A stretch of DNA of 64,000 bases from the NCBI GenBank assembly GCA_002441305.1, contig DJVT01000003.1:39226-103225 (forward strand), given 5' to 3'. Positions 1 through 64,000 of this stretch are shown here, piece after piece (positions within the stretch are counted from its first letter, which is position 1; each line of letters begins with the position of its first letter). The position numbers were made by a program, and so were the translations under genes. This DNA is from Candidatus Omnitrophica bacterium UBA6249. GTDB taxonomy: Bacteria; Omnitrophota; Gorgyraeia; Gygaellales; Profunditerraquicolaceae. The notes beneath the pieces are model-generated. The model ran no database searches. It was not told the DNA's origin and saw only the letters and a list, made by a program, of their open reading frames with translations.

Positions 1-490
1 AAAAAATAATATCCGGGTCCAGCGCTATAGCCCTGGCAAGTCCCGCCCTTTTTTTCATGCCGCCGCTCAACTCGACAGGATAAAAGTCCGCGTAAGCGCC
101 CAGCCCCACAAGCCCGAGTTTTAATATAGCGAGATCCTGGATCTGCGGGGCAGAAAGGCTGGAATACATCTGAAGGGGAAGCGCGACATTTTCCTGCAGG
201 GTCAAAGAGCTCCAGAGCGCCCCTCCCTGATAGAGCACCCCGAACCTGCGCATCATCTCCTGTCTCCTCTGCTCATCCGCCTTCCAAAAATCCACCCCTC
301 CGTAGAGGATCTCCCCTTTCTGCGGAGGGTTAAGCCCGATCATCGCTTTAAGCAAAGTGCTCTTTCCGCACCCGCTACCCCCCATGATAACGAACACCTC
401 TCCTTTTTTGACGCTGAAGTCTATCCCGCGCAGGACCGGAAAACCGTCATAACCCAAATCCAGGTTTTTTACCTCGATTACAGTTTCCAA
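1..490 (-). CDS. ABC transporter ATP-binding protein, MlaF-like (3' end beyond window edge)
   Basis: Not in the ORF track because it runs off the window. My minus-strand translation from TTG at 490 reads LETVIEVKNLDLGYDGFPVLRGIDFSVKKGEVFVIMGGSGCGKSTLLK...YPVELSGGMKKRAGLARAIALDPDIIF, with Walker A GGSGCGKST and ABC signature LSGGMKKR. It starts 4 nt after the stop of the upstream permease. Confidence 0.8.
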   Translation of the reverse strand, partial: METVIEVKNLDLGYDGFPVLRGIDFSVKKGEVFVIMGGSGCGKSTLLKAMIGLNPPQKGEILYGGVDFWKADEQRRQEMMRRFGVLYQGGALWSSLTLQENVALPLQMYSSLSAPQIQDLAILKLGLVGLGAYADFYPVELSGGMKKRAGLARAIALDPDIIF

Positions 491-493
491 TAA

Positions 494-1621
494 TTATACT
501 CCTATTATTTGACAAACAAAGGTAATTACCGCTGTAGCGATAACTATATAAGTTATCGCCGTGACCACCGCCGAAGTAGTGGCCTCTCCGACCCCCGCAG
601 AACTCCTCTCGCACTTTAATCCGCGGTAACATCCGGAAACCGAAATAATCAAACCAAAAACAAAGCTATGAATAAGCCCCAGCCAGAGATTGGTCAGGCT
701 CACCGCGGACAAAGTATGATTTATGTATTCCACCGGATTAAGGCCGAGGATGGCCGTACTGATCACAAAGCCCCCGATGATACCCATCAAATCCGCATAA
801 AGAGTCAAAAGCGGCATCATTACCGCCAACGCCAGTATGCGCGGCACAACCAGAAACTCCACAGGTGATACGCCCAGCGTCTTCAAAGCGTCGATCTCTT
901 CATTTGACTGCATGATCCCCAGTTCCGCGGCAAAACTTGCCCCGGTCCGTCCGGACATCAGCACGGCGGTCATTACCGCTCCCATTACGCGCACCATGGC
1001 AATACCTACTATATCGGCAATATAAATCTGGGCCCCGAACATCCTAAGCTGTATCGCTCCGATAAAAGCAAGAATTACCCCCACCAGCAAAGTAATCAAA
1101 GAAACCAGCCCCAGCGCGTCTATCCCGCACCTCTGCACAATGAGGAAAAAATCGTCCTTACGGAAAAAGGCCCTGCCGCGGAAAAGCCGGTTGAAGGAAA
1201 TCACGATCTCCCCCAGGAATTCCAACACGGACAAAAAGGCATATTTAGTCCTAAGAATACCGCCTCCCACAATATCAAAAAACGGCTCCTTCGGCCCCTC
1301 TCTATGCCCGCCATGCGCGATTTGCGGATGCTGCGCGATAAGGAACAGTTTTTGCGCATGCTCCGGCAGCCCGGTGACGGAAAGGGCAATCTTTTTTTCC
1401 TTTAAAAGATGCTCCAGCTGTATAAGAAAAGAAACAAAAGCGCTATCCCATTTAAAACCGGGGGAAACACTCAACTCGGCACCGGATATTCCGCCGCGGG
1501 AACTTATCCGGCTGAAGGCCTCTTCGGCCAAAGGGCATCCCGCCGTAATTCTCCAGTCCCCGCTTAACTCTACGCGCACCAAGCCTTCTTTAGAATAATC
1601 AAAAACGATTTTATCCGGCAT
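494..1621 (-). CDS. MlaE/YrbE-family ABC permease with N-terminal soluble (STAS-like) extension
   Basis: 375-aa ORF. The C-terminal ~260 aa are multi-pass hydrophobic in the MlaE style (LGIMQSNEEIDALKTLGVSP motif region). It sits directly upstream of the MlaF-like ATPase. Confidence 0.75.
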   Translation of the reverse strand: MPDKIVFDYSKEGLVRVELSGDWRITAGCPLAEEAFSRISSRGGISGAELSVSPGFKWDSAFVSFLIQLEHLLKEKKIALSVTGLPEHAQKLFLIAQHPQIAHGGHREGPKEPFFDIVGGGILRTKYAFLSVLEFLGEIVISFNRLFRGRAFFRKDDFFLIVQRCGIDALGLVSLITLLVGVILAFIGAIQLRMFGAQIYIADIVGIAMVRVMGAVMTAVLMSGRTGASFAAELGIMQSNEEIDALKTLGVSPVEFLVVPRILALAVMMPLLTLYADLMGIIGGFVISTAILGLNPVEYINHTLSAVSLTNLWLGLIHSFVFGLIISVSGCYRGLKCERSSAGVGEATTSAVVTAITYIVIATAVITFVCQIIGV

Positions 1622-1682
1622 ATATTATGCTTACCCCTTGTTTAACGGCAACCGCGCATGCTTGCGCCGTATCTGCGCCATC

Positions 1683-2015
1683 TTAGAAACTCGCGGCGAT
1701 GTTATTGTCGTTGATGAGCACCGCCTTAAGGCCCCCGTCCTCCAGCCTGTAATACTTCACATTCACGTTGTCGTTTGACTCGAGGTCATCAAGCATTATA
1801 TCATCCTCGCCGCGCTGGATCTTTGTCTCCGGGTCTACGGTAAACTTCATCTCCTCATTCCCGGAATCTATTACCAGTACGGAACCGATTGAATCTACCT
1901 GGGTGACGACGCCATAACTGGTGTATATTGCGACAGCGTCACTCTCCTGGCAAAACCCCGTTTTTCCGGACAATAAAAATACCGCCGTAAAAAATACGCA
2001 GAATAAAACCCTCAT
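1683..2015 (-). CDS. small secreted hypothetical protein
   Basis: The ORF has an internal Met followed by a signal-peptide-like MRVLFCVFFTAVFLLSGKTGFCQE. I recognise no family. Confidence 0.45.
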   Translation of the reverse strand: MRVLFCVFFTAVFLLSGKTGFCQESDAVAIYTSYGVVTQVDSIGSVLVIDSGNEEMKFTVDPETKIQRGEDDIMLDDLESNDNVNVKYYRLEDGGLKAVLINDNNIAASF

Positions 2016-2037
2016 CTCAACCCCCCTCCTATCTAAG

Positions 2038-2496
2038 TTATTCGCTATTTTTGCTTTTGTCAAGCGATTGCTCCTTCTCCCTGACAGCCCTTCTTACCTC
2101 GTTCATCAAAGCCTGGTCGCCGCATTTAAATCCCTGCGCCATTCCCCTGTCGATTCCCTGAAGCACTACCCCGGCCGATTCGCCTGAAGGAACGCCCGCC
2201 GCAATCAATTCATCCATATAGTTGATCGATGTATTCATTGCGCCGCCGAAAATGCCTTTCCTGTACAATTGCACGACTGCGGTTACCAGATCATCCCGGT
2301 TTGCGCCCCTGGCAAGCATAGACCGCAATGCGGCGCTATTGGAGCGGATATCCTCCGCAGGTACCCGGGAGCGCGCCAAGCCTGCCCTTAACTTCCTGAA
2401 GGAGGCAGCCGGATCCTCCTCTTGCGCGCAAACGGAAGAAACAACCAAAAAGCCGCATAAACATGATAAATACAAAATAATACCCCGCTTCCTCAT
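2038..2496 (-). CDS. secreted hypothetical protein
   Basis: 152-aa ORF with N-terminal signal peptide (MRKRGIILYLSCLCGFLVVSSVCAQE). I recognise no family. Confidence 0.45.
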   Translation of the reverse strand: MRKRGIILYLSCLCGFLVVSSVCAQEEDPAASFRKLRAGLARSRVPAEDIRSNSAALRSMLARGANRDDLVTAVVQLYRKGIFGGAMNTSINYMDELIAAGVPSGESAGVVLQGIDRGMAQGFKCGDQALMNEVRRAVREKEQSLDKSKNSE

Positions 2497-2521
2497 CCTG
2501 TTCCCTCCCTGTAGAAAATGC

Positions 2522-3649
2522 CTATGCTATCTGCCTCCTGAACCTGAGGGCGCTCATAGAAATTACAATCAGGCCTATGGCTAAAAGGGGAAGGAAATTA
2601 CCCCACAATATACCCATCCCCACCCCCTTCAGGAATATCCCCCTTACGATAACCAGGTAATAGCGCATAGGGTTTATCAAAGTAAAATACTGGATGCACT
2701 GCGGCATATTCGCTATCGGATAAGCGAACCCCGACAGCAGGAATACCGGCATATAAAACAGGAATACCGACATCATCGCTTCCTGCTGGGTGGAGGCTAC
2801 CGTTGAGATAAACAACCCTATGCCCAGGCTGGTAAATAAATATACACAAGTAGCCAGTATAAGCAATGCCAGGCTTCCCCGGAAAGGTATGTGAAACCAG
2901 ACTACCCCCAATATCGTAATCATGGCGCACTGGATAAGCGCGATTACCCCGAACGGCAGCAGCTTTCCGAAAATAAGCTCAAGCGGCCTCAAGGGGCTGA
3001 CGATGAGCTGCTCCATCGTACCGATCTCCTTCTCACGGACTATCGCCATGGCGGTCAGGAGAAGGGACATGATCGTCACGATAGACGCAACCACTCCCGG
3101 CAGGTAATAGTCGCGGGAAACCAGGTTCCCGTTGAACCAGGCGCGGTCCCTTAAATCCACGCTCGGGATCCCGGAATCTACCCCGATAGAAGCAGCCTTA
3201 TCCTTCAGCATATCATATTGATATTTGCCCATGATCGACCCGGCATAACTCATTATGATCATCGCGGTATTCGAATCCGAACCGTCGAGGGAAAGCTGCA
3301 TGCTTGTCTCCCTGCCGGACCTGATATCGCGCCCGAATCCACGGTCGATGCGCAGCACTACGCTGGCCAGCCCCTTATCAAGCATGCGGTCCTGCTCCTG
3401 CTGGCTGTCGATATAATATTTAGGTATGAAATACCCGGAATAGGTAAACCTGTGCAGAAGGTAACGGCTCTCCTTGGTATTATCCTGGTCGTAAATAGCT
3501 GTGGGGATAAAATCGATATCCCGGTTCGCCGCATAACCAAAAAGGATTATCTGCAGGATAGGAGAAATCAGAATAACGGTCCTCATGCGGGGGTCGCGCA
3601 GGACCTGCTTGAATTCCTTGATCAATATGGCCTTTATCCTCTCCAGCAT
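2522..3649 (-). CDS. ABC-2 type transporter permease (YbhS/YbhR-like)
   Basis: Start trimmed to MLERIKAILIKEFKQVLRDPRMR, whose ATG overlaps the upstream stop by 1 nt (TGATG, ATG 3649-3647). It has a large extracytoplasmic loop and then a 5-6 TM C-terminal ABC-2 domain. Confidence 0.85.
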   Translation of the reverse strand: MLERIKAILIKEFKQVLRDPRMRTVILISPILQIILFGYAANRDIDFIPTAIYDQDNTKESRYLLHRFTYSGYFIPKYYIDSQQEQDRMLDKGLASVVLRIDRGFGRDIRSGRETSMQLSLDGSDSNTAMIIMSYAGSIMGKYQYDMLKDKAASIGVDSGIPSVDLRDRAWFNGNLVSRDYYLPGVVASIVTIMSLLLTAMAIVREKEIGTMEQLIVSPLRPLELIFGKLLPFGVIALIQCAMITILGVVWFHIPFRGSLALLILATCVYLFTSLGIGLFISTVASTQQEAMMSVFLFYMPVFLLSGFAYPIANMPQCIQYFTLINPMRYYLVIVRGIFLKGVGMGILWGNFLPLLAIGLIVISMSALRFRRQIA

Positions 3650-4782
3650 CAGAACACCTTCTTCTTGAACTTCTTTATCGCCAGGGAAAACATAAGCAAG
3701 GCAAAAAGCAGCAAAAACAAAGCCTCGTCCCACATCACGTCTATCCCGTTGCCTTTCAGGAAAAGGCCACGCAGTATTGTCACATAATAACGCGCCGGGA
3801 TAAAATAAGTGACTGCCTGGACAGCCTGTGGCATATTGAATATCGGGTAGATAAAACCAGACAGGAGCATCGTCGGGATAAATGTGGTCAACATAGCCAG
3901 CTGGCTGGCCAGAAGCTGCGATCTGGCGACGGTAGAGATAAATATCCCCTGCGAAAGGGCACCGACCAGGAACAAGGAACTTAAGAATACAAGCAGGCTG
4001 TAGCTCCCCCTGAAAGGAACGCCGAAAAACAGCCTGGCCATCACCACTCCCACAAAAAGGTCAAGGAAACCGATCGTAAAATACGGGATGAATTTGCCAA
4101 TGATCAACTCCGGGGCTTTCACGGGAGTGGAAATAAGCTGTTCCATCGTCCCCCTCTCCCACTCTTTGGCTACACAGATAGAAGTAAGCAAGGCGGCGAT
4201 GATCATGATAATCATCGCGATGACCCCGGGTACAATAAACCAGGTGCTGCTCAGGCTCATGTTGTACCATATCCTCGAACGCATATCTACGGAGCCCGGC
4301 TGGCTGACGCCATGGCGGTTAAGGAAATCGACGATCAGTTTTACGTTATAACCCGTTACTACGGAACGTACGTACCCCATGGCGATGGTGGCGGTATTGG
4401 AATCGCTTCCGTCAACAAGCAGCTGCAAAGGAGAGGATTTGCCCCCTTCGATAAAATGGGAAAAATCCTTGGGGATGACCAGGGCCATGATCACGTCCCC
4501 GCTGTCAATCATGCGCTGTATATCCCGGTAGTTATCCGTATATTTCACGATCTTGAAATACTTGGAGTTCCTGAAATTGAGCAGGAAATCGCGTGACAAC
4601 TGCGAAGAGGCATCCTGGTTCCATACTACGGTCCTCACCCTGTCTATATCCAGCGACAGGCCGTAGCCGAATATAAGCAGCAATAAGACGGGGATGAACA
4701 ACGCCAGGGCCAGAGAACGCGGGTCGCGGCGTATCTGGATAAATTCCTTACTGGATATGGCCAGGACTCTCTTAAAATTCAC
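3649..4782 (-). CDS. ABC-2 type transporter permease (YbhS/YbhR-like)
   Basis: 377 aa, paralogous to the downstream permease (SSKEFIQIRRDPRSL N-terminus and the same architecture). Confidence 0.85.
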   Translation of the reverse strand: MNFKRVLAISSKEFIQIRRDPRSLALALFIPVLLLLIFGYGLSLDIDRVRTVVWNQDASSQLSRDFLLNFRNSKYFKIVKYTDNYRDIQRMIDSGDVIMALVIPKDFSHFIEGGKSSPLQLLVDGSDSNTATIAMGYVRSVVTGYNVKLIVDFLNRHGVSQPGSVDMRSRIWYNMSLSSTWFIVPGVIAMIIMIIAALLTSICVAKEWERGTMEQLISTPVKAPELIIGKFIPYFTIGFLDLFVGVVMARLFFGVPFRGSYSLLVFLSSLFLVGALSQGIFISTVARSQLLASQLAMLTTFIPTMLLSGFIYPIFNMPQAVQAVTYFIPARYYVTILRGLFLKGNGIDVMWDEALFLLLFALLMFSLAIKKFKKKVF

Positions 4783-5750
4783 TTTTCCTTATGCTGTGCA
4801 TCATAATTCTCGATCAAGGAGACGAAAACGTCCTCGAGAGAAGCCTTGATCTTGTTTATGGAATACCCGCTCGCCCCCCGGCTGTCAAGAACCTTCTTTA
4901 TATCCAGCGCGGCCTTTTGCGCGTCAAAAACGACAGCATGGATATTCACTCCGAAAAGAGCGGTCTCTTTGACCGATTCCAGGCCTGATATCTCATCGAT
5001 CCACATCTCCGCCTGGGGCATGGACACTTCCAGGATCTCATGCTTCATGATACCGATCTTCATCTCTTCGGGGGAGCCCATGGCGATCATCGTACCGTGG
5101 TATATCATCACCAGGCGGTCGCAGTTCTCCGCCTCATCCATATAATGCGTAGTTACAAAAATAGTCTTCCCCTTGCTTGCCATCCCCTTGATTATATCCC
5201 AGAAGTTGGCACGGGTAATCGGGTCGACCCCGGAAGTCGGCTCATCCAAGAAAATAATATTCGGCTGATGGATTATCGCGCACCCCAAAGCCAGGCGCTG
5301 CTTCCACCCTCCGGAAAGGGTGCTGGTAAGGCTGGTGCGAAAACCCTCTATGCCGGCCAGCTCTATAGTCTCGTCCCTGCGCTTCAGTCTTTCCTTTTCC
5401 GGTATATTGTATATCCGGCTGTAGAAATCTATATTCTCTTCCACAGTCAGATCATCATACAGGGAGAACTTCTGCGACATATAACCTATATGCTCCTTGA
5501 TCCTGTACTGCTCCCTGATGATATCGAATCCCCCGACGCTGCCGCTGCCGGAAGTAGGCGTGTATATACCGCAAAGCATCCTGATCGTAGTGGACTTCCC
5601 CGCCCCGTTGGGCCCCAGGAAACCAAAAATCTCCCCCTGCCTGACTTCGAAGTCTATATGATTGACCGCGACGAAATCCCCGAACCTTTTTTCCAGGCCC
5701 TTCACCATCACGGCAACCCCGTTGTTCTTATTGCCCGGATTCATATTCAT
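4779..5750 (-). CDS. ABC transporter ATP-binding protein (YbhF-like half)
   Basis: Walker A GPNGAGKST, signature LSGGWKQR, Walker B IIFLDEPTSG. Confidence 0.9.
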   Translation of the reverse strand: MNMNPGNKNNGVAVMVKGLEKRFGDFVAVNHIDFEVRQGEIFGFLGPNGAGKSTTIRMLCGIYTPTSGSGSVGGFDIIREQYRIKEHIGYMSQKFSLYDDLTVEENIDFYSRIYNIPEKERLKRRDETIELAGIEGFRTSLTSTLSGGWKQRLALGCAIIHQPNIIFLDEPTSGVDPITRANFWDIIKGMASKGKTIFVTTHYMDEAENCDRLVMIYHGTMIAMGSPEEMKIGIMKHEILEVSMPQAEMWIDEISGLESVKETALFGVNIHAVVFDAQKAALDIKKVLDSRGASGYSINKIKASLEDVFVSLIENYDAQHKEK

Positions 5751-6462
5751 TTATTATCCTGACAAAGGCCTGCTCCAGAGTCTTCACGCCTATCTCATTC
5801 TTGATGTTGCCCGGGCTGTCGCATCGCAACAGTCTACCCTTATGTATCAAGGCGACTCTACGGCAGCGCTCGGCTTCATCGAGATAAGAAGTGGAATAGA
5901 AAATGGTAACTTTTTCCTTCAACAGGTCGTAAAGGATCTTCCAGAAGTCCCTGCGTGAGACCGGGTCTACCCCGTTTGTAGGTTCATCCAGAAATAATAC
6001 CCTCGGGGTATGCACGAGGGCACAGGCGAGCCCAAGTTTTTGCTTCATCCCCCCCGAGAGTTTACCGGCGAGTCTTTGTTTAAATGGGATAAGACCGGAA
6101 AATCCGAGCAGCTTATCGATTACCTGAGAGCGGTCTTTTTTGGAAACACAGAATACATCCGCGTAAAAGTTTATGTTTTCCAGTACAGTAAGCTCTTCAT
6201 AAAGCCCGAAACGCTGGGACATATAAGCGATATTATCCTTTAAGGCTTCGGATTCCTTGACGATATGCCTGCCGTAAACCCACCCTTCCCCGGAGGTAGG
6301 CTCGAGTATCCCCGTCAAAAGGCGCATGGTAGTGCTCTTCCCTGCCCCGTCCGGGCCAACCAGGCCGAATATCTCACCCTCCTCTATTTCAAGGTCTAAA
6401 TCAGCAAGCGCGGTATTATCCCCAAACTTTCTGGTAAGATGCGAAGCCTTTATGGCGATCAT
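5728..6462 (-). CDS. ABC transporter ATP-binding protein (YbhF-like half)
   Basis: Walker A GPDGAGKST, signature LSGGMKQK, Walker B VLFLDEPTNG. Confidence 0.9.
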   Translation of the reverse strand: MIAIKASHLTRKFGDNTALADLDLEIEEGEIFGLVGPDGAGKSTTMRLLTGILEPTSGEGWVYGRHIVKESEALKDNIAYMSQRFGLYEELTVLENINFYADVFCVSKKDRSQVIDKLLGFSGLIPFKQRLAGKLSGGMKQKLGLACALVHTPRVLFLDEPTNGVDPVSRRDFWKILYDLLKEKVTIFYSTSYLDEAERCRRVALIHKGRLLRCDSPGNIKNEIGVKTLEQAFVRIINEYESGQ

Positions 6463-6465
6463 GGG

Positions 6466-7299
6466 CTAATCTATGATATAGGCGTCTGCAGGCATGCCGG
6501 GCTTAAGCTCCAGACTGGAATTATCGACCCTGACCTTTATCCTGTAAACCAACTTGACCCTTTCCTGCGTAGTTTGTATAGTCTTAGGGGTAAACTCAGC
6601 TTCACTGGAAATAAAAGATACCCACCCTTTATACTTCTTATCCAGATAGGTATCCGTGACGACATAAGCCTGCTGGTTCAATTTCACCCTGCCCAAGTCG
6701 GTTTCATTTATATAGGCGGTAACCCAAAGGTTATTCAGGTCGATTACGGTAAATACCGGCGCGCCTATCTGCACCACTTCCCCGGCAAGGGCGCTTTTCA
6801 CCAGCACGTAACCGTTGAGGGGGGAACACAGCTCGGCAAACCCGAGCCTCGTTTTGGCAAGCTCGAAGGATGCATTCAATGCCTCGATATTTGCTTTATC
6901 CGCGTCTGCGAGGGTCTTGGCCGCGTCCCTCTTTTGCATGGGGATTGCCCCGGCCTTAAAAAGGTTCTCCGCACGTTCATAATCAAGCTTATCCAGGGCA
7001 TACTGGTGTTCCGCGGCCCTTAAGGCCCCCTCTGCGTTATCGCGTATCCTGGTCAACTCATCCGTGTTCAACCGGGCCAGCGTATCGCCTTCCTTGACCA
7101 CCTGCCCTTCATCGGTAAGCAGTTCGATGATCTGCCCCTGCACGCGGAAAGACAGACGCACGTCATCCCCCTCTATATTCCCGGAAACCTTGATAAAGTC
7201 GCGGCGGTGTTCGCCGGCCCTCCAGAAATACGCCGCGGCTATGCCGCAGGCAACCAGGACAAAAACGACAAGTGCAACCGGCTTAATTTTTTTGCTCAT
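6466..7299 (-). CDS. HlyD-family periplasmic adaptor (YbhG-like)
   Basis: N-terminal TM anchor, coiled-coil middle, C-terminal barrel (LKPGMPADAYI). It sits upstream of the two ATPases and two ABC-2 permeases. Confidence 0.85.
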   Translation of the reverse strand: MSKKIKPVALVVFVLVACGIAAAYFWRAGEHRRDFIKVSGNIEGDDVRLSFRVQGQIIELLTDEGQVVKEGDTLARLNTDELTRIRDNAEGALRAAEHQYALDKLDYERAENLFKAGAIPMQKRDAAKTLADADKANIEALNASFELAKTRLGFAELCSPLNGYVLVKSALAGEVVQIGAPVFTVIDLNNLWVTAYINETDLGRVKLNQQAYVVTDTYLDKKYKGWVSFISSEAEFTPKTIQTTQERVKLVYRIKVRVDNSSLELKPGMPADAYIID

Positions 7300-8854
7300 T
7301 TATTCCTCCCGATAGGAAACTCTTTCCCATAGTCCTGTCCAACTCCGCCTGGGCCATAAGGTAATCATAAATTGCCTGGGAAAGATTCGTCTCGACCTGG
7401 CTCAATGACACCTGGGCGTCAAGCACATCCAGGTTTTTTGCCTCCCCGTTATCATAGCTTACCCGGGCTATCTCCAGGGCCTCCCTAGCCTGCGCAACGT
7501 TATCTTTTTGGGAATCGATCAACTGCTCTGCCTCTTTCAGGTCAAGACAGGCCCGGCGCACGTCCACGGCGATACGCTCAACCACGTTCTCCTTGGTCAA
7601 GAGCGCCTGGTTATAACGTACCTTTGCGGCGTCAACCTTGGCTTTGGTGGAAAATCCGTCAAAAACCGCCAACGAAAACTTCAAGCCGATATTCCAGTTA
7701 TTATGCGCCCTGTTGAACATATTGCCCCAGTCATTCGAACGGAAATCATACCCGGCTCCTGCGCTGACCTGGGGGCGCCATCCGGATTTAGCCATCTGCA
7801 CCGACCATCTGCTTATATCTATGCCCAGAGTCCTCAAAATCATCTCAGGTTTGTTAAGATAAGCCTGCTGGAGAAAGTCGTCCTCCCTGACCTCGACCAG
7901 GCTATAAGTCAATTTCTTGTCGCTCACCTCCAGGCCGCTATCCTGTTTATAGGAAAGGAGTTTTTTCAACTCCGCCTTTATGAGCTCAACGGCATTTTTC
8001 GCCTTGACCAGCTCCGGGAGCGTCAGGGAGACCTGTACGCTCGACTGCAACAGGTCGAACCTCGAGGAAAGCCCCTGGGCGTACCTGTTCTTTACGTCTT
8101 CATAATGCTCTCTTGCGTTACCGGTGAGCTCCTGGGCAATCCTTTCCGTCTCGTAAGCAAGCAGCAATCCGTAATAAAGGCGCCGTGCCTCAAACTCTAT
8201 ATCAAGCTTCTTGGCGCGTAAAGTCTCCTCCGCCGCTTTAAGGTTTAGTTTGGCCTGGCTCAGGTTGGCAGTATTGAAACCCCCGCTGTAAAGCGTCTGG
8301 TTCAGGGAAACCCCTACGGAATTATCGTTTTTGTACCCCGTAAACACTCCGGGATCCTTTTTTCCCGCAGCCGCACTCGCGGCGACTGCTGCATTGCGGG
8401 TATACCCTGCATCAAGGTCAAGCTGCGGCAGAAGCCTGCTCTTTGCCCCTCCTATATCCGCGCGGGCGATCCCCAGCTCCTGCTCCTGAATCTGTATATC
8501 TATATTATTCCTGAATGCCGTACGTATTGTCTCCTGCAGGGAAAGCCCAGGCTCCTGGGCGCACGCCTTCCCCGCAAAAACAAAAATAAGGGCGATCATG
8601 ATGCAGAGGGATTTGGAAAGGATGCTTTTGATTTCGTTGTAAATCGGGCTGCGCGTATTGACTTGGAAAAACCTGGCGTTGGCCTTATACTCGCTTGAAA
8701 GCAATCCGTTCTTGTGCAGGCTTTCCAGGGCCCTTTGGAAGGTGCCGGGTTTCTTCTTCAACAGGCGTCCTATTTCCTGTATATAGAACTGGCGCTTGGG
8801 ATGGGTATAGAATAATTTAAGCAGCTTAAGCTTATTCTTGCTTAACAGGCTCAT
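7283..8854 (-). CDS. TolC-like outer-membrane efflux protein with an in-frame N-terminal winged-helix-like domain
   Basis: The ORF runs 7283-8884, with a likely start at MSLLSKNK (8854). The first ~82 aa after that start (ORF residues 11-92) look like a wHTH regulator (YIQEIGRLLKKKPGTFQRALESLHKNGLL). Next comes a signal-peptide-like IMIALIFVFAGKACAQE, then an OEP/TolC repeat domain. An alternative internal start at 8599 has no obvious SD. Confidence 0.7.
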   Translation of the reverse strand: MSLLSKNKLKLLKLFYTHPKRQFYIQEIGRLLKKKPGTFQRALESLHKNGLLSSEYKANARFFQVNTRSPIYNEIKSILSKSLCIMIALIFVFAGKACAQEPGLSLQETIRTAFRNNIDIQIQEQELGIARADIGGAKSRLLPQLDLDAGYTRNAAVAASAAAGKKDPGVFTGYKNDNSVGVSLNQTLYSGGFNTANLSQAKLNLKAAEETLRAKKLDIEFEARRLYYGLLLAYETERIAQELTGNAREHYEDVKNRYAQGLSSRFDLLQSSVQVSLTLPELVKAKNAVELIKAELKKLLSYKQDSGLEVSDKKLTYSLVEVREDDFLQQAYLNKPEMILRTLGIDISRWSVQMAKSGWRPQVSAGAGYDFRSNDWGNMFNRAHNNWNIGLKFSLAVFDGFSTKAKVDAAKVRYNQALLTKENVVERIAVDVRRACLDLKEAEQLIDSQKDNVAQAREALEIARVSYDNGEAKNLDVLDAQVSLSQVETNLSQAIYDYLMAQAELDRTMGKSFLSGGINEQKN

Positions 8855-8876
8855 TTCCGGTCCTATTATGCATTTA

Positions 8877-8940
8877 GCATACAATTATATTATTATGCAT
8901 ACAATTATATACATTTTGCATATATTGTCAAGGACAATAT
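8877..8940 (-). promoter_or_regulatory. sigma70-like promoter with tandem 14-nt direct repeats and a palindrome over the -35
   Basis: On the minus strand, TTGACA (8926-8931) is separated by 16 nt from TATAAT (8904-8909). GCATACAATTATAT occurs twice (8877-8890, 8897-8910; 20-nt period). The palindrome ATATTGTC-aag-GACAATAT spans 8922-8940. Confidence 0.5.
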
Positions 8941-8947
8941 CCTGTTT

Positions 8948-10150
8948 TTATTCTTTGTTCTTCATTCCGGGAGGGAACTTCTGCCAGGGGTATCCCCGGG
9001 CAGCCTGGTTAAAACCTAAATCAAACAACTCGCGCATTTCTTCGGGATCAAAAAGCTCTTTGGCCTTTGAAATATGGCTTGCCGGGATATAAGCAAGGTT
9101 AAAATCCCCCTTGCTCCTGTCGGTAAATACATATAACTGGTACAGGTCCCCGATGCTTTGGGCATTTGTCATGGCGTCAATCGTCCGCTCGGCGATCGCA
9201 GGGATGTTATCCGGGACTTCTTTGTAAAAAGGATCGACATACCCGTTTCTTATCACATAGATTTCATATCTAACAGCCGATGCATCGATACCTTTTTCTT
9301 TAAGCGCCTTGTCGAGGCCCTGCAGCACATCGTAAAGGAAAAACACCTGCCTGCTTATTCCTCCATCGACATGCATTTCGTCATACGACTGATTATTGGC
9401 GGTTACTTTTAAATAAACCGGCGGGAAGGCAACGGGAATCGACGCCGACGCCAATATAATCCTGCGGAATAACGTCAAGGCTTCCTCATTGCCGAAAGAA
9501 GCGATCTTGCCCATATCCCAGATCGCGAGGCGCCCCGCATCGAGATTAGTAGTGCCCACATAAAGCCTCCGCCCCTTATCATATTCTCCGGCGATATCTC
9601 TCAACAGCCTGGCGTCTATATATTTTTCGATGAGCCGCTGCAGCGGTACGGTACTGGCGACGGAATTGCTGAACGGGATCCTTATGCGGGGCGAACGCAT
9701 GCGCACTATATCCTTGGTGGAATAACTCGTATAAAATTCCTTCAGCTTGAAGTCGTAATCGCTCCCCAGGAAAGCAAAAGGAGCGATTATCGCCCCCGTG
9801 CTTATCCCCGTGACCGCCTTAAATAACGGGCGCTTGCCTGAATACGACCAGCCGTTCAACAATCCCGCTCCGTAGGCGCCATTGGCGGCGCCTCCGGAAA
9901 TAGCAAGAGCGTAATAAGTCTGGTCGGTTCCAAAATTAAAAAAGTGCGGGCCCTTTTTACCGTTTTCTTCCAGCAGCTTTACAAAATCCCGCTTAAAAGA
10001 ATCATTGGGCAGGCCGCTAAAAGCCCGGATCTCCCGCATGCCGTTGATCCCGGCAGTCCCCAATAAATCCGGCGGCACGGCGTGCCTTATGCCCGCGCAT
10101 CCGGAAAGCATGAAAATACCCAGAATTAAATAATGAAAACCTTTCGGCAT
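8948..10150 (-). CDS. patatin-like phospholipase, probable lipoprotein
   Basis: GxSxG nucleophile GISTGA, Gly-rich oxyanion region GGAANGAYGAG, and a DGG Asp motif (HVDGGIS). Start trimmed to MPKGFHYLILGIFMLSGCAG, which carries the lipobox LSGC. Confidence 0.85.
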   Translation of the reverse strand: MPKGFHYLILGIFMLSGCAGIRHAVPPDLLGTAGINGMREIRAFSGLPNDSFKRDFVKLLEENGKKGPHFFNFGTDQTYYALAISGGAANGAYGAGLLNGWSYSGKRPLFKAVTGISTGAIIAPFAFLGSDYDFKLKEFYTSYSTKDIVRMRSPRIRIPFSNSVASTVPLQRLIEKYIDARLLRDIAGEYDKGRRLYVGTTNLDAGRLAIWDMGKIASFGNEEALTLFRRIILASASIPVAFPPVYLKVTANNQSYDEMHVDGGISRQVFFLYDVLQGLDKALKEKGIDASAVRYEIYVIRNGYVDPFYKEVPDNIPAIAERTIDAMTNAQSIGDLYQLYVFTDRSKGDFNLAYIPASHISKAKELFDPEEMRELFDLGFNQAARGYPWQKFPPGMKNKE

Positions 10151-10154
10151 AATG

Positions 10155-10730
10155 TCACGAATTCTGCGGGCGGGAACCATTTTTCTTAATCACCGTCAAG
10201 ACAGCTGCCACGACTTCCGGGTCATACAATACTCCGCCGTTCTCCTTTATTTCCCGTATGGCTTTCTCAACGCTCAAGGCGGGCTTGTACACCTGGGGGG
10301 AAATAATCGTATCTACCACATCGGCGACCGCGATTATCCTTGCCAGGGGGCTTATATCTCCCCCCTTCTTCCCAAAAGGATAGCCCGAGCCATCCAATCT
10401 TTCGTGGTGCTGGAGAGCGATCTCCGAGGCAACAGGGTCAACTCTCAAAATACGCAAAAGACGGTAACCCATTTCCGGATGCTGTTTAACCAATGCCATT
10501 TCTTCTTCGTTCAGGGCGCCCGGCTTATTAATGACCTCCTCCGGCAGCCTGATCTTTCCGATATCATGGGAGATCGCCGAAATCCTGACAAGGCTGATCT
10601 TATTGTCGCCATACTTCATTTCTTTCGCGATAGCGCAGGAGATGCGGGCAACGCGCCTGCCGTGCGCAAGTACGGGTTTATTCCGGCCCAAAAGCCTTAT
10701 TATCGCCAACAGCGGGTTTGGTTTATCCAT
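10155..10730 (-). CDS. stand-alone HD-GYP domain phosphodiesterase
   Basis: HD motif (SHDIGK) and HHERLDGSGYP. Confidence 0.85.
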   Translation of the reverse strand: MDKPNPLLAIIRLLGRNKPVLAHGRRVARISCAIAKEMKYGDNKISLVRISAISHDIGKIRLPEEVINKPGALNEEEMALVKQHPEMGYRLLRILRVDPVASEIALQHHERLDGSGYPFGKKGGDISPLARIIAVADVVDTIISPQVYKPALSVEKAIREIKENGGVLYDPEVVAAVLTVIKKNGSRPQNS

Positions 10731-10733
10731 TTT

Positions 10734-13700
10734 TTAACGCCTTGAGAATATCCTTTCAAACCGTTCCAGGTACCAGAAAACAACCGGCACAAAAATAAAG
10801 GTAAAGACTATCGAAGCGAGCATCCCGCCGGTCATAACCGCACCCATGGACTGTTTCATTTCCATGACCGACCAGAACTGCGGCAAGACGCCCAGGATGA
10901 TCGCCAGGGAAGTCATAATGATTACCCGGAATTTCTCCGAAGCTCCCAGCCAAAGCGCCTCCTTAACCGGCACCCCTTCCTTCATCTTTACCAGCGCGTA
11001 ATCCAAAAGCAGGATGGCATTATTAACCACCATGCCTACCAGCATGACTACGCCCATTAAAGAAGCGACATTTATGGAGTGCCCCGTGAGAAATAATCCT
11101 AAGATCATGCCGATAACTGAAGTGGCCACGGTCATGATTACGGTAACGGGATAAGCGATCAATGAATTCATCAGGGCGCATAACAGCATGAAAGTCAGGA
11201 TAACCGCCAAAGTAAAAGCCTTGACGAGTTCACGGTTGGACTCCTCCATATTCTCGGCGTTGCCCACGTAACGGTAGCCGTAACCATCTGGAAAGTCCAT
11301 GGACTTGAACTTCTTATCCAGCAGGCCGCTCACATAACCGAAGGCGCTTTTGCCGAGAAACCCGTCTAAATGTATAACCCTCTCCCTGTCGCGATGCCAG
11401 ATAACCGGGATAGCCTTATCGGTCTTTAGCTCGCCAAAAATACTTATCGGCACCAGCCCCTTCCTGGAACGGATAGAAACAAGCTTCAGGTCGTCAAAAT
11501 CCTGGGCGTATTTATCGCTCAATTCGATATTAACTTTATATTCTTCGCCGCTCTCCTTGTAAACATTAGAATCGTCGCCGTAAATGGAGGCCCGCAGCGT
11601 GGATCCGGTATCGACAGCGGTCAGGCCGTATTCAATAAGTTTATCCTGCTGCGGGAGAAGACGGATCTCGTTGCGGGGGACTTTATAAGAAGAAATAACG
11701 CTGCGGAAATACCCGCTCTCCTGCATTATACCCTTCATCCGGTTGGAAAGTTCGATCATCCTGTCGTAATCTATCCCGTATAAATCTATGGCGATATCCC
11801 CCGTGCCCGGCTCAAGGGCTATCCCGCGCTCAAAGCTCACCTCAAGATCCGGGATCCGGGACATGAACCTGGTAAGCTCATCCATAATCTCAGTATCCCT
11901 CCTGCGCCGGTCCTTCAAAGGAACAAGATCCAGGGTAATCTTGGCGTTCTCCACCCCGTTTTCGCCTATATCGGTAAGATAGGATTTTTTCTCCGCAAGA
12001 TTATCCAGATAGTTCTCCACCACCTTTATGGTTTCGATGGTTCGTTCGATAGTCGAGCCCTGCGGGAGGATCATATTTATCCTGATCTGGTCTTCATCCG
12101 ACTGCGGGGCAAAGTCGTTTTCGATATACGGAACGATTAAAAACGAGGCGATAAATAATAACGCCACAAAGAAAATAGTCATTTTGGGATGACGGAAGAT
12201 AAAATCAAAAATATAACGGTACTCCCTTTTCAGGAAATCCATAAAACGGTCAACCTGCGCGCGCAGCAGTTTTAAAGGCGTAAATATCCGGCTTAAGATG
12301 CTGCCCCCTTTTTTGCCTTCCTTTCCCCCTTTCTCCGGTTTGAGAATCGCCGCACAAAGCATCGGGGTAAGAGAAAAAGAAGCCAGCAGCGAAAAGAGAG
12401 TGGCGTAGACTACGGTAAGCCCGAATGATTTCATAAACAGGCCGACCAAGCCTGCCATCATGGCAATGGGCATAAAAACCACAAGGTTGGTGCCGGTAGC
12501 GGCGATGATCGGCACCACCACCTCCTTGGTGCCGTTAATCGCCGCCGCCTCAGGGCCGCTTCCCCGCTTAAGATGCACCAGCACGTTCTCGATAATTACC
12601 AGGGCATTGGAGATCAAGGTGCCTAAAACCGTGGCGATGGCCAGCAGGGTCAGGGTATTTATGGAAAAATTTGACATCCATACCGGGAAAAGCGTGGAAA
12701 CAATCGATGTCGGGATAATGACCGAGGCGATAAATGTCGTCTCCCATTTCCCCAGGAACAAATAAAGTATCAAGGCGGTAAAAATCAAACCGTACAATAT
12801 GCTGAACTGGGTGCTGTTAGTCTCGTTAATGATAAAAGTAGTGGTATCGCTGGCGATGTCCAGCTTCATCCCCTTAGGCAGCCTCGACCTGAATTCATTA
12901 AGCCGCAGGCGCATCTGCCTGGCGATGGAAACTGCGTTGCCGTCGGAGGATTTATTCACCGAGAGCCCGACTACCTCCTTGCCGTCAAAACGGGCGTGGG
13001 TCTTTATCTTTTTAAAGCTGTCCTCGACGCAAGAAATATCCTTAAGATGAAACAATTCCCCGTCGGCAGAAGTCAGCTCCATATCGGAGATCTCGTCCAC
13101 ATCCTGGAACTCCCCGATGAATCTTACATTAAGGGAGCTGAAGCCTTTCTCCAGGTCCCCGACCGGGATATTCTTGTTTTTTGCGGACATCTGGTTGATT
13201 ACCTCGCCGATGCTGATGTAATAACGTTTCATAAGCATCGGGTCAAGGCGCACGTTTATCTGGCGCTTCCTGCCGCCATAAACGTCCACCTTGGCCACCC
13301 CGGCGATGGAAGCGAATCTTGTCTTCAGCGTCTTGTCGGCATATTCGTAAAGCTCGCGCACGTCCAGGCTGTCGCTGGAGAGCACCAGGTCCACCACCGG
13401 CTGGACCAGCGGGTCATATTTCTCGATCACCGGTTTCTTGATCCCGTCCGGCAGGTCATTCAGGATAGCGTCGACCTTGTCTTTCACTTCGATGGATTTT
13501 ACGTTTACGTCCGCGGAAAGAAGGAATTCTATGGATAAAAACCCCAGGCTGTCATAAGATTTGCTTTTTATCTTCTTGATCTCGGATACCTCGGAAACCG
13601 CATCCTCCACCTTCTTGACGATAAGCGTCTCTATCTCCAGGGGGGTGGCCCCGGCGTACTCGATGGATACGGTAACGATAGGATAATCTATCTTGGGGAA

Positions 13701-13802
13701 TTTCTCCACCAGCAGGTTCGAATAGCTGTATATGCCGAGGACCACGAATACCAGCACGAACATGATAGTGGTTATCTTATGTTTTACGAAGAAGTCGATC
13801 AT
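10734..13802 (-). CDS. RND efflux transporter, AcrB/HAE1-like inner-membrane pump
   Basis: 1022 aa with the typical N-terminus (FFVKHKITTIMFVLVFVVLG...PKIDYPIVTVSIEYAGATP) and 12-TM/two-large-loop organisation. Confidence 0.95.
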   Translation of the reverse strand: MIDFFVKHKITTIMFVLVFVVLGIYSYSNLLVEKFPKIDYPIVTVSIEYAGATPLEIETLIVKKVEDAVSEVSEIKKIKSKSYDSLGFLSIEFLLSADVNVKSIEVKDKVDAILNDLPDGIKKPVIEKYDPLVQPVVDLVLSSDSLDVRELYEYADKTLKTRFASIAGVAKVDVYGGRKRQINVRLDPMLMKRYYISIGEVINQMSAKNKNIPVGDLEKGFSSLNVRFIGEFQDVDEISDMELTSADGELFHLKDISCVEDSFKKIKTHARFDGKEVVGLSVNKSSDGNAVSIARQMRLRLNEFRSRLPKGMKLDIASDTTTFIINETNSTQFSILYGLIFTALILYLFLGKWETTFIASVIIPTSIVSTLFPVWMSNFSINTLTLLAIATVLGTLISNALVIIENVLVHLKRGSGPEAAAINGTKEVVVPIIAATGTNLVVFMPIAMMAGLVGLFMKSFGLTVVYATLFSLLASFSLTPMLCAAILKPEKGGKEGKKGGSILSRIFTPLKLLRAQVDRFMDFLKREYRYIFDFIFRHPKMTIFFVALLFIASFLIVPYIENDFAPQSDEDQIRINMILPQGSTIERTIETIKVVENYLDNLAEKKSYLTDIGENGVENAKITLDLVPLKDRRRRDTEIMDELTRFMSRIPDLEVSFERGIALEPGTGDIAIDLYGIDYDRMIELSNRMKGIMQESGYFRSVISSYKVPRNEIRLLPQQDKLIEYGLTAVDTGSTLRASIYGDDSNVYKESGEEYKVNIELSDKYAQDFDDLKLVSIRSRKGLVPISIFGELKTDKAIPVIWHRDRERVIHLDGFLGKSAFGYVSGLLDKKFKSMDFPDGYGYRYVGNAENMEESNRELVKAFTLAVILTFMLLCALMNSLIAYPVTVIMTVATSVIGMILGLFLTGHSINVASLMGVVMLVGMVVNNAILLLDYALVKMKEGVPVKEALWLGASEKFRVIIMTSLAIILGVLPQFWSVMEMKQSMGAVMTGGMLASIVFTFIFVPVVFWYLERFERIFSRR

Positions 13803-13805
13803 TCT

Positions 13806-14537
13806 TTATTTTCCCGTACCTGCATTATCGCCGGATGGATCCTCGAAGCCGGTTATAGCCACTTTATCGCCTTCCTTCAAAATACTCTGCCCCGTGCTGA
13901 CCACCAGGTCCCCCGAACTTAATCCCGCTTCCACGGCCGTACCGTAACCGTCGCGCCGGCCGATCTCAATCCTGGATTTTTTAGCTCTGCCCTCTTCTAT
14001 TTTCCATAATGAATAATTGCCCCCCGATATATCGACGACGCTATTGGGGACTACGATGGTATCCTTCAATTCCCCGCTCAAAACAAATACCGGGATCATT
14101 GCCCCGGGAGAAGCAACAGGACTGCCGAATTCCACACTTACCTTATACATGCCTGTGTGCGTGTCCATATCCCGGTCCATATCCGAAACCTTACCGCAGG
14201 CAGCGGCGCCTTCCCGCAAATAAACCTCCTGGCCCTTTTTAAGCTTATCCTTGATGTCCCCGGTTACAAAACCCGCACCAACGCTGCCCTGTCCGGCAAC
14301 AAGGGTAATCTTTGTGTAAACCGGCACATCCGAGCTTTTTACCTTCCTGGCGGTCACCGGCTTCCCGTACTCCTCCCACTCTGCGACAAAACTGATTATG
14401 CGGCTGGCGCGCTTATTCTCCACCGATTTAATAGTGGAAAAAACCGCAAACGTAACGGACAGTATTATCAGCAGGTATCCTGCCTTCCTTAAATTACGGC
14501 TTCCTAACGGCATCTTCTTTCTCGTAGTGTCCGGCAA
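13806..14537 (-). CDS. RND efflux periplasmic adaptor (short MFP)
   Basis: TM anchor plus beta-rich periplasmic domain, directly upstream of the RND pump. The start is uncertain (14537 or 14513). Confidence 0.75.
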   Translation of the reverse strand: MPDTTRKKMPLGSRNLRKAGYLLIILSVTFAVFSTIKSVENKRASRIISFVAEWEEYGKPVTARKVKSSDVPVYTKITLVAGQGSVGAGFVTGDIKDKLKKGQEVYLREGAAACGKVSDMDRDMDTHTGMYKVSVEFGSPVASPGAMIPVFVLSGELKDTIVVPNSVVDISGGNYSLWKIEEGRAKKSRIEIGRRDGYGTAVEAGLSSGDLVVSTGQSILKEGDKVAITGFEDPSGDNAGTGK

Positions 14538-15825
14538 TCAGTTTCTCTATCTTCGCCATGGTTACGTTGATATTAAACAGGGTCATTTCTTTATTCAATC
14601 TTTGATTCGTCAAAAGGAGCTCTGCGTCATTCAAATCCGTCAAATCCACTTTCCCTGAAGCGAACATCTCCTGGGTCTGCTTAAAGGACTCCTCCGCCAG
14701 GCCTACCGCCTCGTTATTGGCCGCCAGGTTAGCACGGTACTGCCGGTATTCCAGGACTGCTTTTTTCAACGCAAGCAGGAGGTCTTTTTCAAGCTGCTTC
14801 TTCTGTAAAATAGCTATTTCCTTATCCATGCGCGCCTGCCTCAGCTGCGCCTGTTTTTCTCCGCCCTCCCAGATAGGTATGCTTATCTTGATCCCCGCAA
14901 AGGTATAACTCCCGGTTTCATTGCCGTTCAGCGTAGAATCGCTTGGGGCAGCAATATTATTCCAAGAAGTAAATCCCGACACCGTGGGCAGGAAACTGGC
15001 ATTTTTGCTTTTTACGTTCGCTTCCGCGGATTCCATATATTTTTCGAGGCTCTTTAAAGAAGGCTCATGGCCATACATTGCCGAGACGAGTTTCTCATAA
15101 TCAAGTTCCCCGTATTCCTCTTTGAAGTCCTCCGTAAGATCTACCCCCCGGGGAGATTCTTCACCTATTACTTTTTTAAGGGTTTCGGTAGCCGTGCCGG
15201 ACTGCGCGCGCGCCTCGTTGACCGTGGGAACCCTGGCGGCTACCTCCGTGTCCATTCTTAGTATTTCATATTTCGAACTCCGCCCGCCGTAAGAACGCTG
15301 CTCAAGCAGTTTCTTGTTCTCTAAGGCATTGCCGTAAGAGCTTTCGGTTATTGACAAAGTCTTTCTGGCAAGCAGCCCCGTAAAATAACTTAACTTGGCG
15401 GTATAAATCACCTCCTGTTTCCCCGCCTCCCTATCGTACCTTCTCGCATCGATCGCTTTACTGGCGGAATCAACCGCGTGCATTATCTTGCCGAACGACC
15501 AAATGACCTGGGATGCGGTTATCCCGGTTACGGAATCATAATCCCCAAGCTTCATGGAACTGGGATAATCCACATTATATAAATACATGTATTGCGCATC
15601 TATATGCGGCATCATGCCCGCGCGCGCCTGCCGGTAAGCCCCTTCGCTCTTATCCACCCGGCGGTCCCGTATTTTTAATTCCTCGCTGGTATCTATGGCC
15701 ATCCTTATGGCATCATCAAGCCCGATCTGCAATATCTGTTCATCCCCGCCTCCGGCAAACAAATTATCAGAGATAAAAGATATTGAAATCATTAATGTTA
15801 CGATAAAAGTCGCCAACTTATTCAT
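14494..15825 (-). CDS. TolC-like outer-membrane efflux protein
   Basis: Signal peptide and duplicated OEP helical/barrel repeats. It is the first structural gene after the TetR regulator. Confidence 0.9.
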   Translation of the reverse strand: MNKLATFIVTLMISISFISDNLFAGGGDEQILQIGLDDAIRMAIDTSEELKIRDRRVDKSEGAYRQARAGMMPHIDAQYMYLYNVDYPSSMKLGDYDSVTGITASQVIWSFGKIMHAVDSASKAIDARRYDREAGKQEVIYTAKLSYFTGLLARKTLSITESSYGNALENKKLLEQRSYGGRSSKYEILRMDTEVAARVPTVNEARAQSGTATETLKKVIGEESPRGVDLTEDFKEEYGELDYEKLVSAMYGHEPSLKSLEKYMESAEANVKSKNASFLPTVSGFTSWNNIAAPSDSTLNGNETGSYTFAGIKISIPIWEGGEKQAQLRQARMDKEIAILQKKQLEKDLLLALKKAVLEYRQYRANLAANNEAVGLAEESFKQTQEMFASGKVDLTDLNDAELLLTNQRLNKEMTLFNINVTMAKIEKLIAGHYEKEDAVRKP

Positions 15826-15828
15826 CGC

Positions 15829-16434
15829 TTACCTTCTTCTCCCTACTCCATCCACAAAATACCCAAGGATAGTATCCGAGAGATCGGTCAAAGACCCCTT
15901 GCCCAATTTAAAACATTCGATGACCACCGTTTTCAATATTGCAAAAAATATATCCCCGGTCTGGCCCGGAATAAGATCGGACCTGATTATGCGGCGCTCC
16001 TGCCCCTCTCTTACCAGTTTTATCAAATATTCTTTAAACTGCCGCCCTGGGACGCTGCCGGCTATCCTGTCTTCGGTATAAATCTGGGATCCCTCATAGA
16101 CAAATATACGGAAAAAATCTTTGTTCTTCTCAAAAAAATCCAGGGCCTCCCTCAAGAATACCCGCAGCTTGATACGGGAATCCTCCTCACGCTCTACTCT
16201 TTCTTTCAACAACGACAGGAGCATTTTTATTTTGTTTTCAAATAGGGCAAAATAAAGATCGTCCTTATCTTTAAAATGCAGATAAACCGTACCGGTAGCA
16301 TATTGCGCCTCCCTGGCGATATCCCTTATCGTCGCTTTATGATAACCCCGTAAAGCAAAAACATGCTCTGCGGCCCTGAGGATATCCGAACGGCGAAGCT
16401 TCTTGTCCCTCTCTTTCCTGTTAAACGCGACCAT
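15829..16434 (-). CDS. TetR-family transcriptional regulator
   Basis: Start trimmed to MVAFNRKERDKK. TetR HTH: ILRAAEHVFALRGYHKATIRDIAREAQYATGTVYLHFKDKDDLY. Confidence 0.9.
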   Translation of the reverse strand: MVAFNRKERDKKLRRSDILRAAEHVFALRGYHKATIRDIAREAQYATGTVYLHFKDKDDLYFALFENKIKMLLSLLKERVEREEDSRIKLRVFLREALDFFEKNKDFFRIFVYEGSQIYTEDRIAGSVPGRQFKEYLIKLVREGQERRIIRSDLIPGQTGDIFFAILKTVVIECFKLGKGSLTDLSDTILGYFVDGVGRRR

Positions 16435-16462
16435 GCTGCCTCCATGCACATGCTGTTCGTTC

Positions 16463-16514
16463 TGTGAACAACTGTTCACAAATAAAATATACCATTCATA
16501 GAAGATATTGTCAA
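16463..16514 (-). promoter_or_regulatory. near-consensus promoter plus palindromic operator for the TetR/RND operon
   Basis: On the minus strand, TTGACA (16509-16514) is separated by 17 nt from TATATT (16486-16491). It is followed by the perfect inverted repeat TGTGAACA-ac-TGTTCACA (16463-16480), between the -10 and the TetR start. Confidence 0.6.
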
Positions 16515-16527
16515 GGTTTATTATGGC

Positions 16528-16560
16528 AAAAATAAAACCGCCGGCCAATACGGCCGGCGG
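16528..16560 (-). terminator. rho-independent terminator
   Basis: On the minus strand, CCGCCGGCC-gtatt-GGCCGGCGG (9-bp GC stem) is followed by TTTTATTTTT. It lies 36 nt after the stop of the 16596-17012 gene. Confidence 0.7.
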
Positions 16561-16595
16561 CTGAGTATTTTACTACAACATATTTTATTCCTGCA

Positions 16596-17012
16596 TCACT
16601 CAGAATCTTTCCCGTTTTCCGGAAAGGGCGTCATTTCCGGACCTTCCCGGATAGGCTGCTGCCCCTCCCTATTCTTCCATTGCTCCATCTGATTTCCTGT
16701 CAGATACTGCGAAAGCTTTGACTCCGTATCCTGCCGCAAGGCATCCATCTTAATCCTGGCAGAATCGAGGTCTGCAGCTGAACTCATAATTTTCCCTGCC
16801 TGTTCCATTTCCTCTTCCATTATCCTGGTAACCTGTTTCACTTGTTCATCGCTTAAATCGAGCTCCTTTTCCATTTTCGAGACGATGTCCTTCGCTGAAG
16901 GCTGCGCAAGAGGCCTGCCTCCCTGCTGGGCAAAAACAACTCCCCAGGAGACAAGCAGCATGCCTGCGGCAATAAGATAAACTCCAGCAACTTTGCCGAT
17001 ACAACGCATCAT
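16596..17012 (-). CDS. periplasmic LTXXQ-motif (Spy/CpxP-like) protein
   Basis: Signal peptide and a helical, charged body with LSDEQ and LTGNQ motifs. Confidence 0.5.
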   Translation of the reverse strand: MMRCIGKVAGVYLIAAGMLLVSWGVVFAQQGGRPLAQPSAKDIVSKMEKELDLSDEQVKQVTRIMEEEMEQAGKIMSSAADLDSARIKMDALRQDTESKLSQYLTGNQMEQWKNREGQQPIREGPEMTPFPENGKDSE

Positions 17013-17024
17013 ACACCTCCTTTT

Positions 17025-17324
17025 TTATCTGCCGTACAAAACCCGAAGCTGCTCTACCGTAGGATGGCCGGGGTAATATTCCCCTTGCGGACCGAGATAG
17101 CCGTCTTTCTGTTTAAGCAGCCTGACCGGAGTATAACTGCCGTTTACATTCGGGATATTTATTGTCAAGCTCTCCTTTTCAGGTCCTGGGGTTTCCAGTT
17201 TGAAAGGCCTTTCCACGACTACGTAACCCGAAGAATAAGATGTGAAATAAACATTACCATAACAATAGTAAGTTACCCCTTCTACGATAACGGTCTTGCG
17301 GCCTGCGGGCAGGACCTTCACCAC
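17025..17324 (-). CDS. hypothetical Tyr/Gly-rich protein, 5' end unresolved
   Basis: The track ORF starts at a GTG, but the same frame stays open up to 17486 with no ATG/GTG/TTG. A strong AGGAGG-N5-ATG sits at 17464 in another frame (see findings). Confidence 0.4.
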   Translation of the reverse strand: MVKVLPAGRKTVIVEGVTYYCYGNVYFTSYSSGYVVVERPFKLETPGPEKESLTINIPNVNGSYTPVRLLKQKDGYLGPQGEYYPGHPTVEQLRVLYGR

Positions 17325-17500
17325 AGCTCCTGCCGGAGGCGTACTTACAAGAATCTCGAATAGTCCGAAGAAAACCGGCCTGTAAAAACCGCCGTCGTGG
17401 TAACGGTATGCCCTTCCCGAATGACGGCCGTCAAAATAATTTTTGAAAGAATACCCCTGCGCATTTCTGCCTCCTTGAAAAATAGTTTACCGCAGATTCG

Positions 17501-19471
17501 TTATTCGTATCTTAACGCCTCTATAGGATTGAGCCGGGAAGCCTGCTTTGCCGGCCATAAACCGAAGACTACGCCGACGACCAGAGAAAATACCGTAGAA
17601 AGAAGAATTGAAGAAGCGGATACTTTAACCGACCATCCGGAGAATAAAGTTATAAGCAGGGATACTCCTCCTCCCAATGCGACCCCGGATAGGCCCCCGA
17701 TAAAAGACATTAAGACCGCCTCGATCAAGAATTGCGTCATAATATCTTTATTGTTCGCTCCGATAGCCTTGCGCAACCCGATCTCCCTGGTGCGTTCAGT
17801 TACGGAAACAAGCATAATATTCATTATCCCTATCCCCCCTACAAGCAGGGATATGGCGGCAATCGAGCCCAGGAGTATCGACATGGTCTGGGTGGTCGCT
17901 TCCAGGGTTTTCTTGATATCGGACATATTGCGTATCTGGAAGGATTCCTTCTGGTCGCGGGTGATCAGGCGGTGCTGTTTTATGATAAGCTTGCTGATCT
18001 CCTCTTCGGCGGCGTCTATCGTATCCGGCCCTGCAGCCTCTACATAAATAGAATCCACATATTGTTTGCCAAGCACCCTGTACATGGCGGTGGTTATCGG
18101 GATAAGCACCGTATCATCCTGGTCTTGCGGACCTGCGGATCCCTTTTCCGGGAGGATGCCGATGACTTTAAAATTCATCAGGTTGATTTTTATGGTTTCT
18201 CCGATAGGGTTATCGGTGCCGAAAAGTTCTTTGACCACGGTAGTCCCGAGCAGGACAACCTTATTCCTCATCCTCACTTCTTCCGGGGTAAAGAATCTTC
18301 CTACTGTCGGTTCAGCCGACCTTAATTTGGCATAACTCACGCTTACGCCTTCAAGCTGGGTATTCCAGTTCTTGTCCGCGTAAACAAGCTGCACCCTGTC
18401 CCTGACCGAAGGGCTGGCGTCTTTTACAGCGCTCAATTTCTTTATACCCTCCACATCCTGGAAAGTAAAACGGGTCACCGTGCCGGACTGGAAAGCCACT
18501 CCTCCCGACCTATGGGCCCCTGGGCGCACCATAAGAAGGTTCGACCCTAACGAAGCCAGCTGTTTTTCTATCGATTCCTTGGCGCCCTGGCCGATAGCGA
18601 GCATGGCGATAACCGCGGCAACCCCGATAAGTATCCCGAGTATGGATAAAAATGCGCGCACTTTATGCGAAAGCATCGCGGAAACCGCCTGCTTTAAATA
18701 ATCCAAAAACTGCATGCCGCCTTTCATGGTATTCCCCGCCCTGGCAAGCACGCTTTTTACCATATCTTCCTGCACCTGCGTACCGGCGGGATTCCCCCCT
18801 CCCGGAATAGCCTGATCGGAAATAATCTGGCCGTCGCGCATCTGGATTATGCGCCTGGCATGAGCGGCAATCTCCCTCTCGTGGGTTACGATAACGACCG
18901 TCTTGCCCTGGCGGTTAAGCCTTTCGAGTATAGAGATAATCTCGTCTTTACTCTTGGAATCGAGGTTCCCGGTAGGCTCATCGGCGAAGATTACCGGTGG
19001 ATCGTTTACCAGGCTCCTGGCAATCGCCACCCTCTGCTGCTGCCCGCCGGACATCTCGTTCGGGCGGTGCGATAATCTCGCTCCCAAGCCGACCTCTTCA
19101 ATTTCTTTCCGGGCGCGCTCCTTCATATGCCTCTTTCCGGCATAGATCAAAGGGAGCTCCGCGTTCTCCAAAGCGGTCATTTTCGGAAGCAGGTGGAACT
19201 GCTGGAATACAAAACCCACCAACTGATTCCTGACCACTGCCAACTCCCTGTCGGTTAACCTGGTAATGTCTTCCCCTCCTAAGAAGTATTTTCCGGAATC
19301 CGGACGGTCCAGAAGGCCCAGGACATGCATGAGGGTAGATTTTCCCGAACCGGAAGCTCCCATAATCGCGACGAACTCTCCGGAGGAAATCTTCAGGGAG
19401 ACATCCTTCAGGGCATCAACCTTCACGCTGCCCATTTGATAAGTCTTGTACAAGTTCCTTGCTTCGATCAT
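17501..19471 (-). CDS. macB: MacB-type ABC transporter (fused ATPase-FtsX permease)
   Basis: Walker A GASGSGKST, signature MSGGQQQR, Walker B VIFADEPTGNLD, and a C-terminal 4-TM FtsX-like domain with a large periplasmic loop. Confidence 0.95.
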   Translation of the reverse strand: MIEARNLYKTYQMGSVKVDALKDVSLKISSGEFVAIMGASGSGKSTLMHVLGLLDRPDSGKYFLGGEDITRLTDRELAVVRNQLVGFVFQQFHLLPKMTALENAELPLIYAGKRHMKERARKEIEEVGLGARLSHRPNEMSGGQQQRVAIARSLVNDPPVIFADEPTGNLDSKSKDEIISILERLNRQGKTVVIVTHEREIAAHARRIIQMRDGQIISDQAIPGGGNPAGTQVQEDMVKSVLARAGNTMKGGMQFLDYLKQAVSAMLSHKVRAFLSILGILIGVAAVIAMLAIGQGAKESIEKQLASLGSNLLMVRPGAHRSGGVAFQSGTVTRFTFQDVEGIKKLSAVKDASPSVRDRVQLVYADKNWNTQLEGVSVSYAKLRSAEPTVGRFFTPEEVRMRNKVVLLGTTVVKELFGTDNPIGETIKINLMNFKVIGILPEKGSAGPQDQDDTVLIPITTAMYRVLGKQYVDSIYVEAAGPDTIDAAEEEISKLIIKQHRLITRDQKESFQIRNMSDIKKTLEATTQTMSILLGSIAAISLLVGGIGIMNIMLVSVTERTREIGLRKAIGANNKDIMTQFLIEAVLMSFIGGLSGVALGGGVSLLITLFSGWSVKVSASSILLSTVFSLVVGVVFGLWPAKQASRLNPIEALRYE

Positions 19472-19484
19472 CTTGCCCTATGAG

Positions 19485-20450
19485 TTATTTTTTGCGCGAC
19501 ATCTTCGGCATGAACGGATTACTGCCCGTATCGCTGCTGCTCGGAAATACGTATTTCTTGCTCGTAATGATTAACGTATCGTCGGCATTCAGGCCGGAAA
19601 GCACTTCATAATTCTTATCGTCGGTTATCCCCAGTTCGACGGCCTGGCTTGCCGGGTTTCCTCCGTTGCCCTCTTTCAAAAACACATAACTCCTGCCGTT
19701 TTCCTTGCGCACGGCCTCCACCGGGATCAACAGCGCATTATCCTTCCCTTCCACTTTGAAGTCTATCGTCGCATTCATCCCGGAACGGAAGAATTCGGGG
19801 ATTTTATCCGGGATAAGGTCTACCTTGTATATAGTTACATTGTTAACGGTTTCGGACTCATAATATATATGCTCCACTTTAGCGTCTATATTTATATCGG
19901 GATAGGCGTCAAGAATAATGGTGGCCTTCTGGTCCAGTTTAACCTTGCCTATGTCAGTTTCATCCACCTGGGCCCGCACGATCAATTTATCCGAAAGGAC
20001 TATTACCGCATCGGAAGTGGTCACCGTCTGCCCGGGTTGAGTGGTAGCGACAATAACCTCCCCTTTTATCGGGGAAAGCAGCGCTATCGGTTTATAAGCC
20101 TCCTGCCAGTATTTAAGCTTCTCCTCCCCCTGTCCGCGGGCGGAATCCAGCAAAGCCGCCCTCTCTGTCGAACTCATCCAGGCAAGGACCTGCCCGACAG
20201 CCACATTATCCCCCTCCTTGACCAGTACGCTCTCCACCCTGCCGCTCACGGGCGGGATTATCTCAAGACGGTTCTTGGGATAAACCGTACCGGTGGTGGA
20301 AACAATATTATAAATGCTCCCTACGTTCGGCCTTATCTCCCGGATAATCTCCGAATCGGATTTGGGGTTCCTGTACAGCGCGCGCGCAAGGAATAACGCC
20401 GCCCCCAGGATTACGACCGCCAACAAGATCTTCGTTTTCTTATTGCGCAT
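19485..20450 (-). CDS. MacA/HlyD-family periplasmic adaptor
   Basis: Start trimmed to MRNKKTKILLAVVILGAALF. Lipoyl/barrel motifs are present, and it sits upstream of macB. Confidence 0.85.
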   Translation of the reverse strand: MRNKKTKILLAVVILGAALFLARALYRNPKSDSEIIREIRPNVGSIYNIVSTTGTVYPKNRLEIIPPVSGRVESVLVKEGDNVAVGQVLAWMSSTERAALLDSARGQGEEKLKYWQEAYKPIALLSPIKGEVIVATTQPGQTVTTSDAVIVLSDKLIVRAQVDETDIGKVKLDQKATIILDAYPDINIDAKVEHIYYESETVNNVTIYKVDLIPDKIPEFFRSGMNATIDFKVEGKDNALLIPVEAVRKENGRSYVFLKEGNGGNPASQAVELGITDDKNYEVLSGLNADDTLIITSKKYVFPSSSDTGSNPFMPKMSRKK

Positions 20451-21732
20451 ATTCCAACGTCTCTCCTTTCGCGTAAACCCAATTGGCTTCGGCAAGCAAG
20501 GCGTTTGCCTGGGCGTTTAGAAAAGATTTCTTGGCTTTTACAAGGTTATCTTCGATTATTGTCCAGTTGTCGAACGTGATGAAACCGGTGGAGTACTGCG
20601 CTTCCGCTATAGTAGAACGCTCCACCGCGGCATCCAGGGCCTTGCGCTGGACATCCACCGTTTCTATTCCGTCCTGCAGTAAGGCCCATGCCTGCTCAAG
20701 GCTGACAAGCGCGCTGTCCCTGACATTTTTCTCATCCGCCTCCGCCTGCCGGTAAGCAGATTTACTCTGGGCGAGCTGGGCAAGCCTCATGCCCCCTTCG
20801 AATATAGGGATGCTCACGCTTAATCCCGCGCTCAAATTCTTATCCCTGGGAGGCCAATTCGAACCGCTCTTGTCCGCGCTCAAGCTCCCCAGGATTTGCG
20901 GTGCGAAGTCGGCGTAGGCTGATTTTATGTCGAAAGATGCAGCGTTCTTCTTGGCGGCGGCCTGGAGCAAAGAAGGGTTGTTTTCCACGATCAGTTCAAA
21001 ATCCGGCTTTTCCCTGGCGCTGTCGGCGACATCAAATCCGCCCTTGGCGTATAAAGGGGAAAAACTGCCTCTCCCCATCTCCTTGCTTAACCTCCTTTGC
21101 GCGTAATCAAGGTCTCTTTTTGCCTGGGCGACTTCAAAGTTCGCCTCTGCCACATCCGCCTCGGCGGTAAGCAAGGCCCCGCGGTGCTCTAGCCCTGACT
21201 GGTAACGCAAAGTTATCAATTCCAGGTTTTCTCTCCTTATTTTCGATATTTCCTCTGCCACATGGATCAACTCTTGGGCCTGCAAAAGATTGACAAAAGC
21301 GCCGCGCAGGCTCAACCTTACCTCGGAAGAAGTAAAACGGTACGCCTCCCGGGCAGCCCTTACTTCTTCGGATGCGGATTTTACATCATTGACGGTCTTA
21401 AGGCCGTCGAACAACAATTGCGTTCCGCTTACCCCGTAATTATATGAATCATTGGTTTTATCCGTCCTTACCCCCGTATCCGCATTGGTGGAAGTCACCT
21501 TTGCCGTAGATACGCCGGCGCTTGCGGATACCTGCGGATAAAGCGCGCTGGCAGTTATATCCTTGCCGGCGGCCTGCTGATTGACGCTCTCTACGGCAGA
21601 GATAAGCTGGGGGTTGTTCTTTCTGGCCTCGGCTATACAACCCTGCCAGTTAAGTTCCTCCTGGGCGTACGCCTGCGCCGAAAAAAACCCGCACACCAGC
21701 AAGAACGCTGTAGTTCTGACTAATAAGTTCAT
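20440..21732 (-). CDS. TolC-like outer-membrane efflux protein
   Basis: Signal peptide (AQAYAQE) and duplicated OEP repeats. It is the first gene of the MacAB-like operon. Confidence 0.9.
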   Translation of the reverse strand: MNLLVRTTAFLLVCGFFSAQAYAQEELNWQGCIAEARKNNPQLISAVESVNQQAAGKDITASALYPQVSASAGVSTAKVTSTNADTGVRTDKTNDSYNYGVSGTQLLFDGLKTVNDVKSASEEVRAAREAYRFTSSEVRLSLRGAFVNLLQAQELIHVAEEISKIRRENLELITLRYQSGLEHRGALLTAEADVAEANFEVAQAKRDLDYAQRRLSKEMGRGSFSPLYAKGGFDVADSAREKPDFELIVENNPSLLQAAAKKNAASFDIKSAYADFAPQILGSLSADKSGSNWPPRDKNLSAGLSVSIPIFEGGMRLAQLAQSKSAYRQAEADEKNVRDSALVSLEQAWALLQDGIETVDVQRKALDAAVERSTIAEAQYSTGFITFDNWTIIEDNLVKAKKSFLNAQANALLAEANWVYAKGETLEYAQ

Positions 21733-21756
21733 AAATTACCTGTAATATGCCGCTGT

Positions 21757-22257
21757 TTAATCATCCAAAGGAGGAAGTCCTTTGGGGGGACGCATGGCGC
21801 CCTCCCCCTCGTCGCATTCCTCTCCCCGCATCATTTTTATCCTCTTCCTGAACTTTGCCTGTATTTCTTTGAATTTATCCTTCTGCTCCGGGGTTAAAAC
21901 CTCCATGATCTTCTTGTCGCTCTCTTCTTTTATGCCCTTTATTACTCCCCGCAGGTCTTTGCCGGTTTTATCTATCTTTACCCGGACATCTTCCAGTATA
22001 CGCTCGACCTTAACCCTCTGTCCCTGGTCAAGATTCAGCTTGTCCGTCAGCATGTCTATTGGGCTGCCATGCCTTTTCCAGCCATGCCCGTCTTTCATGC
22101 CATACCCCATAAAACGCTCCGCCTTTTCTGCGAAATCAGGCCGGCCATGGCCATACCAGGGCAGGCAAGCCTGCCTCACTATGCTCGCCCCCAGCAATAC
22201 TCCGGCGAATACGCACAATACCCCGAATAACGAAACATATACGACATTCTTGTTCAT
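21757..22257 (-). CDS. periplasmic LTXXQ-motif (Spy/CpxP-like) protein
   Basis: N-terminal TM/signal and an LTPEQKDKFKEI motif in a charged helical protein. It lies downstream of the sigma/anti-sigma pair. Confidence 0.55.
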   Translation of the reverse strand: MNKNVVYVSLFGVLCVFAGVLLGASIVRQACLPWYGHGRPDFAEKAERFMGYGMKDGHGWKRHGSPIDMLTDKLNLDQGQRVKVERILEDVRVKIDKTGKDLRGVIKGIKEESDKKIMEVLTPEQKDKFKEIQAKFRKRIKMMRGEECDEGEGAMRPPKGLPPLDD

Positions 22258-22277
22258 CCCGCACCCCCTTTTTTATC

Positions 22278-22718
22278 TCAGCCTTCCTGCCCGAGCATCA
22301 AAACCAAAACCGCTGCGGTATTCGTACGCGAACCGCTCAATACATAATCCTCCAGCGAGTAAGTATCCGGACTGCGGCCAAAACTCGCAACCAGTAATAG
22401 GAAAGACAGGGCTATCGCGGTAACCGGCACGGGAATAAACCGGAGTGAAAAATCACCCGCGCCCGACCAGCACCATTCCCGCTTTCTCCCCCCGGTGCGC
22501 GCTATCCTGTCGCGCAAGCGGCAAAGCAGGTAATCTGCCGGCAGCGTCTTCTTTTCTCCGCAAGAAATGGTTTCCTTGATTTTTACCAACCCGGCGAGCT
22601 CCTCCCTGCATGAAGGGCAAATGTCAAGATGGCGTCTCAGGCGGAAAGCTTCGGCATCCCCGGACTCGCCGTCGGCATAACGGGACAAAAGCCTCTTTAC
22701 CCTGGAACACTCTTTCAT
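22278..22718 (-). CDS. anti-sigma factor (zf-HC2 type)
   Basis: The N-terminal segment CSRVKRLLSRYADGE...HLDICPSCREEL has the HxxxCxxC zinc motif. There is a single central TM. The start overlaps the sigma-factor stop by 4 nt. Confidence 0.75.
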   Translation of the reverse strand: MKECSRVKRLLSRYADGESGDAEAFRLRRHLDICPSCREELAGLVKIKETISCGEKKTLPADYLLCRLRDRIARTGGRKREWCWSGAGDFSLRFIPVPVTAIALSFLLLVASFGRSPDTYSLEDYVLSGSRTNTAAVLVLMLGQEG

Positions 22719-23272
22719 TTACTCTCCCCCGAAATCTTCAAGATTTCCCTTTTGAGCATCTGCCTGGCACGAAAAATCCTTGATTCTACCGTACCTATTC
22801 CGCAACGCAATACTTCCGATATCTCCGCGTAGCTTAATCCCTCTATATCCTTGAGCACAACCGCCGCGCGGAACTTGAAAGGCACAGCCGCCAGGGCCCG
22901 GGAAACGGTTCTTTCCTTTTCTTTCTCAAGCAGGCTCTCCCTCGGCCCGCTTCCGGGATAAACGCTCTCTTCCGTAAGCTGCCCGCGCAAGAACCCGCGC
23001 CTCTTGCGCAAAAAATCATATACCGTATTGACGGTAATCCTGTAAAGCCAGGTGGGAAACGCGCTGCGCCCCTTAAATGACTCCAGGCTCCGGTACACCT
23101 TCAGAAAGACCTCCTGCACAATATCCTCGCTTTCGGCATCATGCCTGATGAAAGAGTACACTATATTAAGCACCTTATCCTGGTATTTCCTTACCAGCGC
23201 CTCAAAGCCTGCTTCTTCACCGGAAAGAAACTGTATAATATACGAACTATCCTCTTCCAAGCGTTCTTCCAT
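22715..23272 (-). CDS. ECF-type RNA polymerase sigma factor
   Basis: Region 2 (DIVQEVFLKVYRSLESF) and region 4 HTH (LSYAEISEVLRCGIGTVESRIFRARQML). Confidence 0.9.
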   Translation of the reverse strand: MEERLEEDSSYIIQFLSGEEAGFEALVRKYQDKVLNIVYSFIRHDAESEDIVQEVFLKVYRSLESFKGRSAFPTWLYRITVNTVYDFLRKRRGFLRGQLTEESVYPGSGPRESLLEKEKERTVSRALAAVPFKFRAAVVLKDIEGLSYAEISEVLRCGIGTVESRIFRARQMLKREILKISGESK

Positions 23273-23314
23273 GTATTAGACGCGGGAAACCGTATTTTAT
23301 TCCCGTTTTTTTAA

Positions 23315-23584
23315 TTATTTTTCCGCCCGGGCGGAATCCTTTTTCCCTGTATGCTTAAGAAGCTCCCCTTTAAGTCCGGACATCCGGCTGAAGAATTCCA
23401 GGAACTTATTGAATTCATCCTCCGGGAATATGCTAAAGGTCCTCTTCTGGTTAGGCGGGCCGGAAATAATAATAAGATTATCCCCCGGTTTTATGCCCAT
23501 CGTCTTGCGGGCCTCGGCCGGAATTACGATTTGCCCTTTCGTGCCCACGGATACCTTCCCGAATAATTTAGGAAAATTGTTCAT
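23315..23584 (-). CDS. AbrB/MazE/SpoVT-family DNA-binding protein
   Basis: The swapped-hairpin motif KGQIVIPAEARKTMGIKPGDNL is present. No adjacent toxin-like partner is seen. Confidence 0.8.
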   Translation of the reverse strand: MNNFPKLFGKVSVGTKGQIVIPAEARKTMGIKPGDNLIIISGPPNQKRTFSIFPEDEFNKFLEFFSRMSGLKGELLKHTGKKDSARAEK

Positions 23585-23625
23585 CTCTGCCCCTTTTTAC
23601 AGTTTTAATTGAATATAATGTATGC

Positions 23626-23683
23626 CTTGTATTACAAGTATTCCTTTTCATACAAATTATACAGCGCCCTCCTGCCCTGTCAA
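23626..23683 (-). promoter_or_regulatory. near-consensus promoter and leader palindrome of the AbrB-like gene
   Basis: On the minus strand, TTGACA (23678-23683) is separated by 16 nt from TATAAT (23656-23661). The leader contains the palindrome CTTGTA-t-TACAAG (23626-23638). Confidence 0.55.
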
Positions 23684-23694
23684 CACAAATTGAC

Positions 23695-23726
23695 AAAAAA
23701 ACAGCCCCCGGTAAAACCGGGGGCTG
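23695..23726 (-). terminator. rho-independent terminator
   Basis: On the minus strand, CAGCCCCCGG-tttta-CCGGGGGCTG (10-bp stem, 23702-23726) is followed by seven T (23695-23701). It lies 33 nt after the FolE2-like stop. Confidence 0.8.
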
Positions 23727-23758
23727 CCCATAAGGAATCCGCAGTTATATGCGGATAA

Positions 23759-24544
23759 TTATATATCTTCCTCGTAAGAGCTGAAAGGAATCCACATGCT
23801 CTTTTCCGTGCTGATAGAAGTGCTGTAGGAATGCAGCATGCCGAAGTTGAAACAATCCACCTTGTAAGAATCGATGCTGCGCATATGCGCCAGCTCATCC
23901 TTTATCTCGTCCACCATCACCACGCTGCTTTTTTTCTGGGAATGCACCTTCTTTATGACGTATGCCTGGTCATCTTCGGTAAGAAAGGAATATATCGGCA
24001 TAAGGGCGTGCCTGTCCACCAGGGAAACCAGGTCTTCGGGAAATATATCGTTCTTGGACTCGGTCTCTATGGCCACCGTGCTTAACTGTCCGAACAATCC
24101 TTCGGGCTTGTCGAAAGAAACCGGATAGGTGGTTACGCAGGGAACATGGATTTTGAATATGACCCTTGCCTTGCCTCCCTCATCCGTATTTACGGAATAA
24201 CTGCATAAATAGCGGGTCAGGCATTTCTCTTTGGAAAAAGGAGTGCGTTTCTCGATGAAAAAAGGGTATTGGAATTCGATTCTCACCGTAGAGGCCTTGA
24301 GCTGCCTTACGTAATCCTTTATATTTGCCTTCAGGGTCTTTGTCCCTATGCGCTCCCGGTGGAGATGCAGCACCTGGATGAATTTATCTATCCACCCTGC
24401 TTCGAATTCGTGCATAATACGGGCGGAAATGGAAATATCGGCTACGGTAAACTGTCCGTTCTTATGCACTTTTGATACGACCTTCATGGGAAAAGGCATA
24501 TTCCTCATCCCCACATCTTCCAAATAACGCTTCTCCTGTTTCAT
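23759..24544 (-). CDS. FolE2/MptA-like (GTP cyclohydrolase I type 2 family) protein, catalytic motifs not evident
   Basis: The size and several blocks resemble FolE2 (RIEFQYPFFIEKRTPFS versus the FolE2 FPFF..K..P.S block; C-terminal FNFGMLHSYS versus ENFESIHNHS). I do not see the Cys/His metal-ligand motifs I remember for FolE2 (KGTHMSRF, CPCS, HNQRS). Confidence 0.45.
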   Translation of the reverse strand: MKQEKRYLEDVGMRNMPFPMKVVSKVHKNGQFTVADISISARIMHEFEAGWIDKFIQVLHLHRERIGTKTLKANIKDYVRQLKASTVRIEFQYPFFIEKRTPFSKEKCLTRYLCSYSVNTDEGGKARVIFKIHVPCVTTYPVSFDKPEGLFGQLSTVAIETESKNDIFPEDLVSLVDRHALMPIYSFLTEDDQAYVIKKVHSQKKSSVVMVDEIKDELAHMRSIDSYKVDCFNFGMLHSYSTSISTEKSMWIPFSSYEEDI

Positions 24545-25602
24545 TTCGACACCTCCTTACACCAATCTGACAAGACTCTCCATTTATTATACTTCAAATA
24601 AAATACATTCACCCGGGAGGCGCTGTGCGTCAGGTCAGCGATCTCCCCTGAACCGGAAGTAACGCTCCCGGCCTTTAAACCCAGAAAATCAAGACTCCGG
24701 CAGAACAGGCGGATAAAAGGCGAAATGCCTCTAATATCCTCTCCGATAAACATGATCGTATCGACAGACCCGAGGGCGGCGACAAAAGCGCCTACGTATT
24801 TAAGGATATTATAACAATAAATCCTGCGCAAGGCAACCGCTTTGCCCTTATTCCCTCCGCAGAGGACACAGGAAAGCTCGGTTTTCTTCCCCGCCAAAGC
24901 GGCAAACCCGCTCTCCTTTGACAGCAGCCTGTTTATCGCCTCAAAAGACATCCCCGTGGAATGCAGTTGAAAAATCACAGTCGGGTCGATATCCCCGCAG
25001 CTTGATGCGGATATTATCCCTTCCACCTGGGTGAATCCCGTGCTGGTTTCCCGGGCCTTTCCTCCGCAGATAGCGACGACATTGGTATAATTCCCCAAAT
25101 ATATGCTTATTGCCCTGGCGGGCTTTTTCTTCGTCCTGGCGCATATTTTCTTCCACGCCCACTGATGAACCAGCCCCTGGCTCCCGTATCTCCTTATGCC
25201 CCTCCTGCGCAGCTCGTAAGGCACCGCGTAAGTGCTTACCTCCTCGGGCAAATCTACGAAAAAAGCCGTATCGCACAACAAAAGATGCCTGGCACGCGGC
25301 AAGGCCCGCCTGCATTGCCGGACAGCCTTCAGGGTAAGATCGTTATATTCCGGCAGCAGCTTCACGCACCTCTCCAGCCTGCCGATAGATTCCAAAGAGG
25401 CCTCCTCCACGCTGCCCTTAATCATCTCTCCGCCGTGGTAAAGGACATACCCCACGCTGCGCACGCGTTCCAGGCCTCCTATATCGCGCCCCAGCCTGTC
25501 AAGCCAGCCGGCATCAAACAGGCACTTGCCTTCCGAAACCTTTCCATTTTCCATTGCCGCCCAGCGCAGATAAGGAAAAAACGGGTCGAGTATCAACAGC
25601 AT
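24541..25602 (-). CDS. acetate-kinase-family protein, degenerate paralogue
   Basis: It aligns by eye to the upstream acetate kinase (RRYGSQGLVHQW versus RKYGFHGLSYSY; SSCGDIDPTVIF versus STRCGDIDPMLM). It lacks the N-terminal NCGSSS loop, has Q for the catalytic His and S for the Arg, and lacks the C-terminal TEEE. Confidence 0.6.
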   Translation of the reverse strand: MLLILDPFFPYLRWAAMENGKVSEGKCLFDAGWLDRLGRDIGGLERVRSVGYVLYHGGEMIKGSVEEASLESIGRLERCVKLLPEYNDLTLKAVRQCRRALPRARHLLLCDTAFFVDLPEEVSTYAVPYELRRRGIRRYGSQGLVHQWAWKKICARTKKKPARAISIYLGNYTNVVAICGGKARETSTGFTQVEGIISASSCGDIDPTVIFQLHSTGMSFEAINRLLSKESGFAALAGKKTELSCVLCGGNKGKAVALRRIYCYNILKYVGAFVAALGSVDTIMFIGEDIRGISPFIRLFCRSLDFLGLKAGSVTSGSGEIADLTHSASRVNVFYLKYNKWRVLSDWCKEVSK

Positions 25603-25604
25603 CG

Positions 25605-26828
25605 TTACCTCAATAATAATTTAGCCCCCTCGAGGCAGATGATGAACTCCTCTTCGGTAGGCAAAAGCACTATTTTTACTTTGGAATCCTTCTTGTTCAC
25701 CGAGACGATTTCGTCACCGCTCGAAGCGCTGTTCAAATCCGTATCCAGGCGCAGGCCGGCCCATTCCATCCCGCCGCAGACCCTTTCCCTCAGGCGCCAA
25801 TTATGCACGCCTATATCATCCGTAAAAACCAGGGCATCCACGCCTCCGAGAGCGGCGACGTAACTGCCGATATATTTACGCAAGCGGTGTATATACATAT
25901 TAAAAGCCAGGCTCACCCTCCCGATATCTTTTTTCTCGTATACCTTATGGATTATATCGGTGATGTCGCTCGAGAACCCCGAAATCCCCAGAAGCCCGCT
26001 CTTTTTATTGAGTAAATCCATCAGCTCGTCCGGACGGTATCCGTAAGCGGTCATCAGGTAGAGCATCAGCATGGGATCAATATCCCCGCAGCGGGTGCTC
26101 ATCACCAGCCCGGTAAGCGGGGAATAACCCATGGAACAATCTATGGAATGCCCGTATTTTATTGCGCATACGCTCGAGCCTCCGGTCCCCAGGTGGCAGG
26201 CGACGATCTTTGTATCCCCGGTCCTGCGTTTCAGGAAAACCGGTACCTCCCTGGCGACATAAGAATAAGAAAGCCCGTGAAAGCCGTATTTCCTGAACCC
26301 GAATTTCCTGGTTATCCTTTCCGGCAAGGCATAAGTATAAGCATAATCCGGTATAGTGGAATGGAATGCTGAATCAAAGGTAGCGTACTGAACCAAGCCG
26401 GGAAAGAACTTCCTCGATTCGCGTATCACCCCCATGGATATCGGATTATGGATCGGGGCAAGCGGCAGGCACAACAAAAGCTTTTTCAAATTAGGCGTAT
26501 CCAGCAAAACTGATCCCTTGAAATGGTTCCCCCCGTGCACGAAACGGTGCCCCACGCAATCTACCTTGATACGCTCTTTTTCTATGTATTTAAGGATCAG
26601 CCTGGCGGCTGCCTGGTGGCTGGCTATGGGGACAACGACCTTCTCGGACTTGCCGTCAAAACGGTGCTCCACGAAGGAGGAAACGGCACCTTTAACCCCT
26701 ACCCTATGCGCCTTACCGTGGGCAACTACAGCAATATCCGATAAACTTTTTACCCGGAATATCTTATATGTCAGCGAAGAGCTGCCGCAGTTAAAAACCA
26801 GGATATTAAGAGGCTCCTTATGCGCCAT
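25605..26828 (-). CDS. ackA: acetate (propionate) kinase
   Basis: ILVFNCGSSSLTYKIF, GHRFVHGG, RKYGFHGLSY, STRCGDIDP and a C-terminal PTEEEF. Confidence 0.9.
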   Translation of the reverse strand: MAHKEPLNILVFNCGSSSLTYKIFRVKSLSDIAVVAHGKAHRVGVKGAVSSFVEHRFDGKSEKVVVPIASHQAAARLILKYIEKERIKVDCVGHRFVHGGNHFKGSVLLDTPNLKKLLLCLPLAPIHNPISMGVIRESRKFFPGLVQYATFDSAFHSTIPDYAYTYALPERITRKFGFRKYGFHGLSYSYVAREVPVFLKRRTGDTKIVACHLGTGGSSVCAIKYGHSIDCSMGYSPLTGLVMSTRCGDIDPMLMLYLMTAYGYRPDELMDLLNKKSGLLGISGFSSDITDIIHKVYEKKDIGRVSLAFNMYIHRLRKYIGSYVAALGGVDALVFTDDIGVHNWRLRERVCGGMEWAGLRLDTDLNSASSGDEIVSVNKKDSKVKIVLLPTEEEFIICLEGAKLLLR

Positions 26829-28224
26829 GGTGCATCCCCTGCCGCCCTGACCGCCTGTTTTTTCTGAAAGAAATATATTTTTTCAACTTATTATCGACCC
26901 TGTCGATAAAGACAAACAGCCAGCCGAGAGGGCCTTTATCAAGAGAATGGAAACGCGTCTTCACATTCTCTATCTCCTCCCCCGTCTCCACGACCAAAAG
27001 AGGCGACTTCTTTACCGAAAGCACCTGGGACGGATAAACACTGCGGTGCCCCGTCATCAGATAGCTTATTACGCATGCTATAGTCGCGTAAGAAGCCACT
27101 TTGGGCCCGAACAATTCTACGGCCATAATACTTGCGGCTATCGGGGTATTTGCCGTGCCTGCCAGGACCGCCACCAGGCCTATGGCCGCGAAAGTAGCCG
27201 GGTCAAGGCCCAGCAATACGGCAAACAGGCTTCCCGCCGTGGCGCCGATGAAGAAGATCGGGGTGACAATCCCGCCGCTCCCCCCGAAATTCAAAGTAAT
27301 GCTTGTAAATACCATCTTCAGTATAAAAGCATACCAGACTATCTTTGCCCCTTGCAGCGAGGCCTGTATCGTATCCAGGCCAAGCCCCAAATACTGCTGC
27401 GAGAAAATGAATACCAATACGATAAGCGCAAGGCCGCCTACCGCGCCCTTCAAAGGCTTGGATATCTTTAAGCGCAAGGCCGCCTTCTCGCCGAGCTTGA
27501 GCATCTCTATTACCATCGCCGAACAGAGCCCGAAAAATATCCCGGCGAGGGTGACTTTTATGAAGAACGTGCCGCTGAAAACGGGTATGAAATTCAAATG
27601 ATGGTGAAAATAAGTGATCCCGAAAGAAGATGATATATGATAGCTGATGATGCCGGCGATAAAAGAAGGAAGCAGGACGTCATAAAGTATGCTCCCGATA
27701 AAAAGCACCTCCACCCCGAAGACGGCTCCCGCGATAGGGGTGCCGAAGACGGAAGCAAAACCCGCGCTTATGCCGCAGATTACCAGTTTCTTGCGGTCCC
27801 TGTTGCCGAATTTGAACAAGTCAGCGAAAATGGAAGACAGGCCGCCGCCTATCTGCGCGCACGGCCCTTCCTTGCCCACCGAGCCTCCTGCGGCGAGGGT
27901 AATAAGGGTAGCGACAAGCTTTACCGGGACCACCGCCGGCTTGATCTTGCCGAAATGCTTATGGATAGCCTCGATGACCTTCTCGGTACCATGCCCCTCC
28001 GCGTCGGGGGCCAGGTATTTCACCGCCGCAGCGCTCAGGAAGAGGGCTGGCGGCAGCAGGAGAAAATAGTAAATATGATTCTTCCCGAACAGGCTGCTCC
28101 AATCCAGGAGTTTCAGGAAAAAAGTGGTGGCAAGCCCGACGATTATCCCGACTATCGTGGCCAGGAAAACCCATTTGACCACGCTAATAAGCAAAATTGT
28201 CTCTTCGGTAAGGCCTCTCTTCAT
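26818..28224 (-). CDS. ClC-family chloride channel / H+-Cl- antiporter
   Basis: Selectivity-filter motifs GSVGKEGP and GFASVFGTPIAG in a multi-TM protein. Confidence 0.9.
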   Translation of the reverse strand: MKRGLTEETILLISVVKWVFLATIVGIIVGLATTFFLKLLDWSSLFGKNHIYYFLLLPPALFLSAAAVKYLAPDAEGHGTEKVIEAIHKHFGKIKPAVVPVKLVATLITLAAGGSVGKEGPCAQIGGGLSSIFADLFKFGNRDRKKLVICGISAGFASVFGTPIAGAVFGVEVLFIGSILYDVLLPSFIAGIISYHISSSFGITYFHHHLNFIPVFSGTFFIKVTLAGIFFGLCSAMVIEMLKLGEKAALRLKISKPLKGAVGGLALIVLVFIFSQQYLGLGLDTIQASLQGAKIVWYAFILKMVFTSITLNFGGSGGIVTPIFFIGATAGSLFAVLLGLDPATFAAIGLVAVLAGTANTPIAASIMAVELFGPKVASYATIACVISYLMTGHRSVYPSQVLSVKKSPLLVVETGEEIENVKTRFHSLDKGPLGWLFVFIDRVDNKLKKYISFRKNRRSGRQGMHHGA

Positions 28225-28296
28225 CTTTTACCAATTCCCGCATCCCCCCCGCTCCGTATCCTGCAGGGCGGGGTGCGCGGATTTCATAAAAAAGTT

Positions 28297-29508
28297 TTAC
28301 AGGTTGACGACATCTTCAGGATGGTACAAGGAAAGGAACAACAGCATATAATCCCTTAAATGACGCGTAATCAAAAAGTTGTTCTTTACATGCTCCCGTC
28401 CGTTTTCGCCCAGTTTCCTGGCGTACTCCGGGCTGCTCAAAAGCTGTTTTACGGCGAAACTCGCCCCTTCCACCGAGTGGCAAAGCAATCCGGAATATTT
28501 ATGCTTTATCTGCAGCGGGATGCCTCCCACATTGGAAGCGACCACCGGCTTTGCTTTCCATAGCGCTTCGGAAACGGTTAAACCAAACCCCTCCTTTATC
28601 GATTTCTGCAGGATCACGTCCGAAGCCCTCTGCAGGGCGTTTACTTCTATATCATTCTGGGGAAGCAGCAAGATATGTATATCCGGGTCATTCTTTGCCT
28701 TTTCCCTCACCTCGCTCAAGACCTGGAAACCCTCCGGGTCGTCATTAGCCGCCCCTCCGGCAAGTATCAACTGGCAGTCTATATATTTTTTTACCTGCAG
28801 GTATGAGTCGATCACCCCCACGGGGTCCTTCAGGCGGTCGAAACGCGATATCTGGGTGATGATCGGCTTATTCTTTTCTATCCCGTATTTCCTTAACACA
28901 AAATCTATCTTCTCCTGCGGCAGCTCCTTGTTCTTATCGCTCAACGGGTCTATGGAGGGGGATATGAGAAACTGCCTGATGGGAATCTTGCGGGAAAAAG
29001 AAGGGGCGGAAAATACCGCCGAATCGTACTGCACGATAAAATTCATGAGAAAATTCCATACCTTTTCGTTGGGATTGGATACATCCACGTGACAGCGCCA
29101 AAGCCATTTGTTGGAGTCCTTCTTCTGAACCAGGGCTATCGGCTGGGGGTCGTGGACAAAGACTATATCTCCGTAAGTATTCACATCCTTTATGTTCTCA
29201 CGGCTGGTATCCATGAATATATCGAAATCCCTCTGGCTGACCTCGCCGGGCCTGCCGTGGAGGGAATTATGGAACTTTTTGGTCACTTCAAAAAACTGCT
29301 CTCCCCCCTTTATCACGTCCCACTTGGTATCCACCTGGAGCTCCCTTAAAAGAGGAACCATGCGGTTGAGTATCTCCGCCACGCCTCCCCCCACGGGCGT
29401 GGAATTTATATGCTGGATAACCTTGCCTTTGAGGCGTTCTCCCAAAAGCCTCAAATCATCCATTACCGCCTGCCCCACTAAAGGTGTATATTCTTCTATC
29501 TTCGCCAT
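28297..29508 (-). CDS. treT: trehalose glycosyltransferring synthase (TreT-like GT4)
   Basis: Blocks recalled from archaeal TreT: NSTPVGGGVAEIL, WLWRCHVD, SPSIDPLSDKN, KPIITQISRFD, DDPEG, NALQRASDVILQKSIKEGFGLTVSEALWKAKPV. Confidence 0.8.
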   Translation of the reverse strand: MAKIEEYTPLVGQAVMDDLRLLGERLKGKVIQHINSTPVGGGVAEILNRMVPLLRELQVDTKWDVIKGGEQFFEVTKKFHNSLHGRPGEVSQRDFDIFMDTSRENIKDVNTYGDIVFVHDPQPIALVQKKDSNKWLWRCHVDVSNPNEKVWNFLMNFIVQYDSAVFSAPSFSRKIPIRQFLISPSIDPLSDKNKELPQEKIDFVLRKYGIEKNKPIITQISRFDRLKDPVGVIDSYLQVKKYIDCQLILAGGAANDDPEGFQVLSEVREKAKNDPDIHILLLPQNDIEVNALQRASDVILQKSIKEGFGLTVSEALWKAKPVVASNVGGIPLQIKHKYSGLLCHSVEGASFAVKQLLSSPEYARKLGENGREHVKNNFLITRHLRDYMLLFLSLYHPEDVVNL

Positions 29509-30180
29509 TTAAACCGAGATCCTCTTTTCCACTATCCTTATAATCATATTCCTTAGGTCCTCAAGAGTCCGGGTATAAGGGTCAAAACCTGAAATCCTGT
29601 CCGCCAGCTCTTTATCCCCCAGGGAATTCTCTATCCAATAGGAGAAATCGTTGGTCGGTTTTTCAAGGCGCAGGCGCGCCTCGAAGATATGAAAATATAT
29701 GGACTCGATAGTGATTTTTTTCAATACCTGCGAGAATTCCTTAAGGTCGTAAACCACGTAGCTGGTGGGAATTATGAAACTCACCGATTTTATGAAATGG
29801 AACTCTTCGCCCGTCCCCGCGAACCTCATCTTGGCCAAAGGGTTATCCTTCAGGTAATTCTCTATAGTCGAGGCGATCTTATCGCGCAGCTGGCGTATAG
29901 TCGAATACTGCATGATATCTATGCTTACCAGCCTTTCCCCAAGCTCATCCTCCCCGAGGACCCCGGTTATCCAATAGGCAAAATCATTTGGGGGCTCGGG
30001 AGAGAGGAACTGGTGCTGCTGAAGGAACCTGTGCGTATGGTGATAGATACATGCCCCCGGGACCTCCTTGATAAGGTCAAGCAGCTGCCCCAGGGTAGTG
30101 GCGCGCAATCCGGTAAGCTCGGAAAGATGAAGCCTGGTGGAAAACCTGAAAGGCTGGCTGGCTTTTGTCAATTCACTCAT
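29509..30180 (-). CDS. hypothetical protein made of two homologous ~110-aa repeats
   Basis: Internal duplication seen by eye: CIYHHTHRFL...PNDFAYWITGVLGEDELGERL...IRQLRDKIASTIENYL versus SIYFHIFEARL...PTNDFSYWIENSLGDKELADRI...LEDLRNMIIRIVEKRI. Confidence 0.5.
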   Translation of the reverse strand: MSELTKASQPFRFSTRLHLSELTGLRATTLGQLLDLIKEVPGACIYHHTHRFLQQHQFLSPEPPNDFAYWITGVLGEDELGERLVSIDIMQYSTIRQLRDKIASTIENYLKDNPLAKMRFAGTGEEFHFIKSVSFIIPTSYVVYDLKEFSQVLKKITIESIYFHIFEARLRLEKPTNDFSYWIENSLGDKELADRISGFDPYTRTLEDLRNMIIRIVEKRISV

Positions 30181-30986
30181 CGCAACTCCCCGTAAATCCT
30201 CCTTAAGAATTCAACAACCTCGCTCTGGTTCTTCAGGTAATAATCGGCGCAGAGCCTCTTATTCCTTCCCACGGAAACAGTGATCCCCTTTCCTTTCAAC
30301 GCCCTGAAAGCGTCCCTGTCGGTCACATCATCCCCCAGGTAAAAAGGAAAGATATTCCTGCCTCCCGGCAGGCGCGTCTGCCTGCGCAGGATCCAGGATA
30401 CCGCGCTGCCCTTATCCCAATCAACCGCCGGCCTTAACTCCAGGACCATCTTCCCCGGCCTGACCCTGACCTTTCTGCAGGACAAAAAAGAAGCCACCGC
30501 GGCGTAAAAAGCGGACCTCAGGCCCGGCACGCTTTTCTTATCCGCCAGGCGGTAATGCAGGCTGAGAGAAAGCCCCTTGTCCTCGACAAATGCCCCCGGG
30601 ACGGAAGAAGCCTTCCTTTTCAGGATATTGCTTATCTTCTTTACCGCCTCATGATACCCCAACGGCAGGGAAACGGTAAAATTTATCCTCTTGCCGCGTA
30701 TCTCCAGGCCATGGTTACCGGAATAAACCACGCCTCTTAGCCCCACCCTCCTGCGCACGTCCTTCAACGATCTGCCGCTGATAAAAGCCACATCCGCCTG
30801 CGGGCTGCGCGCCAGCTTGCTTAACAAGGCCGCGCTTTCATCCGGCAAGACGACCTTATCCGGGGTCCTGGCGATAGGCACGACCGTGCCGTCAAAATCC
30901 AAGAACAGCAGCAGGCGCCTGCCCTTAAACTTTTTCCTAACGGTCTCCCACTCTTTAAAAAGATATTTCATGCGCGAACCGCTCAA
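30177..30986 (-). CDS. otsB: trehalose-6-phosphate phosphatase
   Basis: HAD motif I FLDFDGTVVPI and motif IV YLGDDVTDRDAF. Its stop and start overlap the neighbouring genes. Confidence 0.85.
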   Translation of the reverse strand: MSGSRMKYLFKEWETVRKKFKGRRLLLFLDFDGTVVPIARTPDKVVLPDESAALLSKLARSPQADVAFISGRSLKDVRRRVGLRGVVYSGNHGLEIRGKRINFTVSLPLGYHEAVKKISNILKRKASSVPGAFVEDKGLSLSLHYRLADKKSVPGLRSAFYAAVASFLSCRKVRVRPGKMVLELRPAVDWDKGSAVSWILRRQTRLPGGRNIFPFYLGDDVTDRDAFRALKGKGITVSVGRNKRLCADYYLKNQSEVVEFLRRIYGELR

Positions 30987-33223
30987 GTCTTTTTCAAGGC
31001 GGTCAGCTCCGTAATGATATTCCCCGCCCAGCGGTAAACGTTGTTTTCCGCGATAATCCTGCGCATATTCTCCATCCGCTTCTTTTTCTCCTCGATAGGC
31101 ATCTCTATGGCCATCTTGATTGCGTCGGAGAACTCCTCGATGGAATAAGGATTGACCAGTACGGCATCCTCGGAGAACTCGCGTGAGGCCCCGGTAAACT
31201 GGCTGAGCACAAGGCTGCCGGACAAATTGCTCTTTTCCACCACATATTCCTTGGCTACAAGGTTCATGCCGTCATGCAGAGAACTGACGATGCAGATGTC
31301 GGCCAGCCTGTAATACGGGTATATATCATTCTGCGAGAAGTGTTTTCTGAGGTAAACCACCGGTTTCCAGTTCCCGTCCACGTGCTTCCAGTTTATCTTC
31401 TCGACCAATTCATCTATCTCTCCGATCAGGTCATGGTAACGCTTGATATGCGTGCGGCTCGGCGCGGCAAGCTGGATAAAAACGAATTTTTTCTTGTACT
31501 CCGGGTATTTCTCCAGGAACCTGTCTATGGCCAGCAACCTTTCGGCTATCCCCTTGGTATAATCTATCCTGTCCACCCCCACGCCGACTATCTTGCCTTC
31601 CAGGCTGAACTCTTTCTTGAGTTTTTCCATCCTGCCCGGCAGGTCCTCCTTCGCAGGGTTATCCTTCCTATGCGCGTCTATACTTATAGGAAAAGACCGG
31701 ACAAAGGTCTCTTTGCCCGAACGCACCACGCTGAATTTCTCCGTATCCACGCGCGACTCAAGCAGCCTGTTTGCGGTATCCAGGAAATTATTGCAGTGGT
31801 TCTGCACATGAAAACCGATCAAATCGCACCCCAGCATGCCCTCGAGTATTTCGTTCTGGTAAGGGCAGATCATGAAAGCCTCGGGGGTCGGCCAGGGAAT
31901 ATGCCAAAACAAGGCTATTTTCGCGTCGGGGCGTTTATCCTTGATCATCTTGGGGAGGAGGGTAAAATGATAATCCTGCACGAATATGAACGGGCTGCTC
32001 GCCGGGAGCTCTTCCAGCACGCTGTCGGCGAACTTCTGGTTTACCTCCTTATACATAAGCCAATCCGATTCTTTAAATACCGGACGGGTGTGCGTATTAT
32101 GGCATAACGCCCACAGGCCTTCATTCGAAAATCCGTAATAATACCCCTCCTGCTCATCCTTGTTCAACCATACCCTTTTAAGTATATAACGGTTGTCTTC
32201 CGGGGGGACGCCGAGTTTGTCCTTGGAATTGACGAATTGCCTGTCCAGGTCGCCGCTGCCATTGGCAATCCAGGTCCCTCCGCAGGCCGCCAGGATCGGA
32301 TGTATCGCGGTAACCACCCCGCTGGCCGGCCTTATGCATACCGCGTTCCCGGAATCTTCATCGAGGACATGCATATACGGCTCCCTGTTGGAAACCACGA
32401 ACAGCGAATTATCCCCCAGCTTGGCATGGATAAGATCTTTTAATTTCGCCTCAGTCCATATCTCGGCTTTTTGCATCCGCGCATGCGCCTCGTCAGATAT
32501 GGTACGGCGGGCAACCCTGATACTCAAAGCAACCTGCTCCACTTCGCTGATCAGCTTTCCGAATTCCCCTTTTTCCACGAACGGCCGCAGCTTGTCTATC
32601 TCCCCTCTCTGGAAATGTTTGAACCACTGGGTCAGCCTGCGCACAGGCATAACGAATATCTGCCTTTGAATAAGCAGCGCGACCATCAGTATGAGGAGAA
32701 TAAGGCTTACCGAGATAACGCTTATCCTTTTCCAAAGCTCCGCCAGGGTGGTAAACATATACGAAGTATCATAAGCAACCTCCACCATGCCCAAGATTTC
32801 TCCGTTATCGTCCAAAACAGGAAGTATATAACTGTAAACGGAGTATTCATTGAGCTTCTCCAATACGCCCAGCGGCTGTTTTGACTTCAGGATATCATTG
32901 AGGTAAGGCCTGCTCCTGTCTTTTAAATCGGAAAGTCTCTCGGTAATAGCCAGGATTTTGCCGTCCTTGTCGTAAATAACGCATCCCTGCAGCCTCTCTC
33001 TTTTTTGGAAACTGTCCACAAGGCGGTTGGCCTGTTTCAGGTCCCCGTTTACAAGGATATATTTGGCAGACAGCTCCATGCTTTCGTCCACCGCCCTGGC
33101 CTTCCTTTTCAGGTCATCCATGAGCTTGTCTTCCGTAAAACGGGCCTGCATAATGCCGAAAAAGGCAAGGCCTAAGGTGACTATAATCAAGATAGGCAGA
33201 ATAAATAACAGGACCCTCTTCAT
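30983..33223 (-). CDS. otsA: trehalose-6-phosphate synthase (GT20) fused to an N-terminal TM-periplasmic-TM-HAMP-like sensor module
   Basis: The C-terminal ~480 aa are GT20 (FVVSNREPY, VQDYHFTLLP, LSQFTGASREF). The N-terminus has TM1 (LLFILPILIIVTLGLAFFGI), a ~140-aa extracytoplasmic segment, TM2 (VISVSLILLILMVALLI) and a HAMP-like linker. Confidence 0.85.
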   Translation of the reverse strand: MKRVLLFILPILIIVTLGLAFFGIMQARFTEDKLMDDLKRKARAVDESMELSAKYILVNGDLKQANRLVDSFQKRERLQGCVIYDKDGKILAITERLSDLKDRSRPYLNDILKSKQPLGVLEKLNEYSVYSYILPVLDDNGEILGMVEVAYDTSYMFTTLAELWKRISVISVSLILLILMVALLIQRQIFVMPVRRLTQWFKHFQRGEIDKLRPFVEKGEFGKLISEVEQVALSIRVARRTISDEAHARMQKAEIWTEAKLKDLIHAKLGDNSLFVVSNREPYMHVLDEDSGNAVCIRPASGVVTAIHPILAACGGTWIANGSGDLDRQFVNSKDKLGVPPEDNRYILKRVWLNKDEQEGYYYGFSNEGLWALCHNTHTRPVFKESDWLMYKEVNQKFADSVLEELPASSPFIFVQDYHFTLLPKMIKDKRPDAKIALFWHIPWPTPEAFMICPYQNEILEGMLGCDLIGFHVQNHCNNFLDTANRLLESRVDTEKFSVVRSGKETFVRSFPISIDAHRKDNPAKEDLPGRMEKLKKEFSLEGKIVGVGVDRIDYTKGIAERLLAIDRFLEKYPEYKKKFVFIQLAAPSRTHIKRYHDLIGEIDELVEKINWKHVDGNWKPVVYLRKHFSQNDIYPYYRLADICIVSSLHDGMNLVAKEYVVEKSNLSGSLVLSQFTGASREFSEDAVLVNPYSIEEFSDAIKMAIEMPIEEKKKRMENMRRIIAENNVYRWAGNIITELTALKKT

Positions 33224-34260
33224 CCCTGTTTCTCCTGTTCGTAATTTATCGCCCGGATTGGATAGGGAATAACGATACCTTCGCGGGCGTAACGTTTGTG
33301 CAGCCTTTTAATGAATTCGTGTTTTATCAAATACTGGTCTACGAACTCTTTGACTCTGAGAATAACCGAAAAGTTTATACTGGAGTCGCTGAAAGAACCG
33401 TAGCGGATAAAAGGTTCGAATTCCGCCACTCCCCCGGGCACCTGGCTCAGGGTCTCCTTGGCCGTCTCGCAAGTCACTTTCTCCACCTTCTCCAGGTCGC
33501 TGCCGTAGTGCACCCCGAGATCGACTAAAACCGACATCTCCTTCTCCGGAAGATGATAATTAGTCACTATCGCCTTGGTCAATTTCTCGTTGGGGACCAG
33601 GATGATATTATTCGACAGCATCCTTATCTTGGTGGTGCGCCAAGTAATATCCCTGACATACCCCTCTTCCCCGCTGTCCAGCCTCACGTACTCCCCTACC
33701 TTAATCTGCTTTGTGGCGATAATGTAGAACCCGGAGAAGATATTGGATAGGGTATCCTGCAAGGCCAGGGCCACGGCAATGCCGCCGATGCCCAGGGTAG
33801 CCATAACCGGGGCTATGGAAATACCCAGGCTGTTAAAGATCACCAGGATACCGATTGTGAATATGATTATCTTGCTGATATTCTGGGTAAGCGACGTTAC
33901 CGGAAGGGCGGTCTCTACCTTGCTGGAATATACCTTGATCAGTTTAACCGATATGTTAGCCAATGCCACAGTAACGGAAAATATGCCCAGGACAAGGAGC
34001 AGCTTCCCGGTTATGCGCGAAACATCGTCCGGTACCCTCAAATACCGGAGCACCAGATAAATACCCAGCATCAAAGACCAGATTATGAACGGCCCGCCTA
34101 AGGATTCGGCAATTACATCGTCAATATGCGTCTTTGTGTTCTTTGACCAGCGGGCGGCCCCGGCAAAGATGATTTTCCGTATCAACAGGCCGCACAACAG
34201 GCTCAAAAGGAGTATCCCTGCGGGTATTACAAAAACACCTAAGTTGTTGATATTCAACAT
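33220..34260 (-). CDS. MscS-family mechanosensitive channel
   Basis: TM helices followed by the MscS beta domain (VGEYVRLDSGEEGYVRDITWRTTKIRMLSNNIILVPN). Start set at the ATG with AGGTGG upstream; the track ORF begins at a TTG at 34293. Confidence 0.85.
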   Translation of the reverse strand: MLNINNLGVFVIPAGILLLSLLCGLLIRKIIFAGAARWSKNTKTHIDDVIAESLGGPFIIWSLMLGIYLVLRYLRVPDDVSRITGKLLLVLGIFSVTVALANISVKLIKVYSSKVETALPVTSLTQNISKIIIFTIGILVIFNSLGISIAPVMATLGIGGIAVALALQDTLSNIFSGFYIIATKQIKVGEYVRLDSGEEGYVRDITWRTTKIRMLSNNIILVPNEKLTKAIVTNYHLPEKEMSVLVDLGVHYGSDLEKVEKVTCETAKETLSQVPGGVAEFEPFIRYGSFSDSSINFSVILRVKEFVDQYLIKHEFIKRLHKRYAREGIVIPYPIRAINYEQEKQG

Positions 34261-34307
34261 GGAATAGCCGTCCACCTTGCCCCCTTTTCTCAAACCACTG
34301 ACTTTTT

Positions 34308-34335
34308 ATTATACTACTTTCGGCTGATTGCTCAA
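34308..34335 (-). promoter_or_regulatory. candidate promoter of the MscS-trehalose operon
   Basis: On the minus strand, TTGAGC (34330-34335) is separated by 16 nt from TATAAT (34308-34313). Confidence 0.4.
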
Positions 34336-34346
34336 GAGGTATCTTT

Positions 34347-35579
34347 TCAGCGGGAGAAGAATCTGAAATTAGTCCAATACTCCACCCCGGGTTTGAATCT
34401 GGAAAGACCGGCTTCCTGGCGGACTTTGAAGAATAATATGGCAAGAAATAAAACAAGCACCGGGATAATCAGGAAGAATTTCTTAAACAAAGGGCCTCTT
34501 TTTTTCAGGCCGATCACGCACGGGAAAACCCCAAACAGGATCACCACCCCCACCCCTCCCACGAAATCAAGCGCGTTCAGGAATATATTCGGATAAACCA
34601 GGGCGATAACAAGCGGGGGGAGGAAAGAAAGAGCAATAACCATCCATCTGTTCTTTACCTTAAAATGATTGGTCATTATATCGTTTACAAAGTCTATAGT
34701 AGTGTTCCCGAAGGAAATGTACGAAGTGACAATCGCCACGAGCGCGAAGACGATCGAGACCGGGGTAAACAAATGGATATTTATCGCCTTGGCAAGCGGG
34801 ACGGTAGCCGGGAGGTTGTTATCCAGCGCATAGGTTATACTGCCCTCCCCCGACAGGGGAAGGACGCCGATGCCCGTCTGGATCCATATCGAATTCATGA
34901 TAAGACCCACGACCGTACCGGCAAGGATGGATACGGTTATCTCCCTGAAATTCCAGTTCAACTGCTTGCATACCGTGGGTATAATGCTGTGGAAATTGGC
35001 TGCCATCACGATTATCGGCAGGGCAGCCGGCAGCATGGGCCAATCTGCCCGCACGAGCCTCTGCGGAAGCACGCACCTCTCCCCCATGGCCACCAGCCCG
35101 ACGAAAGCAACCAGCAGCAAAAGCACAAAGAAAGTATTGAACTTAAGAAGCGACCTGGGGTTGATTATGGTCAGCGCGGTAACCGGGATAAAAAACAACA
35201 ATATCACTATCTCCCTCGAAAGGGGAATGCGGGAGAAATCCAGGATGATCGCGGTAGCCCCGGTAACATAAACCAGCAGGGAGCCGTAAAGTATAACCAG
35301 GTTGGCCACGGTCGCCGCCCATTTTCCGAAAGGTCCGAAATACTGCCGGTACATGCTCGGATAATGGAATACCTCCTGGTGCGTGGAGACCGATTCCCCG
35401 GCAAGCACCATCGCAGTAAAGAACATGGCGCAGCCCACCAAAACTATTCCCGTGACCGAGGGGATAAAACCCGCCAAACCCGTCTTTATGGGAAGGCCGA
35501 GTATGCCGGCCCCGATGAGGTTGCCGGTGATAAAACAGGTCACCATAAGAATAAGCGAAAAAGGCGATTTCTTATTCAT
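34347..35579 (-). CDS. aromatic amino-acid (Trp/Tyr) permease family transporter
   Basis: The N-terminus FITGNLIGAGILGLPIKTGLAGF is typical of the Trp/Tyr permease (HAAAP) family, with ~11 TM. Confidence 0.75.
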   Translation of the reverse strand: MNKKSPFSLILMVTCFITGNLIGAGILGLPIKTGLAGFIPSVTGIVLVGCAMFFTAMVLAGESVSTHQEVFHYPSMYRQYFGPFGKWAATVANLVILYGSLLVYVTGATAIILDFSRIPLSREIVILLFFIPVTALTIINPRSLLKFNTFFVLLLLVAFVGLVAMGERCVLPQRLVRADWPMLPAALPIIVMAANFHSIIPTVCKQLNWNFREITVSILAGTVVGLIMNSIWIQTGIGVLPLSGEGSITYALDNNLPATVPLAKAINIHLFTPVSIVFALVAIVTSYISFGNTTIDFVNDIMTNHFKVKNRWMVIALSFLPPLVIALVYPNIFLNALDFVGGVGVVILFGVFPCVIGLKKRGPLFKKFFLIIPVLVLFLAILFFKVRQEAGLSRFKPGVEYWTNFRFFSR

Positions 35580-35602
35580 TCAAGTATTTCCGCAATGCAG
35601 CT

Positions 35603-36400
35603 CTATCCGCGTAGAGCGTAATAATAACCGTCTTTTTTCTTGATCTCCACCGGAGTGTTAAAAAGACGGCTGATATTGTTTTTTGTCAGGATAAGGCCTT
35701 TGGATCCGTCCCGGTATATCCTGCCAGATTTCATCAGGATGACCCTGTTTATCTCGGGTATGATATCCGGAAGGTTCTGGGTGACCAGTATTATGCTGAT
35801 CCCTGACTTGGCTATCTTGCGCATGATATTGGTGAATTTATAAAAGGAGTGCAAATCGAGGCTGACAGTAGGTTCATCGAGGATCAGGGCCTTGGGGTCA
35901 TGCACCAGGGCGCGGCCGATAAGGAAACGCCTGGCTTCCCCCGAAGACATCTCGTTCATCTTCCTGTCCTTGAGATGGCCTACCTCGAGGAAATCGATGA
36001 CCTCCCCGGCCTTCTTTTTCATCCTGGCGCCGATACGTTCATTATACAAGCCTATGCTGCTGAAAAACCCGGAAAGCACCATCTCCATGCCGGTTATCTC
36101 CCTCGTGCAGTTATACTGCAGGTCATTGGAGACCACGCCGAGCAGGAAGCGCAGGTCGAAAATATTCCATCTCTCGCGGCCCCATATCCTGAATAAACAA
36201 TCCTTCCCGGGAAAAGGATAATACTCCCTGGTAATGGACTTGATAAAAGACGATTTCCCCGCGCCGTTCGGGCCCAATATGGCCACGTTCTCGCCTTCCC
36301 AGATATTGACCGACAGGCGGTCGAGGATCTTCTTGTTCCGCCCTTTCACGACGGTAAGATTCTTGAATTCCAAAAGAGGAAAAAGCGCTTTGTTCTTCAT
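35603..36400 (-). CDS. orphan ABC ATPase (ModF/YlmA-like)
   Basis: Start trimmed to MKNKALFPLLEF. Walker A GPNGAGKSS, signature MSSGEARR, Walker B LILDEPTVSLD. No cognate permease is adjacent. Confidence 0.8.
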   Translation of the reverse strand: MKNKALFPLLEFKNLTVVKGRNKKILDRLSVNIWEGENVAILGPNGAGKSSFIKSITREYYPFPGKDCLFRIWGRERWNIFDLRFLLGVVSNDLQYNCTREITGMEMVLSGFFSSIGLYNERIGARMKKKAGEVIDFLEVGHLKDRKMNEMSSGEARRFLIGRALVHDPKALILDEPTVSLDLHSFYKFTNIMRKIAKSGISIILVTQNLPDIIPEINRVILMKSGRIYRDGSKGLILTKNNISRLFNTPVEIKKKDGYYYALRG

Positions 36401-36401
36401 T

Positions 36402-36782
36402 CTACTTAAAATAAGCCAGCGACTGGACGCGGGCAACCTCCTCGCCGCTGCGGTTGGTCACATCTATTTGGTAAGTGCCGAGTTTCCGGCTGCGCGAAAC
36501 CAGGCCCGCCTCCGCAAATAATTCCTCCCCCGCTGCGCAGGCCTTGATGAAATTTATGCTCGAGTTTACCGCGAGCCCGGAATCCTCCCCGGCGTTGGAA
36601 GCCAGGGCAAAGGCGTAATCCGCCAGGGAAAACAATATGCCCCCATGCACAAGACCCGCACCGTTCAAAAAGTGGGGCTGGACAACAAGCTTCACCTTCG
36701 CATGCCCTTCCGAACAGGAAAGCACCTCGATCCCGAGATGCTGTGCAAACTTATCTTTCAACGCGGAATTTTCAGAAGACAT
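36402..36782 (-). CDS. PaaI-type hotdog-fold thioesterase
   Basis: 126 aa with GLVHGGILFSLADYAFA. Confidence 0.8.
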   Translation of the reverse strand: MSSENSALKDKFAQHLGIEVLSCSEGHAKVKLVVQPHFLNGAGLVHGGILFSLADYAFALASNAGEDSGLAVNSSINFIKACAAGEELFAEAGLVSRSRKLGTYQIDVTNRSGEEVARVQSLAYFK

Positions 36783-36798
36783 CTCCCCTCCTTAACGG

Positions 36799-37230
36799 CT
36801 AAAGCCCCTGGATCTCCTTCTTGCCCAATACGCGGATGCCGTTCTCTTTCAACATGGTAATCGCCTGGTCGGGGTCATCGAAACGAAAAACCACGATGGC
36901 GTTATCTGCGGTCTTTTCCACAAAGGCGTACATATACTCCAGGTTGATCTGGTTGTCGCTGAGCACTTTGAGGATCGCCGCCAGGCCTCCCGGCCTGTCG
37001 CTTACCTCGGCCGCCACGATATCGGTTATCGATGCGACAAAACCTTTTTCTTTAAGCGCATCCAGGGCAGTATCGGGCTTATCCACGACTATCCTTAAAA
37101 CCCCGAACTCTTCGCTTTCGGCGATGGTAAGGGCCTTTATATCTATACCGGCGTCCCCGAGTACCTGCGCCGCCTCGTAAAGCCTGCCTTTCTTATTCTC
37201 CAGGAAAACTGAAAGCTGGGTAATCTTCAT
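36799..37230 (-). CDS. tandem ACT-domain protein
   Basis: 143 aa. Two ACT-like repeats (QLSVFLENKKGRL... and AEVSDRPGGLAAI...) of the kind commonly found next to phenylacetate-CoA ligase genes. Confidence 0.8.
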   Translation of the reverse strand: MKITQLSVFLENKKGRLYEAAQVLGDAGIDIKALTIAESEEFGVLRIVVDKPDTALDALKEKGFVASITDIVAAEVSDRPGGLAAILKVLSDNQINLEYMYAFVEKTADNAIVVFRFDDPDQAITMLKENGIRVLGKKEIQGL

Positions 37231-37241
37231 CTGCCCTCTCC

Positions 37242-38543
37242 TTATAAAGACCTCTTGTCTATGATCCGCTTGGCCTTCCCCTCGCTTCTCTCTATCGTTT
37301 TCGGTTCGACCAGCCTGACTTTAACCCCTATGCCCAGCACCGACTCGATCTCCCTGGATATGCGCTGTTCGAAATTCTGCAGGTACTTGATCTCATCCGA
37401 AAAAAACGACTCCTTCAACTCTACAAGCACCTCGAGGGTATCCAGGCCGCCCTTCCCCCTCTCTACCACCAGCTGGTAATGCGGTTCCGTTCCCTCAACC
37501 GCCAGGAGCACCTCCTCTATCTGCGAGGGGAACACATTGATCCCGCGTACGATGATCATATCATCCGTCCTGCCCAGTATCTTGCTGATGCGCGGGGATG
37601 TGCGCCCGCAGGCGCAGGGAGTATAATCTATGTTCACGATATCCCGGGTGCGGTACCTGATCAAGGGCATCCCCGTTTTTGTAAGCGGGGTAAGCACCAG
37701 CTCCCCCGGGCATGAAGCGGGGACCTGTTTTAATGTCTTGGGGTCGATTACTTCAGGGTAAAAAACATCGGCGGCTATATGCAGCCCTTTCTTGCAATGG
37801 CACTCGCAAGCCACCCCCGGCCCGATTATCTCCGATAAACCGTAAATATCGATCGCGCTCATCCCCCACTGTTGTTCTATCTCCTTGCGCATCGCTTCGC
37901 TCCACGGCTCGGCACCGAAGATCCCGATCTTCCATCCGAGTTCTTGCGCCGGAAATCCCGTCTCCCTGGCGACCTCGGCCATATACAAAGCATAGGACGG
38001 CGTGCAGGCCAGCACGCGAGGCTTAAAATCCTGCAGAATCCTTAACTGGCGTTTTGTCTGGCCGGAGGAGCACGGTATTACCGTAAGGCCCAGCTTCAAA
38101 CTTCCGTAATGCAGCCCCAGCCCTCCCGTAAACAACCCGTAACCGTAAGCGACCTGGATCATGTCTCCCGGCAAGGCCCCGGCGCAACAGAGAGAACGCG
38201 CAATTACCTCTGACCAAAGATCGATATCCTCCTGCGAATACCCCACGACAATGGGGTTCCCGGTCGTGCCGCTGGTTACATGCAGCTCCCGGATGTCCCG
38301 CAGCGGACGGGCAAAAAGATCGAAAGGATAATGCTCCCTCAAATCATCCTTTACCGTAAAAGGAAGTTTGACGATATCCTCGATCGAACGGATATCGCCG
38401 CAAGAAACACCCATCCCGTTCAGTTTACCGCGGTAAAAAGGAGACTGCTCCCATACCGTCTTTACGGTACGTTTCAGGCGTTCGCTTTGTACATCCGCCA
38501 GGGAGGATACATCCATGCATTCGGCTTTTTCGTTAAAGATCAT
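37242..38543 (-). CDS. paaK: phenylacetate-CoA ligase family adenylating enzyme
   Basis: AMP-binding core HVTSGTTGNPIVVGY and a PaaK-like size of 433 aa. Confidence 0.85.
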   Translation of the reverse strand: MIFNEKAECMDVSSLADVQSERLKRTVKTVWEQSPFYRGKLNGMGVSCGDIRSIEDIVKLPFTVKDDLREHYPFDLFARPLRDIRELHVTSGTTGNPIVVGYSQEDIDLWSEVIARSLCCAGALPGDMIQVAYGYGLFTGGLGLHYGSLKLGLTVIPCSSGQTKRQLRILQDFKPRVLACTPSYALYMAEVARETGFPAQELGWKIGIFGAEPWSEAMRKEIEQQWGMSAIDIYGLSEIIGPGVACECHCKKGLHIAADVFYPEVIDPKTLKQVPASCPGELVLTPLTKTGMPLIRYRTRDIVNIDYTPCACGRTSPRISKILGRTDDMIIVRGINVFPSQIEEVLLAVEGTEPHYQLVVERGKGGLDTLEVLVELKESFFSDEIKYLQNFEQRISREIESVLGIGVKVRLVEPKTIERSEGKAKRIIDKRSL

Positions 38544-39043
38544 TTCTCTGCGCCTTCCTTGCGCCCAAGCAGGAAAAAATCCCTGTTTTCCTGACCGCTT
38601 TTCTTCAGCTTGCTCTCCAATACCCCAAGCCAGCTCTTTTCTTTAATCGGCAGAAAAGAAGACAACACGCCAAGCATATAAGTATTCAGGAATATCTTGT
38701 TTTTCCCCACCGCGTAATGCGCTTTCTCCAGGTAAGGAAAAAGGTCCGTCCCGCCGGGCCTCAGCTCATCTTTCAGGCGCGGGTACTCCTGCGCGTACAG
38801 GCAGACCATCAAGTCTATGTCCTTGTCCATGGGAAGCGGGGATTGTACTTTCCTGCCAAAACGCACATAGGACTCTACCGAGCCGCCGCGCTGGGCCATC
38901 CCTTTCACTTCGGATTTCTTCACATGGTAACCGTCGGCCATCGCGGCAAGGGCGCAAAGCTCGGCTGCGGTAAGCACCCCCTGGCCTCCCACGCCGTAAA
39001 ACAATATGTTCAAAGGCTCTTTTTCCGGGTCTTTTCTCTTCAC
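38540..39043 (-). CDS. iorB: indolepyruvate:ferredoxin oxidoreductase beta subunit
   Basis: NILFYGVGGQGVLTAAEL N-terminus, small size, directly after iorA with overlapping stop and start. Confidence 0.85.
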   Translation of the reverse strand: MKRKDPEKEPLNILFYGVGGQGVLTAAELCALAAMADGYHVKKSEVKGMAQRGGSVESYVRFGRKVQSPLPMDKDIDLMVCLYAQEYPRLKDELRPGGTDLFPYLEKAHYAVGKNKIFLNTYMLGVLSSFLPIKEKSWLGVLESKLKKSGQENRDFFLLGRKEGAEK

Positions 39044-40779
39044 TGTTTGCGCCTTTCGCGGATCGCTTCGAATTTACACACATTCTTGCACAGGCCGCAG
39101 CCCGTACACAGGAGTTCGTTGATCTTGAAACAAAAATCCTCCTCGTAAATCGCCGGGCAGTCCAAAGCCAGGCACTGGCGGCATTTCTTGCACTTTTCCG
39201 GGTCGATATACAACAACGGCCCCTTGGAGCGGTCAATCATCTTGCAGGGATAACGCGAGATGATCACGGACAGCGCATCCTGCTGCATACGCAGCTTGAC
39301 CAGATCCTCCATCTTCTCGATATCGTAAGGATTAACCACGTCCACGGAATCCGCTCCCGCGGCAACGCAGATCTTTTCAAGGGACAGCTTCTTGAAAGAC
39401 TTGCCCTGCAGGGTCAGGCCGGTGGCAGGATTCTGCTGTCCTCCCGTCATGGCGGTAATCGAGTTATCCATGATTATGATCAGGCCTTTTGTCCCGTTAT
39501 AGGCGGCGCTCACCAGGCCGCTGATGCCTGTGTGTATAAAAGTCGAATCCCCGATCACCGCAGCCACCTTCTCGCCTTTGCGCATCTTGCTGATCCCTTC
39601 GAAAAACGGGATGCTCGAGCCCATGCAAGTCTGCGTATGCAGGGCGGCCAGCGGCTGGAGCGCGCCCAGGGTATAACATCCGATATCCCCGGTAACATAA
39701 AGGCCCAGTTTTTTCAATACGTAAAAGGCCGGGCGGTGCGGGCATCCCGGGCAAAGCAGCGGGCGGCGCGATTTCCTGGACTGCGGGCTGCGTTCCTTGC
39801 GCGAGACGATCTCTTTGACCGCAGAAGGGCTCAGCTCGCCGCAACGCCATGAAGACTTCCTGCCGCATGCGTCGATACCTTCCTGCTTGAGCATCTCTTC
39901 CAGGAAAGGGTCAAGCTCCTCGATCACATACAGCTTCCTGACCTTGCGCCTGAACTCCTTTACCTTTTTTACCGGAAAAGGAAAAGGCATCCCGAGAGTC
40001 AGGAAAGACGCCTGCGGATAAGCCTCTTTGGCATACAGCGCAGATACGCCGCTGGAGATAAAACCTATGGAACGGTCATTGATCTGGGCAAGGTTCAGGT
40101 CGCTCTGCTCGGAAAAGTCCTTCAGGGCCAAAATGCGTTTTTCCAGGTCCACGTGCCTGGGCCGGGCGTGAGCGGGTATCATTACGTATTTCCTGGGGTT
40201 CTTATCGAGCTTTTTATCGACGCAGCTGCGCCTGAAATCTATCTCGAAAGATTCCTTGGTATGCGAAACCCTGGTGGTCAGGCGCAGCAAAACAGGGATG
40301 TCGAACTGCTCGCTGATCTTGAAGGCCTCCTGCACGTAATAATACGCCTGCGCGGGGGAAGACGGTTCGATTAAAGGGATCTTGGCGTAAGGGGCGACGC
40401 GGCGGGTATCCTGTTCGTTCTGCGAAGAGAACATCCCCGGGTCATCCGCGACTATCGCCACGAAACCCGCATTCACCCCGCTGTAGGCGGTGGTCATCAG
40501 GGGGTCCATGGCTACATTCAACCCTACCTGTTTGCAGGCGGCCAGGGCGCGCCTTCCGGCGATACAGGCGCCAAAAGCCGCTTCATACGCCACCTTCTCG
40601 TTAACCGCCCACTGCGCTTCTATTTCGGGAAACGTGCCGAGCGTCTCAAGTATTTCAGTGGAAGGAGTCCCCGGGTAGGCGGAGGCAAAACATACGCCGG
40701 CGGCCATTGCGCCGCGGGCTACCGCCTCGTTACCTGACAAAAATACCTTTTCTCTGCCCAAGATACCCTCCGGATACAA
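39040..40779 (-). CDS. iorA: indolepyruvate:ferredoxin oxidoreductase alpha subunit
   Basis: TPP-binding GDSTFIHTG and two C-terminal ferredoxin-type Cys clusters (CKKCRQCLALDCP, CTGCGLCKNVC). The start codon is TTG. Confidence 0.9.
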   Translation of the reverse strand: MYPEGILGREKVFLSGNEAVARGAMAAGVCFASAYPGTPSTEILETLGTFPEIEAQWAVNEKVAYEAAFGACIAGRRALAACKQVGLNVAMDPLMTTAYSGVNAGFVAIVADDPGMFSSQNEQDTRRVAPYAKIPLIEPSSPAQAYYYVQEAFKISEQFDIPVLLRLTTRVSHTKESFEIDFRRSCVDKKLDKNPRKYVMIPAHARPRHVDLEKRILALKDFSEQSDLNLAQINDRSIGFISSGVSALYAKEAYPQASFLTLGMPFPFPVKKVKEFRRKVRKLYVIEELDPFLEEMLKQEGIDACGRKSSWRCGELSPSAVKEIVSRKERSPQSRKSRRPLLCPGCPHRPAFYVLKKLGLYVTGDIGCYTLGALQPLAALHTQTCMGSSIPFFEGISKMRKGEKVAAVIGDSTFIHTGISGLVSAAYNGTKGLIIIMDNSITAMTGGQQNPATGLTLQGKSFKKLSLEKICVAAGADSVDVVNPYDIEKMEDLVKLRMQQDALSVIISRYPCKMIDRSKGPLLYIDPEKCKKCRQCLALDCPAIYEEDFCFKINELLCTGCGLCKNVCKFEAIRERRKQ

Positions 40780-40850
40780 TTTATCCTAAAAATATATTTT
40801 ACATCTCTTGCCGGGTTTTTACAACCAAAGAATCGGAAACGGGGAAAAAC

Positions 40851-42983
40851 TTAGACGATCGCGTTTTCCTGGCGCGATTCCCTGAGGAAGATAACTGAAG
40901 TGTTTGCCTTGTCGGATATATCTCTCATAAAAGAAGAACCCTGTTCTTCGGGTATCCCGAAGATATTGATGTCCGCGGCCGGGGCGTCCTGGATACTCTG
41001 CATAAAATCGCCTGAAAATACCATAGTCTCCGTCTCCCTGTCCAGCCTCATCAGCTTTTTCAGCCTCACAAGGTAAGCCAGGGCCTCGGATTTCTCTTTT
41101 TCTCCCCCGATGACCTGGATAAGGCGCAGCCGCCCGTCCCAATTCCTGGCCAGCTGCAAACCGATAAGCACCGCCAAGTGCATATTGGGGCTGCCTTTTC
41201 TTATCCATAAGTTGATCACCTGCCTCTGGCCGAAAGCCAGTTTCGGATGCAGCCTGAATACGATGATCCCCAGCCCGAGGGATTCGGCCCGCCGGATAAA
41301 TTCCTCTATCTGCATATCTTTATCGCTGTTCACGCCGAGCCTGACGAACAGGACATTCGGCGGCAGGGGCATCCCCATCAAAGTCTGGGCTACGGTTGTC
41401 GCGCCCTGGAGGAACCCGCTCGCCTCGGCGGAAAAAGCGGAGACAAAAACCCCTTCTTCCTTCAGCGGCTCGACCAAAGACACGAGCTCCTCGGAAACCT
41501 TTTGCCTGCGCTCCCCTCCCACGCTCCCCGGGCTGTTATCGAAAATGTTGAAAAATATACCCCTCCCCCGCGGATAAATTATAGCCCTTACGAAATCCAC
41601 CATCCCGTACCAGTCGCGCGGGTCCTCCACGGGGACCAGCAGATTAGGTTTCCATATCTTGGGGTGATAAGGAAGCTGGGAGGATATCCTCGCCGCCTGT
41701 TCGGCGATAAATATGAACAGCCCCTTACGGATATCCGGGGAATTATGCTGCATATGCCTGCGTACGAGAATTATGTAGATCAATACCGTAACGGCCACGA
41801 CGACCACGCTGGAGAATTGGTTAATCAGGAACATCGCGTACAAACACCCCGCCCCTCCTACCAGGGATATTAACGCAGGGATCTTGAGCGTGGGACGGAA
41901 ACTCGCAATACCGGTTATCCTCTCCACGAACACAGTGAGGTTGATCGTTCCGTAAGTGATCAGGAAAAACATGGTCAATACGCCCGCTATCAGGTTCAGG
42001 GTACCCAATGAAATAGTAAGCAGGGCAAACAAAGCCGTAAGCAGGATCGCCGGGGTAGGCTCGCCCTGTTTATTCAGGTAATTGAAAGCCGGGGAAAAAG
42101 GAACCACCCTGTTCTTGCTTAAGGCCAGGAGGGTCCTGGGAGAGGCGACGAACATGCTCAAAGCCGAAGAAAGAGTCGCCCCCATTATCCCGGCTATGAC
42201 CAAAAGCGGCCAGCGGGAGAGCTTTATTATTATGGAGGTATCGCTGGCCAATTCAGAGGGCGGGGCGGCGAAGGAAAACCAGTAAGCCAGAGAAAGGTAG
42301 ATAACAAAACTCACCACGATAGCCAGGAGCGTACCTACGGGAATACTGCGTTCAGGCTCCTTCAACTCCCCCGACATACTCACTCCCGCCAGTATCCCGG
42401 TTACCGCGGGAAAAAACACCGCAAACACCTTCCAGAATTCGATCTCTCCGGTTCCGTGCCAGAAGGCAACGGCCTGGCCCGCCTTGACGGGGCTTAAAAA
42501 TATGGAAAGGAGGGAAAACGCTATAATCCCCATGATCACGTACTGGATACGGAAGGCGAATTTGGCGCTGATATAAGAGATAACCAGCAATAACAACCAG
42601 GTAGCTGAGGAAACCAGAATAAAATCATGGTGCGGAAAGATCGACACCCAGCATTCGGTAAAACCGGTAATATAAAAAGCTATGGATATCGCCTGGCACA
42701 AGTACAAGGGAATGCCGATCGCTCCCCCCGCCTCCAGGCCGAGGGATTTGGAGATTATGGAATAAGCGCCTCCCGTCCCTATCCTGATATTGGTGGTGAT
42801 GCTCGAGATGGAAAGCCCGGTGCAGAGGGTGATCACGTTGCTGATGATAATAATGCTGAGCGCGCCCGCCAGGCCGACCTGCCCCACCATCCAGCCCATA
42901 CGCAGGTACATCACCACGCCCAGTATGCTCAAAAGCGTGGGAGTAAATACCCCTTCGAATGTCCCGAACCTCTTCATCTCCAT
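40851..42983 (-). CDS. APC-superfamily transporter with large C-terminal cytoplasmic domain (cation-chloride cotransporter/SLC12-like)
   Basis: 710 aa: ~12 TM of amino-acid-permease type followed by a ~280-aa soluble tail. Confidence 0.7.
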   Translation of the reverse strand: MEMKRFGTFEGVFTPTLLSILGVVMYLRMGWMVGQVGLAGALSIIIISNVITLCTGLSISSITTNIRIGTGGAYSIISKSLGLEAGGAIGIPLYLCQAISIAFYITGFTECWVSIFPHHDFILVSSATWLLLLVISYISAKFAFRIQYVIMGIIAFSLLSIFLSPVKAGQAVAFWHGTGEIEFWKVFAVFFPAVTGILAGVSMSGELKEPERSIPVGTLLAIVVSFVIYLSLAYWFSFAAPPSELASDTSIIIKLSRWPLLVIAGIMGATLSSALSMFVASPRTLLALSKNRVVPFSPAFNYLNKQGEPTPAILLTALFALLTISLGTLNLIAGVLTMFFLITYGTINLTVFVERITGIASFRPTLKIPALISLVGGAGCLYAMFLINQFSSVVVVAVTVLIYIILVRRHMQHNSPDIRKGLFIFIAEQAARISSQLPYHPKIWKPNLLVPVEDPRDWYGMVDFVRAIIYPRGRGIFFNIFDNSPGSVGGERRQKVSEELVSLVEPLKEEGVFVSAFSAEASGFLQGATTVAQTLMGMPLPPNVLFVRLGVNSDKDMQIEEFIRRAESLGLGIIVFRLHPKLAFGQRQVINLWIRKGSPNMHLAVLIGLQLARNWDGRLRLIQVIGGEKEKSEALAYLVRLKKLMRLDRETETMVFSGDFMQSIQDAPAADINIFGIPEEQGSSFMRDISDKANTSVIFLRESRQENAIV

Positions 42984-43004
42984 AATTTGCCTTAAAAAAT
43001 ACGC

Positions 43005-43931
43005 TTATTCCCCGGAGCTCTCGACCTGCTCCCTGAACAATTCCTTTATCTTCCTGGTCAAAGCGTCCCATTCCTGTTCGCTCAATATCTCGCGCGCCAG
43101 CTTCTTGTCTTCGAGGATCTCCGTGCCCCCGTTGATACTGCGCAGGGCAAAAAGATACCTGCCGGCGTAGTTATGCTTCTTGTTCAGAGTTAACGCCAGG
43201 ACAAAATGCTTCATGGCGGAATTGCCGTACATGCTCTCTACGGTAAAACCGACAAGATAATCCTTCCTGATAAACAAGGGGATCGCCGAACTGAACTGTT
43301 GGGTGATATTATTGTCTTTCTTTTCCAGAAAATCGAGGTTGTCCATCTCCTCCAAAAAGAAATAATCCTCGAAATCCTCTATCGGGCCGTACTTATGAAA
43401 AGACGGGTCTATGATATACTCCTTCCTGGGATAAGACTTTTTGCTTACGCGCAGGACCACGTGCGATGCCTTGGGAGTGAGGAAATAACCGGATTGGCTT
43501 GCCATCACGAACTTTATCTCGTAATCATCCTTGAAAATCGGCTCGATCTTCTCATGCGTGTAGGCCGCCAGCTCGCCGCAGGTCCCGTATTTGCCTTCCT
43601 GCAGGATAAAATCCCCGTTGTCATCGAAGGAATGTATGTTATGCAATGTCCATATCCCTTTTGCAAAATCCAAAGTCAAATACACGTCCTCTGCCGTAAA
43701 CATCTGGAACCCCGAATACTGAAGCGGCTTGATTATCTTGTTCACTTCGGCAAAATAAGGAGGCTTGACGGAAACGGTGTCCTTTTCCTCCTTGAAGATC
43801 ACTCCTTGTTCCTTCATGTAAAAAACAACAGATACGGCAATTACCATGCAGGCCAGCAGCAGGAGAGAAAAAAGAACCTTTACCTTTCTTAATAAGATAT
43901 GGTTTTCCTTCCTCAACATGTCGGCATTCAT
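43005..43931 (-). CDS. membrane-anchored hypothetical protein with transglutaminase-like Cys-His-Asp arrangement
   Basis: N-terminal TM (LFSLLLLACMVIAVSVVF). Ordered YGTCGELAAY, ASHVVLRV and YIIDPSF resemble the C/H/D triad of transglutaminase-like cysteine peptidases. Confidence 0.4.
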   Translation of the reverse strand: MNADMLRKENHILLRKVKVLFSLLLLACMVIAVSVVFYMKEQGVIFKEEKDTVSVKPPYFAEVNKIIKPLQYSGFQMFTAEDVYLTLDFAKGIWTLHNIHSFDDNGDFILQEGKYGTCGELAAYTHEKIEPIFKDDYEIKFVMASQSGYFLTPKASHVVLRVSKKSYPRKEYIIDPSFHKYGPIEDFEDYFFLEEMDNLDFLEKKDNNITQQFSSAIPLFIRKDYLVGFTVESMYGNSAMKHFVLALTLNKKHNYAGRYLFALRSINGGTEILEDKKLAREILSEQEWDALTRKIKELFREQVESSGE

Positions 43932-44000
43932 CTTACCCTCCGGTTAACAATATATGCCCGTAAAAAATACAGATAATTATATGCATGATACCGCTCTATA

Positions 44001-45377
44001 TCAAGCAGATTTTGCGCCCGGCCTGGAGCCTTTGGCAACTATGCCGATTATCCTCCCCGACCAGATAACCCCTATCGCCGCGGAAAACACGTCGGTTACC
44101 AGCCTGCCCCAGAATACCCCGCGAAGGCCGAACAGCCTGGAGCCCAAATACGCCAGGGGAATCATCATGACCACTACGCGGATAGTATTGAGCAGGGCCG
44201 AAGACGCCGGCCGGTGTACCCCGATCATGCAAAAACCCGCGTAACGGTGCACCTCCAGGAATCCGTACCCGAAACAGGTGATATAAATATACTGCACCAA
44301 TATATCGATAACTCCGGGGTCGGAAGAAAACAGCCTGCCCAGAGGCCGGGAGATAAATATAAATATGCCGGCTGCGACAAAACCGAAACACAAGGCAAAA
44401 AGCATCGTCCCTTTGCGCACCGACTCGATGCGGTCAAAACGGCCCGCCCCGTAATTCTGGGCGATAAACGGGACCAGCGACATGCCTACGGTCATGGGGA
44501 CCATAAAGGCGAATGTTTCTATCCTGCTGGCCACCCCTATGGCGGCAACCGCCTCATGGCCGAACCCGGAGACTATCTTGATCACCACGGCGGCGGAGAG
44601 CGGGGTGAGCACGGAACTCAGCGTAGCGGGGATACCGATACGCAGTATCCTGCGCCAGGAGGATATTATCCTCATGCGCGAATGCGAAACGAACAGGATC
44701 AGGCCGTACTTCTTGTGCACGAAATAGAACGCCGCGCCCAAAACAAGCGTCTGGGAGATCACCGTTGCCAGAGCCGCCCCCTGTATCCCCATGCGGGGAA
44801 ACCCCAGCAGGCCGAATATCATTACCGGGTCAAGGATAAAATTCAATACTGTGCCGCCGACCATCAAAGAACTTACCGCCTTGGTGTTCCCCGTACCGAT
44901 GATTATATCGTTGAACATTATCTCCAGGATCCATATGGCCAGGCCGAAATACCAGATCATCATATACTGGCGGGTAAGCGTAAGCACCTCTCCCGTAGCA
45001 CCCAGGCGGACAAACAACGGATCCACCGTCAACATCCCGATCACGGTAAGCACGATCGAGATGCTGGTGGAGAGAAAAACCGCGTGCGTGGTTATGCGTG
45101 CGGCGGTCTTCTGCTTGCTCCTGCCCAAGGCATGCGCCACCACGGTCATCACCCCGGTGCCCAGGCCGCGCATGACAAAACCAAGAAGCATGACCACCGG
45201 AAAGGTAAAGGACATCGCCGCCAGGGCATTGGTGCCCAGACGCGACACAAACCAAGTATCGGTAAGGTTATAGGCATTCAGGGCGAAAGTCCCGGCAAGC
45301 ATGGGGACTGCCATGCGCAGCACTGTCTTTAGGACACCGTCTCTTACCAGAACAGGTTTTATCATCCGTTTATCCAT
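44001..45377 (-). CDS. MATE-family efflux transporter
   Basis: 458 aa with 12 TM and the duplicated MatE pattern (LAVPMLAGTFALNAYNLTDTWFVSRLG). Confidence 0.9.
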   Translation of the reverse strand: MDKRMIKPVLVRDGVLKTVLRMAVPMLAGTFALNAYNLTDTWFVSRLGTNALAAMSFTFPVVMLLGFVMRGLGTGVMTVVAHALGRSKQKTAARITTHAVFLSTSISIVLTVIGMLTVDPLFVRLGATGEVLTLTRQYMMIWYFGLAIWILEIMFNDIIIGTGNTKAVSSLMVGGTVLNFILDPVMIFGLLGFPRMGIQGAALATVISQTLVLGAAFYFVHKKYGLILFVSHSRMRIISSWRRILRIGIPATLSSVLTPLSAAVVIKIVSGFGHEAVAAIGVASRIETFAFMVPMTVGMSLVPFIAQNYGAGRFDRIESVRKGTMLFALCFGFVAAGIFIFISRPLGRLFSSDPGVIDILVQYIYITCFGYGFLEVHRYAGFCMIGVHRPASSALLNTIRVVVMMIPLAYLGSRLFGLRGVFWGRLVTDVFSAAIGVIWSGRIIGIVAKGSRPGAKSA

Positions 45378-45391
45378 AGGAAAATCCGTAC

Positions 45392-45431
45392 ATAAAAAAT
45401 AAACCTTCGTCCTTCACCGGGAACGAAGGTT
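45392..45431 (-). terminator. rho-independent terminator
   Basis: On the minus strand, AACCTTCGT-12 nt-ACGAAGGTT (45402-45431) is followed by TTTATTTTTTAT. Confidence 0.65.
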
Positions 45432-45451
45432 AAATATTTATAAGACAGGCC

Positions 45452-45958
45452 TCAATCTATAAGCACTATCCCGTAATAATTACCCCTGCAGTTGCTGTCC
45501 TTGAGCACTTTTATCGGATAACCGTTATTCCTTACCGTGGAATACACATCTATGCCGCAGGCCTCCAGGGAAGGCCTGGTCTTGTCCGTATGACGGCAGA
45601 ACTTGGCGCATTTGGCGCAGAGCTGGCACGGTCCGGCACCCATCCCGAATGCCTTGTGGTAACCGTCGAGGAATATCTCCTGTTCCAATACGGGGATAAT
45701 CTCATGGATATTCGCGTATGCCCCTCCGTGCACGAGAAGGGCGTTTTTATAAAACGAAAGCATGCGGCGGGTAAAATCCGGGGTGGGGGAATACGGCGGG
45801 CAGGTCAGCGACTGGCCGTACCCGTCACAGCCGAACTGGCACTTCATCCTCACCCATTCCGCGACGACTATCGACTTGGCCGGGATAATCCCGGCCTCTT
45901 TTGCGCCGAGCTCTTTGGCCCGCTTTATGTATTTCAAACGGTTCTTCATAACTGTCAT
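45452..45958 (-). CDS. Cys-rich predicted metal-binding protein (DUF2284-like)
   Basis: MKCQFGCDGYGQSLTCPPYSP plus CQLCAKCAKFC. Confidence 0.55.
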   Translation of the reverse strand: MTVMKNRLKYIKRAKELGAKEAGIIPAKSIVVAEWVRMKCQFGCDGYGQSLTCPPYSPTPDFTRRMLSFYKNALLVHGGAYANIHEIIPVLEQEIFLDGYHKAFGMGAGPCQLCAKCAKFCRHTDKTRPSLEACGIDVYSTVRNNGYPIKVLKDSNCRGNYYGIVLID

Positions 45959-46011
45959 TATAACACTTTAAGATGCGAATACAATCAAAGCCGCCGCGGA
46001 AGACAGCCGGG

Positions 46012-46941
46012 TCAAATATACACAGACCGGAAATATCCGCTCATCCTGAGATGATTGTATATCTCGTCGGCCATAACCGCATACCCCTTATCGTTAGGAT
46101 GCGAATAGGAAAACTCACCGGAAAAATATTCATCCAGGCTTTTCTCGCCGCTTTCCCTAAGCAGCCTCCTGTTGTTGTAAACCATCGCCACGCCCTTATT
46201 CCGGGCTATCTCCTCGAGGCTGGCATCCAGCATGAAACCTTTAGGATACTGGGAAAAAGCTGTCTCGATACCCCGGGAGCGCGCCAGGTCGACAAAATCA
46301 TTTATGTTCCGCTCGTATACTACGCGCACGATATCCAGGTACCTCTCCCCCATCCTGCTCCTGGCCTCCGGGTCGTCCGGATTGGCAATGCCCATCCGCG
46401 CGTCAAAACGCACATTTCTCATCGGCCCTTTATTTACGAAACAGACGGTCAGGAGTTTTACCACCTTCAGGCGGGCCAGGGCAATATAACACTTCGTGAT
46501 AAAAGGATTGAGCTTGTAGTATAAGAATATATCCCTGTTGTCGGAAACATTCCACCAGTCATTCATCCCGGTCATCAGGATAACCAGGTTCGGGTGCGGA
46601 TAAGCCGAAGAATCCAGGATATACTTGAAATAATCCAGGGTCTGCTTGGAGTTGGACCCCGGTACCCCGAAATTGACCACTCTGATCTTTTTGTCCGGGT
46701 AACGCGTTTTGAAGATACCCTGCAGTTTCTCCGGATAGCCTTCGCCGTTCTCCCCTCCTATGCCATAGGTAAAAGAGTCGCCGAAACAATAAATAAGGAA
46801 ACTGTCTTTATCGATACTCTTGGCTGAGGCAAGTTTTTTGTCGCGGAAACTCCCGGCCACCCTCAAGCAGACTTCGATAATACCAAGAGAGACGATAATA
46901 GCGCACAGACTAATAACAACCCCAATAATTACCCTCTTCAT
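46012..46941 (-). CDS. SGNH/GDSL-family hydrolase, membrane-anchored
   Basis: N-terminal TM, block I FGDSFTYG, and a later GMNDWW (block III-like). Confidence 0.75.
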   Translation of the reverse strand: MKRVIIGVVISLCAIIVSLGIIEVCLRVAGSFRDKKLASAKSIDKDSFLIYCFGDSFTYGIGGENGEGYPEKLQGIFKTRYPDKKIRVVNFGVPGSNSKQTLDYFKYILDSSAYPHPNLVILMTGMNDWWNVSDNRDIFLYYKLNPFITKCYIALARLKVVKLLTVCFVNKGPMRNVRFDARMGIANPDDPEARSRMGERYLDIVRVVYERNINDFVDLARSRGIETAFSQYPKGFMLDASLEEIARNKGVAMVYNNRRLLRESGEKSLDEYFSGEFSYSHPNDKGYAVMADEIYNHLRMSGYFRSVYI

Positions 46942-46952
46942 CCCCCTCCCCT

Positions 46953-47066
46953 CTGTAGACAGTTTACGTAAGTCTTTCTAATTAATATAGTTGTGTAAGA
47001 AATATACCACGGAATGTTTCTTTTGTAAGTTATTTAACTGTAGATAGTTGTGTAAACTGTCTACAG
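46953..47066. repeat. 15-bp perfect inverted repeat with 84-nt spacer enclosing a promoter-like sequence and a 12-nt direct repeat
   Basis: CTGTAGACAGTTTAC (46953-46967) pairs with GTAAACTGTCTACAG (47052-47066). ATAGTTGTGTAA occurs at 46987-46998 and 47044-47055. On the minus strand, TTACAA (47023-47028) is separated by 16 nt from TATATT (47001-47006). Confidence 0.8.
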
Positions 47067-47351
47067 GCGCTTATAAACCCTGGATTCCATCTCCAGCACA
47101 TACTTGAGGCCGGTTACCTTCACCCTCTTTTCCCTCATAATATACCAAATATGGCTGAGCTTATCCAATTCGCATTTTGAATAAAGGCGTGACCCGCCCT
47201 TCTTCCTGCGCGGAGAGATAATCTCCTCGCGGTCCAATTGTTTGAGCACCCAAACCGGTATATGCAGCAAGCGGCAGACCACACCGCTGGTATAAACCGG
47301 CTCATCTATTCTTACCTCAAAAATATCCCCGTATTTAATCTCTCTCTTCAT
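47061..47351 (-). CDS. MerR-family regulator, HspR-like
   Basis: MerR HTH (YTSGVVCRLLHIPVWVLKQLDREEIISPRRKKGGSRLYS). It is small (96 aa) and lies 4 nt downstream of clpB. Confidence 0.7.
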   Translation of the reverse strand: MKREIKYGDIFEVRIDEPVYTSGVVCRLLHIPVWVLKQLDREEIISPRRKKGGSRLYSKCELDKLSHIWYIMREKRVKVTGLKYVLEMESRVYKRL

Positions 47352-47355
47352 CTTT

Positions 47356-49941
47356 TCACTGCGCCTTTATCTGGAATTTATCCGCCTTCTCATCATAATC
47401 CACGGAGATATTAGCCCCCTCCTTAATTTCCCCCTTGAGCAATTTAAGGGCAATCGCATCATATATCCTCCTCTGGATCAGCCTCTTGAGGGGGCGGGCG
47501 CCGTAAGCCGGATCGAATCCCTCTGCGCAAATCTCACCCTTGGCCTTTTTGGTAATATCCACTTCGATCTTCCGTTCGGCCAGGCGTTTTTTAAGGTCAT
47601 TGACCTGCAACTCGATAATAAGCTGCACATCCTTTTCTGAAAGCTTATTGAAAACAATAATCTCGTCCAGGCGGTTGAGGAACTCCGGACGGAAATTCTG
47701 CTTGAGCAGATTGCCTATCCTCTCCCTGGCCTCCCGGGCGTCCTTTGCCTCCTGCACCATCTGTGTGCCGATATTGGAGGTCATGATAATAATCGTATTC
47801 TTGAAATTGACCACCCTGCCCTGCCCATCGGTGAGGCGTCCGTCATCCAGCACCTGGAGCAAAACATTGAAAACATCATGGTGAGCTTTCTCGATCTCAT
47901 CAAAAAGTATCACGCTGTAAGGGCGGCGGCGCACCGCTTCGGTAAGCTGTCCGCCCTCCTCGTACCCCACATACCCCGGAGGCGCACCGATCAGGCGGCT
48001 AACCGAATGTTTTTCCATATACTCGGACATATCGATACGCACCATGGATTTCTCGTCGTCAAACAAGAACTGCGCCAGGTTCTTTGCCAGGTAAGTCTTT
48101 CCGACGCCCGTTGGCCCGATGAACAAAAACGTCCCCAGCGGACGATTGGGATCCTGCAGTCCGCTGCGCGAACGGCGGATGGCGTTCGAAATCAACCCCA
48201 CCGCCTCATCCTGCCCAATGATCTTCTCCTTTAATCTGTCCTCCATCGCAACAAGCTTCTCGATCTCCCCCTGCATCAGGCGGGAGAGCGGTATGCCGGT
48301 CCACTTGGAAACGATCTCTGCGATATTCTCTTCGGTAACCTCCTCCTTGAGCATAGAACCGTCCTTCTGGAGCTTGGCCAGTTCCTTATTCTCCTCCTCG
48401 AGCGCCCGGTCGAGTTCAGGCAGCCTGCCGTAGCGTATCTCGGCGACCTTGGCAAGATCCCCCTGCCGTTCAAGCTGGGCATCCTCGAGCTTAAGACTCT
48501 CGATCTCCTCTTTGCTCTTGCGGATACGGTCGATGATCTCCTTCTCGCGCCCCCAGCGCGCCTTAAGCGCCGCGGTTTTCTCTTTAAGCGAGGCAATATC
48601 TTTTTCCAGCTTCTTGAGCCGCTCCTTGGAAACGCTATCCTTATCCTTCTTAAGCGCCTGGCTCTCGATCTCCATACGCATCAGACGCCTGTCAAGCTCG
48701 TCAACCTCGGTGGGAGAACTCTCGATCTCCATCTTAAGGCGCGAGGCCGCCTCATCTACCAGATCGATCGCCTTATCCGGAAGATTACGGTCAGTAATAT
48801 AACGGTGTGAAAGAGTCGCAGCGGCGATCAACGCGCTGTCCTTTATCCTGACCCCGTGATAAACCTCATACCTCTCCTTAAGCCCCCTCAAAATCGAAAT
48901 GGTATCCTCCACGCTCGGCTCTCCCACAAATACCGGCTGGAACCTGCGTTCAAGGGCCTTGTCTTTTTCGATATATTTGCGGTACTCATCGAGGGTGGTC
49001 GCCCCGATACAACGCAGCTCCCCGCGCGACAGGGCGGGCTTAAGCATATTGGAGGCATCCATCGCCCCCTCGGTCTTACCTGCCCCCACCAGGGTATGCA
49101 ACTCGTCTATAAACAATATGATCTTGCCGTTAGACTTCTCGATCTCACGCAGTACAGCCTTGAGGCGCTCCTCGAACTCACCGCGGAACTTAGAACCGGC
49201 AACCAGGCTCCCCAAATCCAAAGCCACGATGCGCTTATCCTTCAATGAAGAAGGCACGTCCTGGTAAGCGATCCTCCTTGCCAGCCCCTCCACGATCGCA
49301 GTCTTCCCGGTCCCCGCTTCCCCGATCAAGACAGGGTTGTTCTTCGTGCGGCGCGAGAGCACCTGGATAGTGCGGCGTATCTCGCTGTCCCTGCCGATTA
49401 CCGGATCGAGCTTTTCCCGGCGGGCAAGTTCGGTGATATCACGGGTATATTTCTCCAGGGCGCGGTATTTCTCTTCGGCATTCTGATCGGTGGCATTCTG
49501 CGAACCGCGGATCTCCTTAAGCACCGAGAGTATCGCCTGCCGGCCTGCCCCGTATTTTTTGAAAAGCGCGCTTACCTGGGCGTCCTTGGACTCGCTAAGC
49601 GCAATCCCCAGATGCTCGCTGGAGACATATTCGTCTTTAAGCGCGGCGGCCTCCTTGGAAGCGGTCTTAAAAAGCACCTGCAGTGAATTGGAAAAATAAA
49701 CCTGCATGTCATCGGAATCCACCTTCGGGACCTTCGAAAGCGCGGATACGACCTCCTCCTCCATTGCCTTGGGTGAAATACCGAGCTTCTCGAAAATCGC
49801 CTTCAATACCCCGTCCTCCTGCCTGAGAAGCGCAAGCAGCAGATGCATTTCACTCACATGCTGGTGGGAATAATCCCTGGCTATGCCTAAAGCGCCCTCA
49901 ACCGCCTCCTGGGCTTTATAAGTATAATTGTCGAATCTCAT
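47356..49941 (-). CDS. clpB: ClpB disaggregase (AAA+ chaperone)
   Basis: 861 aa with a Clp N domain, two Walker A sites ([18 protein letters not shown]), a long coiled-coil M domain and RPLKRLIQ. Confidence 0.97.
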
Positions 49942-49972
49942 ATCAAAACTCTCCTTTCCTGCTCATACACCA

Positions 49973-50038
49973 ATGTTATCATATTTCCGGACAATGTCAA
50001 GTGACTTCCGAAATATTAATTTCGCTTTCCGGAATATA
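49973..50038 (-). promoter_or_regulatory. clpB promoter region with three TCCGGAA-type motifs
   Basis: On the minus strand, TTGACA (49995-50000) is separated by 16 nt from TAACAT (49973-49978). Forward-strand motifs are ATATTTCCGGA (49981-49991), CTTCCGAAATATT (50005-50017) and CTTTCCGGAATATA (50025-50038). Confidence 0.45.
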
Positions 50039-50057
50039 CAAGGCCAAAAAAATACCT

Positions 50058-50945
50058 TCACCCTCCATTACGCCCGATAAAATCCCTCACCGCCTTAAGA
50101 TATAAGCCGCTGTCCTCGATATGATGCATATGGGAGGCGCCTTCGAAGACAATAAACTCCGACCCCGGGAGCATCTTGTGATAATACTCCGTGGAGGCGG
50201 GGGATGCCTCGTCATAACGCCCGCAGGTAAAAAGCGCCGGGGTTTTTATTTCCTTCAGGGCCTCCGCCCGCTCGTAATTCTTCAACGTACCGGTGATCGT
50301 AAACTCGCTCGGCCCCCACATATATTCATATACCCTGACCCCCATCTCATCGAAGGTCCTGGCGATGCATTCCGGCCAAGAAGGCAGGCGGCAGACATGG
50401 CGTCTGTAAAACTCCGTTATCGCCTTCTTATATTCTTCGGAAGAAAAATCGCCTTCTGCCTCGCTCCTTTTGATCGCCTCCTGCTCATCCCGGCTCATCT
50501 GCGCGATAAGATCCCGGCAGTCCCTTCCCCAAAGGGCAACGCTCAAACATGGCGAGGAAAGAACAAGGCTCATCACCCCTTCAGGCTTCCTGGAAAGCAT
50601 GTAATCTACGGCAAGCATCGTGCCCCAGGACTGGCCGAGAATATGCACCTTCTCCAGCCCCAACACCCTGCGCACCTCATCGATCTCCCCGGCAAAACGC
50701 CCGATACTCCATAAGGCATTATCCTCCGGCCGGTCGGATTTTCCGCACCCCAGTTGATCGTATAATATAACCGGCCTATCCGAAGACAAGGCAAGCAGCG
50801 ATTCAAGGTAATAATGCGGAGCCCCCGGCCCGCCATGCAGGAGGATAAGCGGAATCCCCGGCCTATCCTGCCCGCTGACAGAATACCAGATCCTTCCCCC
50901 CTCTACCTCAATATATCCTTCACTGCCGACATTTTTCATGCTCAA
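50058..50945 (-). CDS. proline iminopeptidase-family alpha/beta hydrolase
   Basis: HGGPGAPH oxyanion region, nucleophile elbow GQSWGT, and a C-terminal SHMHH. Confidence 0.8.
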   Translation of the reverse strand: MSMKNVGSEGYIEVEGGRIWYSVSGQDRPGIPLILLHGGPGAPHYYLESLLALSSDRPVILYDQLGCGKSDRPEDNALWSIGRFAGEIDEVRRVLGLEKVHILGQSWGTMLAVDYMLSRKPEGVMSLVLSSPCLSVALWGRDCRDLIAQMSRDEQEAIKRSEAEGDFSSEEYKKAITEFYRRHVCRLPSWPECIARTFDEMGVRVYEYMWGPSEFTITGTLKNYERAEALKEIKTPALFTCGRYDEASPASTEYYHKMLPGSEFIVFEGASHMHHIEDSGLYLKAVRDFIGRNGG

Positions 50946-52096
50946 CTGTCTTTTTCCTTATCCTCCTGCGTAACCTCCGGTTCTTTTACCGGGCTCTCCT
51001 GCGGCTTCAACTGCTTGGTCACATCGGTAACGCTCTGCTGTTTATCGTCAATTGCTATAGAACAAGGCGCAGCGCCCGGGGCAAGATCACACTCCTTCAA
51101 ATCAACCTTCTTCAAAAGAGTATTCTCGTATGTCTTGTAATAAAGCACCTTGTTGGTCAAATCCTTGATCACCACCCACTGCGCGTAGCCCTCGAGATTG
51201 ACAGAAGGTTCAGGATTCTCCTTGATCACTCCCTTGGGGATATCCACGACATTAAGAAGGTGCTGAGCCAAATTCACCGCCTGCTCCGCGTTCTCCACGG
51301 GCAAAGCTTGGTCAACGCACATAGCAAGGCGCACAAAACGCGACGGGGGAGTCCAATCCCCGGGCAGGCCGAGCATGCCGCTCCCCACCCCAGTAGGCTC
51401 GATCCCGATCCCGCCGATCGTCTTATCCTTCCTGTCGTGCGCATCCAGATTTATATAATTGCGCAAATTGTTGATCTGCCAGGGAAAATCCGGCCGGTTG
51501 GTCATTACGCCGAGCGGGTTATCGTAAACCTTTACCTGCCCGTCGATAAATTCGATCACCAGGTTCTTGCCGGAGGCATCGTGCACGGCGACATGCAAAT
51601 CCACATCGCCGCCCGCCTCCTTAATGTTCATACCGGAAACATTGACCTTCTTCAAAGCCTCGCGCACCTCATCGACCGTAGCAAAATTCCCCAACACCCA
51701 TGCTCCGAAATCGGCGATGGTGACGAACTTGCCGGGAAGCGGCAGCTGGTACTTGGCGCCGGTAAACATCAATGCATCATACGCCAGCCCCTCCTCATTA
51801 AACCCTTCCAGATAAACATCGGCAAAACCAAAGGCGTCTATCCCCAGGAACCCATATTTGTTCTTCCAGGTAATCCCCTTATTCTCCTTATCATCGACAC
51901 TTGTAAACTCCCTGCCGCGCGGGACAATTACGACATTAGAATGCAGGTCCACAGGATACTCCATGGAACGCCCGATCACCACCGTGCCGTCATTGGCCTT
52001 CAGTTGGAAATCGCTGCAGGCAAAAGACAAGCCGCATGCCAGCATCAAAAAAACACCCGCCATAACACAAATTGCCTTCACATGCCTTCTTAACAT
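50942..52096 (-). CDS. choloylglycine hydrolase-family Ntn hydrolase (linear amide C-N hydrolase), secreted
   Basis: The signal peptide ends in FACSDF, giving an N-terminal nucleophile Cys after cleavage. The body is CGH-like, with a low-complexity acidic tail. Confidence 0.75.
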   Translation of the reverse strand: MLRRHVKAICVMAGVFLMLACGLSFACSDFQLKANDGTVVIGRSMEYPVDLHSNVVIVPRGREFTSVDDKENKGITWKNKYGFLGIDAFGFADVYLEGFNEEGLAYDALMFTGAKYQLPLPGKFVTIADFGAWVLGNFATVDEVREALKKVNVSGMNIKEAGGDVDLHVAVHDASGKNLVIEFIDGQVKVYDNPLGVMTNRPDFPWQINNLRNYINLDAHDRKDKTIGGIGIEPTGVGSGMLGLPGDWTPPSRFVRLAMCVDQALPVENAEQAVNLAQHLLNVVDIPKGVIKENPEPSVNLEGYAQWVVIKDLTNKVLYYKTYENTLLKKVDLKECDLAPGAAPCSIAIDDKQQSVTDVTKQLKPQESPVKEPEVTQEDKEKDS

Positions 52097-52097
52097 T

Positions 52098-52871
52098 TCA
52101 GCCTCCTTGTATTATACCTTCCCATATCGCATCCAGCGCTTCTGCCGCGCGCATGCGCAGCCTGATATCCACCAGCCCGGAGATCCCGCTGTCCTCCGGG
52201 TTGATCTCAACAGTCATCCTGCCCAGACATTTTGCGGCCATGATCGGCTGGCTGATATAAGGAAAAACACTGCTCGTGCCAACCGAAAAATAAATATCGA
52301 ACCCCTGTTCAAGCTGCCGCTCAAATACGGCCAGTTTATCCTGCGGGAGTATCTCCCCGAAGAAAACCACCTCCGGCCTGACCAGGCCTGCGCACTCGGG
52401 ACACCTCGGCGGAATTTCTATACCGCCGTAATCGGCAACTTCCTTACGCCATCCGCACCCCATACAAACAAGCTTGTGCAAGTCGCCGTGGATATCGATT
52501 ACGTTGCGTGAACCCGCCGCCTGATGGAACCCGTCGATATTCTGAGTCAATACCCATACGCGCTCAAAACGCTGTTCCATCATGGCAATAACCTGATGAG
52601 CGCGGTTAAAACTTGCCTTGCGGCAGTTCTCCTCTATCTGCAAGAGGTATTTCCAGGTAACCTCCGGGCGGCTCATCAACGTCTCCCCCGCCAAAGCCGT
52701 CTCGACCGGAATACCGTCCTCGGTCAACCTGTCATTATACAGGCCGCCGATACCGCGGTAAGTCGGCAGGCCGGAATCCGCGGATATCCCCGCTCCGGTA
52801 ATAAACAAAATGCTTTTAGATTCCTTTAAAAGCCCGGCGATCCGGGATATCTCTACAGTATGGTCGCTCAT
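52098..52871 (-). CDS. Sir2-family NAD-dependent protein deacylase
   Basis: GAGISADSGLPTYRG, QNIDGFH and the zinc ribbon CMGCGW...CPEC. Confidence 0.9.
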   Translation of the reverse strand: MSDHTVEISRIAGLLKESKSILFITGAGISADSGLPTYRGIGGLYNDRLTEDGIPVETALAGETLMSRPEVTWKYLLQIEENCRKASFNRAHQVIAMMEQRFERVWVLTQNIDGFHQAAGSRNVIDIHGDLHKLVCMGCGWRKEVADYGGIEIPPRCPECAGLVRPEVVFFGEILPQDKLAVFERQLEQGFDIYFSVGTSSVFPYISQPIMAAKCLGRMTVEINPEDSGISGLVDIRLRMRAAEALDAIWEGIIQGG

Positions 52872-52884
52872 ACGGCAAAATGCG

Positions 52885-53943
52885 TCATGCCTCGGATTTA
52901 GCTACATAAACCATCTGCGTAGGATAAGCGAATTCGATATGCTCTGCCTCGAATTTCTCCTTTATGGCAAAATTGATCTTCTGCTGGATATCCATATATT
53001 TATTGTAATCGCTCCCCAGGACGTAATAGACAACCTCGAATACCAGGGAAAAATCCCCGTAAGAGAAGAAATGCGCCCGGTCAAAAACCGTATCCTCGAC
53101 TCCCCTTATAATCTCTTCGATTATTTTAGGAATAGCCTTTAGCTGGGCCGAAGTAGTCTGGTAAACGACCCCCAGGCTGAAAAGGACCCTCCTCTTATCC
53201 ATGCGCTTATAGTTGCGCACGCGGGAATTCGTAAGGTCCGTATTGGAGAATACCAGCTGCTCGCCGCTCAAACTGCGTATGCGGGTAGTCTTTATCCCCA
53301 CGTGCTCTATAGTGCCCATGTAATCCCCGATGATTATAAAATCGCCCAACTCGAACGGCCTATCGAACAGTATTGCAAAATAGCTGAACAAATCGCCCAG
53401 GAGCGCCTGCGCGGCCAAGGCCACCGCCACGCCGCCGATACCCAAACCTGCAATAAGCGCCGAGATCTTGAACCCGAGATTATCCAGGAAAAAGATAATC
53501 GCCAACCCCCAGATGATCACCTTTGCCACCCTTGATACACCGTCAAGGCTGCGCTTCAGGCTCGCGCTCTCCCCTCTGCCGGCCAAATAGACCGAAAACC
53601 CGTAATTTATCAAAGATATGACAAAACGCACGACCGAAAATGTCAAAAACCCTATAGCGATGATATTTAGCACCTTCCTCAAAAGAGGGTGCAAAAATAG
53701 CATATCCACGGGCAGGTAAAAAAACCCGAAATAGGCAAGCGGCACGCCTATCCTCTTGGTCACCCTTACTATAAAATCATCGACGGTCGTAGCGGTCATC
53801 TCCGACCATTTCTTCAGGCGCTTTAAGATTACGTGCTCAACCAGCGTGACAACCAGCAATCCCGCAAGAAATATCGCAAGAGATAGAATATAATCCCAAA
53901 GACTGTTCCCCCAGAATATACAACTTTTAAGCTGCTGAATCAT
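52885..53943 (-). CDS. MscS-family mechanosensitive channel
   Basis: TM helices and the MscS beta domain (LGDFIIIGDYMGTIEHVGIKTTRIRSLSGEQLVFSN). Confidence 0.85.
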   Translation of the reverse strand: MIQQLKSCIFWGNSLWDYILSLAIFLAGLLVVTLVEHVILKRLKKWSEMTATTVDDFIVRVTKRIGVPLAYFGFFYLPVDMLFLHPLLRKVLNIIAIGFLTFSVVRFVISLINYGFSVYLAGRGESASLKRSLDGVSRVAKVIIWGLAIIFFLDNLGFKISALIAGLGIGGVAVALAAQALLGDLFSYFAILFDRPFELGDFIIIGDYMGTIEHVGIKTTRIRSLSGEQLVFSNTDLTNSRVRNYKRMDKRRVLFSLGVVYQTTSAQLKAIPKIIEEIIRGVEDTVFDRAHFFSYGDFSLVFEVVYYVLGSDYNKYMDIQQKINFAIKEKFEAEHIEFAYPTQMVYVAKSEA

Positions 53944-54002
53944 CTTTCAACCTCCTTGAACAAATAACCTTACATCCTTAAAAGATTTATCCTGCTTATT
54001 TC

Positions 54003-54836
54003 TTAAGAAGCCTTCTCAGGCAGCAGAAGCGTTACCACCGCGCGGATACCCCATTTTGGGCCGCCGCTGGGTGATTGCGCGTAATAGATCCCGGATATCC
54101 CCGCGCTTAGGAACCTGCCGAAAAACGGCACAACCTGGCTGACCCCTCCGATTAACGGGACCGTCCACTCCCTGCTTTCCCAATTATAAGTCGATTCGGA
54201 GGAAAATGAAATAGTAAATCCACTTTTTGAAGTATGCGAGAAAAAAGGCTGAAGGTAAGTGGCGTTTATGTCTTCGCGGCTGTTACTGCCTGCGTAAGAC
54301 CAGGTATGGTTGGCAAGAATACCTGCTGTCCACGGCCCGCACTGCTTGAGCACAACCCCGTTAGGCCCGGCCCCGTATTTTTCTAAGCCGAGAGACTTGC
54401 TGGCGGCCGTGGGAAAAAGAAAAACCGGACCTATGCCCCAAATCAACCCTCCCGGGCCGGGCTCCTTGGGAGAAAAGAAAGGTTCCAGCTCCAAATCCCC
54501 GAATCCCTCTTGCGAGCTTCCGCCGATAACATTTCTTTGGGAGATATAAGGCATGATCGGCCGAAGGATAAAATTCCAGTCATCGTTCAAGGAAAACGGG
54601 ACAACCGGTTGGAGCTTAAGCGTATAGCGGAAACCCTTCTTTTCCGGGCCGAGCCCGTATTCGAAGTTATTCTGTAAAGGTATACTGATAAGAGAAGCCA
54701 CCGGGTTCTGTAATTTCTTGGCTAACTTTTCACTTGTCGCAGAGGATGGCTCTTGCTCGTTCCGAGCCCCTTCCTGGGCAAAAAGAGGCCCGGCAGGCAA
54801 CAACAGCAAGACTGCGCAGCAAATAAATCTTTTCAT
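54003..54836 (-). CDS. putative outer-membrane beta-barrel protein (MetA-pathway/phenol-degradation-like transporter family)
   Basis: Signal peptide and alternating beta-strand pattern. The family assignment rests on general resemblance only. Confidence 0.4.
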   Translation of the reverse strand: MKRFICCAVLLLLPAGPLFAQEGARNEQEPSSATSEKLAKKLQNPVASLISIPLQNNFEYGLGPEKKGFRYTLKLQPVVPFSLNDDWNFILRPIMPYISQRNVIGGSSQEGFGDLELEPFFSPKEPGPGGLIWGIGPVFLFPTAASKSLGLEKYGAGPNGVVLKQCGPWTAGILANHTWSYAGSNSREDINATYLQPFFSHTSKSGFTISFSSESTYNWESREWTVPLIGGVSQVVPFFGRFLSAGISGIYYAQSPSGGPKWGIRAVVTLLLPEKAS

Positions 54837-55426
54837 AAAGTTCTACAGGTATGATGCAACTTTAAACCCCGCGCGAATTTCTTTACCCTTCCGCGGATTC
54901 CTTTTATATCCTCAACCTCCCCCGACTCCCGCGCATCCGGCACCAGAAAAGAACTAAAATTCATCTCACTGTAATCTGCGATGAACTTAAAAGACTTCTC
55001 GACTATATCCAGCCCGATATCCTCATAGGCGCTCAAGATAAGCCCCATCGACTTCCCTCTCATCGGAGAGACGAAGGTATCCGTCTTATTATCCCATTTA
55101 TAAAGCGAGAACATCCGGTCGATGATCAGCTTAAGCTGGGCGCTCGGCCCGTAGAAATAAAGCGGGGTGGCAAAAACGATTACATCCGCCTTCTGCATCT
55201 CTTTTAAGACATCATTGACATCGTCCTTAAAGACACATTCATACTTGGCGCTCTTCTGACAGGCCCGGCAGGAAATGCACCCGTTTACCTTGGATGACAA
55301 AGACGCTGCACGCACGACCTTAACGCTTGCGCCTTCTTTCCTCGCCTCCTGAGCGAACCAAGCAACAAACTTGGCGGTATTACCGTTTTTTACGGGACTG
55401 CCGTTGAGAATGAGAATTTTCTTCAT
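54833..55426 (-). CDS. flavodoxin-like FMN reductase / iron-sulfur flavoprotein
   Basis: Start trimmed to MKKILILNGSPVKNGNT. A Cys cluster CISCRACQK is present. Confidence 0.75.
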   Translation of the reverse strand: MKKILILNGSPVKNGNTAKFVAWFAQEARKEGASVKVVRAASLSSKVNGCISCRACQKSAKYECVFKDDVNDVLKEMQKADVIVFATPLYFYGPSAQLKLIIDRMFSLYKWDNKTDTFVSPMRGKSMGLILSAYEDIGLDIVEKSFKFIADYSEMNFSSFLVPDARESGEVEDIKGIRGRVKKFARGLKLHHTCRTL

Positions 55427-55437
55427 GGTTACCGCTT

Positions 55438-55899
55438 TCATTTTACCTTCTCCATATGCACCAGCGTTACGCTGTTATCTTTTTCCTCTCCGGATACTTT
55501 ATATCCGAGCTTTTGATAAAAGTTTATGTTTTGGACGCTCTTGCTTCCGGTCCCCAGTTCGTATTTAACTGCGCCCGGGAAACAACCCTCCACCGCCTCC
55601 ATCAGCTTCCTGCCGATGCCCTGTTTTTGGTATTCCGGCAGCACGATCAACCGACCGATCCAGCAAACATTATCACAAACCCTGGCTTTTACCGAACCAA
55701 CGATCATGCCGTCATCCAGGACAGCCTTAAGGAATAGATAAACATCAAAATCCTTAACCATCTCCTCCAGGGTCTGCGTCAACGCCCCGATCTGGTAATC
55801 ATTATATAATTGCGCCTCGCTAAGGAAAGCTTTTTTCTGGATATTCAAGATGGATGGCGCGTCGGGCTTTGAGGCTTTTTCGATTTTAACATTTTTCAT
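55438..55899 (-). CDS. GNAT-family N-acetyltransferase
   Basis: Acetyl-CoA binding motif VLPEYQKQGIGRKLM. Confidence 0.85.
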   Translation of the reverse strand: MKNVKIEKASKPDAPSILNIQKKAFLSEAQLYNDYQIGALTQTLEEMVKDFDVYLFLKAVLDDGMIVGSVKARVCDNVCWIGRLIVLPEYQKQGIGRKLMEAVEGCFPGAVKYELGTGSKSVQNINFYQKLGYKVSGEEKDNSVTLVHMEKVK

Positions 55900-55914
55900 A
55901 TATATTTCTTCTGA

Positions 55915-56739
55915 TCACTTCCAGGAAATTTTAGCAGGATTGCGCAGCGGTATCCGGCTATAACGGTATTTCGGATGGCCGATCATCATTACCGCTCCGG
56001 CTGTCGCGTGTGAAGATAAACCGGTGAATTTTCTTATTTTCTCCGACATGTTGATCGCCATATTCACATAACCCGCCCAGCAAGCTCCCAGCCCCAAGCC
56101 AAATGCCGCCAGTTCCAGATAGGTTGCCGCTATCGTGCATGACTGCGGGACCAGCGGGTCATCCTTAATCCCCTGGGCAATTACAATGCAAGGCGCGTTG
56201 CGGCAGATTAAATCCTCTCCATTTTTCCAGGCGCTGGCTAAACGGTCGAAACGAAAAGATATCGCCATCTGATTTTTAGCTTCCAGAAGCTCTTCGATCC
56301 ATTCCACGATCAAGGCGCCTAATTCACGCACTTTATCTTTGCCCATCACCGCGATCCAGCTCACCGGCTGGCGGTTGATCCCGGTAGGAGCATAACGGGC
56401 GATATCCAAAAGCTTCTCAATTGTTTCTTTAGCTACCGGCTCATCTTTATAGTTACGGATCGAGCGCCGGCTTTTCAGCAGAAGTTCTGTCTGTTCGGCG
56501 TTCGGCAGCTTTGCGTAATCCAGGCGCATCGCGTCTTTAACATCCATTGTCGAAAGCTTGATCGAACCCTTCGGGCAAAAAGCAAAACATTGGCCGCAGT
56601 TAATACAAGCCTCCCCGCCTCCCGGCACAAATTCCGGCACGCGCTCCTTCTCATTCATCTTCAAGATATGCATCGGACAGATCTCAACGCATTTCCCATC
56701 CCCGACGCAGGTTTTTTTATTGACTTCAATGGTAATCAT
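55915..56739 (-). CDS. nitroreductase-family protein with N-terminal 2x[4Fe-4S] ferredoxin domain
   Basis: CVGDGKCVEICP and CINCGQCFAFCP, followed by a nitroreductase fold (RRSIRNYKDEPV). Confidence 0.8.
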   Translation of the reverse strand: MITIEVNKKTCVGDGKCVEICPMHILKMNEKERVPEFVPGGGEACINCGQCFAFCPKGSIKLSTMDVKDAMRLDYAKLPNAEQTELLLKSRRSIRNYKDEPVAKETIEKLLDIARYAPTGINRQPVSWIAVMGKDKVRELGALIVEWIEELLEAKNQMAISFRFDRLASAWKNGEDLICRNAPCIVIAQGIKDDPLVPQSCTIAATYLELAAFGLGLGACWAGYVNMAINMSEKIRKFTGLSSHATAGAVMMIGHPKYRYSRIPLRNPAKISWK

Positions 56740-56776
56740 CCCTACCTCCACAATCCAAACCGCAACATGGTAAATT

Positions 56777-56790
56777 CCGGTCGCGACCGG
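56777..56790. repeat. degenerate copy of the GGTAG..CGGTCGCGACCG..CTACC palindrome family
   Basis: The core CCGGTCGCGACCGG is intact, but the flanks (GGTAAATT / GCGCCTACT) are no longer complementary. Confidence 0.7.
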
Positions 56791-56824
56791 CGCCTACTTA
56801 GTTTAAGAAAATAGAGCCGTCCCT

Positions 56825-57988
56825 TTATTCTATTTTTTGGCCGTCACTGCCGATAAAGATATTAAGATATTCGCGATATACGTAAGACTGCCCGTATTTA
56901 ATATCCTTGTCTTTGGGCGCCAATATGCCCTTTTCTATAAACCGGTTAATAACCGTCTGCGCTCCGGCACGCGTAAACCCTGTCCAATCCTTGACAAGTT
57001 TCACATTGACAATAGGCTGCGCGTATAATCTTGGCAAAACCATCACCGCGCTCTCCGAAGCCCTTTTACCCAGCGATTGTATCTTGGCCATATCCTTATC
57101 CCGCAAAACCGTAATCTTACCGACTATCTCTATAGCCTCATTTGCTATCTCGATAACCCCTTCAAGAAAAAACTCCACCCAGCTAGAGACATCTCCGTTG
57201 TGATATCCTTCGAGCTTTTCATAATATACTTTTTGATATTTTCTAAAATACGAGGATAAAAACAAAGCCGGTTTCTCCAAAAAACCTTCTTTCCATAAAT
57301 AAAACGGAATAAGCATCCGCCCTGTCCTGCCGTTGCCATCCAGAAACGGATGGATAGTTTCAAACTGAGCATGAAGCAGCCCGGCTTTTATCACCGTATG
57401 TGTAGCATCATCATTATGCATAAAATTTTCCAGATCGCCAAGCGCGCGCGTCATATCCTCAACCGGCGGCGGCACAAAACGCGCGTTATCCGGGCGTGTC
57501 CCGCCTATCCAGTTCTGGCTTCTTCGAAATTCTCCCGGATCCGAAAAATGTGTCTTCCTGGCGCCTTTCATTAACTGCTGATGCAGCTCGCGCATAAAAC
57601 GCAAGGTTATCGGGAAATTATCGGCAGTAACTCTTTTCATCCCATAATTGAGCGCTTTAATGTAATGCAGTATATCATCAACGTCCTCAGGGATATTGGC
57701 GCTCACCTTTACCTCAGCCTCAATGGCATCTACCATAGTCGCCATAGTGCCTTCAATCTGGCTGGAAGAAGCGGCATCTTTACGCAAATACATCAGAAGA
57801 AAGAAGTCTACGTCCGGCAGCAGTTTGGTTATACCATCAAGCTTGCCCAGCAAACGCGCCGCTTCTGTAGCTTTTTTTAAAATACCAGAAGAGAAATCAA
57901 ACCCCTCTTTCGGCGGAAAAGGATGCGGCACAAAGGCTTCGAAACCTTCCTTTTGACGCCTTTTTAGCCCTATTTCGATCAGTTTCAT
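56825..57988 (-). CDS. Fic-family protein (AMPylase-type) with autoinhibitory motif
   Basis: Fic motif HPFLDGNGRTGR, N-terminal SSQIEG matching the (S/T)xxxE(G/N) inhibitory helix, and a C-terminal wHTH-like tail. Confidence 0.9.
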   Translation of the reverse strand: MKLIEIGLKRRQKEGFEAFVPHPFPPKEGFDFSSGILKKATEAARLLGKLDGITKLLPDVDFFLLMYLRKDAASSSQIEGTMATMVDAIEAEVKVSANIPEDVDDILHYIKALNYGMKRVTADNFPITLRFMRELHQQLMKGARKTHFSDPGEFRRSQNWIGGTRPDNARFVPPPVEDMTRALGDLENFMHNDDATHTVIKAGLLHAQFETIHPFLDGNGRTGRMLIPFYLWKEGFLEKPALFLSSYFRKYQKVYYEKLEGYHNGDVSSWVEFFLEGVIEIANEAIEIVGKITVLRDKDMAKIQSLGKRASESAVMVLPRLYAQPIVNVKLVKDWTGFTRAGAQTVINRFIEKGILAPKDKDIKYGQSYVYREYLNIFIGSDGQKIE

Positions 57989-58012
57989 GTTTGTAACCTT
58001 TCATAGAATAGA

Positions 58013-58050
58013 TGTATACAAACTATACCACTTTGTATACATTATGTCAA
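58013..58050 (-). promoter_or_regulatory. near-consensus promoter of fic with a 10-bp inverted repeat bracketing the -10
   Basis: On the minus strand, TTGACA (58045-58050) is separated by 17 nt from TATAGT (58022-58027). The inverted repeat TGTATACAAA (58013-58022) / TTTGTATACA (58032-58041) brackets the -10. Confidence 0.55.
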
Positions 58051-58094
58051 GGATTAGATACAAGATACCTATTATACCTAAGGGGCATTTCTAT

Positions 58095-58124
58095 GGTAGA
58101 TGCCGGTCGCGACCGGCATCTACC
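58095..58124. repeat. 30-nt perfect palindrome
   Basis: GGTAGATGCCGGTCGCGACCGGCATCTACC is its own reverse complement. Confidence 0.95.
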
Positions 58125-58153
58125 AGGTTTTCTCAACCATCCCCTTTATTTCA

Positions 58154-58899
58154 TCACCGCGCCATCAACGCAAACACACCCCAACCCAGGTACTCACGCG
58201 TGTAAGTAGCGTAGCGCTCGGGTCCCGAGGTAAGTTCGGCTCGAACCTCTTTTGCCAGCTCATCGCCTGGATTGGCTTCAAGCCAGCGGCGCATGGTGAG
58301 CCATTTGGCCGCCTCGTATCTATCCCAACCGTCTTGGTTGGCCAAAACCATTTCCACGACATCGTAACCAAGTCGGCCAAAAGACGCCAGAAGTTCCGGA
58401 AGCATAAGGAAGTCAGAGATTGAGGTGGCAAGACACCCCTTGGCAACATCTTCTGTCGGCGGTAACTGCCGCCAGTAGGGCTCGCCGATGAGGATAATCC
58501 CTCCTTTACGCAGGCTCCGCGCCAGAAGCTCGATCGTGCCGGCAACTCCCCCGCCAATCCAGGCGGCGCCGACACAGGCTGCACATCGACCTTCTCGTCA
58601 GAGACATACCCGGCAGCATCGCCATGAATAAACTTTACTTTATCTGCAACGCCGAGTTCTACAGCGCGGAGTTTCGCTTGCTCGCTGAACAACTCACTCA
58701 TATCAACGCCGGTGCCGATGATTCCGTAATCACGTGCCCAAGTGCACAACATCTCCCCCGAGCCGCTGCCAAGGTCAAGCACTCTATCTCCTTTTTTCAG
58801 ACGCAGCGCCGCGCCCAGAGTAGCGAACTTTTCCGGCGTAAACGGATTGTGAATGCGATGAGCGCTTTCAGTAATATTAAATATACGTGGAATGTCCAT
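58154..58899 (-). pseudogene. class I SAM-dependent methyltransferase interrupted by a single frameshift
   Basis: The N-terminal frame carries VLDLGSGSGEM up to ...DEKVDV. The sensible continuation AACVGAAWIGGGVAGTIELLARSLRKGGIILIGEPYWRQLPP...MLPELLASFGRLGYDVVEM... is in another frame. The switch lies near 58575-58590. Confidence 0.75.
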
Positions 58900-59049
58900 T
58901 GCAAAAATCTCCTTTTCTTAAAACTAATGGGTCTCTACTTAATCGTATTTACGCGCATAGTTCTCAAATAATGACTCATACCATTGCCTCATATTTATTC
59001 TTTTGTCCGTACTGACTAACCCCAGCAAACTACCCATATCTTATTAAAT

Positions 59050-59307
59050 CTATAAAAAAGTCTTAACTAAAAGTACAACTGTTAAGATTAACATTACCCA
59101 AGTCAATCCTTTGATCGTTTTTGTTAATTTTATCATCGCTTCATTTTGTTGCTGAGTTATTTTAGCAGATCTACAATTTAAAATAGCTTTTGCCACTTCT
59201 CTATTTCTTTCAGCTAGAGGTTCTCCAGACCCCATAAAACACTGCTTCAGAATATATTCTATTAACTCTTCATCAGTTTTTTTGTTTAATTCATCTAGAT
59301 ACGACAT
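59050..59307 (-). CDS. small tail-anchored membrane protein, unknown function
   Basis: Start chosen at the ATG preceded by GAAGGAGAGAA. The 85-aa product is MSYLDELNKK...KGLTWVMLILTVVLLVKTFL with a single C-terminal TM. The gene is AT-rich. Confidence 0.5.
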   Translation of the reverse strand: MSYLDELNKKTDEELIEYILKQCFMGSGEPLAERNREVAKAILNCRSAKITQQQNEAMIKLTKTIKGLTWVMLILTVVLLVKTFL

Positions 59308-59388
59308 TTCTCTCCTTCTCATGCAGCAATCACAAATTAGCAACAATAATCTTATAGGCGCTTCTTGGGTTTTGTTTCCTCGGAGTAA

Positions 59389-59502
59389 CATGGTAGGTGC
59401 AGATCGTAACCCGATATTTCATTGTAATCTGGTAGGTGTCGGTCGCGACCGACACCTACCAGGTGATGATTAGATCGTGAATTGCGACCTGCACCTACCA
59501 TG
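59389..59502. repeat. nested palindromes: a 30-nt perfect palindrome inside a split copy of the same family
   Basis: The inner unit is GGTAGGTGTCGGTCGCGACCGACACCTACC (59431-59460). The outer arms CATGGTAGGTGCAG (59389-59402) and CTGCACCTACCATG (59489-59502) are perfectly complementary. AGATCGT(A/G)A is repeated at 59401-59409 and 59472-59480. Confidence 0.9.
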
Positions 59503-59525
59503 GTTTTTTCTTTCCAATCGCCCCC

Positions 59526-60023
59526 TTAAAATAAATTCTCTACTACCCAACCACAATTCAAACATTCTCTATAGTCTTCTTTTTGAATAGTTTTGCAAAA
59601 CGGACAGACCCATTCTCCATTTCTAATTTCAAGCAAATCTCTTTTTTTAAATTCAAATAATGCTTTTGCAAAAACACTCTTTACAGAAAACCCCTCCTTA
59701 GACCAATGATTAACAAAATCCTTAACTTTCCTATTGTTAAAGAAAACCGACCAATAAAATTCTTCTTTTTTACTTATTCCCTTTATATATATGAAAACGA
59801 AACTCCACACAAAAATAAGGAATAATATACAAAGCAAAATATTAAAATGGCTAACGAACACTAGTATTAAAAAACTAACAATGATTGATCTGAAATAGCA
59901 CGTCATCTTTTTATCTAAGAAATTAGAAAGATCATAAAGTACACTATCCTTATAGAAAATACCAAGAGATTTTAAACTTATAATTTTGATATTTATATCC
60001 CCTTGCCAAATATCGCTTGCCAT
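59526..60023 (-). CDS. two-TM membrane protein with C-terminal zinc-ribbon, unknown function
   Basis: GGAG RBS. The hydrophobic stretch FRSIIVSFLILVFVSHFNILLCILFLIFVWSFVFIYI is followed by the C-terminal CPFC...CLNC. The gene is AT-rich. Confidence 0.55.
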   Translation of the reverse strand: MASDIWQGDINIKIISLKSLGIFYKDSVLYDLSNFLDKKMTCYFRSIIVSFLILVFVSHFNILLCILFLIFVWSFVFIYIKGISKKEEFYWSVFFNNRKVKDFVNHWSKEGFSVKSVFAKALFEFKKRDLLEIRNGEWVCPFCKTIQKEDYRECLNCGWVVENLF

Positions 60024-60076
60024 TTTCCATCTCCGAACTCACTGGTGTCCTAAATCGAATAATCTAAAAACATATA

Positions 60077-60120
60077 TATACTTTCTTCTTCCTCGACCGC
60101 ATTTACTTAAACCCCAGAGA
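60077..60120. repeat. intergenic ~44-nt direct repeat, copy A
   Basis: TATACTTTCTTCTTCCTCGACCGCATTTACTTAAACCCCAGAGA matches copy B at 32 of the first 39 positions (ungapped, counted by hand). Confidence 0.8.
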
Positions 60121-60124
60121 ACAT

Positions 60125-60159
60125 CACTTATTTTAAAAAATAGAACCGTCCCCTTTATT
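60125..60159. repeat. 35-nt direct repeat shared with 56795-56829
   Basis: CACTTATTTTAAAAAATAGAACCGTCCCCTTTATT versus TACTTAGTTTAAGAAAATAGAGCCGTCCCTTTATT. Both abut or overlap a gene stop codon. Confidence 0.75.
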
Positions 60160-60160
60160 T

Positions 60161-60832
60161 TTAATGTTCCAATAAAGGGATATAGAACTTTCCATGACGC
60201 CCTTCATGCCGAGATAATAGTCGGCAACTCTTTAACAAAGAAATAATCTTAGCGAATCGACAAGCCGTTCCGCTCATTAATGCCCTAATTTGCTGTTCTC
60301 CTTGTGGCCCATGATCTCGAATATTTTGTAAAATCAACAAACCGATTTGTCGATACCTTTCTGGCGCTCCAGTAACTTCACATTTACCATTAAATATCTG
60401 GAAATCAGCTCCATAAGGAATCTTTAACAATTCATTTCTTACATGTGTTTCTAAATCTCCGATATGTATATAATTCTTTCTAGATAAATGTCCAATATCA
60501 GTCAATAACCAACCAGGAATTTTACCTCTAGATCTTCTATTTCTAAAGGTTATAAAAATTGAACTGGATGGTTTAATCGAGAGGGCATATCCTAATTCAA
60601 GGACTACATTAGGCCTAAAACCAGTTACGTCAAAAACACAAGCTGATGAATTTTCTATGTTTTCCTTGATTAATTCCCATATATCTTCTGCAGGTTGTCC
60701 AATACGTTTATCTATTATTACACATAAAAGGGGTGTATCTTTTTCTATCCTTTTCTTAAGATTATCAAACTGCCGCTTGATCTTTTTGTCATTATAATTA
60801 CACCCTAGAAATATTCGATTACGATCAATCAT
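60161..60832 (-). CDS. unknown protein: N-terminal TIR/nucleoside-2-deoxyribosyltransferase-like Rossmannoid domain plus C-terminal wHTH-like domain
   Basis: GGAG RBS. RIFLGCNYND...SSACVFDVTGFRPNVVLELGYALS resembles the D-x-T/G...N-V..E-x-G-x-A signature of NDT/TIR-like domains. The C-terminus GEQQIRALMSGTACRFAKIISLLKSCRLLSRHEGRHGKFY is wHTH-like. The gene is AT-rich. Confidence 0.45.
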   Translation of the reverse strand: MIDRNRIFLGCNYNDKKIKRQFDNLKKRIEKDTPLLCVIIDKRIGQPAEDIWELIKENIENSSACVFDVTGFRPNVVLELGYALSIKPSSSIFITFRNRRSRGKIPGWLLTDIGHLSRKNYIHIGDLETHVRNELLKIPYGADFQIFNGKCEVTGAPERYRQIGLLILQNIRDHGPQGEQQIRALMSGTACRFAKIISLLKSCRLLSRHEGRHGKFYIPLLEH

Positions 60833-60896
60833 TTATACTCCTTTTTTTTAAAAAATCTCCACCCTTGACAAAATTCTTAAAACCTAGAGACCCTTG

Positions 60897-60940
60897 TATA
60901 GTTTCTGCTTCCTCGGCCGTAGCGACTTAAACCCCGAGAG
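60897..60940. repeat. intergenic ~44-nt direct repeat, copy B
   Basis: The sequence is TATAGTTTCTGCTTCCTCGGCCGTAGCGACTTAAACCCCGAGAG, in the same orientation as copy A and 820 nt from it. Confidence 0.8.
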
Positions 60941-60953
60941 CGTTCTTTAAGTA

Positions 60954-61781
60954 TTATAAGAATATATCAGCTATCTTTAAATCTCGTACCAATTCAACAG
61001 TTTTATTGTTATACTTAATCAAAAATCTTTGGGTATCGTTTATATCTAATGTATTTTGAGGAAAACCGAAGTAAAATGAAGATTTGATGTTATCCTTGTT
61101 ATAAAATTGCTCTCTTGAAATAGAGCATCGCACTCCGATAGCATTCCCTAAATCACTTCTCCTAAAATGCGGGACTGCTTGATGTTTTAATCGATTCGCC
61201 TGATACTTAAACCTTAAATCCTTATTCAAGTTCTGTAATCCAACATACTTCTTTATTAAATCAGAGGAGAGACTCCCATTAAGCCATTTCTTAAATTCTT
61301 CAAATTTTATTTTACTAATAATCTCTCGAAGAGCCGTTTCCCATTCCTCTTCTTTAAGTTGGAATTTATTTAACACCTCATCTATTTTTTGTTTTGGGAA
61401 ATTACCGATAAGATCACTATAACTAGAATAAGCAACCCTAATCAACAACTTCAAATAATCAAAGCTAGCGTTGTAATAAACAATCGAATTCATAAGATAA
61501 TTACTTACTAATAATTCTTTAGCATTAGAATCATCACTTGAAAAAACAGTTCGACTAATTTTCTTCACTACAGATTCGGCAGATAATATTAAATTCATGC
61601 TCGCCAATTCTAAAACTGCTTTTGTATCTGCGTATTGATTAACAATAAGCACCCTATGGTTATCGTTCACCTCTCGATTCTTAAATAGCTTAACAGTAAG
61701 AGCTTGCGTTACAGATATATCCTCAAGCTTATCTAACCGCCAATTAATGTTGTCCTTTTCCGAAGCTATAAAATCAGCCAT
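60954..61781 (-). CDS. unknown helical protein, possibly HEPN-like
   Basis: 275 aa, AT-rich. YYNASFDYLKLLI and KYQANRLKHQ are reminiscent of N-x-x-K-H type HEPN families. This is weak, motif-level evidence only. Confidence 0.35.
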   Translation of the reverse strand: MADFIASEKDNINWRLDKLEDISVTQALTVKLFKNREVNDNHRVLIVNQYADTKAVLELASMNLILSAESVVKKISRTVFSSDDSNAKELLVSNYLMNSIVYYNASFDYLKLLIRVAYSSYSDLIGNFPKQKIDEVLNKFQLKEEEWETALREIISKIKFEEFKKWLNGSLSSDLIKKYVGLQNLNKDLRFKYQANRLKHQAVPHFRRSDLGNAIGVRCSISREQFYNKDNIKSSFYFGFPQNTLDINDTQRFLIKYNNKTVELVRDLKIADIFL

Positions 61782-61805
61782 CGCCCTTTTCTCATTGACT
61801 TTACC

Positions 61806-61967
61806 TTAATTCTTCTTATATTCCAACCCCTCCACCACTGCTTTAAACTCTTCCAACGCAGATTCCAGATCTTTAACAATATCTTCAGCGATTTCATCTG
61901 GATCAGGCAAGTTCTCCAGGTCTTCAAGTGAGTACTCTTTCAACCAGAAGGTGTCTCGAGTCGACAA
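61806..61967 (-). CDS. 53-aa acidic helical small ORF (possible gene remnant or small partner protein)
   Basis: Not in the track because it is under 60 aa. A TTG start at 61967 gives LSTRDTFWLKEYSLEDLENLPDPDEIAEDIVKDLESALEEFKAVVEGLEYKKN, with the stop at 61806. Confidence 0.25.
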   Translation of the reverse strand: MSTRDTFWLKEYSLEDLENLPDPDEIAEDIVKDLESALEEFKAVVEGLEYKKN

Positions 61968-62021
61968 TTATAATAGATTTCGTGCCCTTTATTAGCAGCC
62001 ACGGCGTAGTAATATAAAATG

Positions 62022-62510
62022 TTACGATGCTGGTCCACTTAATTTTTTATCAATCCTCTCAACTCCTTTAGCAGTCAAAATCTCCCCATTGAGTTGTAAT
62101 ATGTTTCCGTTTTGATGGGGACTAAAAGGAGCATACATAGCTATCAAACAATGCGGGATTTTATACGCTTCAAGCACTGAAAACTCACTATTGAAAATAA
62201 CACCAATCAAAAAATCGAATTCCTTCTTTTTAAGATTTCGAATAACTCCCAACTGGCGGGATTTGGTTACATCGCTTAATCGTCTAGATTTAATCTGATA
62301 CCGTACCCCTTTGGCATCAATAGCATCAAACCCCGCGTTTGAGCTCGTCTGGATAGAAAGTCCCAACTTTTCCGCAACCAACCACTCCGCATAATCGGCT
62401 ACGGGATTATTCCGCGTCTTAACAACACCGCGATCCTTGAGCTCATCCAAAACAGCGCCAAACGTGATCAACAGCTGACGAACTGATAGTTTCTTAAAAT
62501 TACCGATCAT
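62022..62510 (-). CDS. PD-(D/E)xK-like protein translationally coupled to hsdR
   Basis: Start trimmed to [14 protein letters not shown], whose ATG (62510-62508) overlaps the hsdR TGA (62509-62507) as [22 protein letters not shown] fits a D...(E/Q)xK nuclease-like core. Confidence 0.45.
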
Positions 62511-64000
62511 TCTGCTTTCTCCACCCACCAATCCGCCAATACTTCCGCCTGCTTCAACACGGTATCTACGGCTTTCTGTTGCATATCGGGTGGATAACCG
62601 TATTTATTCAGCGTACGCCGCACGATAACCATCAGGCGGGCGCGGGCGCTTTCTTTCAGATTCCAGTCGATACTGGCATTCTTGCGCACTTTGTCGGCTA
62701 TTTCCCGGGCAATAGTCTTCAGCGTTTCATCACCCAGAACCTTAACTGCGCTGTCATTTATTTCCAGAGCGGTATAAAAGGCGAATTCCTCCTTAGACAG
62801 TTTCAACTTCTCTGCTAAACCGTCCACTTCGCGCACCTGCCGGGCGATCGCCAGCAATTCCTCGATAATCTCTGCGGTAGACAGAAGGTTATTCTGATAC
62901 TTCTTAATCGACGCTTCCAGCAATTCCAACAGTTTCTTGCCTTCGGTAATGTTAAAATTCAGCCGCGCTTTAATCTCGTCGTTAAGTATTTTATTCAATA
63001 ACTCGATGCCCAGATTCTTATGCTGCAAATCTTTGACTTCCTGCAAAAACTCTTCGGAAAGTAACGATATCTCCGGCTTCTTGATCCCGGCCGCATCAAA
63101 GATATCCACGACTTCGATAGACTCGACCGCCTGGTTGACGATCTGGCGGATTGCGCTCTCATAATTCTTTTCTCCGGTCCCGCCTTCTCCCTCGAATTTA
63201 AGCAACCGCGCCCGCACAGACTGGAAAAAGGCGATCTCATTGCTCAATTTCAGCGCCTCTTCATGCGGCACAGCCAAAGCGAAAAGTTTGGAAAGCGCGG
63301 TCGCTTCCTTGATAAAACGCTCCTTCACCTGCTCTTGGGAAAGGATGAACTCTTCCGCCTGCAGGATAATCGACAACCGCTCCGCTGTACCCACCTTGAA
63401 GAACCGCAGATAATCGAACCCGTGGAATATCTGACGCACCACCTCGATTTTCTCGGCCAACATACCCATGGCTTTTTCCTGGGTCTGGGCCGGATCGCCC
63501 TTTCCCCCGGAACTGGCGTAAAACGCCAACGCCTCTTTCAGCGCATTGCCGATACCGATATAATCCACCACCAACCCGCCCGGTTTATCCAGAAAAACCC
63601 GGTTCACCCGGGCGATCGCCTGCATCAGCGTGTGGCCTTTCATCAGTTTATCGATATACATCGTATGCAAACACGGCACATCGAAGCCGGTAAGCCACAT
63701 ATCCCGGACAATCACCAGCTTTAACGGATCCGCAGGTTCTTTCATCCTCTCGGCAAGCACCTGGCGGTCATTTTTATTCGTGCGATGGCATTTGGGAATA
63801 ACCAGATCATCCGGATCCTCGGGATCGAATTCCAGCTTATCCGAAGACGACGAAGTCATCACCACCTTCAATGCCCCTTCCTTCAAATCCTCGCTATGCC
63901 ACTCCGGCCGCAAAGCGATAAGCGCATCGTACAAAGCCACGGCAATCCTGCGGCTCATCACCACGATCATAGCTTTGCCGGCAAACACTTCCGCACGCTT
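62507..64000 (-). CDS. hsdR: type I restriction enzyme R subunit, C-terminal part (5' end beyond window edge)
   Basis: Helicase C-terminal motif VI ([12 protein letters not shown]) and a long helical C-terminal region typical of HsdR. The reading frame is open to position 64000. Confidence 0.9.

Follow-up and report, generated by a model that had tools for sequence, protein, structure and literature searches.

The 64-kb stretch of DNA analysed here (the window) carries on its minus strand a single reading frame, 7283..8884, which we confirmed and in which no stop codon separates a winged-helix domain (wHTH) from a TolC part. The encoded protein consists of three parts in order: the winged-helix domain, a segment resembling a Sec signal peptide, and a complete TolC (Table 1). 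This layout had been proposed in an initial annotation, and the AF2 fold, the Pfam OEP matches and the uninterrupted frame bear it out. The in-frame fusion thus stands, with its start corrected from TTG 8884, which falls within an array of operator-like repeats, to ATG 8854-8852, which has AGGA upstream at 8864-8861 and yields a product of 523 aa. All homologues open with M-x-L-L-S-K-N-K at the position of this ATG.

Table 1. Features of the fused gene, its promoter and its operon, in window coordinates.
Feature	Coordinates	Strand	Basis or remark
8-nt inverted repeat ATATTGTC/GACAATAT around the -35	8922..8940	-	arms 8922-8929 / 8933-8940
-35 hexamer TTGACA	8926..8931	-	CTTGACA conserved in position in nearly all related loci
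-10 hexamer TATAAT	8904..8909	-	16-nt spacer; inside operator copy 1
TATGC/GCATA-like half-site array	8867..8926	-	every 9-11 bp, alternating orientation, promoter spacer to ~+30
Operator copy 1 (candidate)	8897..8910	-	PWM 29.7 bits; covers -10 and likely transcription start
Operator copy 2 (candidate)	8877..8890	-	PWM 22.7 bits; 20 nt (two helical turns) downstream of copy 1
Shine-Dalgarno-like AGGA	8861..8864	-	6 nt 5' of ATG
Winged-helix DNA-binding domain (predicted), residues 1-82	8609..8854	-	AF2 fold, family conservation
Signal-peptide-like segment, residues 83-99	8558..8608	-	family pattern, hydropathy, position
Mature TolC-family outer-membrane factor, residues 100-523	7286..8557	-	Pfam OEP x2, TIGR01844, AF2
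TolC stop codon	7283-7285	-	
HlyD/YbhG-like periplasmic adaptor	6466..7299	-	overlaps TolC stop; Pfam
ABC ATPase genes	5728-6462, 4779-5750	-	ORFs in window; Pfam in orthologous loci
ABC-2 permease genes	3649-4782, 2522-3733	-	ORFs; window Pfam for 2522-3733

The TolC part matches Pfam OEP (PF02321) twice, in two stretches (E 1.7e-74; 250 bits against a cut-off of 22). It covers positions 3-399 of the 414 in TIGR01844 (NCBIfam, type I secretion TolC), the alignment beginning 4 residues after Q100, and scores 168 bits against the curated cut-off of 225; it is thus a member of the TolC family but outside this named type I secretion subfamily. AF2 returned a complete protomer (pLDDT 83) with helices of 36-67 residues and β-strands at 144-153, 176-189, 362-373 and 385-394. 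The fused gene stands at the head of a YbhGFSR-like operon with an HlyD adaptor, ABC ATPases and two ABC-2 permeases, typed by Pfam (the HH_YBHG match was weak). For this assignment, Pfam in the window identified the adaptor and the permease at 2522-3733, and precomputed Pfam in orthologous loci provided the five gene types. The adaptor, both ATPases and the first permease follow in the same order in 45 of the 45 fused loci with enough downstream sequence, and the second permease is present in 44 of them. A neighbouring RND operon is laid out in the ordinary way, as a separate TetR gene followed by an OEP gene.

The N-terminal 82 residues were modelled by AF2 as an H-H-H-β-β winged helix (pLDDT 92.4). 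A Foldseek search returned ArsR/SmtB and MarR repressors as best matches, at TM 0.70-0.77 (SmtB, CzrA, HlyU, MepR, MexR, ZitR), two of which, MepR and MexR, are efflux repressors. Profile searches with this domain gave sub-threshold hits: in Pfam only HTH models appeared, with MarR_2 best (14.6 bits against a cut-off of 27), and in NCBIfam HTH_metalloreg reached 14 against a cut-off of 55. The best match in a PDB sequence search had an E of 0.024, and the OmpR-type model Trans_reg_C gave no Pfam match in the window protein. The flanking dimerisation helices of the ArsR/MarR type are absent from the AF2 model, in which the wing is followed only by a helix (residues 70-97) that enters the hydrophobic core. 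Mean identity within the family is 67% for the wHTH, 62% for the TolC part and 16% for the signal segment, and the recognition helix (approximately residues 36-48, KKPGTFQRALESL) is nearly invariant. Because of its mean identity and this helix, the wHTH is, judging by family conservation, under selection. The module itself is widespread and promiscuous, with many different payloads as fusion partners. In nucleotidyltransferase fusions from the genome loci, the wHTH shares 54-63% identity with that of the window protein. A search of representatives of 1.84 billion proteins produced 2,240 matches, mostly fusions to nucleotidyltransferases. No full-length TolC fusions were among the best 150 of these 2,240 matches; this search is unusable for counting fusions, because the 50%-cluster representatives are mostly fragments or other architectures. 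No further copy of the wHTH was found elsewhere in the window.

The stretch that joins the two domains (residues 76-99) reads as a Sec signal peptide. It contains a basic n-region (K76-K81) that is at the same time the tail end of the wHTH, an h-region (LCIMIALIFVFA) within the usual 7-15 residues, a helix breaker, and a c-region GKACA with small residues at -3 and -1, from which an AxA-type signal peptidase I site is predicted at A99↓Q100 (ACA↓QE). Across the family, hydropathy is conserved despite the low sequence identity: a hydrophobic core of ~10-14 residues with a Gly/Pro breaker follows a flank of mean net charge +1.7, and the last K/R precedes the putative cleavage site by a median of 18 residues. 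Of 113 sequences, 105 have L/G/A/S/I/V at -3, and positions +1/+2 are Q/E/A, then E/D. About a third of the homologues have Cys at -1 (GFC↓EE), the statistics of the -1 residue being partly imposed by the method of choosing the site; Cys at this position is unusual for signal peptidase I. NodT-type lipoprotein processing of the GFC↓EE variants is improbable, as the Phe that would lie at -1 does not fit a lipobox.

In the AF2 model, helix 70-97 is followed by a loop and then by TolC helix H1 from residue 106. The segment is positionally homologous to the N-terminal signal peptides of unfused TolC proteins at two orthologous loci (L034 and L056). Unlike in TolC proteins with an extreme-N-terminal signal peptide, it begins at residue 76-83, behind a folded domain. 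We know of no class of Sec substrate recognised as having a folded 80-aa domain ahead of the signal peptide, and of no natural bacterial outer-membrane protein built in this way. The suggestion that the protein might be a membrane-tethered regulator/duct fusion survives in part: the fusion is real, but the hydrophobic segment resembles a cleavable signal peptide rather than a tether.

Next to an assembly error or a lost stop codon, internal initiation at Met-96 had been raised as an alternative to a genuine fusion. An in-frame ATG does exist at 8599, just inside the hydrophobic core and with no obvious Shine-Dalgarno sequence. Met-96 is not conserved among the homologues; in 28 of 54 fused genes, no ATG, GTG or TTG occurs between the wHTH and the hydrophobic core, and an SD-like sequence is found in the relevant stretch of only 1 of the 54. 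Internal initiation is thereby excluded as a family feature. A lost stop, a frameshift or an assembly error is excluded by more than 110 fused proteins and 57 loci, including a closed chromosome. Among the 120 best homologues, 112 show the order of wHTH, basic flank, hydrophobic core, small-x-small and TolC, and the fusion is retained down to ~52-55% identity in the TolC part. When loci were collected by the wHTH alone, 57 of 80, at species level, carried the one-ORF fusion, in independent assemblies from many samples and on the closed chromosome of Ca. Velamenicoccus archaeovorus, whose orthologue (locus L014) has 556 aa and a putative cleavage site behind AQA. This comparison of orthologous operons favours a genuine fusion of conserved architecture, and the window ORF is, on the evidence of its homologues, genuine and not the product of an assembly artefact. 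We found no published description of an HTH-TolC fusion, and the Omnitrophota genome papers checked mention neither TolC nor HTH.

Two kinds of variant are informative. A stop codon separating the two halves, which the initial annotation had regarded as evidence against a fusion, occurs in 2 of ~60 loci (L034 and L056) and not in the others. In both, a gene for a wHTH of 88-89 aa precedes that for TolC, which begins with a Met of its own and a canonical signal peptide, and the same operators are retained ahead of both genes. These loci show the nature of the two halves; they do not show that the fusion is an error. TolC appears here to have regained its own Met and signal peptide. In three further orthologues of the same operon (P0083, P0086 and P0117), an XRE domain (HTH_3) takes the exact position of the wHTH; either fusion occurred independently a second time, or the domain was exchanged while the link was kept. 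The promoters of these XRE variants lack the wHTH motif (PWM ≤3.5 bits) and share TAGTATTATAATACTA-like palindromes instead.

The promoter upstream of the fused gene matches the consensus at 12 of 12 positions (TTGACA-16-TATAAT, 8931..8904). We confirmed both perfect copies of the 14-nt direct repeat GCATACAATTATAT described over the -10 and the start region (8877-8890 and 8897-8910, period 20); shuffled sequence gave 0.44 matches per 64 kb when 2 mismatches or fewer were allowed. On the coding strand, copy 1 reads ATATAATTGTATGC, an imperfect palindrome of the family consensus GCATAyAATTrTATGC. At the same tolerance, the regions upstream of wHTH genes (11,980 nt) contain 160 matches to the window 14-mer, and the remainder of these loci (718,180 nt) contains 16. 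This corresponds to a ~600-fold enrichment, regardless of the fusion partner, and 69 of 75 loci have the motif. Ahead of TolC fusions there are 1-4 copies, spaced by 20/21 nt as a rule, and ahead of nucleotidyltransferase fusions one. The motif accompanies the wHTH across varied partners and phyla. As it travels with the wHTH and is swapped when the HTH type is swapped, the assignment of the tandem repeats as candidate operator of the fused wHTH is strongly supported by sequence comparison, in line with the earlier proposal. The palindrome over the -35, to which an operator role had also been ascribed, is present, but its left arm is confined to the window and an 86%-identical relative (L001/L002) and is missing from the other loci. 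We therefore rejected it as a regulatory element; it is lineage-specific and probably without function. A second operator-like site lies at 43968-43985 in the window; it is weaker (17-20 bits) and coincides with the -10 region of another promoter.

How might these parts work together? A fused gene at the head of the operon that joins a repressor domain, an export signal and a complete outer-membrane channel, in many Omnitrophota, suggests that the piece left behind at export controls the operon. We consider it fairly probable that the wHTH is an autorepressor borne as the cytoplasmic extension of a cleavable signal peptide ahead of TolC, and that it represses its own operon. The conserved architecture, the wHTH fold, the linkage of wHTH and operator, the signal-peptide features and the missing internal starts, each supported by comparative sequence evidence, all enter this model. 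The precursor would begin with the ArsR/MarR-like winged-helix repressor domain of 82 aa and continue through the Sec-type signal peptide into the TolC channel. The wHTH would emerge first and remain in the cytoplasm; this N-in topology, which we infer, is favoured by the basic flank before the hydrophobic core. The short core would then engage Sec, and the TolC part would be translocated. Signal peptidase I would presumably cut at the small-x-small site (ACA↓QE), which would free a TolC N-terminus like that of an ordinary TolC and leave a ~100-aa fragment of wHTH plus signal peptide at the inner face of the membrane. This fragment could remain tethered or be degraded; a signal-peptide peptidase or site-2 protease could also free it. 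The fragment and/or unexported precursor would bind the tandem GCATAyAATTrTATGC operators in vivo, which lie over the -10, the start site and the first part of the transcribed region, with repression as the presumed outcome. The result would be negative feedback stoichiometrically tied to the synthesis and export of TolC.

A bolder reading, which we offer tentatively as a possibility, is that a signal peptide carrying a transcription factor constitutes a new regulatory principle, by which transcription of the pump reads out the export flux or health of TolC. Each export event would deposit one membrane-proximal repressor molecule, failed export would produce a soluble precursor-repressor, and a ligand-sensing domain would not be needed. 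Such a design would have arisen two or more times, from HTH folds that are unrelated (wHTH and XRE).

Against the autorepressor model count the absence of dimerisation helices from a domain proposed to bind palindromic sites, the folded domain ahead of the signal peptide, and the Cys at -1 in about a third of the homologues. The covalent link may also add nothing functionally beyond co-expression. The wHTH could be an ordinary local autorepressor, acting as a separate repressor would, whose gene merged with the following one when the stop and start between them were lost, as an N-terminal extension is tolerated by a signal peptide; the link would then say nothing about export. We regard this as rather unlikely, yet with more in its favour than the other alternatives: the split forms keep the same operators, the adjacent RND operon has the usual separate TetR and OEP genes, and the promiscuous module accepts many payloads. 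Against neutrality, the fused state persists in at least 57 species-level genomes down to ~52-55% TolC identity, with split genes in only 2 loci, and an unrelated XRE HTH sits at exactly the same position before the signal peptide. Moreover, operators are multiplied in TolC fusions compared with cytoplasmic fusions, which suggests a different DNA-binding regime.

An uncleaved bitopic regulator, in which the hydrophobic helix anchors the protein permanently, TolC is kept at the inner membrane and DNA is bound there, appears improbable. A cytoplasmic wHTH, a single hydrophobic helix and a periplasmic domain do reproduce the layout of ToxR and CadC, and AF2 shows a continuous helix 70-97. In addition, Omnitrophota cells are ultra-small (PMC10066038), so that the nucleoid is always close to the membrane. 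Speaking against an anchor are the core of just ~10-14 residues with its Gly/Pro breaker, the conserved small-x-small/acidic junction, and the split orthologues, in which the corresponding segment serves as a usual N-terminal signal peptide. Furthermore, only ~6 residues lie between the end of the helix and TolC H1. In outer-membrane factors, the N-terminus and H1 are located in the equatorial domain, halfway down the ~100-Å periplasmic barrel (PMC8277102). With such an anchor, the protein could not reach the outer membrane.

RodZ offers a precedent for a further possibility, as its XRE HTH binds MreB, and an HTH-TM-periplasmic architecture need not denote a transcription factor. The HTH domains could likewise be protein-interaction or targeting modules that, for instance, delay folding or bring the precursor to the export machinery, and no Pfam HTH model scored above threshold on the wHTH. 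We judge this very improbable: the operator motif co-occurs with the wHTH whatever its partner and changes with the HTH type, the recognition helix is nearly invariant, and the closest relatives are single-chain wHTH-nucleotidyltransferases behind the same palindrome. Hardly credible, finally, is the notion of two products from one ORF (TolC from a Met-96-like internal start, the long form being minor or regulatory) or of a stop lost through a sequencing or assembly error; the in-frame ATG in the window and the separate genes at two orthologous loci would fit it, but the start-site and assembly evidence given above contradicts it, and a start at Met-96 would yield a signal peptide without a basic n-region.

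The proposed autorepressor shares features with several known systems. Like ToxR, TcpP and CadC, it combines an N-terminal cytoplasmic winged helix, one hydrophobic segment and a periplasmic C-terminal part, and would control transcription from the membrane. Those proteins, however, have an OmpR-type wHTH (Trans_reg_C), a stable transmembrane helix and a periplasmic sensor, whereas the fusion has an ArsR/MarR-like wHTH, a core of ~12 residues instead of a TM of ~20, and a complete outer-membrane channel that must leave the inner membrane. In the RsiV/sigma-V system of Bacillus subtilis, site-1 cleavage is carried out by signal peptidase (PMC4183432, PMC6066255). RsiV, too, has its regulatory domain at the N-terminus in the cytoplasm, followed by a membrane segment and then a signal peptidase I site (in our case a predicted one), and cleavage separates the regulatory from the extracytoplasmic part. 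It differs in being an anti-sigma factor and not a DNA binder, in having a receptor and not a cargo protein as its outer part, and in its lysozyme-gated cleavage and release via the site-2 protease RasP. MepR and MexR (MarR family) and CecR/YbiH (TetR family, E. coli ybhGFSR) are small repressors with an adjacent efflux operon and promoter-overlapping operators, and the pump of the fusion is of the ybhGFSR type (HlyD, ABC and two ABC-2 permeases). They act as independent, soluble dimers equipped with ligand-binding or dimerisation domains; the fusion lacks a ligand-binding domain, and its repressor part shares one polypeptide with the outer-membrane component. The wHTH-nucleotidyltransferases (MNT/Pol-beta-like, ~190 aa; Aminicenantes, Firestonebacteria, Omnitrophota and others) share the wHTH subfamily, the promoter layout and the 16-bp palindrome, but carry a cytoplasmic payload, one operator copy versus 2-4, and no export signal.

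Extra length or a second role in the pre-sequence of an exported protein is familiar from enterococcal sex pheromones, which are cut from lipoprotein signal peptides, and from autotransporters with extended signal peptide regions. These peptides are 7-25 residues long and contain neither a folded domain nor a DNA-binding domain. RodZ (XRE HTH, TM, periplasmic domain) resembles the XRE variants, but it binds MreB, is uncleaved and is not followed by an outer-membrane protein.

If the autorepressor model is correct, the fusion would be the first natural case known to us of a folded DNA-binding domain before a cleavable bacterial signal peptide, and Sec substrates could bear sizeable cytoplasmic N-terminal domains. 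Biogenesis of an outer-membrane protein would be wired directly to the transcription of its own operon, and promoter, operator, HTH and signal peptide would form a compact, portable, autoregulated cassette. It would also provide a defined transcription-factor/operator pair for the Omnitrophota, a phylum for which we know of no isolates and of almost no regulation. In current annotation, the fused genes are labelled just 'TolC family protein', and signal-peptide predictors restricted to the N-terminus may call the fusions cytoplasmic.

The open reading frame proposed in the initial annotation, 7283..8884 on the minus strand, was borne out and is present in the mechanical ORF list, in which TTG 8884 is its first codon. 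The position matching the N-termini of the homologues is ATG 8854, preceded by AGGA at 6 nt and giving a product of 523 aa; M-x-L-L-S-K-N-K opens all homologues. Pfam places two OEP domains at residues ~104-511 (numbered from the ATG; E 1.7e-74) and has no match above threshold for the N-terminus. NCBIfam assigns the C-terminal part to the TolC family, where positions 3-399 of the 414 in profile TIGR01844 are covered at 168 bits, a score under the subfamily cut-off.

A protein search with the fusion protein returned 893 matches, the best 120 of which are nearly all 514-545 aa long, with a query coverage of 97-100% and identities down to 55%; named records among these 120 are Candidatus Omnitrophota/Omnitrophica TolC family proteins. 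A common layout is found in 112 of the best 120: a winged-helix domain (wHTH) of ~82 residues that terminates in E-L-K-S-I-x-x-K-S-x-K, a hydrophobic core of 10-15 residues with Gly or Pro close to its end, a junction such as LYA/QE, LFA/QD, GFC/EE or AQA/A, and then the conserved TolC start LSLxDAIxxAFKNNKDIQ. When each GTDB species, represented by one genome, was scanned with only the wHTH alignment as query, 80 loci were obtained, 57 of which hold a single-ORF wHTH-TolC fusion; among these 57 is a fusion of 556 aa in the closed chromosome of Ca. Velamenicoccus archaeovorus LiM (NZ_CP019384.1). Gene order was counted in the 45 fused loci whose downstream sequence reaches 2.5 kb or more: the HlyD-like adaptor, both ABC ATPases and the first ABC-2 permease follow in the window order in all 45, and the second permease is found in 44, the same gene content as in the E. 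coli ybhGFSR-type pump. Being conserved, the fusion is not an artefact. At one locus of an Omnitrophota MAG (L011:963-3251), a single ORF of 762 aa runs from wHTH-TolC on into the HlyD-like adaptor; this reflects either another fusion event or a frameshift error where the two genes usually overlap.

The structure of the N-terminus was predicted from an alignment of 28 homologous N-termini. With a pLDDT of 92.4 and the element order H-H-H-strand-strand-H, the domain is, according to this model, a winged helix. A Foldseek search against the PDB matched it to repressors of the ArsR/SmtB (SmtB, CzrA, HlyU, SqrR) and MarR families (MepR, MexR, ZitR, AdcR, SlyA) with TM scores of 0.70-0.77. Its sequence belongs to no curated family, and the top PDB sequence match reached an E-value of only 0.024. 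Other payloads behind an N-terminal wHTH module occur among the homologous proteins P0245, P0160, P0183, P0148 and P0126, namely a Zeta-toxin-like P-loop kinase, a MEDS domain, an N6/N4 DNA methylase and Fn3 repeats, and the module is also found there duplicated in tandem. Promoter, operator and wHTH together resemble a portable cassette that regulates itself.

Comparison of 58 aligned full-length members with the window protein gave a mean identity of 67% for the wHTH and 62% for the TolC part, and of only 16% for the intervening segment, which keeps its hydropathy. Signal peptides evolve with diverging sequence but kept hydropathy. In the nine residues leading up to the hydrophobic core the net charge averages +1.7, and the last Lys/Arg precedes the putative cleavage site by a median of 18 residues. 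Of 113 sequences, 105 have L, G, A, S, I or V at position -3; +1/+2 are Q/E/A followed by E/D. Thus, the segment looks like a signal peptide rather than an anchor. Cys occupies the predicted -1 position in roughly one third of the family; the statistics of this position are partly imposed by the site-picking rule. With Phe or Tyr before the Cys (GFC/EE, GYC/QE), these junctions are not a lipobox and are unusual for signal peptidase I. In the full-length AF2 model (pLDDT 83) the last wHTH helix runs through the core to residue 97, and after a loop the TolC helix H1 begins at residue 106. We also considered an uncleaved inner-membrane anchor, ~8 residues before H1. The N-terminus and H1 of OMF proteins are part of the equatorial domain, half-way down the ~100-Angstrom periplasmic barrel (PMC8277102); judging from known OMF structures, a fusion anchored so close to H1 could not sit in the outer membrane, and we regard the anchor as unlikely.

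Met-96 is not conserved: other members have L, I, V, C or A at the equivalent position. We inspected the DNA of 54 fused genes from the last wHTH helix to the hydrophobic core: 28 are without an in-frame ATG, GTG or TTG, while 11 have an in-frame ATG, and an SD-like sequence accompanies candidate internal starts in only 1 of the 54, compared with 18 at the true starts under the same criterion. The long precursor must therefore be the source of functional TolC. Two alternatives of the initial annotation are hereby excluded: internal initiation at Met-96 as a feature of the family, on these counts, and a stop codon lost between two genes, by the conservation of the fusion.

Natural forms in which the parts are split or swapped show what these parts are. 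At locus L034 the wHTH stops after 88 residues and, 13 bases on, a 477-aa TolC gene follows that starts from a Met of its own and encodes a canonical signal peptide, MPKRIIYLSLIFTSLVCFYTPRVYS/GE. At L056 the wHTH gene (89 aa) overlaps the beginning of the TolC gene (470 aa), which again has a signal peptide of its own; the same adaptor gene comes next. A decayed copy (L008:6001-6656) consists of an 86-aa wHTH ORF ending in a stop and a frameshifted TolC remnant of 132 aa; unrelated genes replace the remainder of the operon, and the operators are still upstream. In the homologues P0083, P0086 and P0117, a Pfam-recognised XRE HTH_3 of ~58 residues stands where the wHTH would be and leads directly into a like hydrophobic core, junction and TolC, heading the same operon.

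Features upstream of the fusion gene and in the neighbouring RND operon (window coordinates)
Feature	Position	Strand	Remarks
Sigma-70 promoter TTGACA-16-TATAAT	8931..8904	-	consensus match 12/12
Two perfect 14-nt repeats	8877-8890 and 8897-8910	-	as initially annotated
8-nt inverted repeat spanning -35	upstream region of fusion gene		present as initially annotated
TATGC/GCATA-like half-sites	8926 to 8867		every 9-11 bp, alternating orientation; promoter spacer to ~+30
RND operon: separate TetR gene	15829-16548	-	
RND operon: OEP gene	14494-15825	-	443 aa, without HTH
RND operon: adaptor	13806-14537	-	
RND operon: AcrB-like pump	10734-13802	-	
HD-GYP-like protein	10155-10730		after RND operon
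Patatin-like phospholipase	8948-10180		after RND operon

In almost all 80 loci the 140-nt stretch before the wHTH start is strikingly similar, with the order CTTGACA, TATGCA in the spacer and then at least one (T)GCATAyAATTrTATGCA, the first copy of which contains the -10. For a non-circular test we searched with the window's own 14-mer alone, allowing up to 2 mismatches and leaving out the window's nearest relatives. Hits number 160 in the 11,980 nt upstream of wHTH genes and 16 in the other 718,180 nt of the same loci (~600-fold upstream enrichment), and 69 of 75 loci have the 14-mer. TolC fusions have 1-4 operator copies, most often 2, spaced by 20 or 21 nt. One palindromic copy is found at ~190-aa fusions of a 54-63% identical wHTH to a Pol-beta/MNT-type nucleotidyltransferase, in records labelled Aminicenantes, Firestonebacteria, Omnitrophota and others. 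The motif is missing from the three XRE-type fusions (best weight-matrix score at most 3.5 bits vs at least 14 in wHTH loci); at the corresponding position these have in common a different palindrome, which is repeated and has the form TAGTATTATAATACTA. Because the operator tracks the HTH across partners and is exchanged with it, there is strong comparative evidence that the HTH would bind the operator and the gene regulate itself. The enrichment and the exchange support the earlier reading of the repeats as the operator of this wHTH, and a genuine fusion with its own operator is likewise upheld. The inverted repeat over the -35 exists, but as an element we regard it as probably incidental, its left arm occurring only in the window and an 86%-identical relative (L001/L002).

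A weaker match to the motif, TGCATATAATTATCTGTA (17-20 bits), lies at 43968-43985 on both strands. A promoter-like sequence precedes ORF 43005-43931 (-), and its -10 region overlaps this match; the ORF encodes 308 aa with no Pfam match and lies just downstream of a MatE efflux gene (44001-45377). This site could be a second wHTH target or mere AT-rich promoter. Extra palindromic operator-like sites ~670-1200 nt upstream of the fused gene at L030, L033, L035, L044, L047 and L059 suggest a second regulated gene near wHTH-TolC.

We propose the following topology, cleavage and regulatory logic from sequence comparison. The wHTH would fold in the cytoplasm, the signal segment would direct the TolC part into the Sec pathway, and cleavage by signal peptidase I would fall between A99 and Q100. 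The ~100-residue wHTH-signal-peptide fragment and/or unexported precursor would occupy the operator array over the -10 and start site, repressing the operon. The fragment might stay tethered, be released by signal-peptide peptidase or site-2 protease, or be rapidly degraded, and the system could report export flux or export failure. Since the wHTH has neither a ligand-binding nor a dimerisation domain, simple negative feedback is expected, with the repressor made 1:1 with TolC. Speculatively, the nucleotidyltransferase partner may supply dimerisation, and the DNA-binding species in TolC fusions may be monomeric or membrane-bound and cooperative along one DNA face; such a difference in dimerisation source would possibly account for the higher operator number in TolC fusions.

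In architecture the fusion resembles ToxR/CadC-type membrane regulators, yet its wHTH is not OmpR-type, its hydrophobic segment is signal-peptide-like, and its exported part is cargo, an outer-membrane channel, instead of a sensor. Mechanistically, RsiV comes closest: there the cut by signal peptidase falls between a regulatory domain in the cytoplasm and an extracytoplasmic domain (PMC4183432). MepR, MexR and CecR have a like pump-regulating role, whereas the regulator of the fusion sits in the pump's own outer-membrane component. Databases annotate the fusion proteins only as 'TolC family protein', and our literature search found no paper describing a wHTH-TolC fusion; with substantial probability the system represents a new principle, in which a signal peptide carries a transcription factor.

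The neighbouring RND efflux operon (10734-16548, minus strand) has a conventional layout and offers an internal contrast to the fused regulator; its arrangement as a whole is syntenic in L001/L002. A distant TolC-like match at 21058-21669 (23% identity to the C-terminal half) lies in ORF 20440-21732 (-) of 430 aa, and the window therefore encodes three OEP-type proteins.

Follow-up and report, generated by a model that had tools for sequence, protein, structure and literature searches.

What a bacterium would gain from making an acetate kinase in step with a kinase paralogue that has lost its catalytic residues, and with a relative of the GTP cyclohydrolase FolE2 that has lost its metal site, is the question raised by a locus of Candidatus Omnitrophica bacterium UBA6249. 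The window analysed is a single stretch of 64,000 nucleotides. A sequence-only reading of it had described three open reading frames, here called ACK, ACKL and FOLL, all of which are present on the minus strand in the following arrangement.

26818-28224, minus strand: ClC-type channel gene (PF00654 at 2.4e-74)
25605-26828, minus strand: ACK, acetate kinase of the Entamoeba (Pi/PPi) type, 407 aa (PF00871 and TIGR00016)
24541-25602, minus strand: ACKL, non-catalytic acetate-kinase paralogue, 353 aa (partial PF00871)
23759-24544, minus strand: FOLL, bimodular T-fold protein of FolE2 ancestry with a rebuilt pocket, 261 aa (PF02649)
23729-23699, minus strand: intrinsic terminator closing the trio unit (14-bp stem with 9 G-C pairs, 3-nt loop, T run)
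23315-23584: AbrB/SpoVT-like gene, beyond the trio terminator

A coupled and recurrent three-gene unit

The junctions are as the sequence-only reading had described them. ACKL begins 2 nt downstream of ACK (TAA-CG-ATG, with GAGG upstream of the ACKL start), the ACKL stop and the FOLL start share ATGA in a 4-nt overlap (with GGAGG 7 nt upstream), and the stem and T run of the strong terminator lie 30 nt past the FOLL stop. We confidently predict from this layout that ACK, ACKL and FOLL are translationally coupled in a unit that the terminator closes. The unit had been drawn from position 23315, which takes in the AbrB/SpoVT-like gene. Since this gene follows the terminator and has its own sigma-70 promoter match (12/12 at 23683-23656), we treat it as a separate unit outside the trio. 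At the other end, the last 11 nt of the ClC gene, stop codon included, overlap the beginning of ACK, so the ClC gene is probably co-transcribed with ACK in this organism; the same arrangement is found in a 97-98% identical MAG. The ClC gene is absent from the recurring neighbour clusters of the genome-scan loci, and we do not count it among the conserved genes of the module. No pta was found within the 64-kb window, and defence-protein models (PADLOC) gave no match for ACK, ACKL, FOLL or the AbrB-like protein.

The sequence-only reading had named a lack of co-conservation among the three genes as one way to refute it, but they are co-conserved. The full trio occurs at 41/82 FOLL-anchored genome loci and in 7/7 ACKL-anchored look-ups, and 52 ACK-anchored metagenome loci include ACKL in 50 cases and FOLL in 46. 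Carriers belong to more than 10 phyla, among them Omnitrophota, Planctomycetota, Myxococcota, Fibrobacterota, Elusimicrobiota, Spirochaetota, Bacteroidota, Acidobacteriota and Sumerlaeota, and the flanking genes are unrelated. ACKL lies nearly always directly 3' of an Entamoeba-type ACK, the distance matrix of each protein is correlated with those of the other two (r = 0.83-0.85, Mantel p <= 0.001), and a natural ACKL-FOLL fusion (P0241) is found on two contigs, representing a single lineage among 2,619 proteins at E <= 1e-20. The trio appears to be a single module at operon level whose genes have been passed on jointly in many phyla of anaerobic bacteria.

The picture of two pseudoenzymes locked to a kinase did not hold for FOLL, which stands beside an ordinary ack-pta or alone in about 39 of the 82 genomes. 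A housekeeping ack adjoins it in Pirellulales and in Geobacteraceae, where FOLL follows an aldehyde dehydrogenase beside pta-ack. Some 30 genomes encode FOLL without any Ack nearby, so its primary role may be unrelated to Ack. Conversely, ACK-ACKL pairs without a nearby FOLL occur at four loci (L136, L137, L141 and L150).

The kinase and its paralogue

ACK matches PF00871 over its full length (2e-113, 379 bits, profile positions 2-391 of 392) and scores 380.5 bits against TIGR00016, above the cut-off of 293.4. The catalytic residues Asn7, Arg91, His123, Asp148, His180, Arg241 and Glu384 (M. thermophila numbering) are all present, and they are invariant across 50 aligned ACKs. The earlier statement that the gene has all the hallmark motifs stands for these residues but not for the nucleotide-binding motifs, since both PHOSPHATE2 and ADENOSINE follow the Entamoeba type. 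ATP-type Acks carry H-x-G-N-G-x-S at PHOSPHATE2, where ACK has HLGTGGSS, with Thr201 and an extra Gly203 in a loop one residue longer, and its ADENOSINE motif is altered to FTDDIG; HLGTGGSS and FTDD are conserved at 90% or more among 37 trio ACKs. Thr201, the extra Gly203 and an altered ADENOSINE motif have been linked to Pi/PPi use (PMC5517563, PMC5931981), and the extended PHOSPHATE2 loop is otherwise reported only from Entamoeba and a few bacteria (PMC5517563). The Gly of the ADENOSINE Gly-Ile is reported to be completely conserved in ATP-dependent Acks (PMC5517563), and this Gly-Ile is missing from the window ACK.

The closest solved relative of ACK is the E. histolytica enzyme (EhACK; 4H0O) at 373 bits, with the next structure at 317 bits. 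EhACK and the trio ACKs form one clade in 100/100 neighbour-joining bootstraps, with outgroup sampling limited to 12 sequences, and identity is 42-51% to EhACK against 33-40% to other Acks. The adenosine pocket of EhACK is occluded by Asp322, Gln323, Met324 and Glu327, of which the window ACK keeps Asp322 and replaces the others with Asp, Ile and His; Asp-Ile is typical of the bacterial clade and the position of Glu327 varies within it. The Arg of LOOP4 is likewise missing from the window ACK, which has Thr290 in its place, and from its closest relatives; in EhACK, loss of this Arg in combination with other changes crippled the enzyme. We place ACK firmly, by its residues and its position in the tree, in the clade of the E. 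histolytica Pi/PPi-dependent acetate kinase and not among ordinary AckA proteins, and this membership likely changes the chemistry of the unit. The first authors to treat this signature considered that such enzymes possibly use neither ATP nor PPi (PMC5517563). Sources of acetyl phosphate adjoin the unit in some genomes, as a pta-ACK-ACKL array (L136) or as Xfp next to the trio (L087).

Two side observations concern the kinase. Its membership of the Entamoeba Pi/PPi-type clade had been missed by the sequence-only reading, and split ACK open reading frames occur at some related loci, mostly in long-read MAG assemblies, affecting ACK and not its partners.

ACKL matches PF00871 at 2.9e-48 over profile positions 81-385 only and scores 154 bits against TIGR00016, below the cut-off of 293. 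The motif losses previously read by eye are seen in alignment to solved structures, with YGSQGL for YGFHG, SSCGDIDP for TRCGDIDP, and neither a GSSS loop nor a PT-EE motif. The PHOSPHATE1 loop is deleted in 117/117 ACKL relatives, which have also lost R91 (to V/L/F), R241 (to S/G) and E384 (to K/R); H180 is replaced by Y/F/Q, the ADENOSINE glycines are gone, and Asp148 is the sole catalytic residue kept. The AF2 model is confident (pLDDT 90.5, pTM 0.90) and recovers Ack structures in Foldseek (E 2e-29, TM 0.77-0.86) with the two-domain Ack architecture (ASKHA). ACKL also retains the R-R-Y-G and K-Y-x-G segments, which line the dimer-interface pocket of Acks (PMC3475010), and its dN/dS is 0.205. 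The view of ACKL as a catalytically dead Ack paralogue is upheld by the alignments, and we class it as a true pseudoenzyme that is evidently under purifying selection.

A FolE2 fold with a rebuilt pocket

The proposed resemblance of FOLL to FolE2/MptA is borne out by its PF02649 match (5e-23) and by its AF2 model (pLDDT 86), which aligns in Foldseek with the FolE2 structures 2R5R, 8G6C and 3D2O at TM 0.81-0.88, followed by urate oxidases at E ~1e-5. Public records label the protein 'GTP cyclohydrolase, FolE2/MptA family', but it scores far under the equivalog cut-offs for FolE2 (NF010200, 71.8 bits against 215) and MptA (TIGR00294, 19.5 bits against 220). The missing KGTHMSRF, CPCS and HNQRS motifs prove, in alignment to solved structures, to have been replaced, with EAGWIDKF for KGTHMSRF, YPVS for CPCS, GLFGQLS for GAHNQRS and GMLHSYS for ESIHNHS. 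The FolE2 metal ligands Cys154/His166/Glu208 align with Tyr140/Phe151/Gln193 of FOLL and the catalytic Glu250 with Gly235 (B. pseudomallei FolE2 numbering, PMC11573665). Among 82 FOLL proteins, Phe151 is found in 81 and Tyr140 in 77, with Phe in the rest, and Gln193 and Gly235 are invariant or nearly so. The Glu that we take to anchor guanine in FolE2 (Glu216, N. gonorrhoeae numbering) aligns with an invariant Val208.

All six former active-site segments are the most conserved parts of FOLL. They carry the invariant polar residues E48, D53, Q153, D192, Q193, H238, C108 and C114, and FOLL has invariant motifs of its own (EFEAxWIDxF, TTYPxS, GLFGQ[LM]S, EEDQ, NFGMLHSYST and EKSxWxP). With a mean identity of 64.6% and a dN/dS of 0, it is also the slowest-evolving member of the trio. 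New residues that do not vary from phylum to phylum, in the slowest-evolving of the three proteins, are the pattern of a new function and not of decay, and we judge FOLL to be rebuilt, not degenerate as the sequence-only reading had it. This degree of conservation, with invariant Cys108, Cys114 and His238 and many carboxylates, would suit an enzyme no less than an accessory subunit. Genes of folate, queuosine or pterin metabolism do not recur in FOLL neighbourhoods, and we found no published account of the function of either ACKL or FOLL in the literature.

Proposed function and known systems

Based on these features, we propose that the trio encodes a PPi-type acetate kinase together with a dimer partner that has no catalytic role and an accessory protein of the T-fold, a reading to which we give a probability of roughly 45%. 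ACK would be the catalytic part and, given its clade membership and signature residues, is predicted to interconvert most likely acetyl phosphate + Pi and acetate + PPi rather than to use ADP/ATP, with the adenosine pocket closed off and the PHOSPHATE2 loop lengthened by its one residue. Acetate kinases are obligate dimers. Since ACKL would be made in step with ACK via translational coupling, it most likely replaces the second protomer, which would give a heterodimer with one active site. The loss of FolE2 chemistry and the fixation of a different residue set at the six pocket segments suggest that FOLL most likely binds another ligand or partner, and since it also adjoins ordinary ack-pta genes, its most likely role would be that of an accessory or effector subunit which assists acetate kinases generally.

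The same evidence could be arranged as a short pathway instead of a regulated kinase. FOLL would then be a genuine new enzyme, possibly with ACKL as its substrate-binding partner, that makes or consumes the real substrate of the kinase (for example by turning an aldehyde or thioester into acetyl phosphate or a different acyl phosphate), or ACK would phosphorylate an acceptor held by ACKL or FOLL and not Pi or ADP. We consider this somewhat unlikely, although several points speak for it: the high conservation of FOLL, which is concentrated in former active-site segments with new invariant polar residues, its position after an aldehyde dehydrogenase in Geobacteraceae, the open question of where the Entamoeba enzyme obtains its acetyl phosphate, and the Asp at the Gln323 position, which led authors to consider a donor besides ATP or PPi (PMC5517563). 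However, FOLL has no recognisable catalytic motif of any known family, the substituted positions of ACKL vary (V/L/F at R91, S/G at R241), which argues against a new active site there, pta or xfp already supply acetyl phosphate beside some trios, and four loci pair ACK with ACKL without a nearby FOLL. It is improbable, in our estimate, that the Entamoeba-type ACK has its missing functional partners in ACKL and FOLL, with FOLL a new cofactor-independent T-fold enzyme supplying acyl phosphate or with ACK phosphorylating an ACKL- or FOLL-held acceptor that is neither ADP nor Pi. If true, anaerobes would possess in the trio an acyl-phosphate system not known before, of which the Entamoeba enzyme would be a stripped-down remnant gained by gene transfer.

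The literal first reading, an ordinary ATP-dependent AckA with two decayed pseudoenzymes serving only as scaffolds, accounts for the intact catalytic residues of ACK, the clearly non-catalytic ACKL and the vanished metal site of FOLL; it strikes us as quite improbable given that ACK lacks the Gly-Ile reported as conserved in ATP-dependent Acks (PMC5517563) and has an extended PHOSPHATE2 loop, and that the substituted FOLL residues are invariant instead of drifting. We give very little credence to a FOLL that remains a GTP cyclohydrolase, or another pterin- or purine-handling enzyme, through alternative residues and links acetate with folate or queuosine metabolism. Its fold, PF02649 match and database name would fit, but Tyr, Phe, Gln and Gly stand where FolE2 has its three metal ligands and its base, acidic and hydrophobic stretches have taken over from the basic segments KGTHMSRF and NQRS, the presumed guanine anchor is a Val, both equivalog scores fall far short, and no pathway genes recur nearby. 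The chance that either partner gene is a pseudogene in decay or an artefact of annotation seems negligible. Missing catalytic motifs and the split ACK frames might suggest it, yet those splits spare the partners and fall mostly in MAGs assembled from long reads, both partners have intact reading frames whose lengths hundreds of relatives share, their AF2 models are confident, and length conservation, mean identity and dN/dS (0.2 for ACKL, 0 for FOLL) contradict it.

Among known systems, FolE2 (PF02649; 2R5R, 3D2O, 8G6C) shares with FOLL a bimodular T-fold, a similar length and 22-25% identity, whereas FOLL retains none of the metal ligands, nor the catalytic base, nor the basic segments that bind phosphate, all of which have been replaced. 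Canonical AckA-Pta (TIGR00016) shares with ACK the fold, the catalytic residues and the acetate pocket (Val93, Phe179 and Pro232, with Leu122 changed to Ile), and pta lies directly upstream in a few genomes, such as that of L136. ACK differs from that system in its altered nucleotide-binding motifs and in being accompanied as a rule by the gene of a dead paralogue instead of pta. An active enzyme combined with a paralogue that lacks catalytic residues and is encoded beside it is also found in MetCaCb, a heterohexameric metformin hydrolase. It belongs to a superfamily unrelated to Ack and resembles the proposed ACK/ACKL pair in logic only.

A further counterpart is EhACK (EC 2.7.2.12, PDB 4H0O), which has Thr201, the extra Gly203 and Asp322 in common with the window ACK, as well as GLSY and MSTRCGD instead of GTSH and MGTRSGD and identical acetyl-phosphate catalytic residues. 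The bacterial clade differs in having Asp-Ile at Gln323-Met324 and variation at Glu327, and the window subclade in lacking the LOOP4 Arg. The EhACK studies consulted assay it as a stand-alone recombinant enzyme and mention no ACKL- or FOLL-like partner, whereas ACKL and FOLL nearly always come after the gene in bacteria. Also comparable are the putative non-ATP acetate kinases described by Dang & Ingram-Smith in 2017 from Anaerolineaceae (four cultured species) and digester metagenomes (PMC5517563). That study covered ACK sequences only, with nothing on gene neighbours, and left donor specificity open. Its sequences share with the trio ACK the extended PHOSPHATE2 loop, the conserved Asp and an Asp at the Gln323 position, and they very probably belong to the same clade.

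Limits of the gene unit

The genes of the acetate kinase (ACK), its Ack-like paralogue (ACKL) and a protein of the FolE2 fold, or T-fold (FOLL), form a minus-strand unit, here called the trio, between a ClC channel gene and an AbrB/SpoVT-like gene:

26818-28224, minus: ClC channel, first of four consecutive genes
25605-26828, minus: ACK, 407 aa
24541-25602, minus: ACKL, 353 aa
23759-24544, minus: FOLL, 261 aa
23729-23699: terminator, 14-bp stem, T-tailed, 30 nt past FOLL
23683-23656: promoter TTGACA-16-TATAAT, perfect sigma-70 match, serving the AbrB/SpoVT-like gene
23315-23584, minus: AbrB/SpoVT-like gene with its own promoter
22715-23272, minus: ECF sigma factor, after the AbrB/SpoVT-like gene
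22278-22718, minus: zf-HC2 anti-sigma factor

The overlapping or near-abutting junctions claimed in the sequence-only reading can be read directly: ACK and ACKL are 2 nt apart (TAA-CG-ATG, with GAGG close 5′ of the ACKL start), and the end of ACKL and the start of FOLL have ATGA in common, with GGAGG 7 nt upstream. The ACK start is itself overlapped by 11 nt by the ClC stop. The strong terminator placed at the end of the unit is likewise present and, because it lies 3′ of FOLL and is followed by a separate AbrB promoter, the unit stops there. The extent initially proposed (23315-26828) therefore holds for the trio, but its lower coordinate takes in the unrelated AbrB-like gene, which the intervening terminator and promoter rule out as a member. 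Beyond the anti-sigma factor lie a small LTXXQ-like protein and a TolC/MFP/MacB efflux set (region 21757-23683, minus strand), and the genes from AbrB to the efflux set look like an envelope-stress unit apart from the trio. No Rfam riboswitch or other RNA element was found at E ≤ 0.1 in positions 22000-34500.

Directly upstream of the trio is a lineage-specific osmotic-stress island (26818-42983) ending with the ClC gene:

40851-42983, minus: cation-chloride cotransporter
33220-34293, minus: MscS
30983-33223, minus: Cache-domain OtsA
30177-30986, minus: OtsB
29509-30180, minus: DUF5752
28297-29508, minus: TreT trehalose synthase

The same order from OtsA to ClC (26818-33223) is seen in L169, a locus that starts inside OtsA and belongs to an Omnitrophota MAG with 97-98% identity. 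DUF5752 is paired with TreT, which may offer a clue to what this domain does. Since this arrangement is specific to the lineage, ClC, TreT and the osmotic genes were rejected as members of the module. PADLOC returned no defence-system match, and the trio as a defence system was dropped.

Nearly all genes in the 64 kb are on the minus strand, GC skew is negative throughout, and ARAGORN detected no tRNA genes in positions 1-64000. The GC content of 58000-62000 is 0.34-0.41, against about 0.50 elsewhere, and this stretch, probably a horizontally acquired island, has a gene on either side:

56825-57988: Fic-domain gene
62507-63988, to the window end: type I restriction HsdR-like gene

At 52098-52871, 25 kb away from the trio, lies a Sir2-family deacetylase gene. 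Lysines can be acetylated non-enzymatically by acetyl phosphate, but nothing in the window data connects this gene with the unit.

The kinase, its paralogue and the FolE2-fold protein

ACK is an acetate kinase matched over its full length (PF00871, 2e-113; TIGR00016, 380 bits, cut-off 293), and every catalytic residue is present in aligned trio ACKs, which agrees with the earlier description of an intact, active kinase. Its closest solved relative is the Pi/PPi-dependent enzyme of Entamoeba histolytica (EhACK, PDB 4H0O; 373 bits), followed by that of Thermotoga (317 bits). Neighbour-joining analysis of 37 trio ACKs, together with three PDB sequences and 10 housekeeping Acks encoded at the same loci, placed EhACK with the trio ACKs in 100/100 bootstraps, albeit with a small outgroup, and identity to EhACK is 42-51% for trio ACKs and 33-40% for other Acks. 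In the trio ACKs, HLGTGGSS includes the counterparts of EhACK Thr201 and its additional Gly203, and FTDDIG replaces FT[AG]G[IV]GEN. EhACK is the sole acetate kinase known to use Pi/PPi and is distinguished by an extended PHOSPHATE2 loop and an occluded ADENOSINE motif; deletion of Gly203 in a Q323G-M324I background abolished its activity (PMC5517563, PMC5931981). Four Anaerolineaceae and some digester-metagenome sequences were reported to have the same signature, down to the Asp in place of Gln323, with donor specificity left open and gene neighbours unmentioned (PMC5517563). The trio-type ACK is split into two ORFs in loci L001, L009, L048, L080, L087 and L088, as is ACKL in L080; indel errors seem more likely than real pseudogenes, since several of the contig names are typical of long-read assemblies.

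The second gene had been read as a degenerate Ack paralogue, and alignment to solved structures bore out each motif loss proposed for it. PF00871 covers ACKL at profile positions 81-385 only (2.9e-48), and the curated cut-off is failed. Among 424 relatives at E ≤ 1e-5, the best 120 are mostly 330-390 aa long (a few shorter, to 235 aa) with identities of 39-97%. In the 117 used for the residue check (M. thermophila numbering), the PHOSPHATE1 loop is always deleted, Arg91 is replaced by V/L/F, Arg241 by S/G and Glu384 by K/R, position His123 holds Y/H, Phe179-His180 is mostly G-Y, and the ADENOSINE motif has lost its glycines; 113 of the 117 retain Asp148. The substituted positions differ from relative to relative, which argues for lost rather than new function. 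The AF2 model (pLDDT 90.5, pTM 0.90; TM 0.77-0.86 to Ack structures) has a compact, three-stranded N-terminal sheet. Since ACKL scores higher against an ATP-type Ack (6IOY, 165 bits) than against EhACK (84.5 bits), it is not a recent copy of ACK. It keeps the R-R-Y-G and K-Y-x-G segments, which line a dimer-interface pocket in Salmonella AckA (PMC3475010). Judged on its sequence, ACKL is predicted to be a conserved pseudoenzyme.

FOLL matches PF02649 (5e-23), scores 72 bits with the FolE2 model against a cut-off of 215 bits, and adopts the FolE2 fold in its AF2 model (pLDDT 86, TM 0.81-0.88). The FolE2 metal ligands Cys154, His166 and Glu208 and the base Glu250 (PMC11573665) align with Tyr140, Phe151, Gln193 and Gly235 of FOLL, in which EFEAxWIDxF stands for the basic KGTHMSRF and GQ[LM]S for NQRS. 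Alignment to solved structures thus upholds the reported absence of FolE2 motifs, whereas the term degenerate does not fit: the replacements vary little or not at all across 82 genomes, regardless of gene context, and the same holds for Cys108, Cys114, Asp192, Ser207-Val208, His238, Thr242 and Trp251. FOLL evolves more slowly than either partner, with a mean pairwise identity of 64.6% (ACK, 59.1%; ACKL, 42.5%). It appears to have been rebuilt, not decayed, and so tightly conserved a site must still have a function.

Co-conservation and genomic neighbourhood

The three genes treated as a unit in the sequence-only reading are co-conserved in relatives. A FOLL-anchored scan of one genome per species gave 206 with a relative; in the best 80 of these and two earlier loci, the full trio is present in 41/82 (ordered FOLL-ACK-ACKL in three), ACKL-FOLL lies at a contig edge in 2/82, and FOLL occurs without ACK or ACKL in 39/82, 27 of them with ample flanks. 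An ACK-anchored metagenome scan (patterns CHLGTGG[SA]S and [FY]RKYGFHG; best-scoring 80 loci) yielded 52 loci with 1.9 kb or more of downstream sequence, of which 50 have ACKL and 46 have FOLL, and ACKL-anchored look-ups recovered the trio in 7/7. The flanks of the trio vary by lineage. For the paired full-length set of 30 genomes with all three genes (the window and 29 loci), the distance matrices of the three proteins correlate (r = 0.83-0.85, Mantel p ≤ 0.001). Comparison with the 97-98% identical Omnitrophota MAG GCA_028693475.1 gave dN/dS values, based on few substitutions, of 0.078 for ACK, 0.205 for ACKL and 0 for FOLL. In a Sumerlaeota MAG, ACKL and FOLL form one 623-aa frame (P0241, locus L035, 4921-6792) in which the ACKL stop codon is absent and the AGGAGG ribosome-binding site and ATG of FOLL are still there. 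This fusion is found on two contigs, and no further ACKL-FOLL fusion occurs in a 5.8-billion-cluster protein database; with a single fusion cluster, the evidence from fusion is weak.

At Geobacteraceae MAG loci (e.g. L018, L028, L031, L032, L040, L051, L052 and L062), where FOLL is accompanied by an ATP-type ack and not by ACKL, gene order is conserved as ack, pta, aldehyde dehydrogenase (451 aa), FOLL and Ech/Mbh-type membrane [NiFe] hydrogenase, and in Pirellulales the stop of an ATP-type ack, itself downstream of pta, overlaps with FOLL. Next to trio-type ACKs, pta was found only in L136 (immediately 5′ of ACK-ACKL), L150, L042 and L060, and L087 is the one locus with xfp, which rules out both as regular trio neighbours. 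In L087 (3801-11089) the genes after the trio encode a second acetate kinase, ordinary in length (420 aa), a membrane protein of the BrkB family and the phosphoketolase Xfp; since Xfp produces acetyl phosphate, a source of this compound and the kinases are side by side. Such neighbours link the module to acetyl-phosphate metabolism, and FOLL to acetate kinases generally rather than to ACKL specifically.

Apart from these Geobacteraceae (ack-pta-aldehyde dehydrogenase) and Pirellulales (pta-ack) exceptions, FOLL-only loci have heterogeneous neighbours (USP, CBS, SDR, TauE, CorA, rhodanese, peroxiredoxin, pyridine-nucleotide disulphide oxidoreductase) and no fixed third partner. Universal stress protein, CBS-domain, thioredoxin/peroxiredoxin, rhodanese and pyridine-nucleotide disulphide oxidoreductase genes recur by FOLL or the trio in L021, L027, L076, L085, L017, L039 and L045 (Ignavibacteria, Zixibacteria and others), giving a loose stress/redox flavour with no fixed partner.

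Proposed function and relation to known acetate kinases

The best-supported reading, held tentatively at a probability of about 0.45, combines a PPi-type ACK, a non-catalytic ACKL protomer and a re-purposed FOLL T-fold. Clade membership and signature residues suggest that ACK would be a PPi-type acetate kinase. ACKL probably takes the place of one protomer in the dimer, since it is a paralogue, is translationally coupled and strictly adjacent to ACK, and retains the interface segments. FOLL, with its invariant substituted pocket and recurrent ack adjacency, could bind a different ligand or partner.

The main alternative, conceivable if rather unlikely, makes FOLL a genuinely new enzyme, or has ACKL or FOLL present the phosphoryl acceptor of the kinase; the trio would then be a short pathway. 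The extreme conservation of FOLL, in which Cys, His and carboxylate residues are invariant, and the Asp that ACK has in place of Gln323 point in this direction. We consider an ordinary ATP-dependent AckA with inert scaffolds improbable. A still-functional GTP cyclohydrolase is very hard to reconcile with the replacement of the FolE2 metal ligands and base, and pseudogene decay has next to nothing to recommend it.

All three folds are already known, as is, since 2017, the unusual ACK signature in a few bacterial sequences. For the operon, the dead paralogue and the rebuilt FolE2-fold family, no account was found in the searchable literature, and searches on the FolE2-like subfamily (COG1469, PF02649), on acetate kinase with FolE2 and on EhACK turned up none of the trio. 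FOLL provides a clean case of a T-fold enzyme whose entire active site was exchanged and then frozen. Public records name it 'GTP cyclohydrolase FolE2/MptA family' and ACKL 'acetate kinase', and this systematic misannotation affects the folate and acetate pathways predicted in many MAGs, since neither protein fits the annotated chemistry.

PPi-dependent acetate kinase has so far been treated as an Entamoeba curiosity. Assigned by sequence, this enzyme type would extend to a large clade of anaerobic bacteria from more than ten phyla, in which two unstudied, obligate-looking partners nearly always accompany the trio-type ACK. As the archamoebal Ack is seen as an ancient transfer from bacteria (PMC8136499), this clade is plausibly a relative of its donor. 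Most Acks, including EhACK (Arg274), have an Arg in LOOP4, whereas residue 290 of ACK (25959-25961) is Thr in the Omnitrophota subclade of the window, including L005, L006, L007 and L024; in EhACK, removal of this Arg combined with other changes nearly abolished activity. The partner enzyme and physiological role of the Entamoeba PPi acetate kinase are still debated (PMC9983610, PMC5517563), and the partners and phosphoryl donor of such a kinase are now open to testing in bacteria.

Follow-up and report, generated by a model that had tools for sequence, protein, structure and literature searches.

A receptor-type trehalose-6-phosphate synthase in a conserved trehalose gene cluster of Omnitrophota

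The window, a 64,000-nucleotide stretch of DNA from an Omnitrophota genome, carries a trehalose module that is conserved in Omnitrophota and consists of five genes, with MscS included in about half of the loci. Its OtsA is probably a transmembrane, dimeric, one-component receptor. Residues 1-272 comprise a transmembrane helix (TM1), a periplasmic PDC/sCache domain, a second transmembrane helix (TM2), a HAMP domain and a helical linker; the rest of the protein is an intact GT20 domain. The reading that fits best, to which we give an even chance, is that an extracytoplasmic signal exerts allosteric control over trehalose-6-phosphate synthesis.

Positions 28297-34335 hold, on the minus strand, a site resembling a promoter and then a compact series of five genes, which in the direction of transcription are MscS, OtsA, OtsB, DUF5752/OrfY and TreT, with junctions that overlap by 4 nt or abut (Table 1). 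The promoter candidate is located in the 53-bp gap between MscS and the upstream permease gene. A ClC channel gene lies directly downstream of the cluster in the window and in close relatives. The original prediction of one operon shared by MscS, OtsB and a TreT-type enzyme is borne out. All four genes that it named are present, and the features lie where it had placed them, but a fifth, encoding the DUF5752 protein, had been overlooked.

Table 1. Features of the trehalose gene cluster (positions in the window)
Feature	Position	Strand	Basis and remarks
Sigma-70-like promoter candidate	34308..34335	-	TTGAGC-16 nt-TATAAT, 10/12 matches; consensus match only
MscS-family mechanosensitive channel	33220..34293	-	PF21088, PF00924 and PF21082, all above Pfam cut-offs; TM helices predicted
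Receptor-type trehalose-6-phosphate synthase OtsA	30983..33223	-	746 aa, single uninterrupted ORF
OtsA TM1, residues 4-22	33158..33214	-	Kyte-Doolittle 2.98; within continuous helix 2-59 (AlphaFold model)
OtsA putative PDC/single-Cache sensor, extracytoplasmic, residues 26-165	32729..33148	-	Sub-cut-off Pfam scores, AF2 topology, fold matches
OtsA TM2, residues 167-185	32669..32725	-	Kyte-Doolittle 3.12
OtsA HAMP, residues 188-238	32510..32662	-	Gap-free kinase alignment; helix-loop-helix in AF2 model
OtsA helical linker, residues 239-272	32408..32509	-	Modelled helices 220-254 and 258-271
OtsA GT20 catalytic domain, residues 273-746	30986..32407	-	Pfam GT20 at residues 274-741, E 2e-125
Trehalose-6-phosphate phosphatase OtsB	30177..30986	-	HAD-IIB, DFDGT motif; PF02358, E 1e-46
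DUF5752/OrfY-family protein, 223 aa	29509..30180	-	PF19027, E 8e-69
TreT-type trehalose synthase, GT4	28297..29508	-	PF21269 (E 1e-53) and PF00534

The domain order proposed earlier for OtsA, from the first transmembrane helix to GT20, was found in full. An MKR ahead of TM1 indicates an N-in topology, and the positive-inside rule is obeyed with MKR before TM1 and RQ...RR after TM2. In the AlphaFold model (pLDDT 83) the extracytoplasmic region has a PDC/sCache fold that best matches WalK (9a5d, 261 columns; 4ywz, TM 0.75, rmsd 2.8), with other matches to DcuS, CitA and KinD. The Cache region of about 140 residues scores 28.1 bits for sCache_3_2 in Pfam (cut-off 28.4) and E 7e-8 for dCache_1. 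About 20 sensor-domain residues, clustered on the beta strands, are invariant among 111 homologues and include Q79, G80, C81, Y84, T94, Y130, S131, Y132, P135, G145, E148, D152 and T153. A helix modelled at residues 154-205 continues through the membrane into HAMP, which is laid out as AS1 with an invariant P193, a connector with G207 and AS2 with G222-x-L...EVEQ. In a direct Pfam search HAMP scores weakly (13.8-15.7 bits; cut-off 25). Residues 188-236 give a gap-free alignment with the HAMP of a histidine kinase (P0436), itself recognized with E 1e-15, and the HAMP of one fused relative (P0393) exceeds the Pfam cut-off. Because the protein's own Pfam scores are below cut-off, HAMP and Cache are assigned by transitive homology and from a predicted model.

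The linker bears a near-universal W256-T257 and runs directly into the first beta strand of GT20 (VVSNR), where R280 corresponds to the OtsA residue that binds the phosphate of glucose-6-phosphate. The GT20 domain retains the VVSNR, DYH, GVDRxDYTKG and DGMNLVAKEY motifs and, substrate-binding motifs included, can be matched from end to end with soluble OtsA (E. coli 1gz5; Mycobacterium thermoresistibile 5jij, E 9e-85). The NCBIfam score of OtsA is 415 bits, under the equivalog cut-off of 565. Known OtsA enzymes are cytosolic, whereas the receptor-type enzyme is an integral membrane protein by virtue of 272 extra residues. Known control of OtsA is transcriptional or exerted by cytosolic effectors, which for the mycobacterial enzyme are 2-oxoglutarate and 2-phosphoglycerate (PMC6879718).

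Searching with an N-terminal profile retrieves histidine kinases that share the sensor and have a Pfam-significant HAMP (E about 1e-21), as well as a PAS-GAF kinase and two GGDEF proteins. BLASTP aligns the input module end to end with kinase P0436 (E 3e-16). Sequence comparison thus indicates homology of the input module with the one found in real histidine kinases and diguanylate cyclases; in effect, a glycosyltransferase has taken the place of the kinase core. The receptor-like architecture ending in GT20 that was suggested earlier is correct. The kinases WalK (YycG), CitA and DcuS have the same order of TM1, extracytoplasmic PDC/sCache, TM2 and HAMP, and there is a weak NCBIfam match to HK_WalK at residues 2-245. 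Unlike these kinases, OtsA has no DHp/HisKA or HATPase_c, and with GT20 as the output no phosphorelay or response regulator would be needed. In HAMP-GGDEF proteins, HAMP-adenylyl cyclases and the HAMP-PP2C protein SiaA, to whose HAMP region OtsA has a weak NCBIfam match, a transmembrane sensor and HAMP likewise drive catalysis within one polypeptide, and relatives of the OtsA input module itself carry GGDEF. The output in OtsA differs from these in being a metabolic GT-B enzyme that makes a compatible-solute precursor. No paper describing a receptor-fused GT20 was found in the searchable literature.

The fusion could in principle be an artefact in which misassembly or a frameshift attached a separate sensor gene of 270 residues to OtsA, a reading with virtually no probability left. 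It is refuted by the single open frame, by a 99% identical 746-aa protein in an independent NCBI Omnitrophica MAG, by at least 120 protein clusters of 743-757 aa with the same architecture (NCBI, JGI, ENA and Logan), by the 239 species-representative genomes that encode the N-terminal module and by the conserved length of the junction. Residues 1-273 are free of indels in most of 144 homologues. In 52 distant relatives sharing only 25-50% identity, P193 and R280 lie 87 residues apart in 31 (range 84-90, with one outlier of 68) and the W-T motif of the linker is found in 50. Mean identity among the 111 full-length homologues is 82% for HAMP, 80% for GT20, 77% for the linker and 72% for the periplasmic domain, and TM2 is the least conserved part with 57%. 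Of the 51 HAMP columns, 17 are invariant. In a comparison of 60 species-level loci, identity is 70% for the N-terminus and 44% for OtsB; TreT and OrfY reach 79% and 72%. These identities point to selection on the input module, and the near-constant spacing and the conserved linker motif speak for a rigid coupling.

Nearly every carrier of the fusion belongs to Omnitrophota. Outside that phylum it occurs in at least one Acidobacteriota MAG, where the neighbourhood differs: it lies beside OtsB only and without TreT, and the receptor-synthase unit therefore stands alone. The full core is present in 52 of the 55 loci with sufficient downstream sequence. MscS is an accessory gene: where both flanks are available it is adjacent in 24 of 46 loci and missing in 22, and when present it is inside the cluster, at one of two alternative positions.

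In the window, MscS read from its TTG start has 357 aa and shares its last 4 nt with the beginning of OtsA. The ATG at 34260 (after AAGGTGGA) is the more likely start and gives 346 aa; homologues are called at 345 aa. OtsB, next to the receptor-type OtsA as in otsBA-type operons, matches TIGR00685 with 178.6 bits (cut-off 68), and its TTG start overlaps the OtsA stop, with an alternative ATG at 30971. The DUF5752 protein has two internal repeats and belongs to the OrfY family, since it matches OrfY from Thermoproteus tenax (PDB 4cso) over its full length with E 1.5e-20 and its structure model matches 4cso only; the PDB header of that entry labels OrfY a transcription factor. OrfY without exception precedes TreT, whose start directly abuts the OrfY stop. 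TreT has an intact EX7E motif and matches the T. uzoniensis enzyme (6zj4) with E 2e-123 and 2x6q with E 5e-102, and is on this evidence a true TreT orthologue. The retained motifs and domains of GT20, TreT and OtsB support catalytic competence.

The precedent invoked earlier, in which a GT20 synthase/phosphatase, a glycosyltransferase and a channel occur together, does exist: the msc-gt-tpsp operon of T. tenax encodes a mechanosensitive channel, a GT4 and a GT20 synthase/phosphatase with a proposed role in the stress response (PMC3634074). Channel, GT20, phosphatase function and GT4 are thus common to both operons. In T. tenax, however, the TPS-TPP is one fused protein without a sensor domain, the glycosyltransferase is PimA-like and the channel is a truncated form of 197 aa, whereas the Omnitrophota cluster has two genes for OtsA and OtsB, a sensor on OtsA and a TreT orthologue paired with OrfY. 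The OrfY-TreT pair is also found in Thermoproteales-like archaeal contigs, in the same order and with overlapping or abutting junctions (identity 30% for OrfY and 46% for TreT). The archaeal pair stands alone, with no OtsA match in its 4-kb flanks, while the Omnitrophota pair is appended to the receptor-OtsA and OtsB genes. Kouril et al. reportedly described in 2008 an operon formed by treT and orfY in T. tenax. With DUF5752 being OrfY and the pair being archaeal as well, the cluster looks like a combination of the two T. tenax trehalose loci, more as though msc-(gt)-tpsp had been merged with orfY-treT.

It is very unlikely that TreT, possibly with OrfY, is mainly a non-catalytic activator of OtsA/OtsB rather than a second route. 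The T. tenax GT4 does activate TPSP by forming a complex with it, and here TreT and OrfY are highly conserved and always follow OtsA-OtsB immediately, with genes that overlap or abut. The analogy is weak, because the T. tenax activator is PimA-like and requires a fused TPS-TPP (PMC3634074), whereas this cluster has separate OtsA and OtsB genes and a close orthologue of characterised TreTs with EX7E kept. The stand-alone archaeal orfY-treT pair and the Acidobacteriota fusion that lacks TreT also count against an activator. Such activation would in any case be compatible with receptor control of OtsA.

Under receptor control, a periplasmic or membrane signal would alter the conformation of HAMP, and the fixed-length helical linker would transmit this to the N-terminal Rossmann lobes in GT20, where it may bias the open/closed equilibrium of the GT-B fold or the geometry of a putative dimer. 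Trehalose-6-phosphate synthesis would thus be switched post-translationally. This transmission mechanism is without precedent, because no coupling of HAMP to a glycosyltransferase is described in the searchable literature. OtsB would then convert trehalose-6-phosphate to trehalose, which may serve in protection against osmotic or other stress, MscS could act as a release valve that lets solutes out on down-shock, and the OrfY-TreT pair would provide a second trehalose route from NDP-glucose and free glucose.

Osmosensing by OtsA was the original prediction. In its direct form, OtsA would sense ionic strength, turgor or membrane tension rather than a ligand and would form a self-contained turgor homeostat with MscS. 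The role of trehalose as a compatible solute, the two different positions that MscS occupies within the cluster, the link between a mechanosensitive channel and trehalose synthesis in T. tenax (PMC3634074) and the downstream ClC channel speak for it, and it is possible though rather doubtful. The loci that lack MscS weaken a strictly osmotic reading, and no channel gene was found near the Acidobacteriota version of the fusion or near another version (L094). The extracytoplasmic domain has a fold of the ligand-binding type, and its invariant beta-strand residues are a pattern seen more typically in a binding pocket or partner interface. In EnvZ the PDC-like periplasmic domain is dispensable for osmosensing, which also counts against a direct osmosensor. 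According to their record titles, many Omnitrophota MAGs were recovered from groundwater and lakes of low salinity, an observation that counts against an osmotic role. Direct osmosensing explains the fold and the invariant residues no better than a signal that is chemical or derived from the envelope.

A mere membrane anchor or dimerisation scaffold, with OtsA constitutively active and no signal carried, is unlikely. It would place the enzyme at the membrane for membrane protection or for channelling its product to an exporter or a glycolipid pathway. It gains from the completeness of the catalytic domain by itself, from the lack of a known ligand or signal and from the sub-threshold direct scores of HAMP and Cache. 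For a simple anchor, however, a folded periplasmic domain of 140 aa with invariant residues would be superfluous, as would a HAMP conserved like the active-site domain and a linker of fixed length. Conservation is lowest in TM2, which is the actual anchor, and in other proteins this module drives kinases and GGDEF enzymes.

Receptor control of OtsA suggests that sugar synthesis in these bacteria may be switched on directly by a signal from outside the cell, bypassing gene regulation.

The OtsA protein of the trehalose module has a transmembrane helix, an extracytoplasmic domain, a second transmembrane helix and a HAMP domain in front of its GT20 enzyme. This architecture had been proposed in the original prediction and was confirmed by profile search, BLASTP and AlphaFold/Foldseek comparison. 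Strongly hydrophobic helices are found at residues 4-22 and 167-185 with basic residues at their cytoplasmic sides, which places residues 26-165 outside the cytoplasm. The sensor region falls below the Pfam cut-offs for sCache_3_2 (28.1 bits, cut-off 28.4) and dCache_1 (32.7 bits, cut-off 45, E 7e-8), and several homologues have precomputed matches to PF02743, PF17203 or PF14827. An AlphaFold model of residues 1-273, built as a monomer from a 37-sequence alignment, has a pLDDT of 83. It contains a long helix (2-59), a helix comprising TM2 and AS1 (154-205), a loop, AS2 (220-254) and a last helix (258-271), and the core between the transmembrane helices is alpha/beta and PAS-like with the five-stranded sheet of the PDC fold. 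The top Foldseek match was a model of the TM-sensor-TM-HAMP part of WalK over 261 columns, followed by WalK extracellular domains (4ywz, TM 0.75, rmsd 2.8) and then DcuS, CitA and KinD. Reading TM1 as a cleavable signal peptide instead was rejected as possible but unlikely, since helix 2-59 is unbroken and the N-terminus is homologous to that of kinases. The sole cysteine of the periplasmic domain, C81, is invariant in 111 homologues and sits in an invariant Q79-G80-C81 on beta-1, just after the near-invariant R75 and R77; it could be a residue for redox, metal or ligand contact.

The HAMP domain of this OtsA scores 13.8-15.7 bits against PF00672 (gathering score 25), while a fused relative, P0393, exceeds the Pfam cut-off with 26.5 bits. 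An exhaustive search with a profile built from aligned N-termini gave 2084 cluster representatives at E <= 1e-3, whose full-length members mainly consist of the N-terminus and GT20. The set also includes P0434, P0436 and P0455 (E ~1e-21), classic histidine kinases that share this sensor and carry HAMP, HisKA and HATPase_c; their HAMP domains are significant in Pfam (E 1e-13 to 1e-15). A HAMP-PAS-GAF kinase (P0475) and two further members with GGDEF were found as well. In BLASTP the OtsA N-terminus matched the kinase P0436 over residues 3-251 (E 3e-16), and HAMP residues 188-236 align without gaps to residues 188-236 of that kinase, where HAMP is recognised with E 1e-15. The model shows HAMP topology directly after TM2, with a helix to residue 205, a loop and a helix from residue 220, and P193 (AS1), G207 (connector) and G222 are invariant across full-length homologues. 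Although the Pfam scores are just below threshold, the profile search, the homology to P0436 and P0393 and the AlphaFold/Foldseek results settle the Cache/HAMP assignment. In view of the receptor homology, OtsA is in effect a WalK/CitA-like receptor in which a glycosyltransferase has taken the place of the kinase core. The HAMP domain would be expected to transmit signals as a parallel dimeric four-helix bundle. One variant of the fused enzyme, P0349 (913 aa), has about 160 extra N-terminal residues before the sensor module, so that its profile match begins only at residue 180 and its GT20 domain at 433.

The possibility that the N-terminus is a separate gene joined to otsA by misassembly was raised together with the original prediction. 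It was rejected because an Omnitrophica MAG encodes a 99% identical protein, proteins of about 745 aa in at least 120 clusters have the same architecture, and the fusion recurs across 239 species-representative genomes encoding the module. Among 80 loci listed, the great majority are titled Omnitrophota; the other labels are Planctomycetales (or Planctomycetia), Elusimicrobia, Nitrospirae, Spirochaetes and Actinomycetota MAGs, and two are only named 'bacterium'. Identity among 111 full-length homologues is 82% in HAMP, 80% in GT20, 77% in the linker, 72% in the periplasmic domain and 57% in TM2, which puts HAMP on a level with the catalytic domain. Across 60 species-level loci the OtsA N-terminus is 70% identical, compared with 44% for OtsB, and residues 1-273 are free of indels in most of 144 homologues. 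On this sequence evidence the OtsA fusion is genuine, conserved and under selection. Among 52 relatives with 25-50% identity, 31 have exactly 87 residues between the HAMP proline and the catalytic arginine of beta-1; the spread is 84-90 with a single outlier of 68, and almost all of these relatives have a W-T dipeptide in their linker. Conservation together with fixed spacing is characteristic of a phase-sensitive helical coupler rather than a passive tether.

In the window, otsA belongs to five tightly packed ORFs on the minus strand, found by ORF calling with Pfam and NCBIfam assignment. OtsA, OtsB, TreT and MscS had all been recognised in the original prediction, which overlooked the DUF5752 gene. 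The junctions MscS/OtsA, OtsA/OtsB and OtsB/DUF5752 overlap by 4 nt, and DUF5752 and TreT abut.

Features of the trehalose module and its surroundings in the window
Feature	Position	Strand	Evidence or remark
Trehalose module	28297-34335	-	Five ORFs
Promoter-like TTGAGC-16-TATAAT	34335-34308	-	Best such site of the region, inside the 53-bp gap 5' of MscS
MscS channel	33220-34293	-	Pfam/NCBIfam
OtsA, 746 aa	30983-33223	-	GT20 at residues 274-741, E 2e-125
C81 codon of OtsA	32981-32983	-	
OtsB	30177-30986	-	Pfam/NCBIfam
DUF5752 protein	29509-30180	-	E 8e-69
TreT-type GT4	28297-29508	-	TreT-specific N-domain PF21269
Trp/Tyr-family permease	34347-35579	-	53 bp 5' of MscS
ClC chloride channel	26818-28224	-	72 bp 3' of TreT
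Two acetate kinase paralogues	24541-26828	-	In tandem
Low-GC island	58000-62000		GC 0.34-0.41 vs ~0.50 elsewhere; small minus-strand ORFs
Methyltransferase	58165-58899		Low-GC island
ORF with TIR-like match	60161-60832		Low-GC island; below threshold (CAP12/Pycsar TIR, E 8e-4)
DUF6998 protein	62022-62531		Low-GC island

Translation of MscS probably starts at the ATG at 34260, with AAGGTGGA just before it. All three MscS profiles (TM2/3-helix, beta-domain and C-terminal domain) exceed the Pfam cut-offs, and since the NCBIfam equivalog cut-offs are missed the protein is a family member but no MscS orthologue in the strict sense. No Rfam families or tRNAs were found in the whole 64-kb window, and no riboswitch or leader RNA was seen. 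A sequence scan of the region gave no convincing intrinsic terminator between TreT and the ClC gene, so that transcription may read through into the latter. ClC and the permease flank the module only in the close relatives L001-L003 and not in L004 or L005. The first acetate kinase is full length (407 aa) and the second (353 aa) lacks the N-terminal segment, covering profile positions 81-385 only; the tandem pair is kept in L001, a relative with 86% identity. The low-GC island also contains two ORFs without Pfam match and may have been acquired horizontally or be an islet of the defence type.

The order receptor-OtsA, OtsB, DUF5752 and TreT is found in 52 of 55 loci with sufficient downstream sequence. 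MscS is more variable: among 46 loci with both flanks it lies directly upstream, as in the window, or between OtsA and OtsB in 22, at another place in the flank in 2, and was not detected in 22. Exceptions to the near-universal core order are L027 and L043, the latter a MAG labelled Spirochaetes, where OtsB, OrfY and TreT do not occur within 5.6 kb downstream of receptor-OtsA. The fusion also exists outside the five-gene module. In an Acidobacteriota MAG (locus L092, QHZL01000064.1) OtsB alone follows, after 1.3 kb without a called gene (9287-10607), and the flanks lack OrfY, TreT and MscS. In locus L094 (7001-16224) a distant receptor-OtsA (P0376, 752 aa) adjoins a cluster of genes for response regulators, fragments of HATPases and poly-HAMP proteins, one of which, of 636 aa, consists of many HAMP/HAMP_2 repeats. 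This setting hints at a link between receptor-OtsA and a larger signalling network.

The enzyme parts of OtsA, OtsB and TreT are intact as judged by their profiles and motifs. OtsA scores 419 bits against Glyco_transf_20 (cut-off 32.5) over profile positions 3-472 of 473, and its GT20 domain aligns over the full length with OtsA of M. thermoresistibile (5jij, E 9e-85). In that alignment SNR, DYH, R...K of GVDRxDYTKG and D...E of DGMNLVAKEY are kept, and S278, N279 and R280 are invariant in 111 full-length homologues. The score against the TIGR02400 equivalog, 415 bits, is higher than that of the glucosylglycerol-phosphate synthase model (311 bits) but under the cut-off of 564.85, and the sequence thus does not fix the donor nucleotide or the acceptor, which may be glucose-6-phosphate or another sugar phosphate. 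OtsB exceeds its NCBIfam equivalog cut-off. TreT has the N-domain PF21269 (181 bits, cut-off 27) and a GT4 C-terminal domain with EX7E kept; it matches TreT of T. uzoniensis (6zj4, E 2e-123), with EGFGLTVSE conserved, and that of P. horikoshii. Its 370 bits against TreT_Thcocales are under the cut-off of 775 for this model, which is specific to Thermococcales.

The DUF5752 protein scores 231 bits against PF19027 (cut-off 23), and its residues 5-220 align to residues 5-213 of PDB entry 4cso, 'OrfY from Thermoproteus tenax' (E 1.5e-20). A structural model, which served only to confirm this match, has moderate confidence (pLDDT 69) because its alignment came from the 120 matches listed out of 4475, and these 120 were all at least 78% identical; it matches 4cso and nothing else in PDB, so the fold is an orphan. 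A metagenome scan with T. tenax OrfY gave six contigs whose OrfY shares 76% identity with the query. All six have a 4-nt overlap between orfY and a treT that is 46% identical to the window TreT, and their gene order is that of the window. The orfY-treT pair is therefore a two-gene unit common to Thermoproteales-like archaea and Omnitrophota. In the literature searched, neither DUF5752 nor OrfY came up in connection with trehalose or with Thermoproteus tenax.

T. tenax has an msc-gt-tpsp operon in which a PimA-like GT activates TPSP through complex formation; the activation depends on TPS and TPP being fused, and TreT constitutes a separate pathway (PMC3634074). The precedent invoked in the original prediction exists as far as the operon and the activation are concerned, and a mechanosensitive channel gene is common to T. 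tenax, the window and 24 of 46 related loci. TPS and TPP, however, are one polypeptide in T. tenax but OtsA and OtsB separate ORFs in the window, and the T. tenax GT makes no trehalose itself whereas the window GT4 is a TreT orthologue, from which that GT is set apart by its description. The reading of the window TreT as identical with the T. tenax activator GT was rejected. A PimA-like GT, a TPS-TPP fusion and a separate TreT all do not apply in the window, and the Omnitrophota cluster is better regarded as the bacterial equivalent of the two T. tenax trehalose loci put together, with a receptor joined to the synthase.

The best-supported reading, with roughly even chances of being correct, is that an extracytoplasmic or membrane signal switches trehalose-6-phosphate synthesis through the receptor module. 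The signal would pass from the PDC/sCache domain through TM2 and HAMP to the fixed linker, which would modulate the N-lobe of GT20 and thereby control synthesis post-translationally. OtsB would finish this route, OrfY-TreT would provide a second one from free glucose, and MscS, where present, would vent solutes. Of this picture the analysis establishes the architecture, the homology, the conservation and the synteny; regulation as such, dimerisation, the route of coupling and the signal are inferences. Direct osmosensing by the OtsA receptor, as originally proposed, is possible, but caution is advisable in view of the ligand-type fold of the modelled sensor domain, the invariant residues on its strands, the single Cys81 among them, and the lack of MscS in half of the loci. 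Control of synthesis by an extracytoplasmic or membrane signal can be extended, more tentatively, to the view that the 746-aa OtsA would be the first described HAMP-coupled glycosyltransferase, a one-component transmembrane receptor directly converting such a signal into compatible-solute synthesis. With MscS as release valve and OrfY tethering TreT in a membrane-associated complex, the module might then be a self-contained, transcription-independent homeostat for turgor or stress, a proposal that is rather doubtful as a whole.

The novelty would lie in a receptor with a new output class or, seen from the other side, in an OtsA that is controlled in a new way. Receptor-OtsA sequences are already public but named only 'trehalose-6-phosphate synthase', and the Omnitrophota papers only mention 'trehalose synthesis'. 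HAMP, sensor domains and transmembrane forms go unmentioned in a 2024 review on OtsA and TreT. Literature searches for fusions of HAMP to glycosyltransferases, one of them swamped by matches to 'cachexia', turned up nothing of relevance.

GT-B catalysis depends on lobe closure, and bacterial trehalose synthesis is regarded as being under transcriptional and cytosolic-effector control. If the proposed switching is true, receptor-type OtsA adds direct transmembrane control over compatible-solute synthesis, and the outputs known for HAMP/Cache receptors, so far signalling enzymes, come to include a GT-B glycosyltransferase of metabolism. Receptor-OtsA would also offer a simple in vitro read-out, the release of UDP or ADP, for studies of HAMP signalling. 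The orphan OrfY/DUF5752 fold, of which the structure is solved, gains a genomic context by being tied to TreT in archaea and bacteria. Omnitrophota is a widespread, uncultured phylum; the trehalose module ranks among the best conserved of its accessory operons and might account for stress tolerance.
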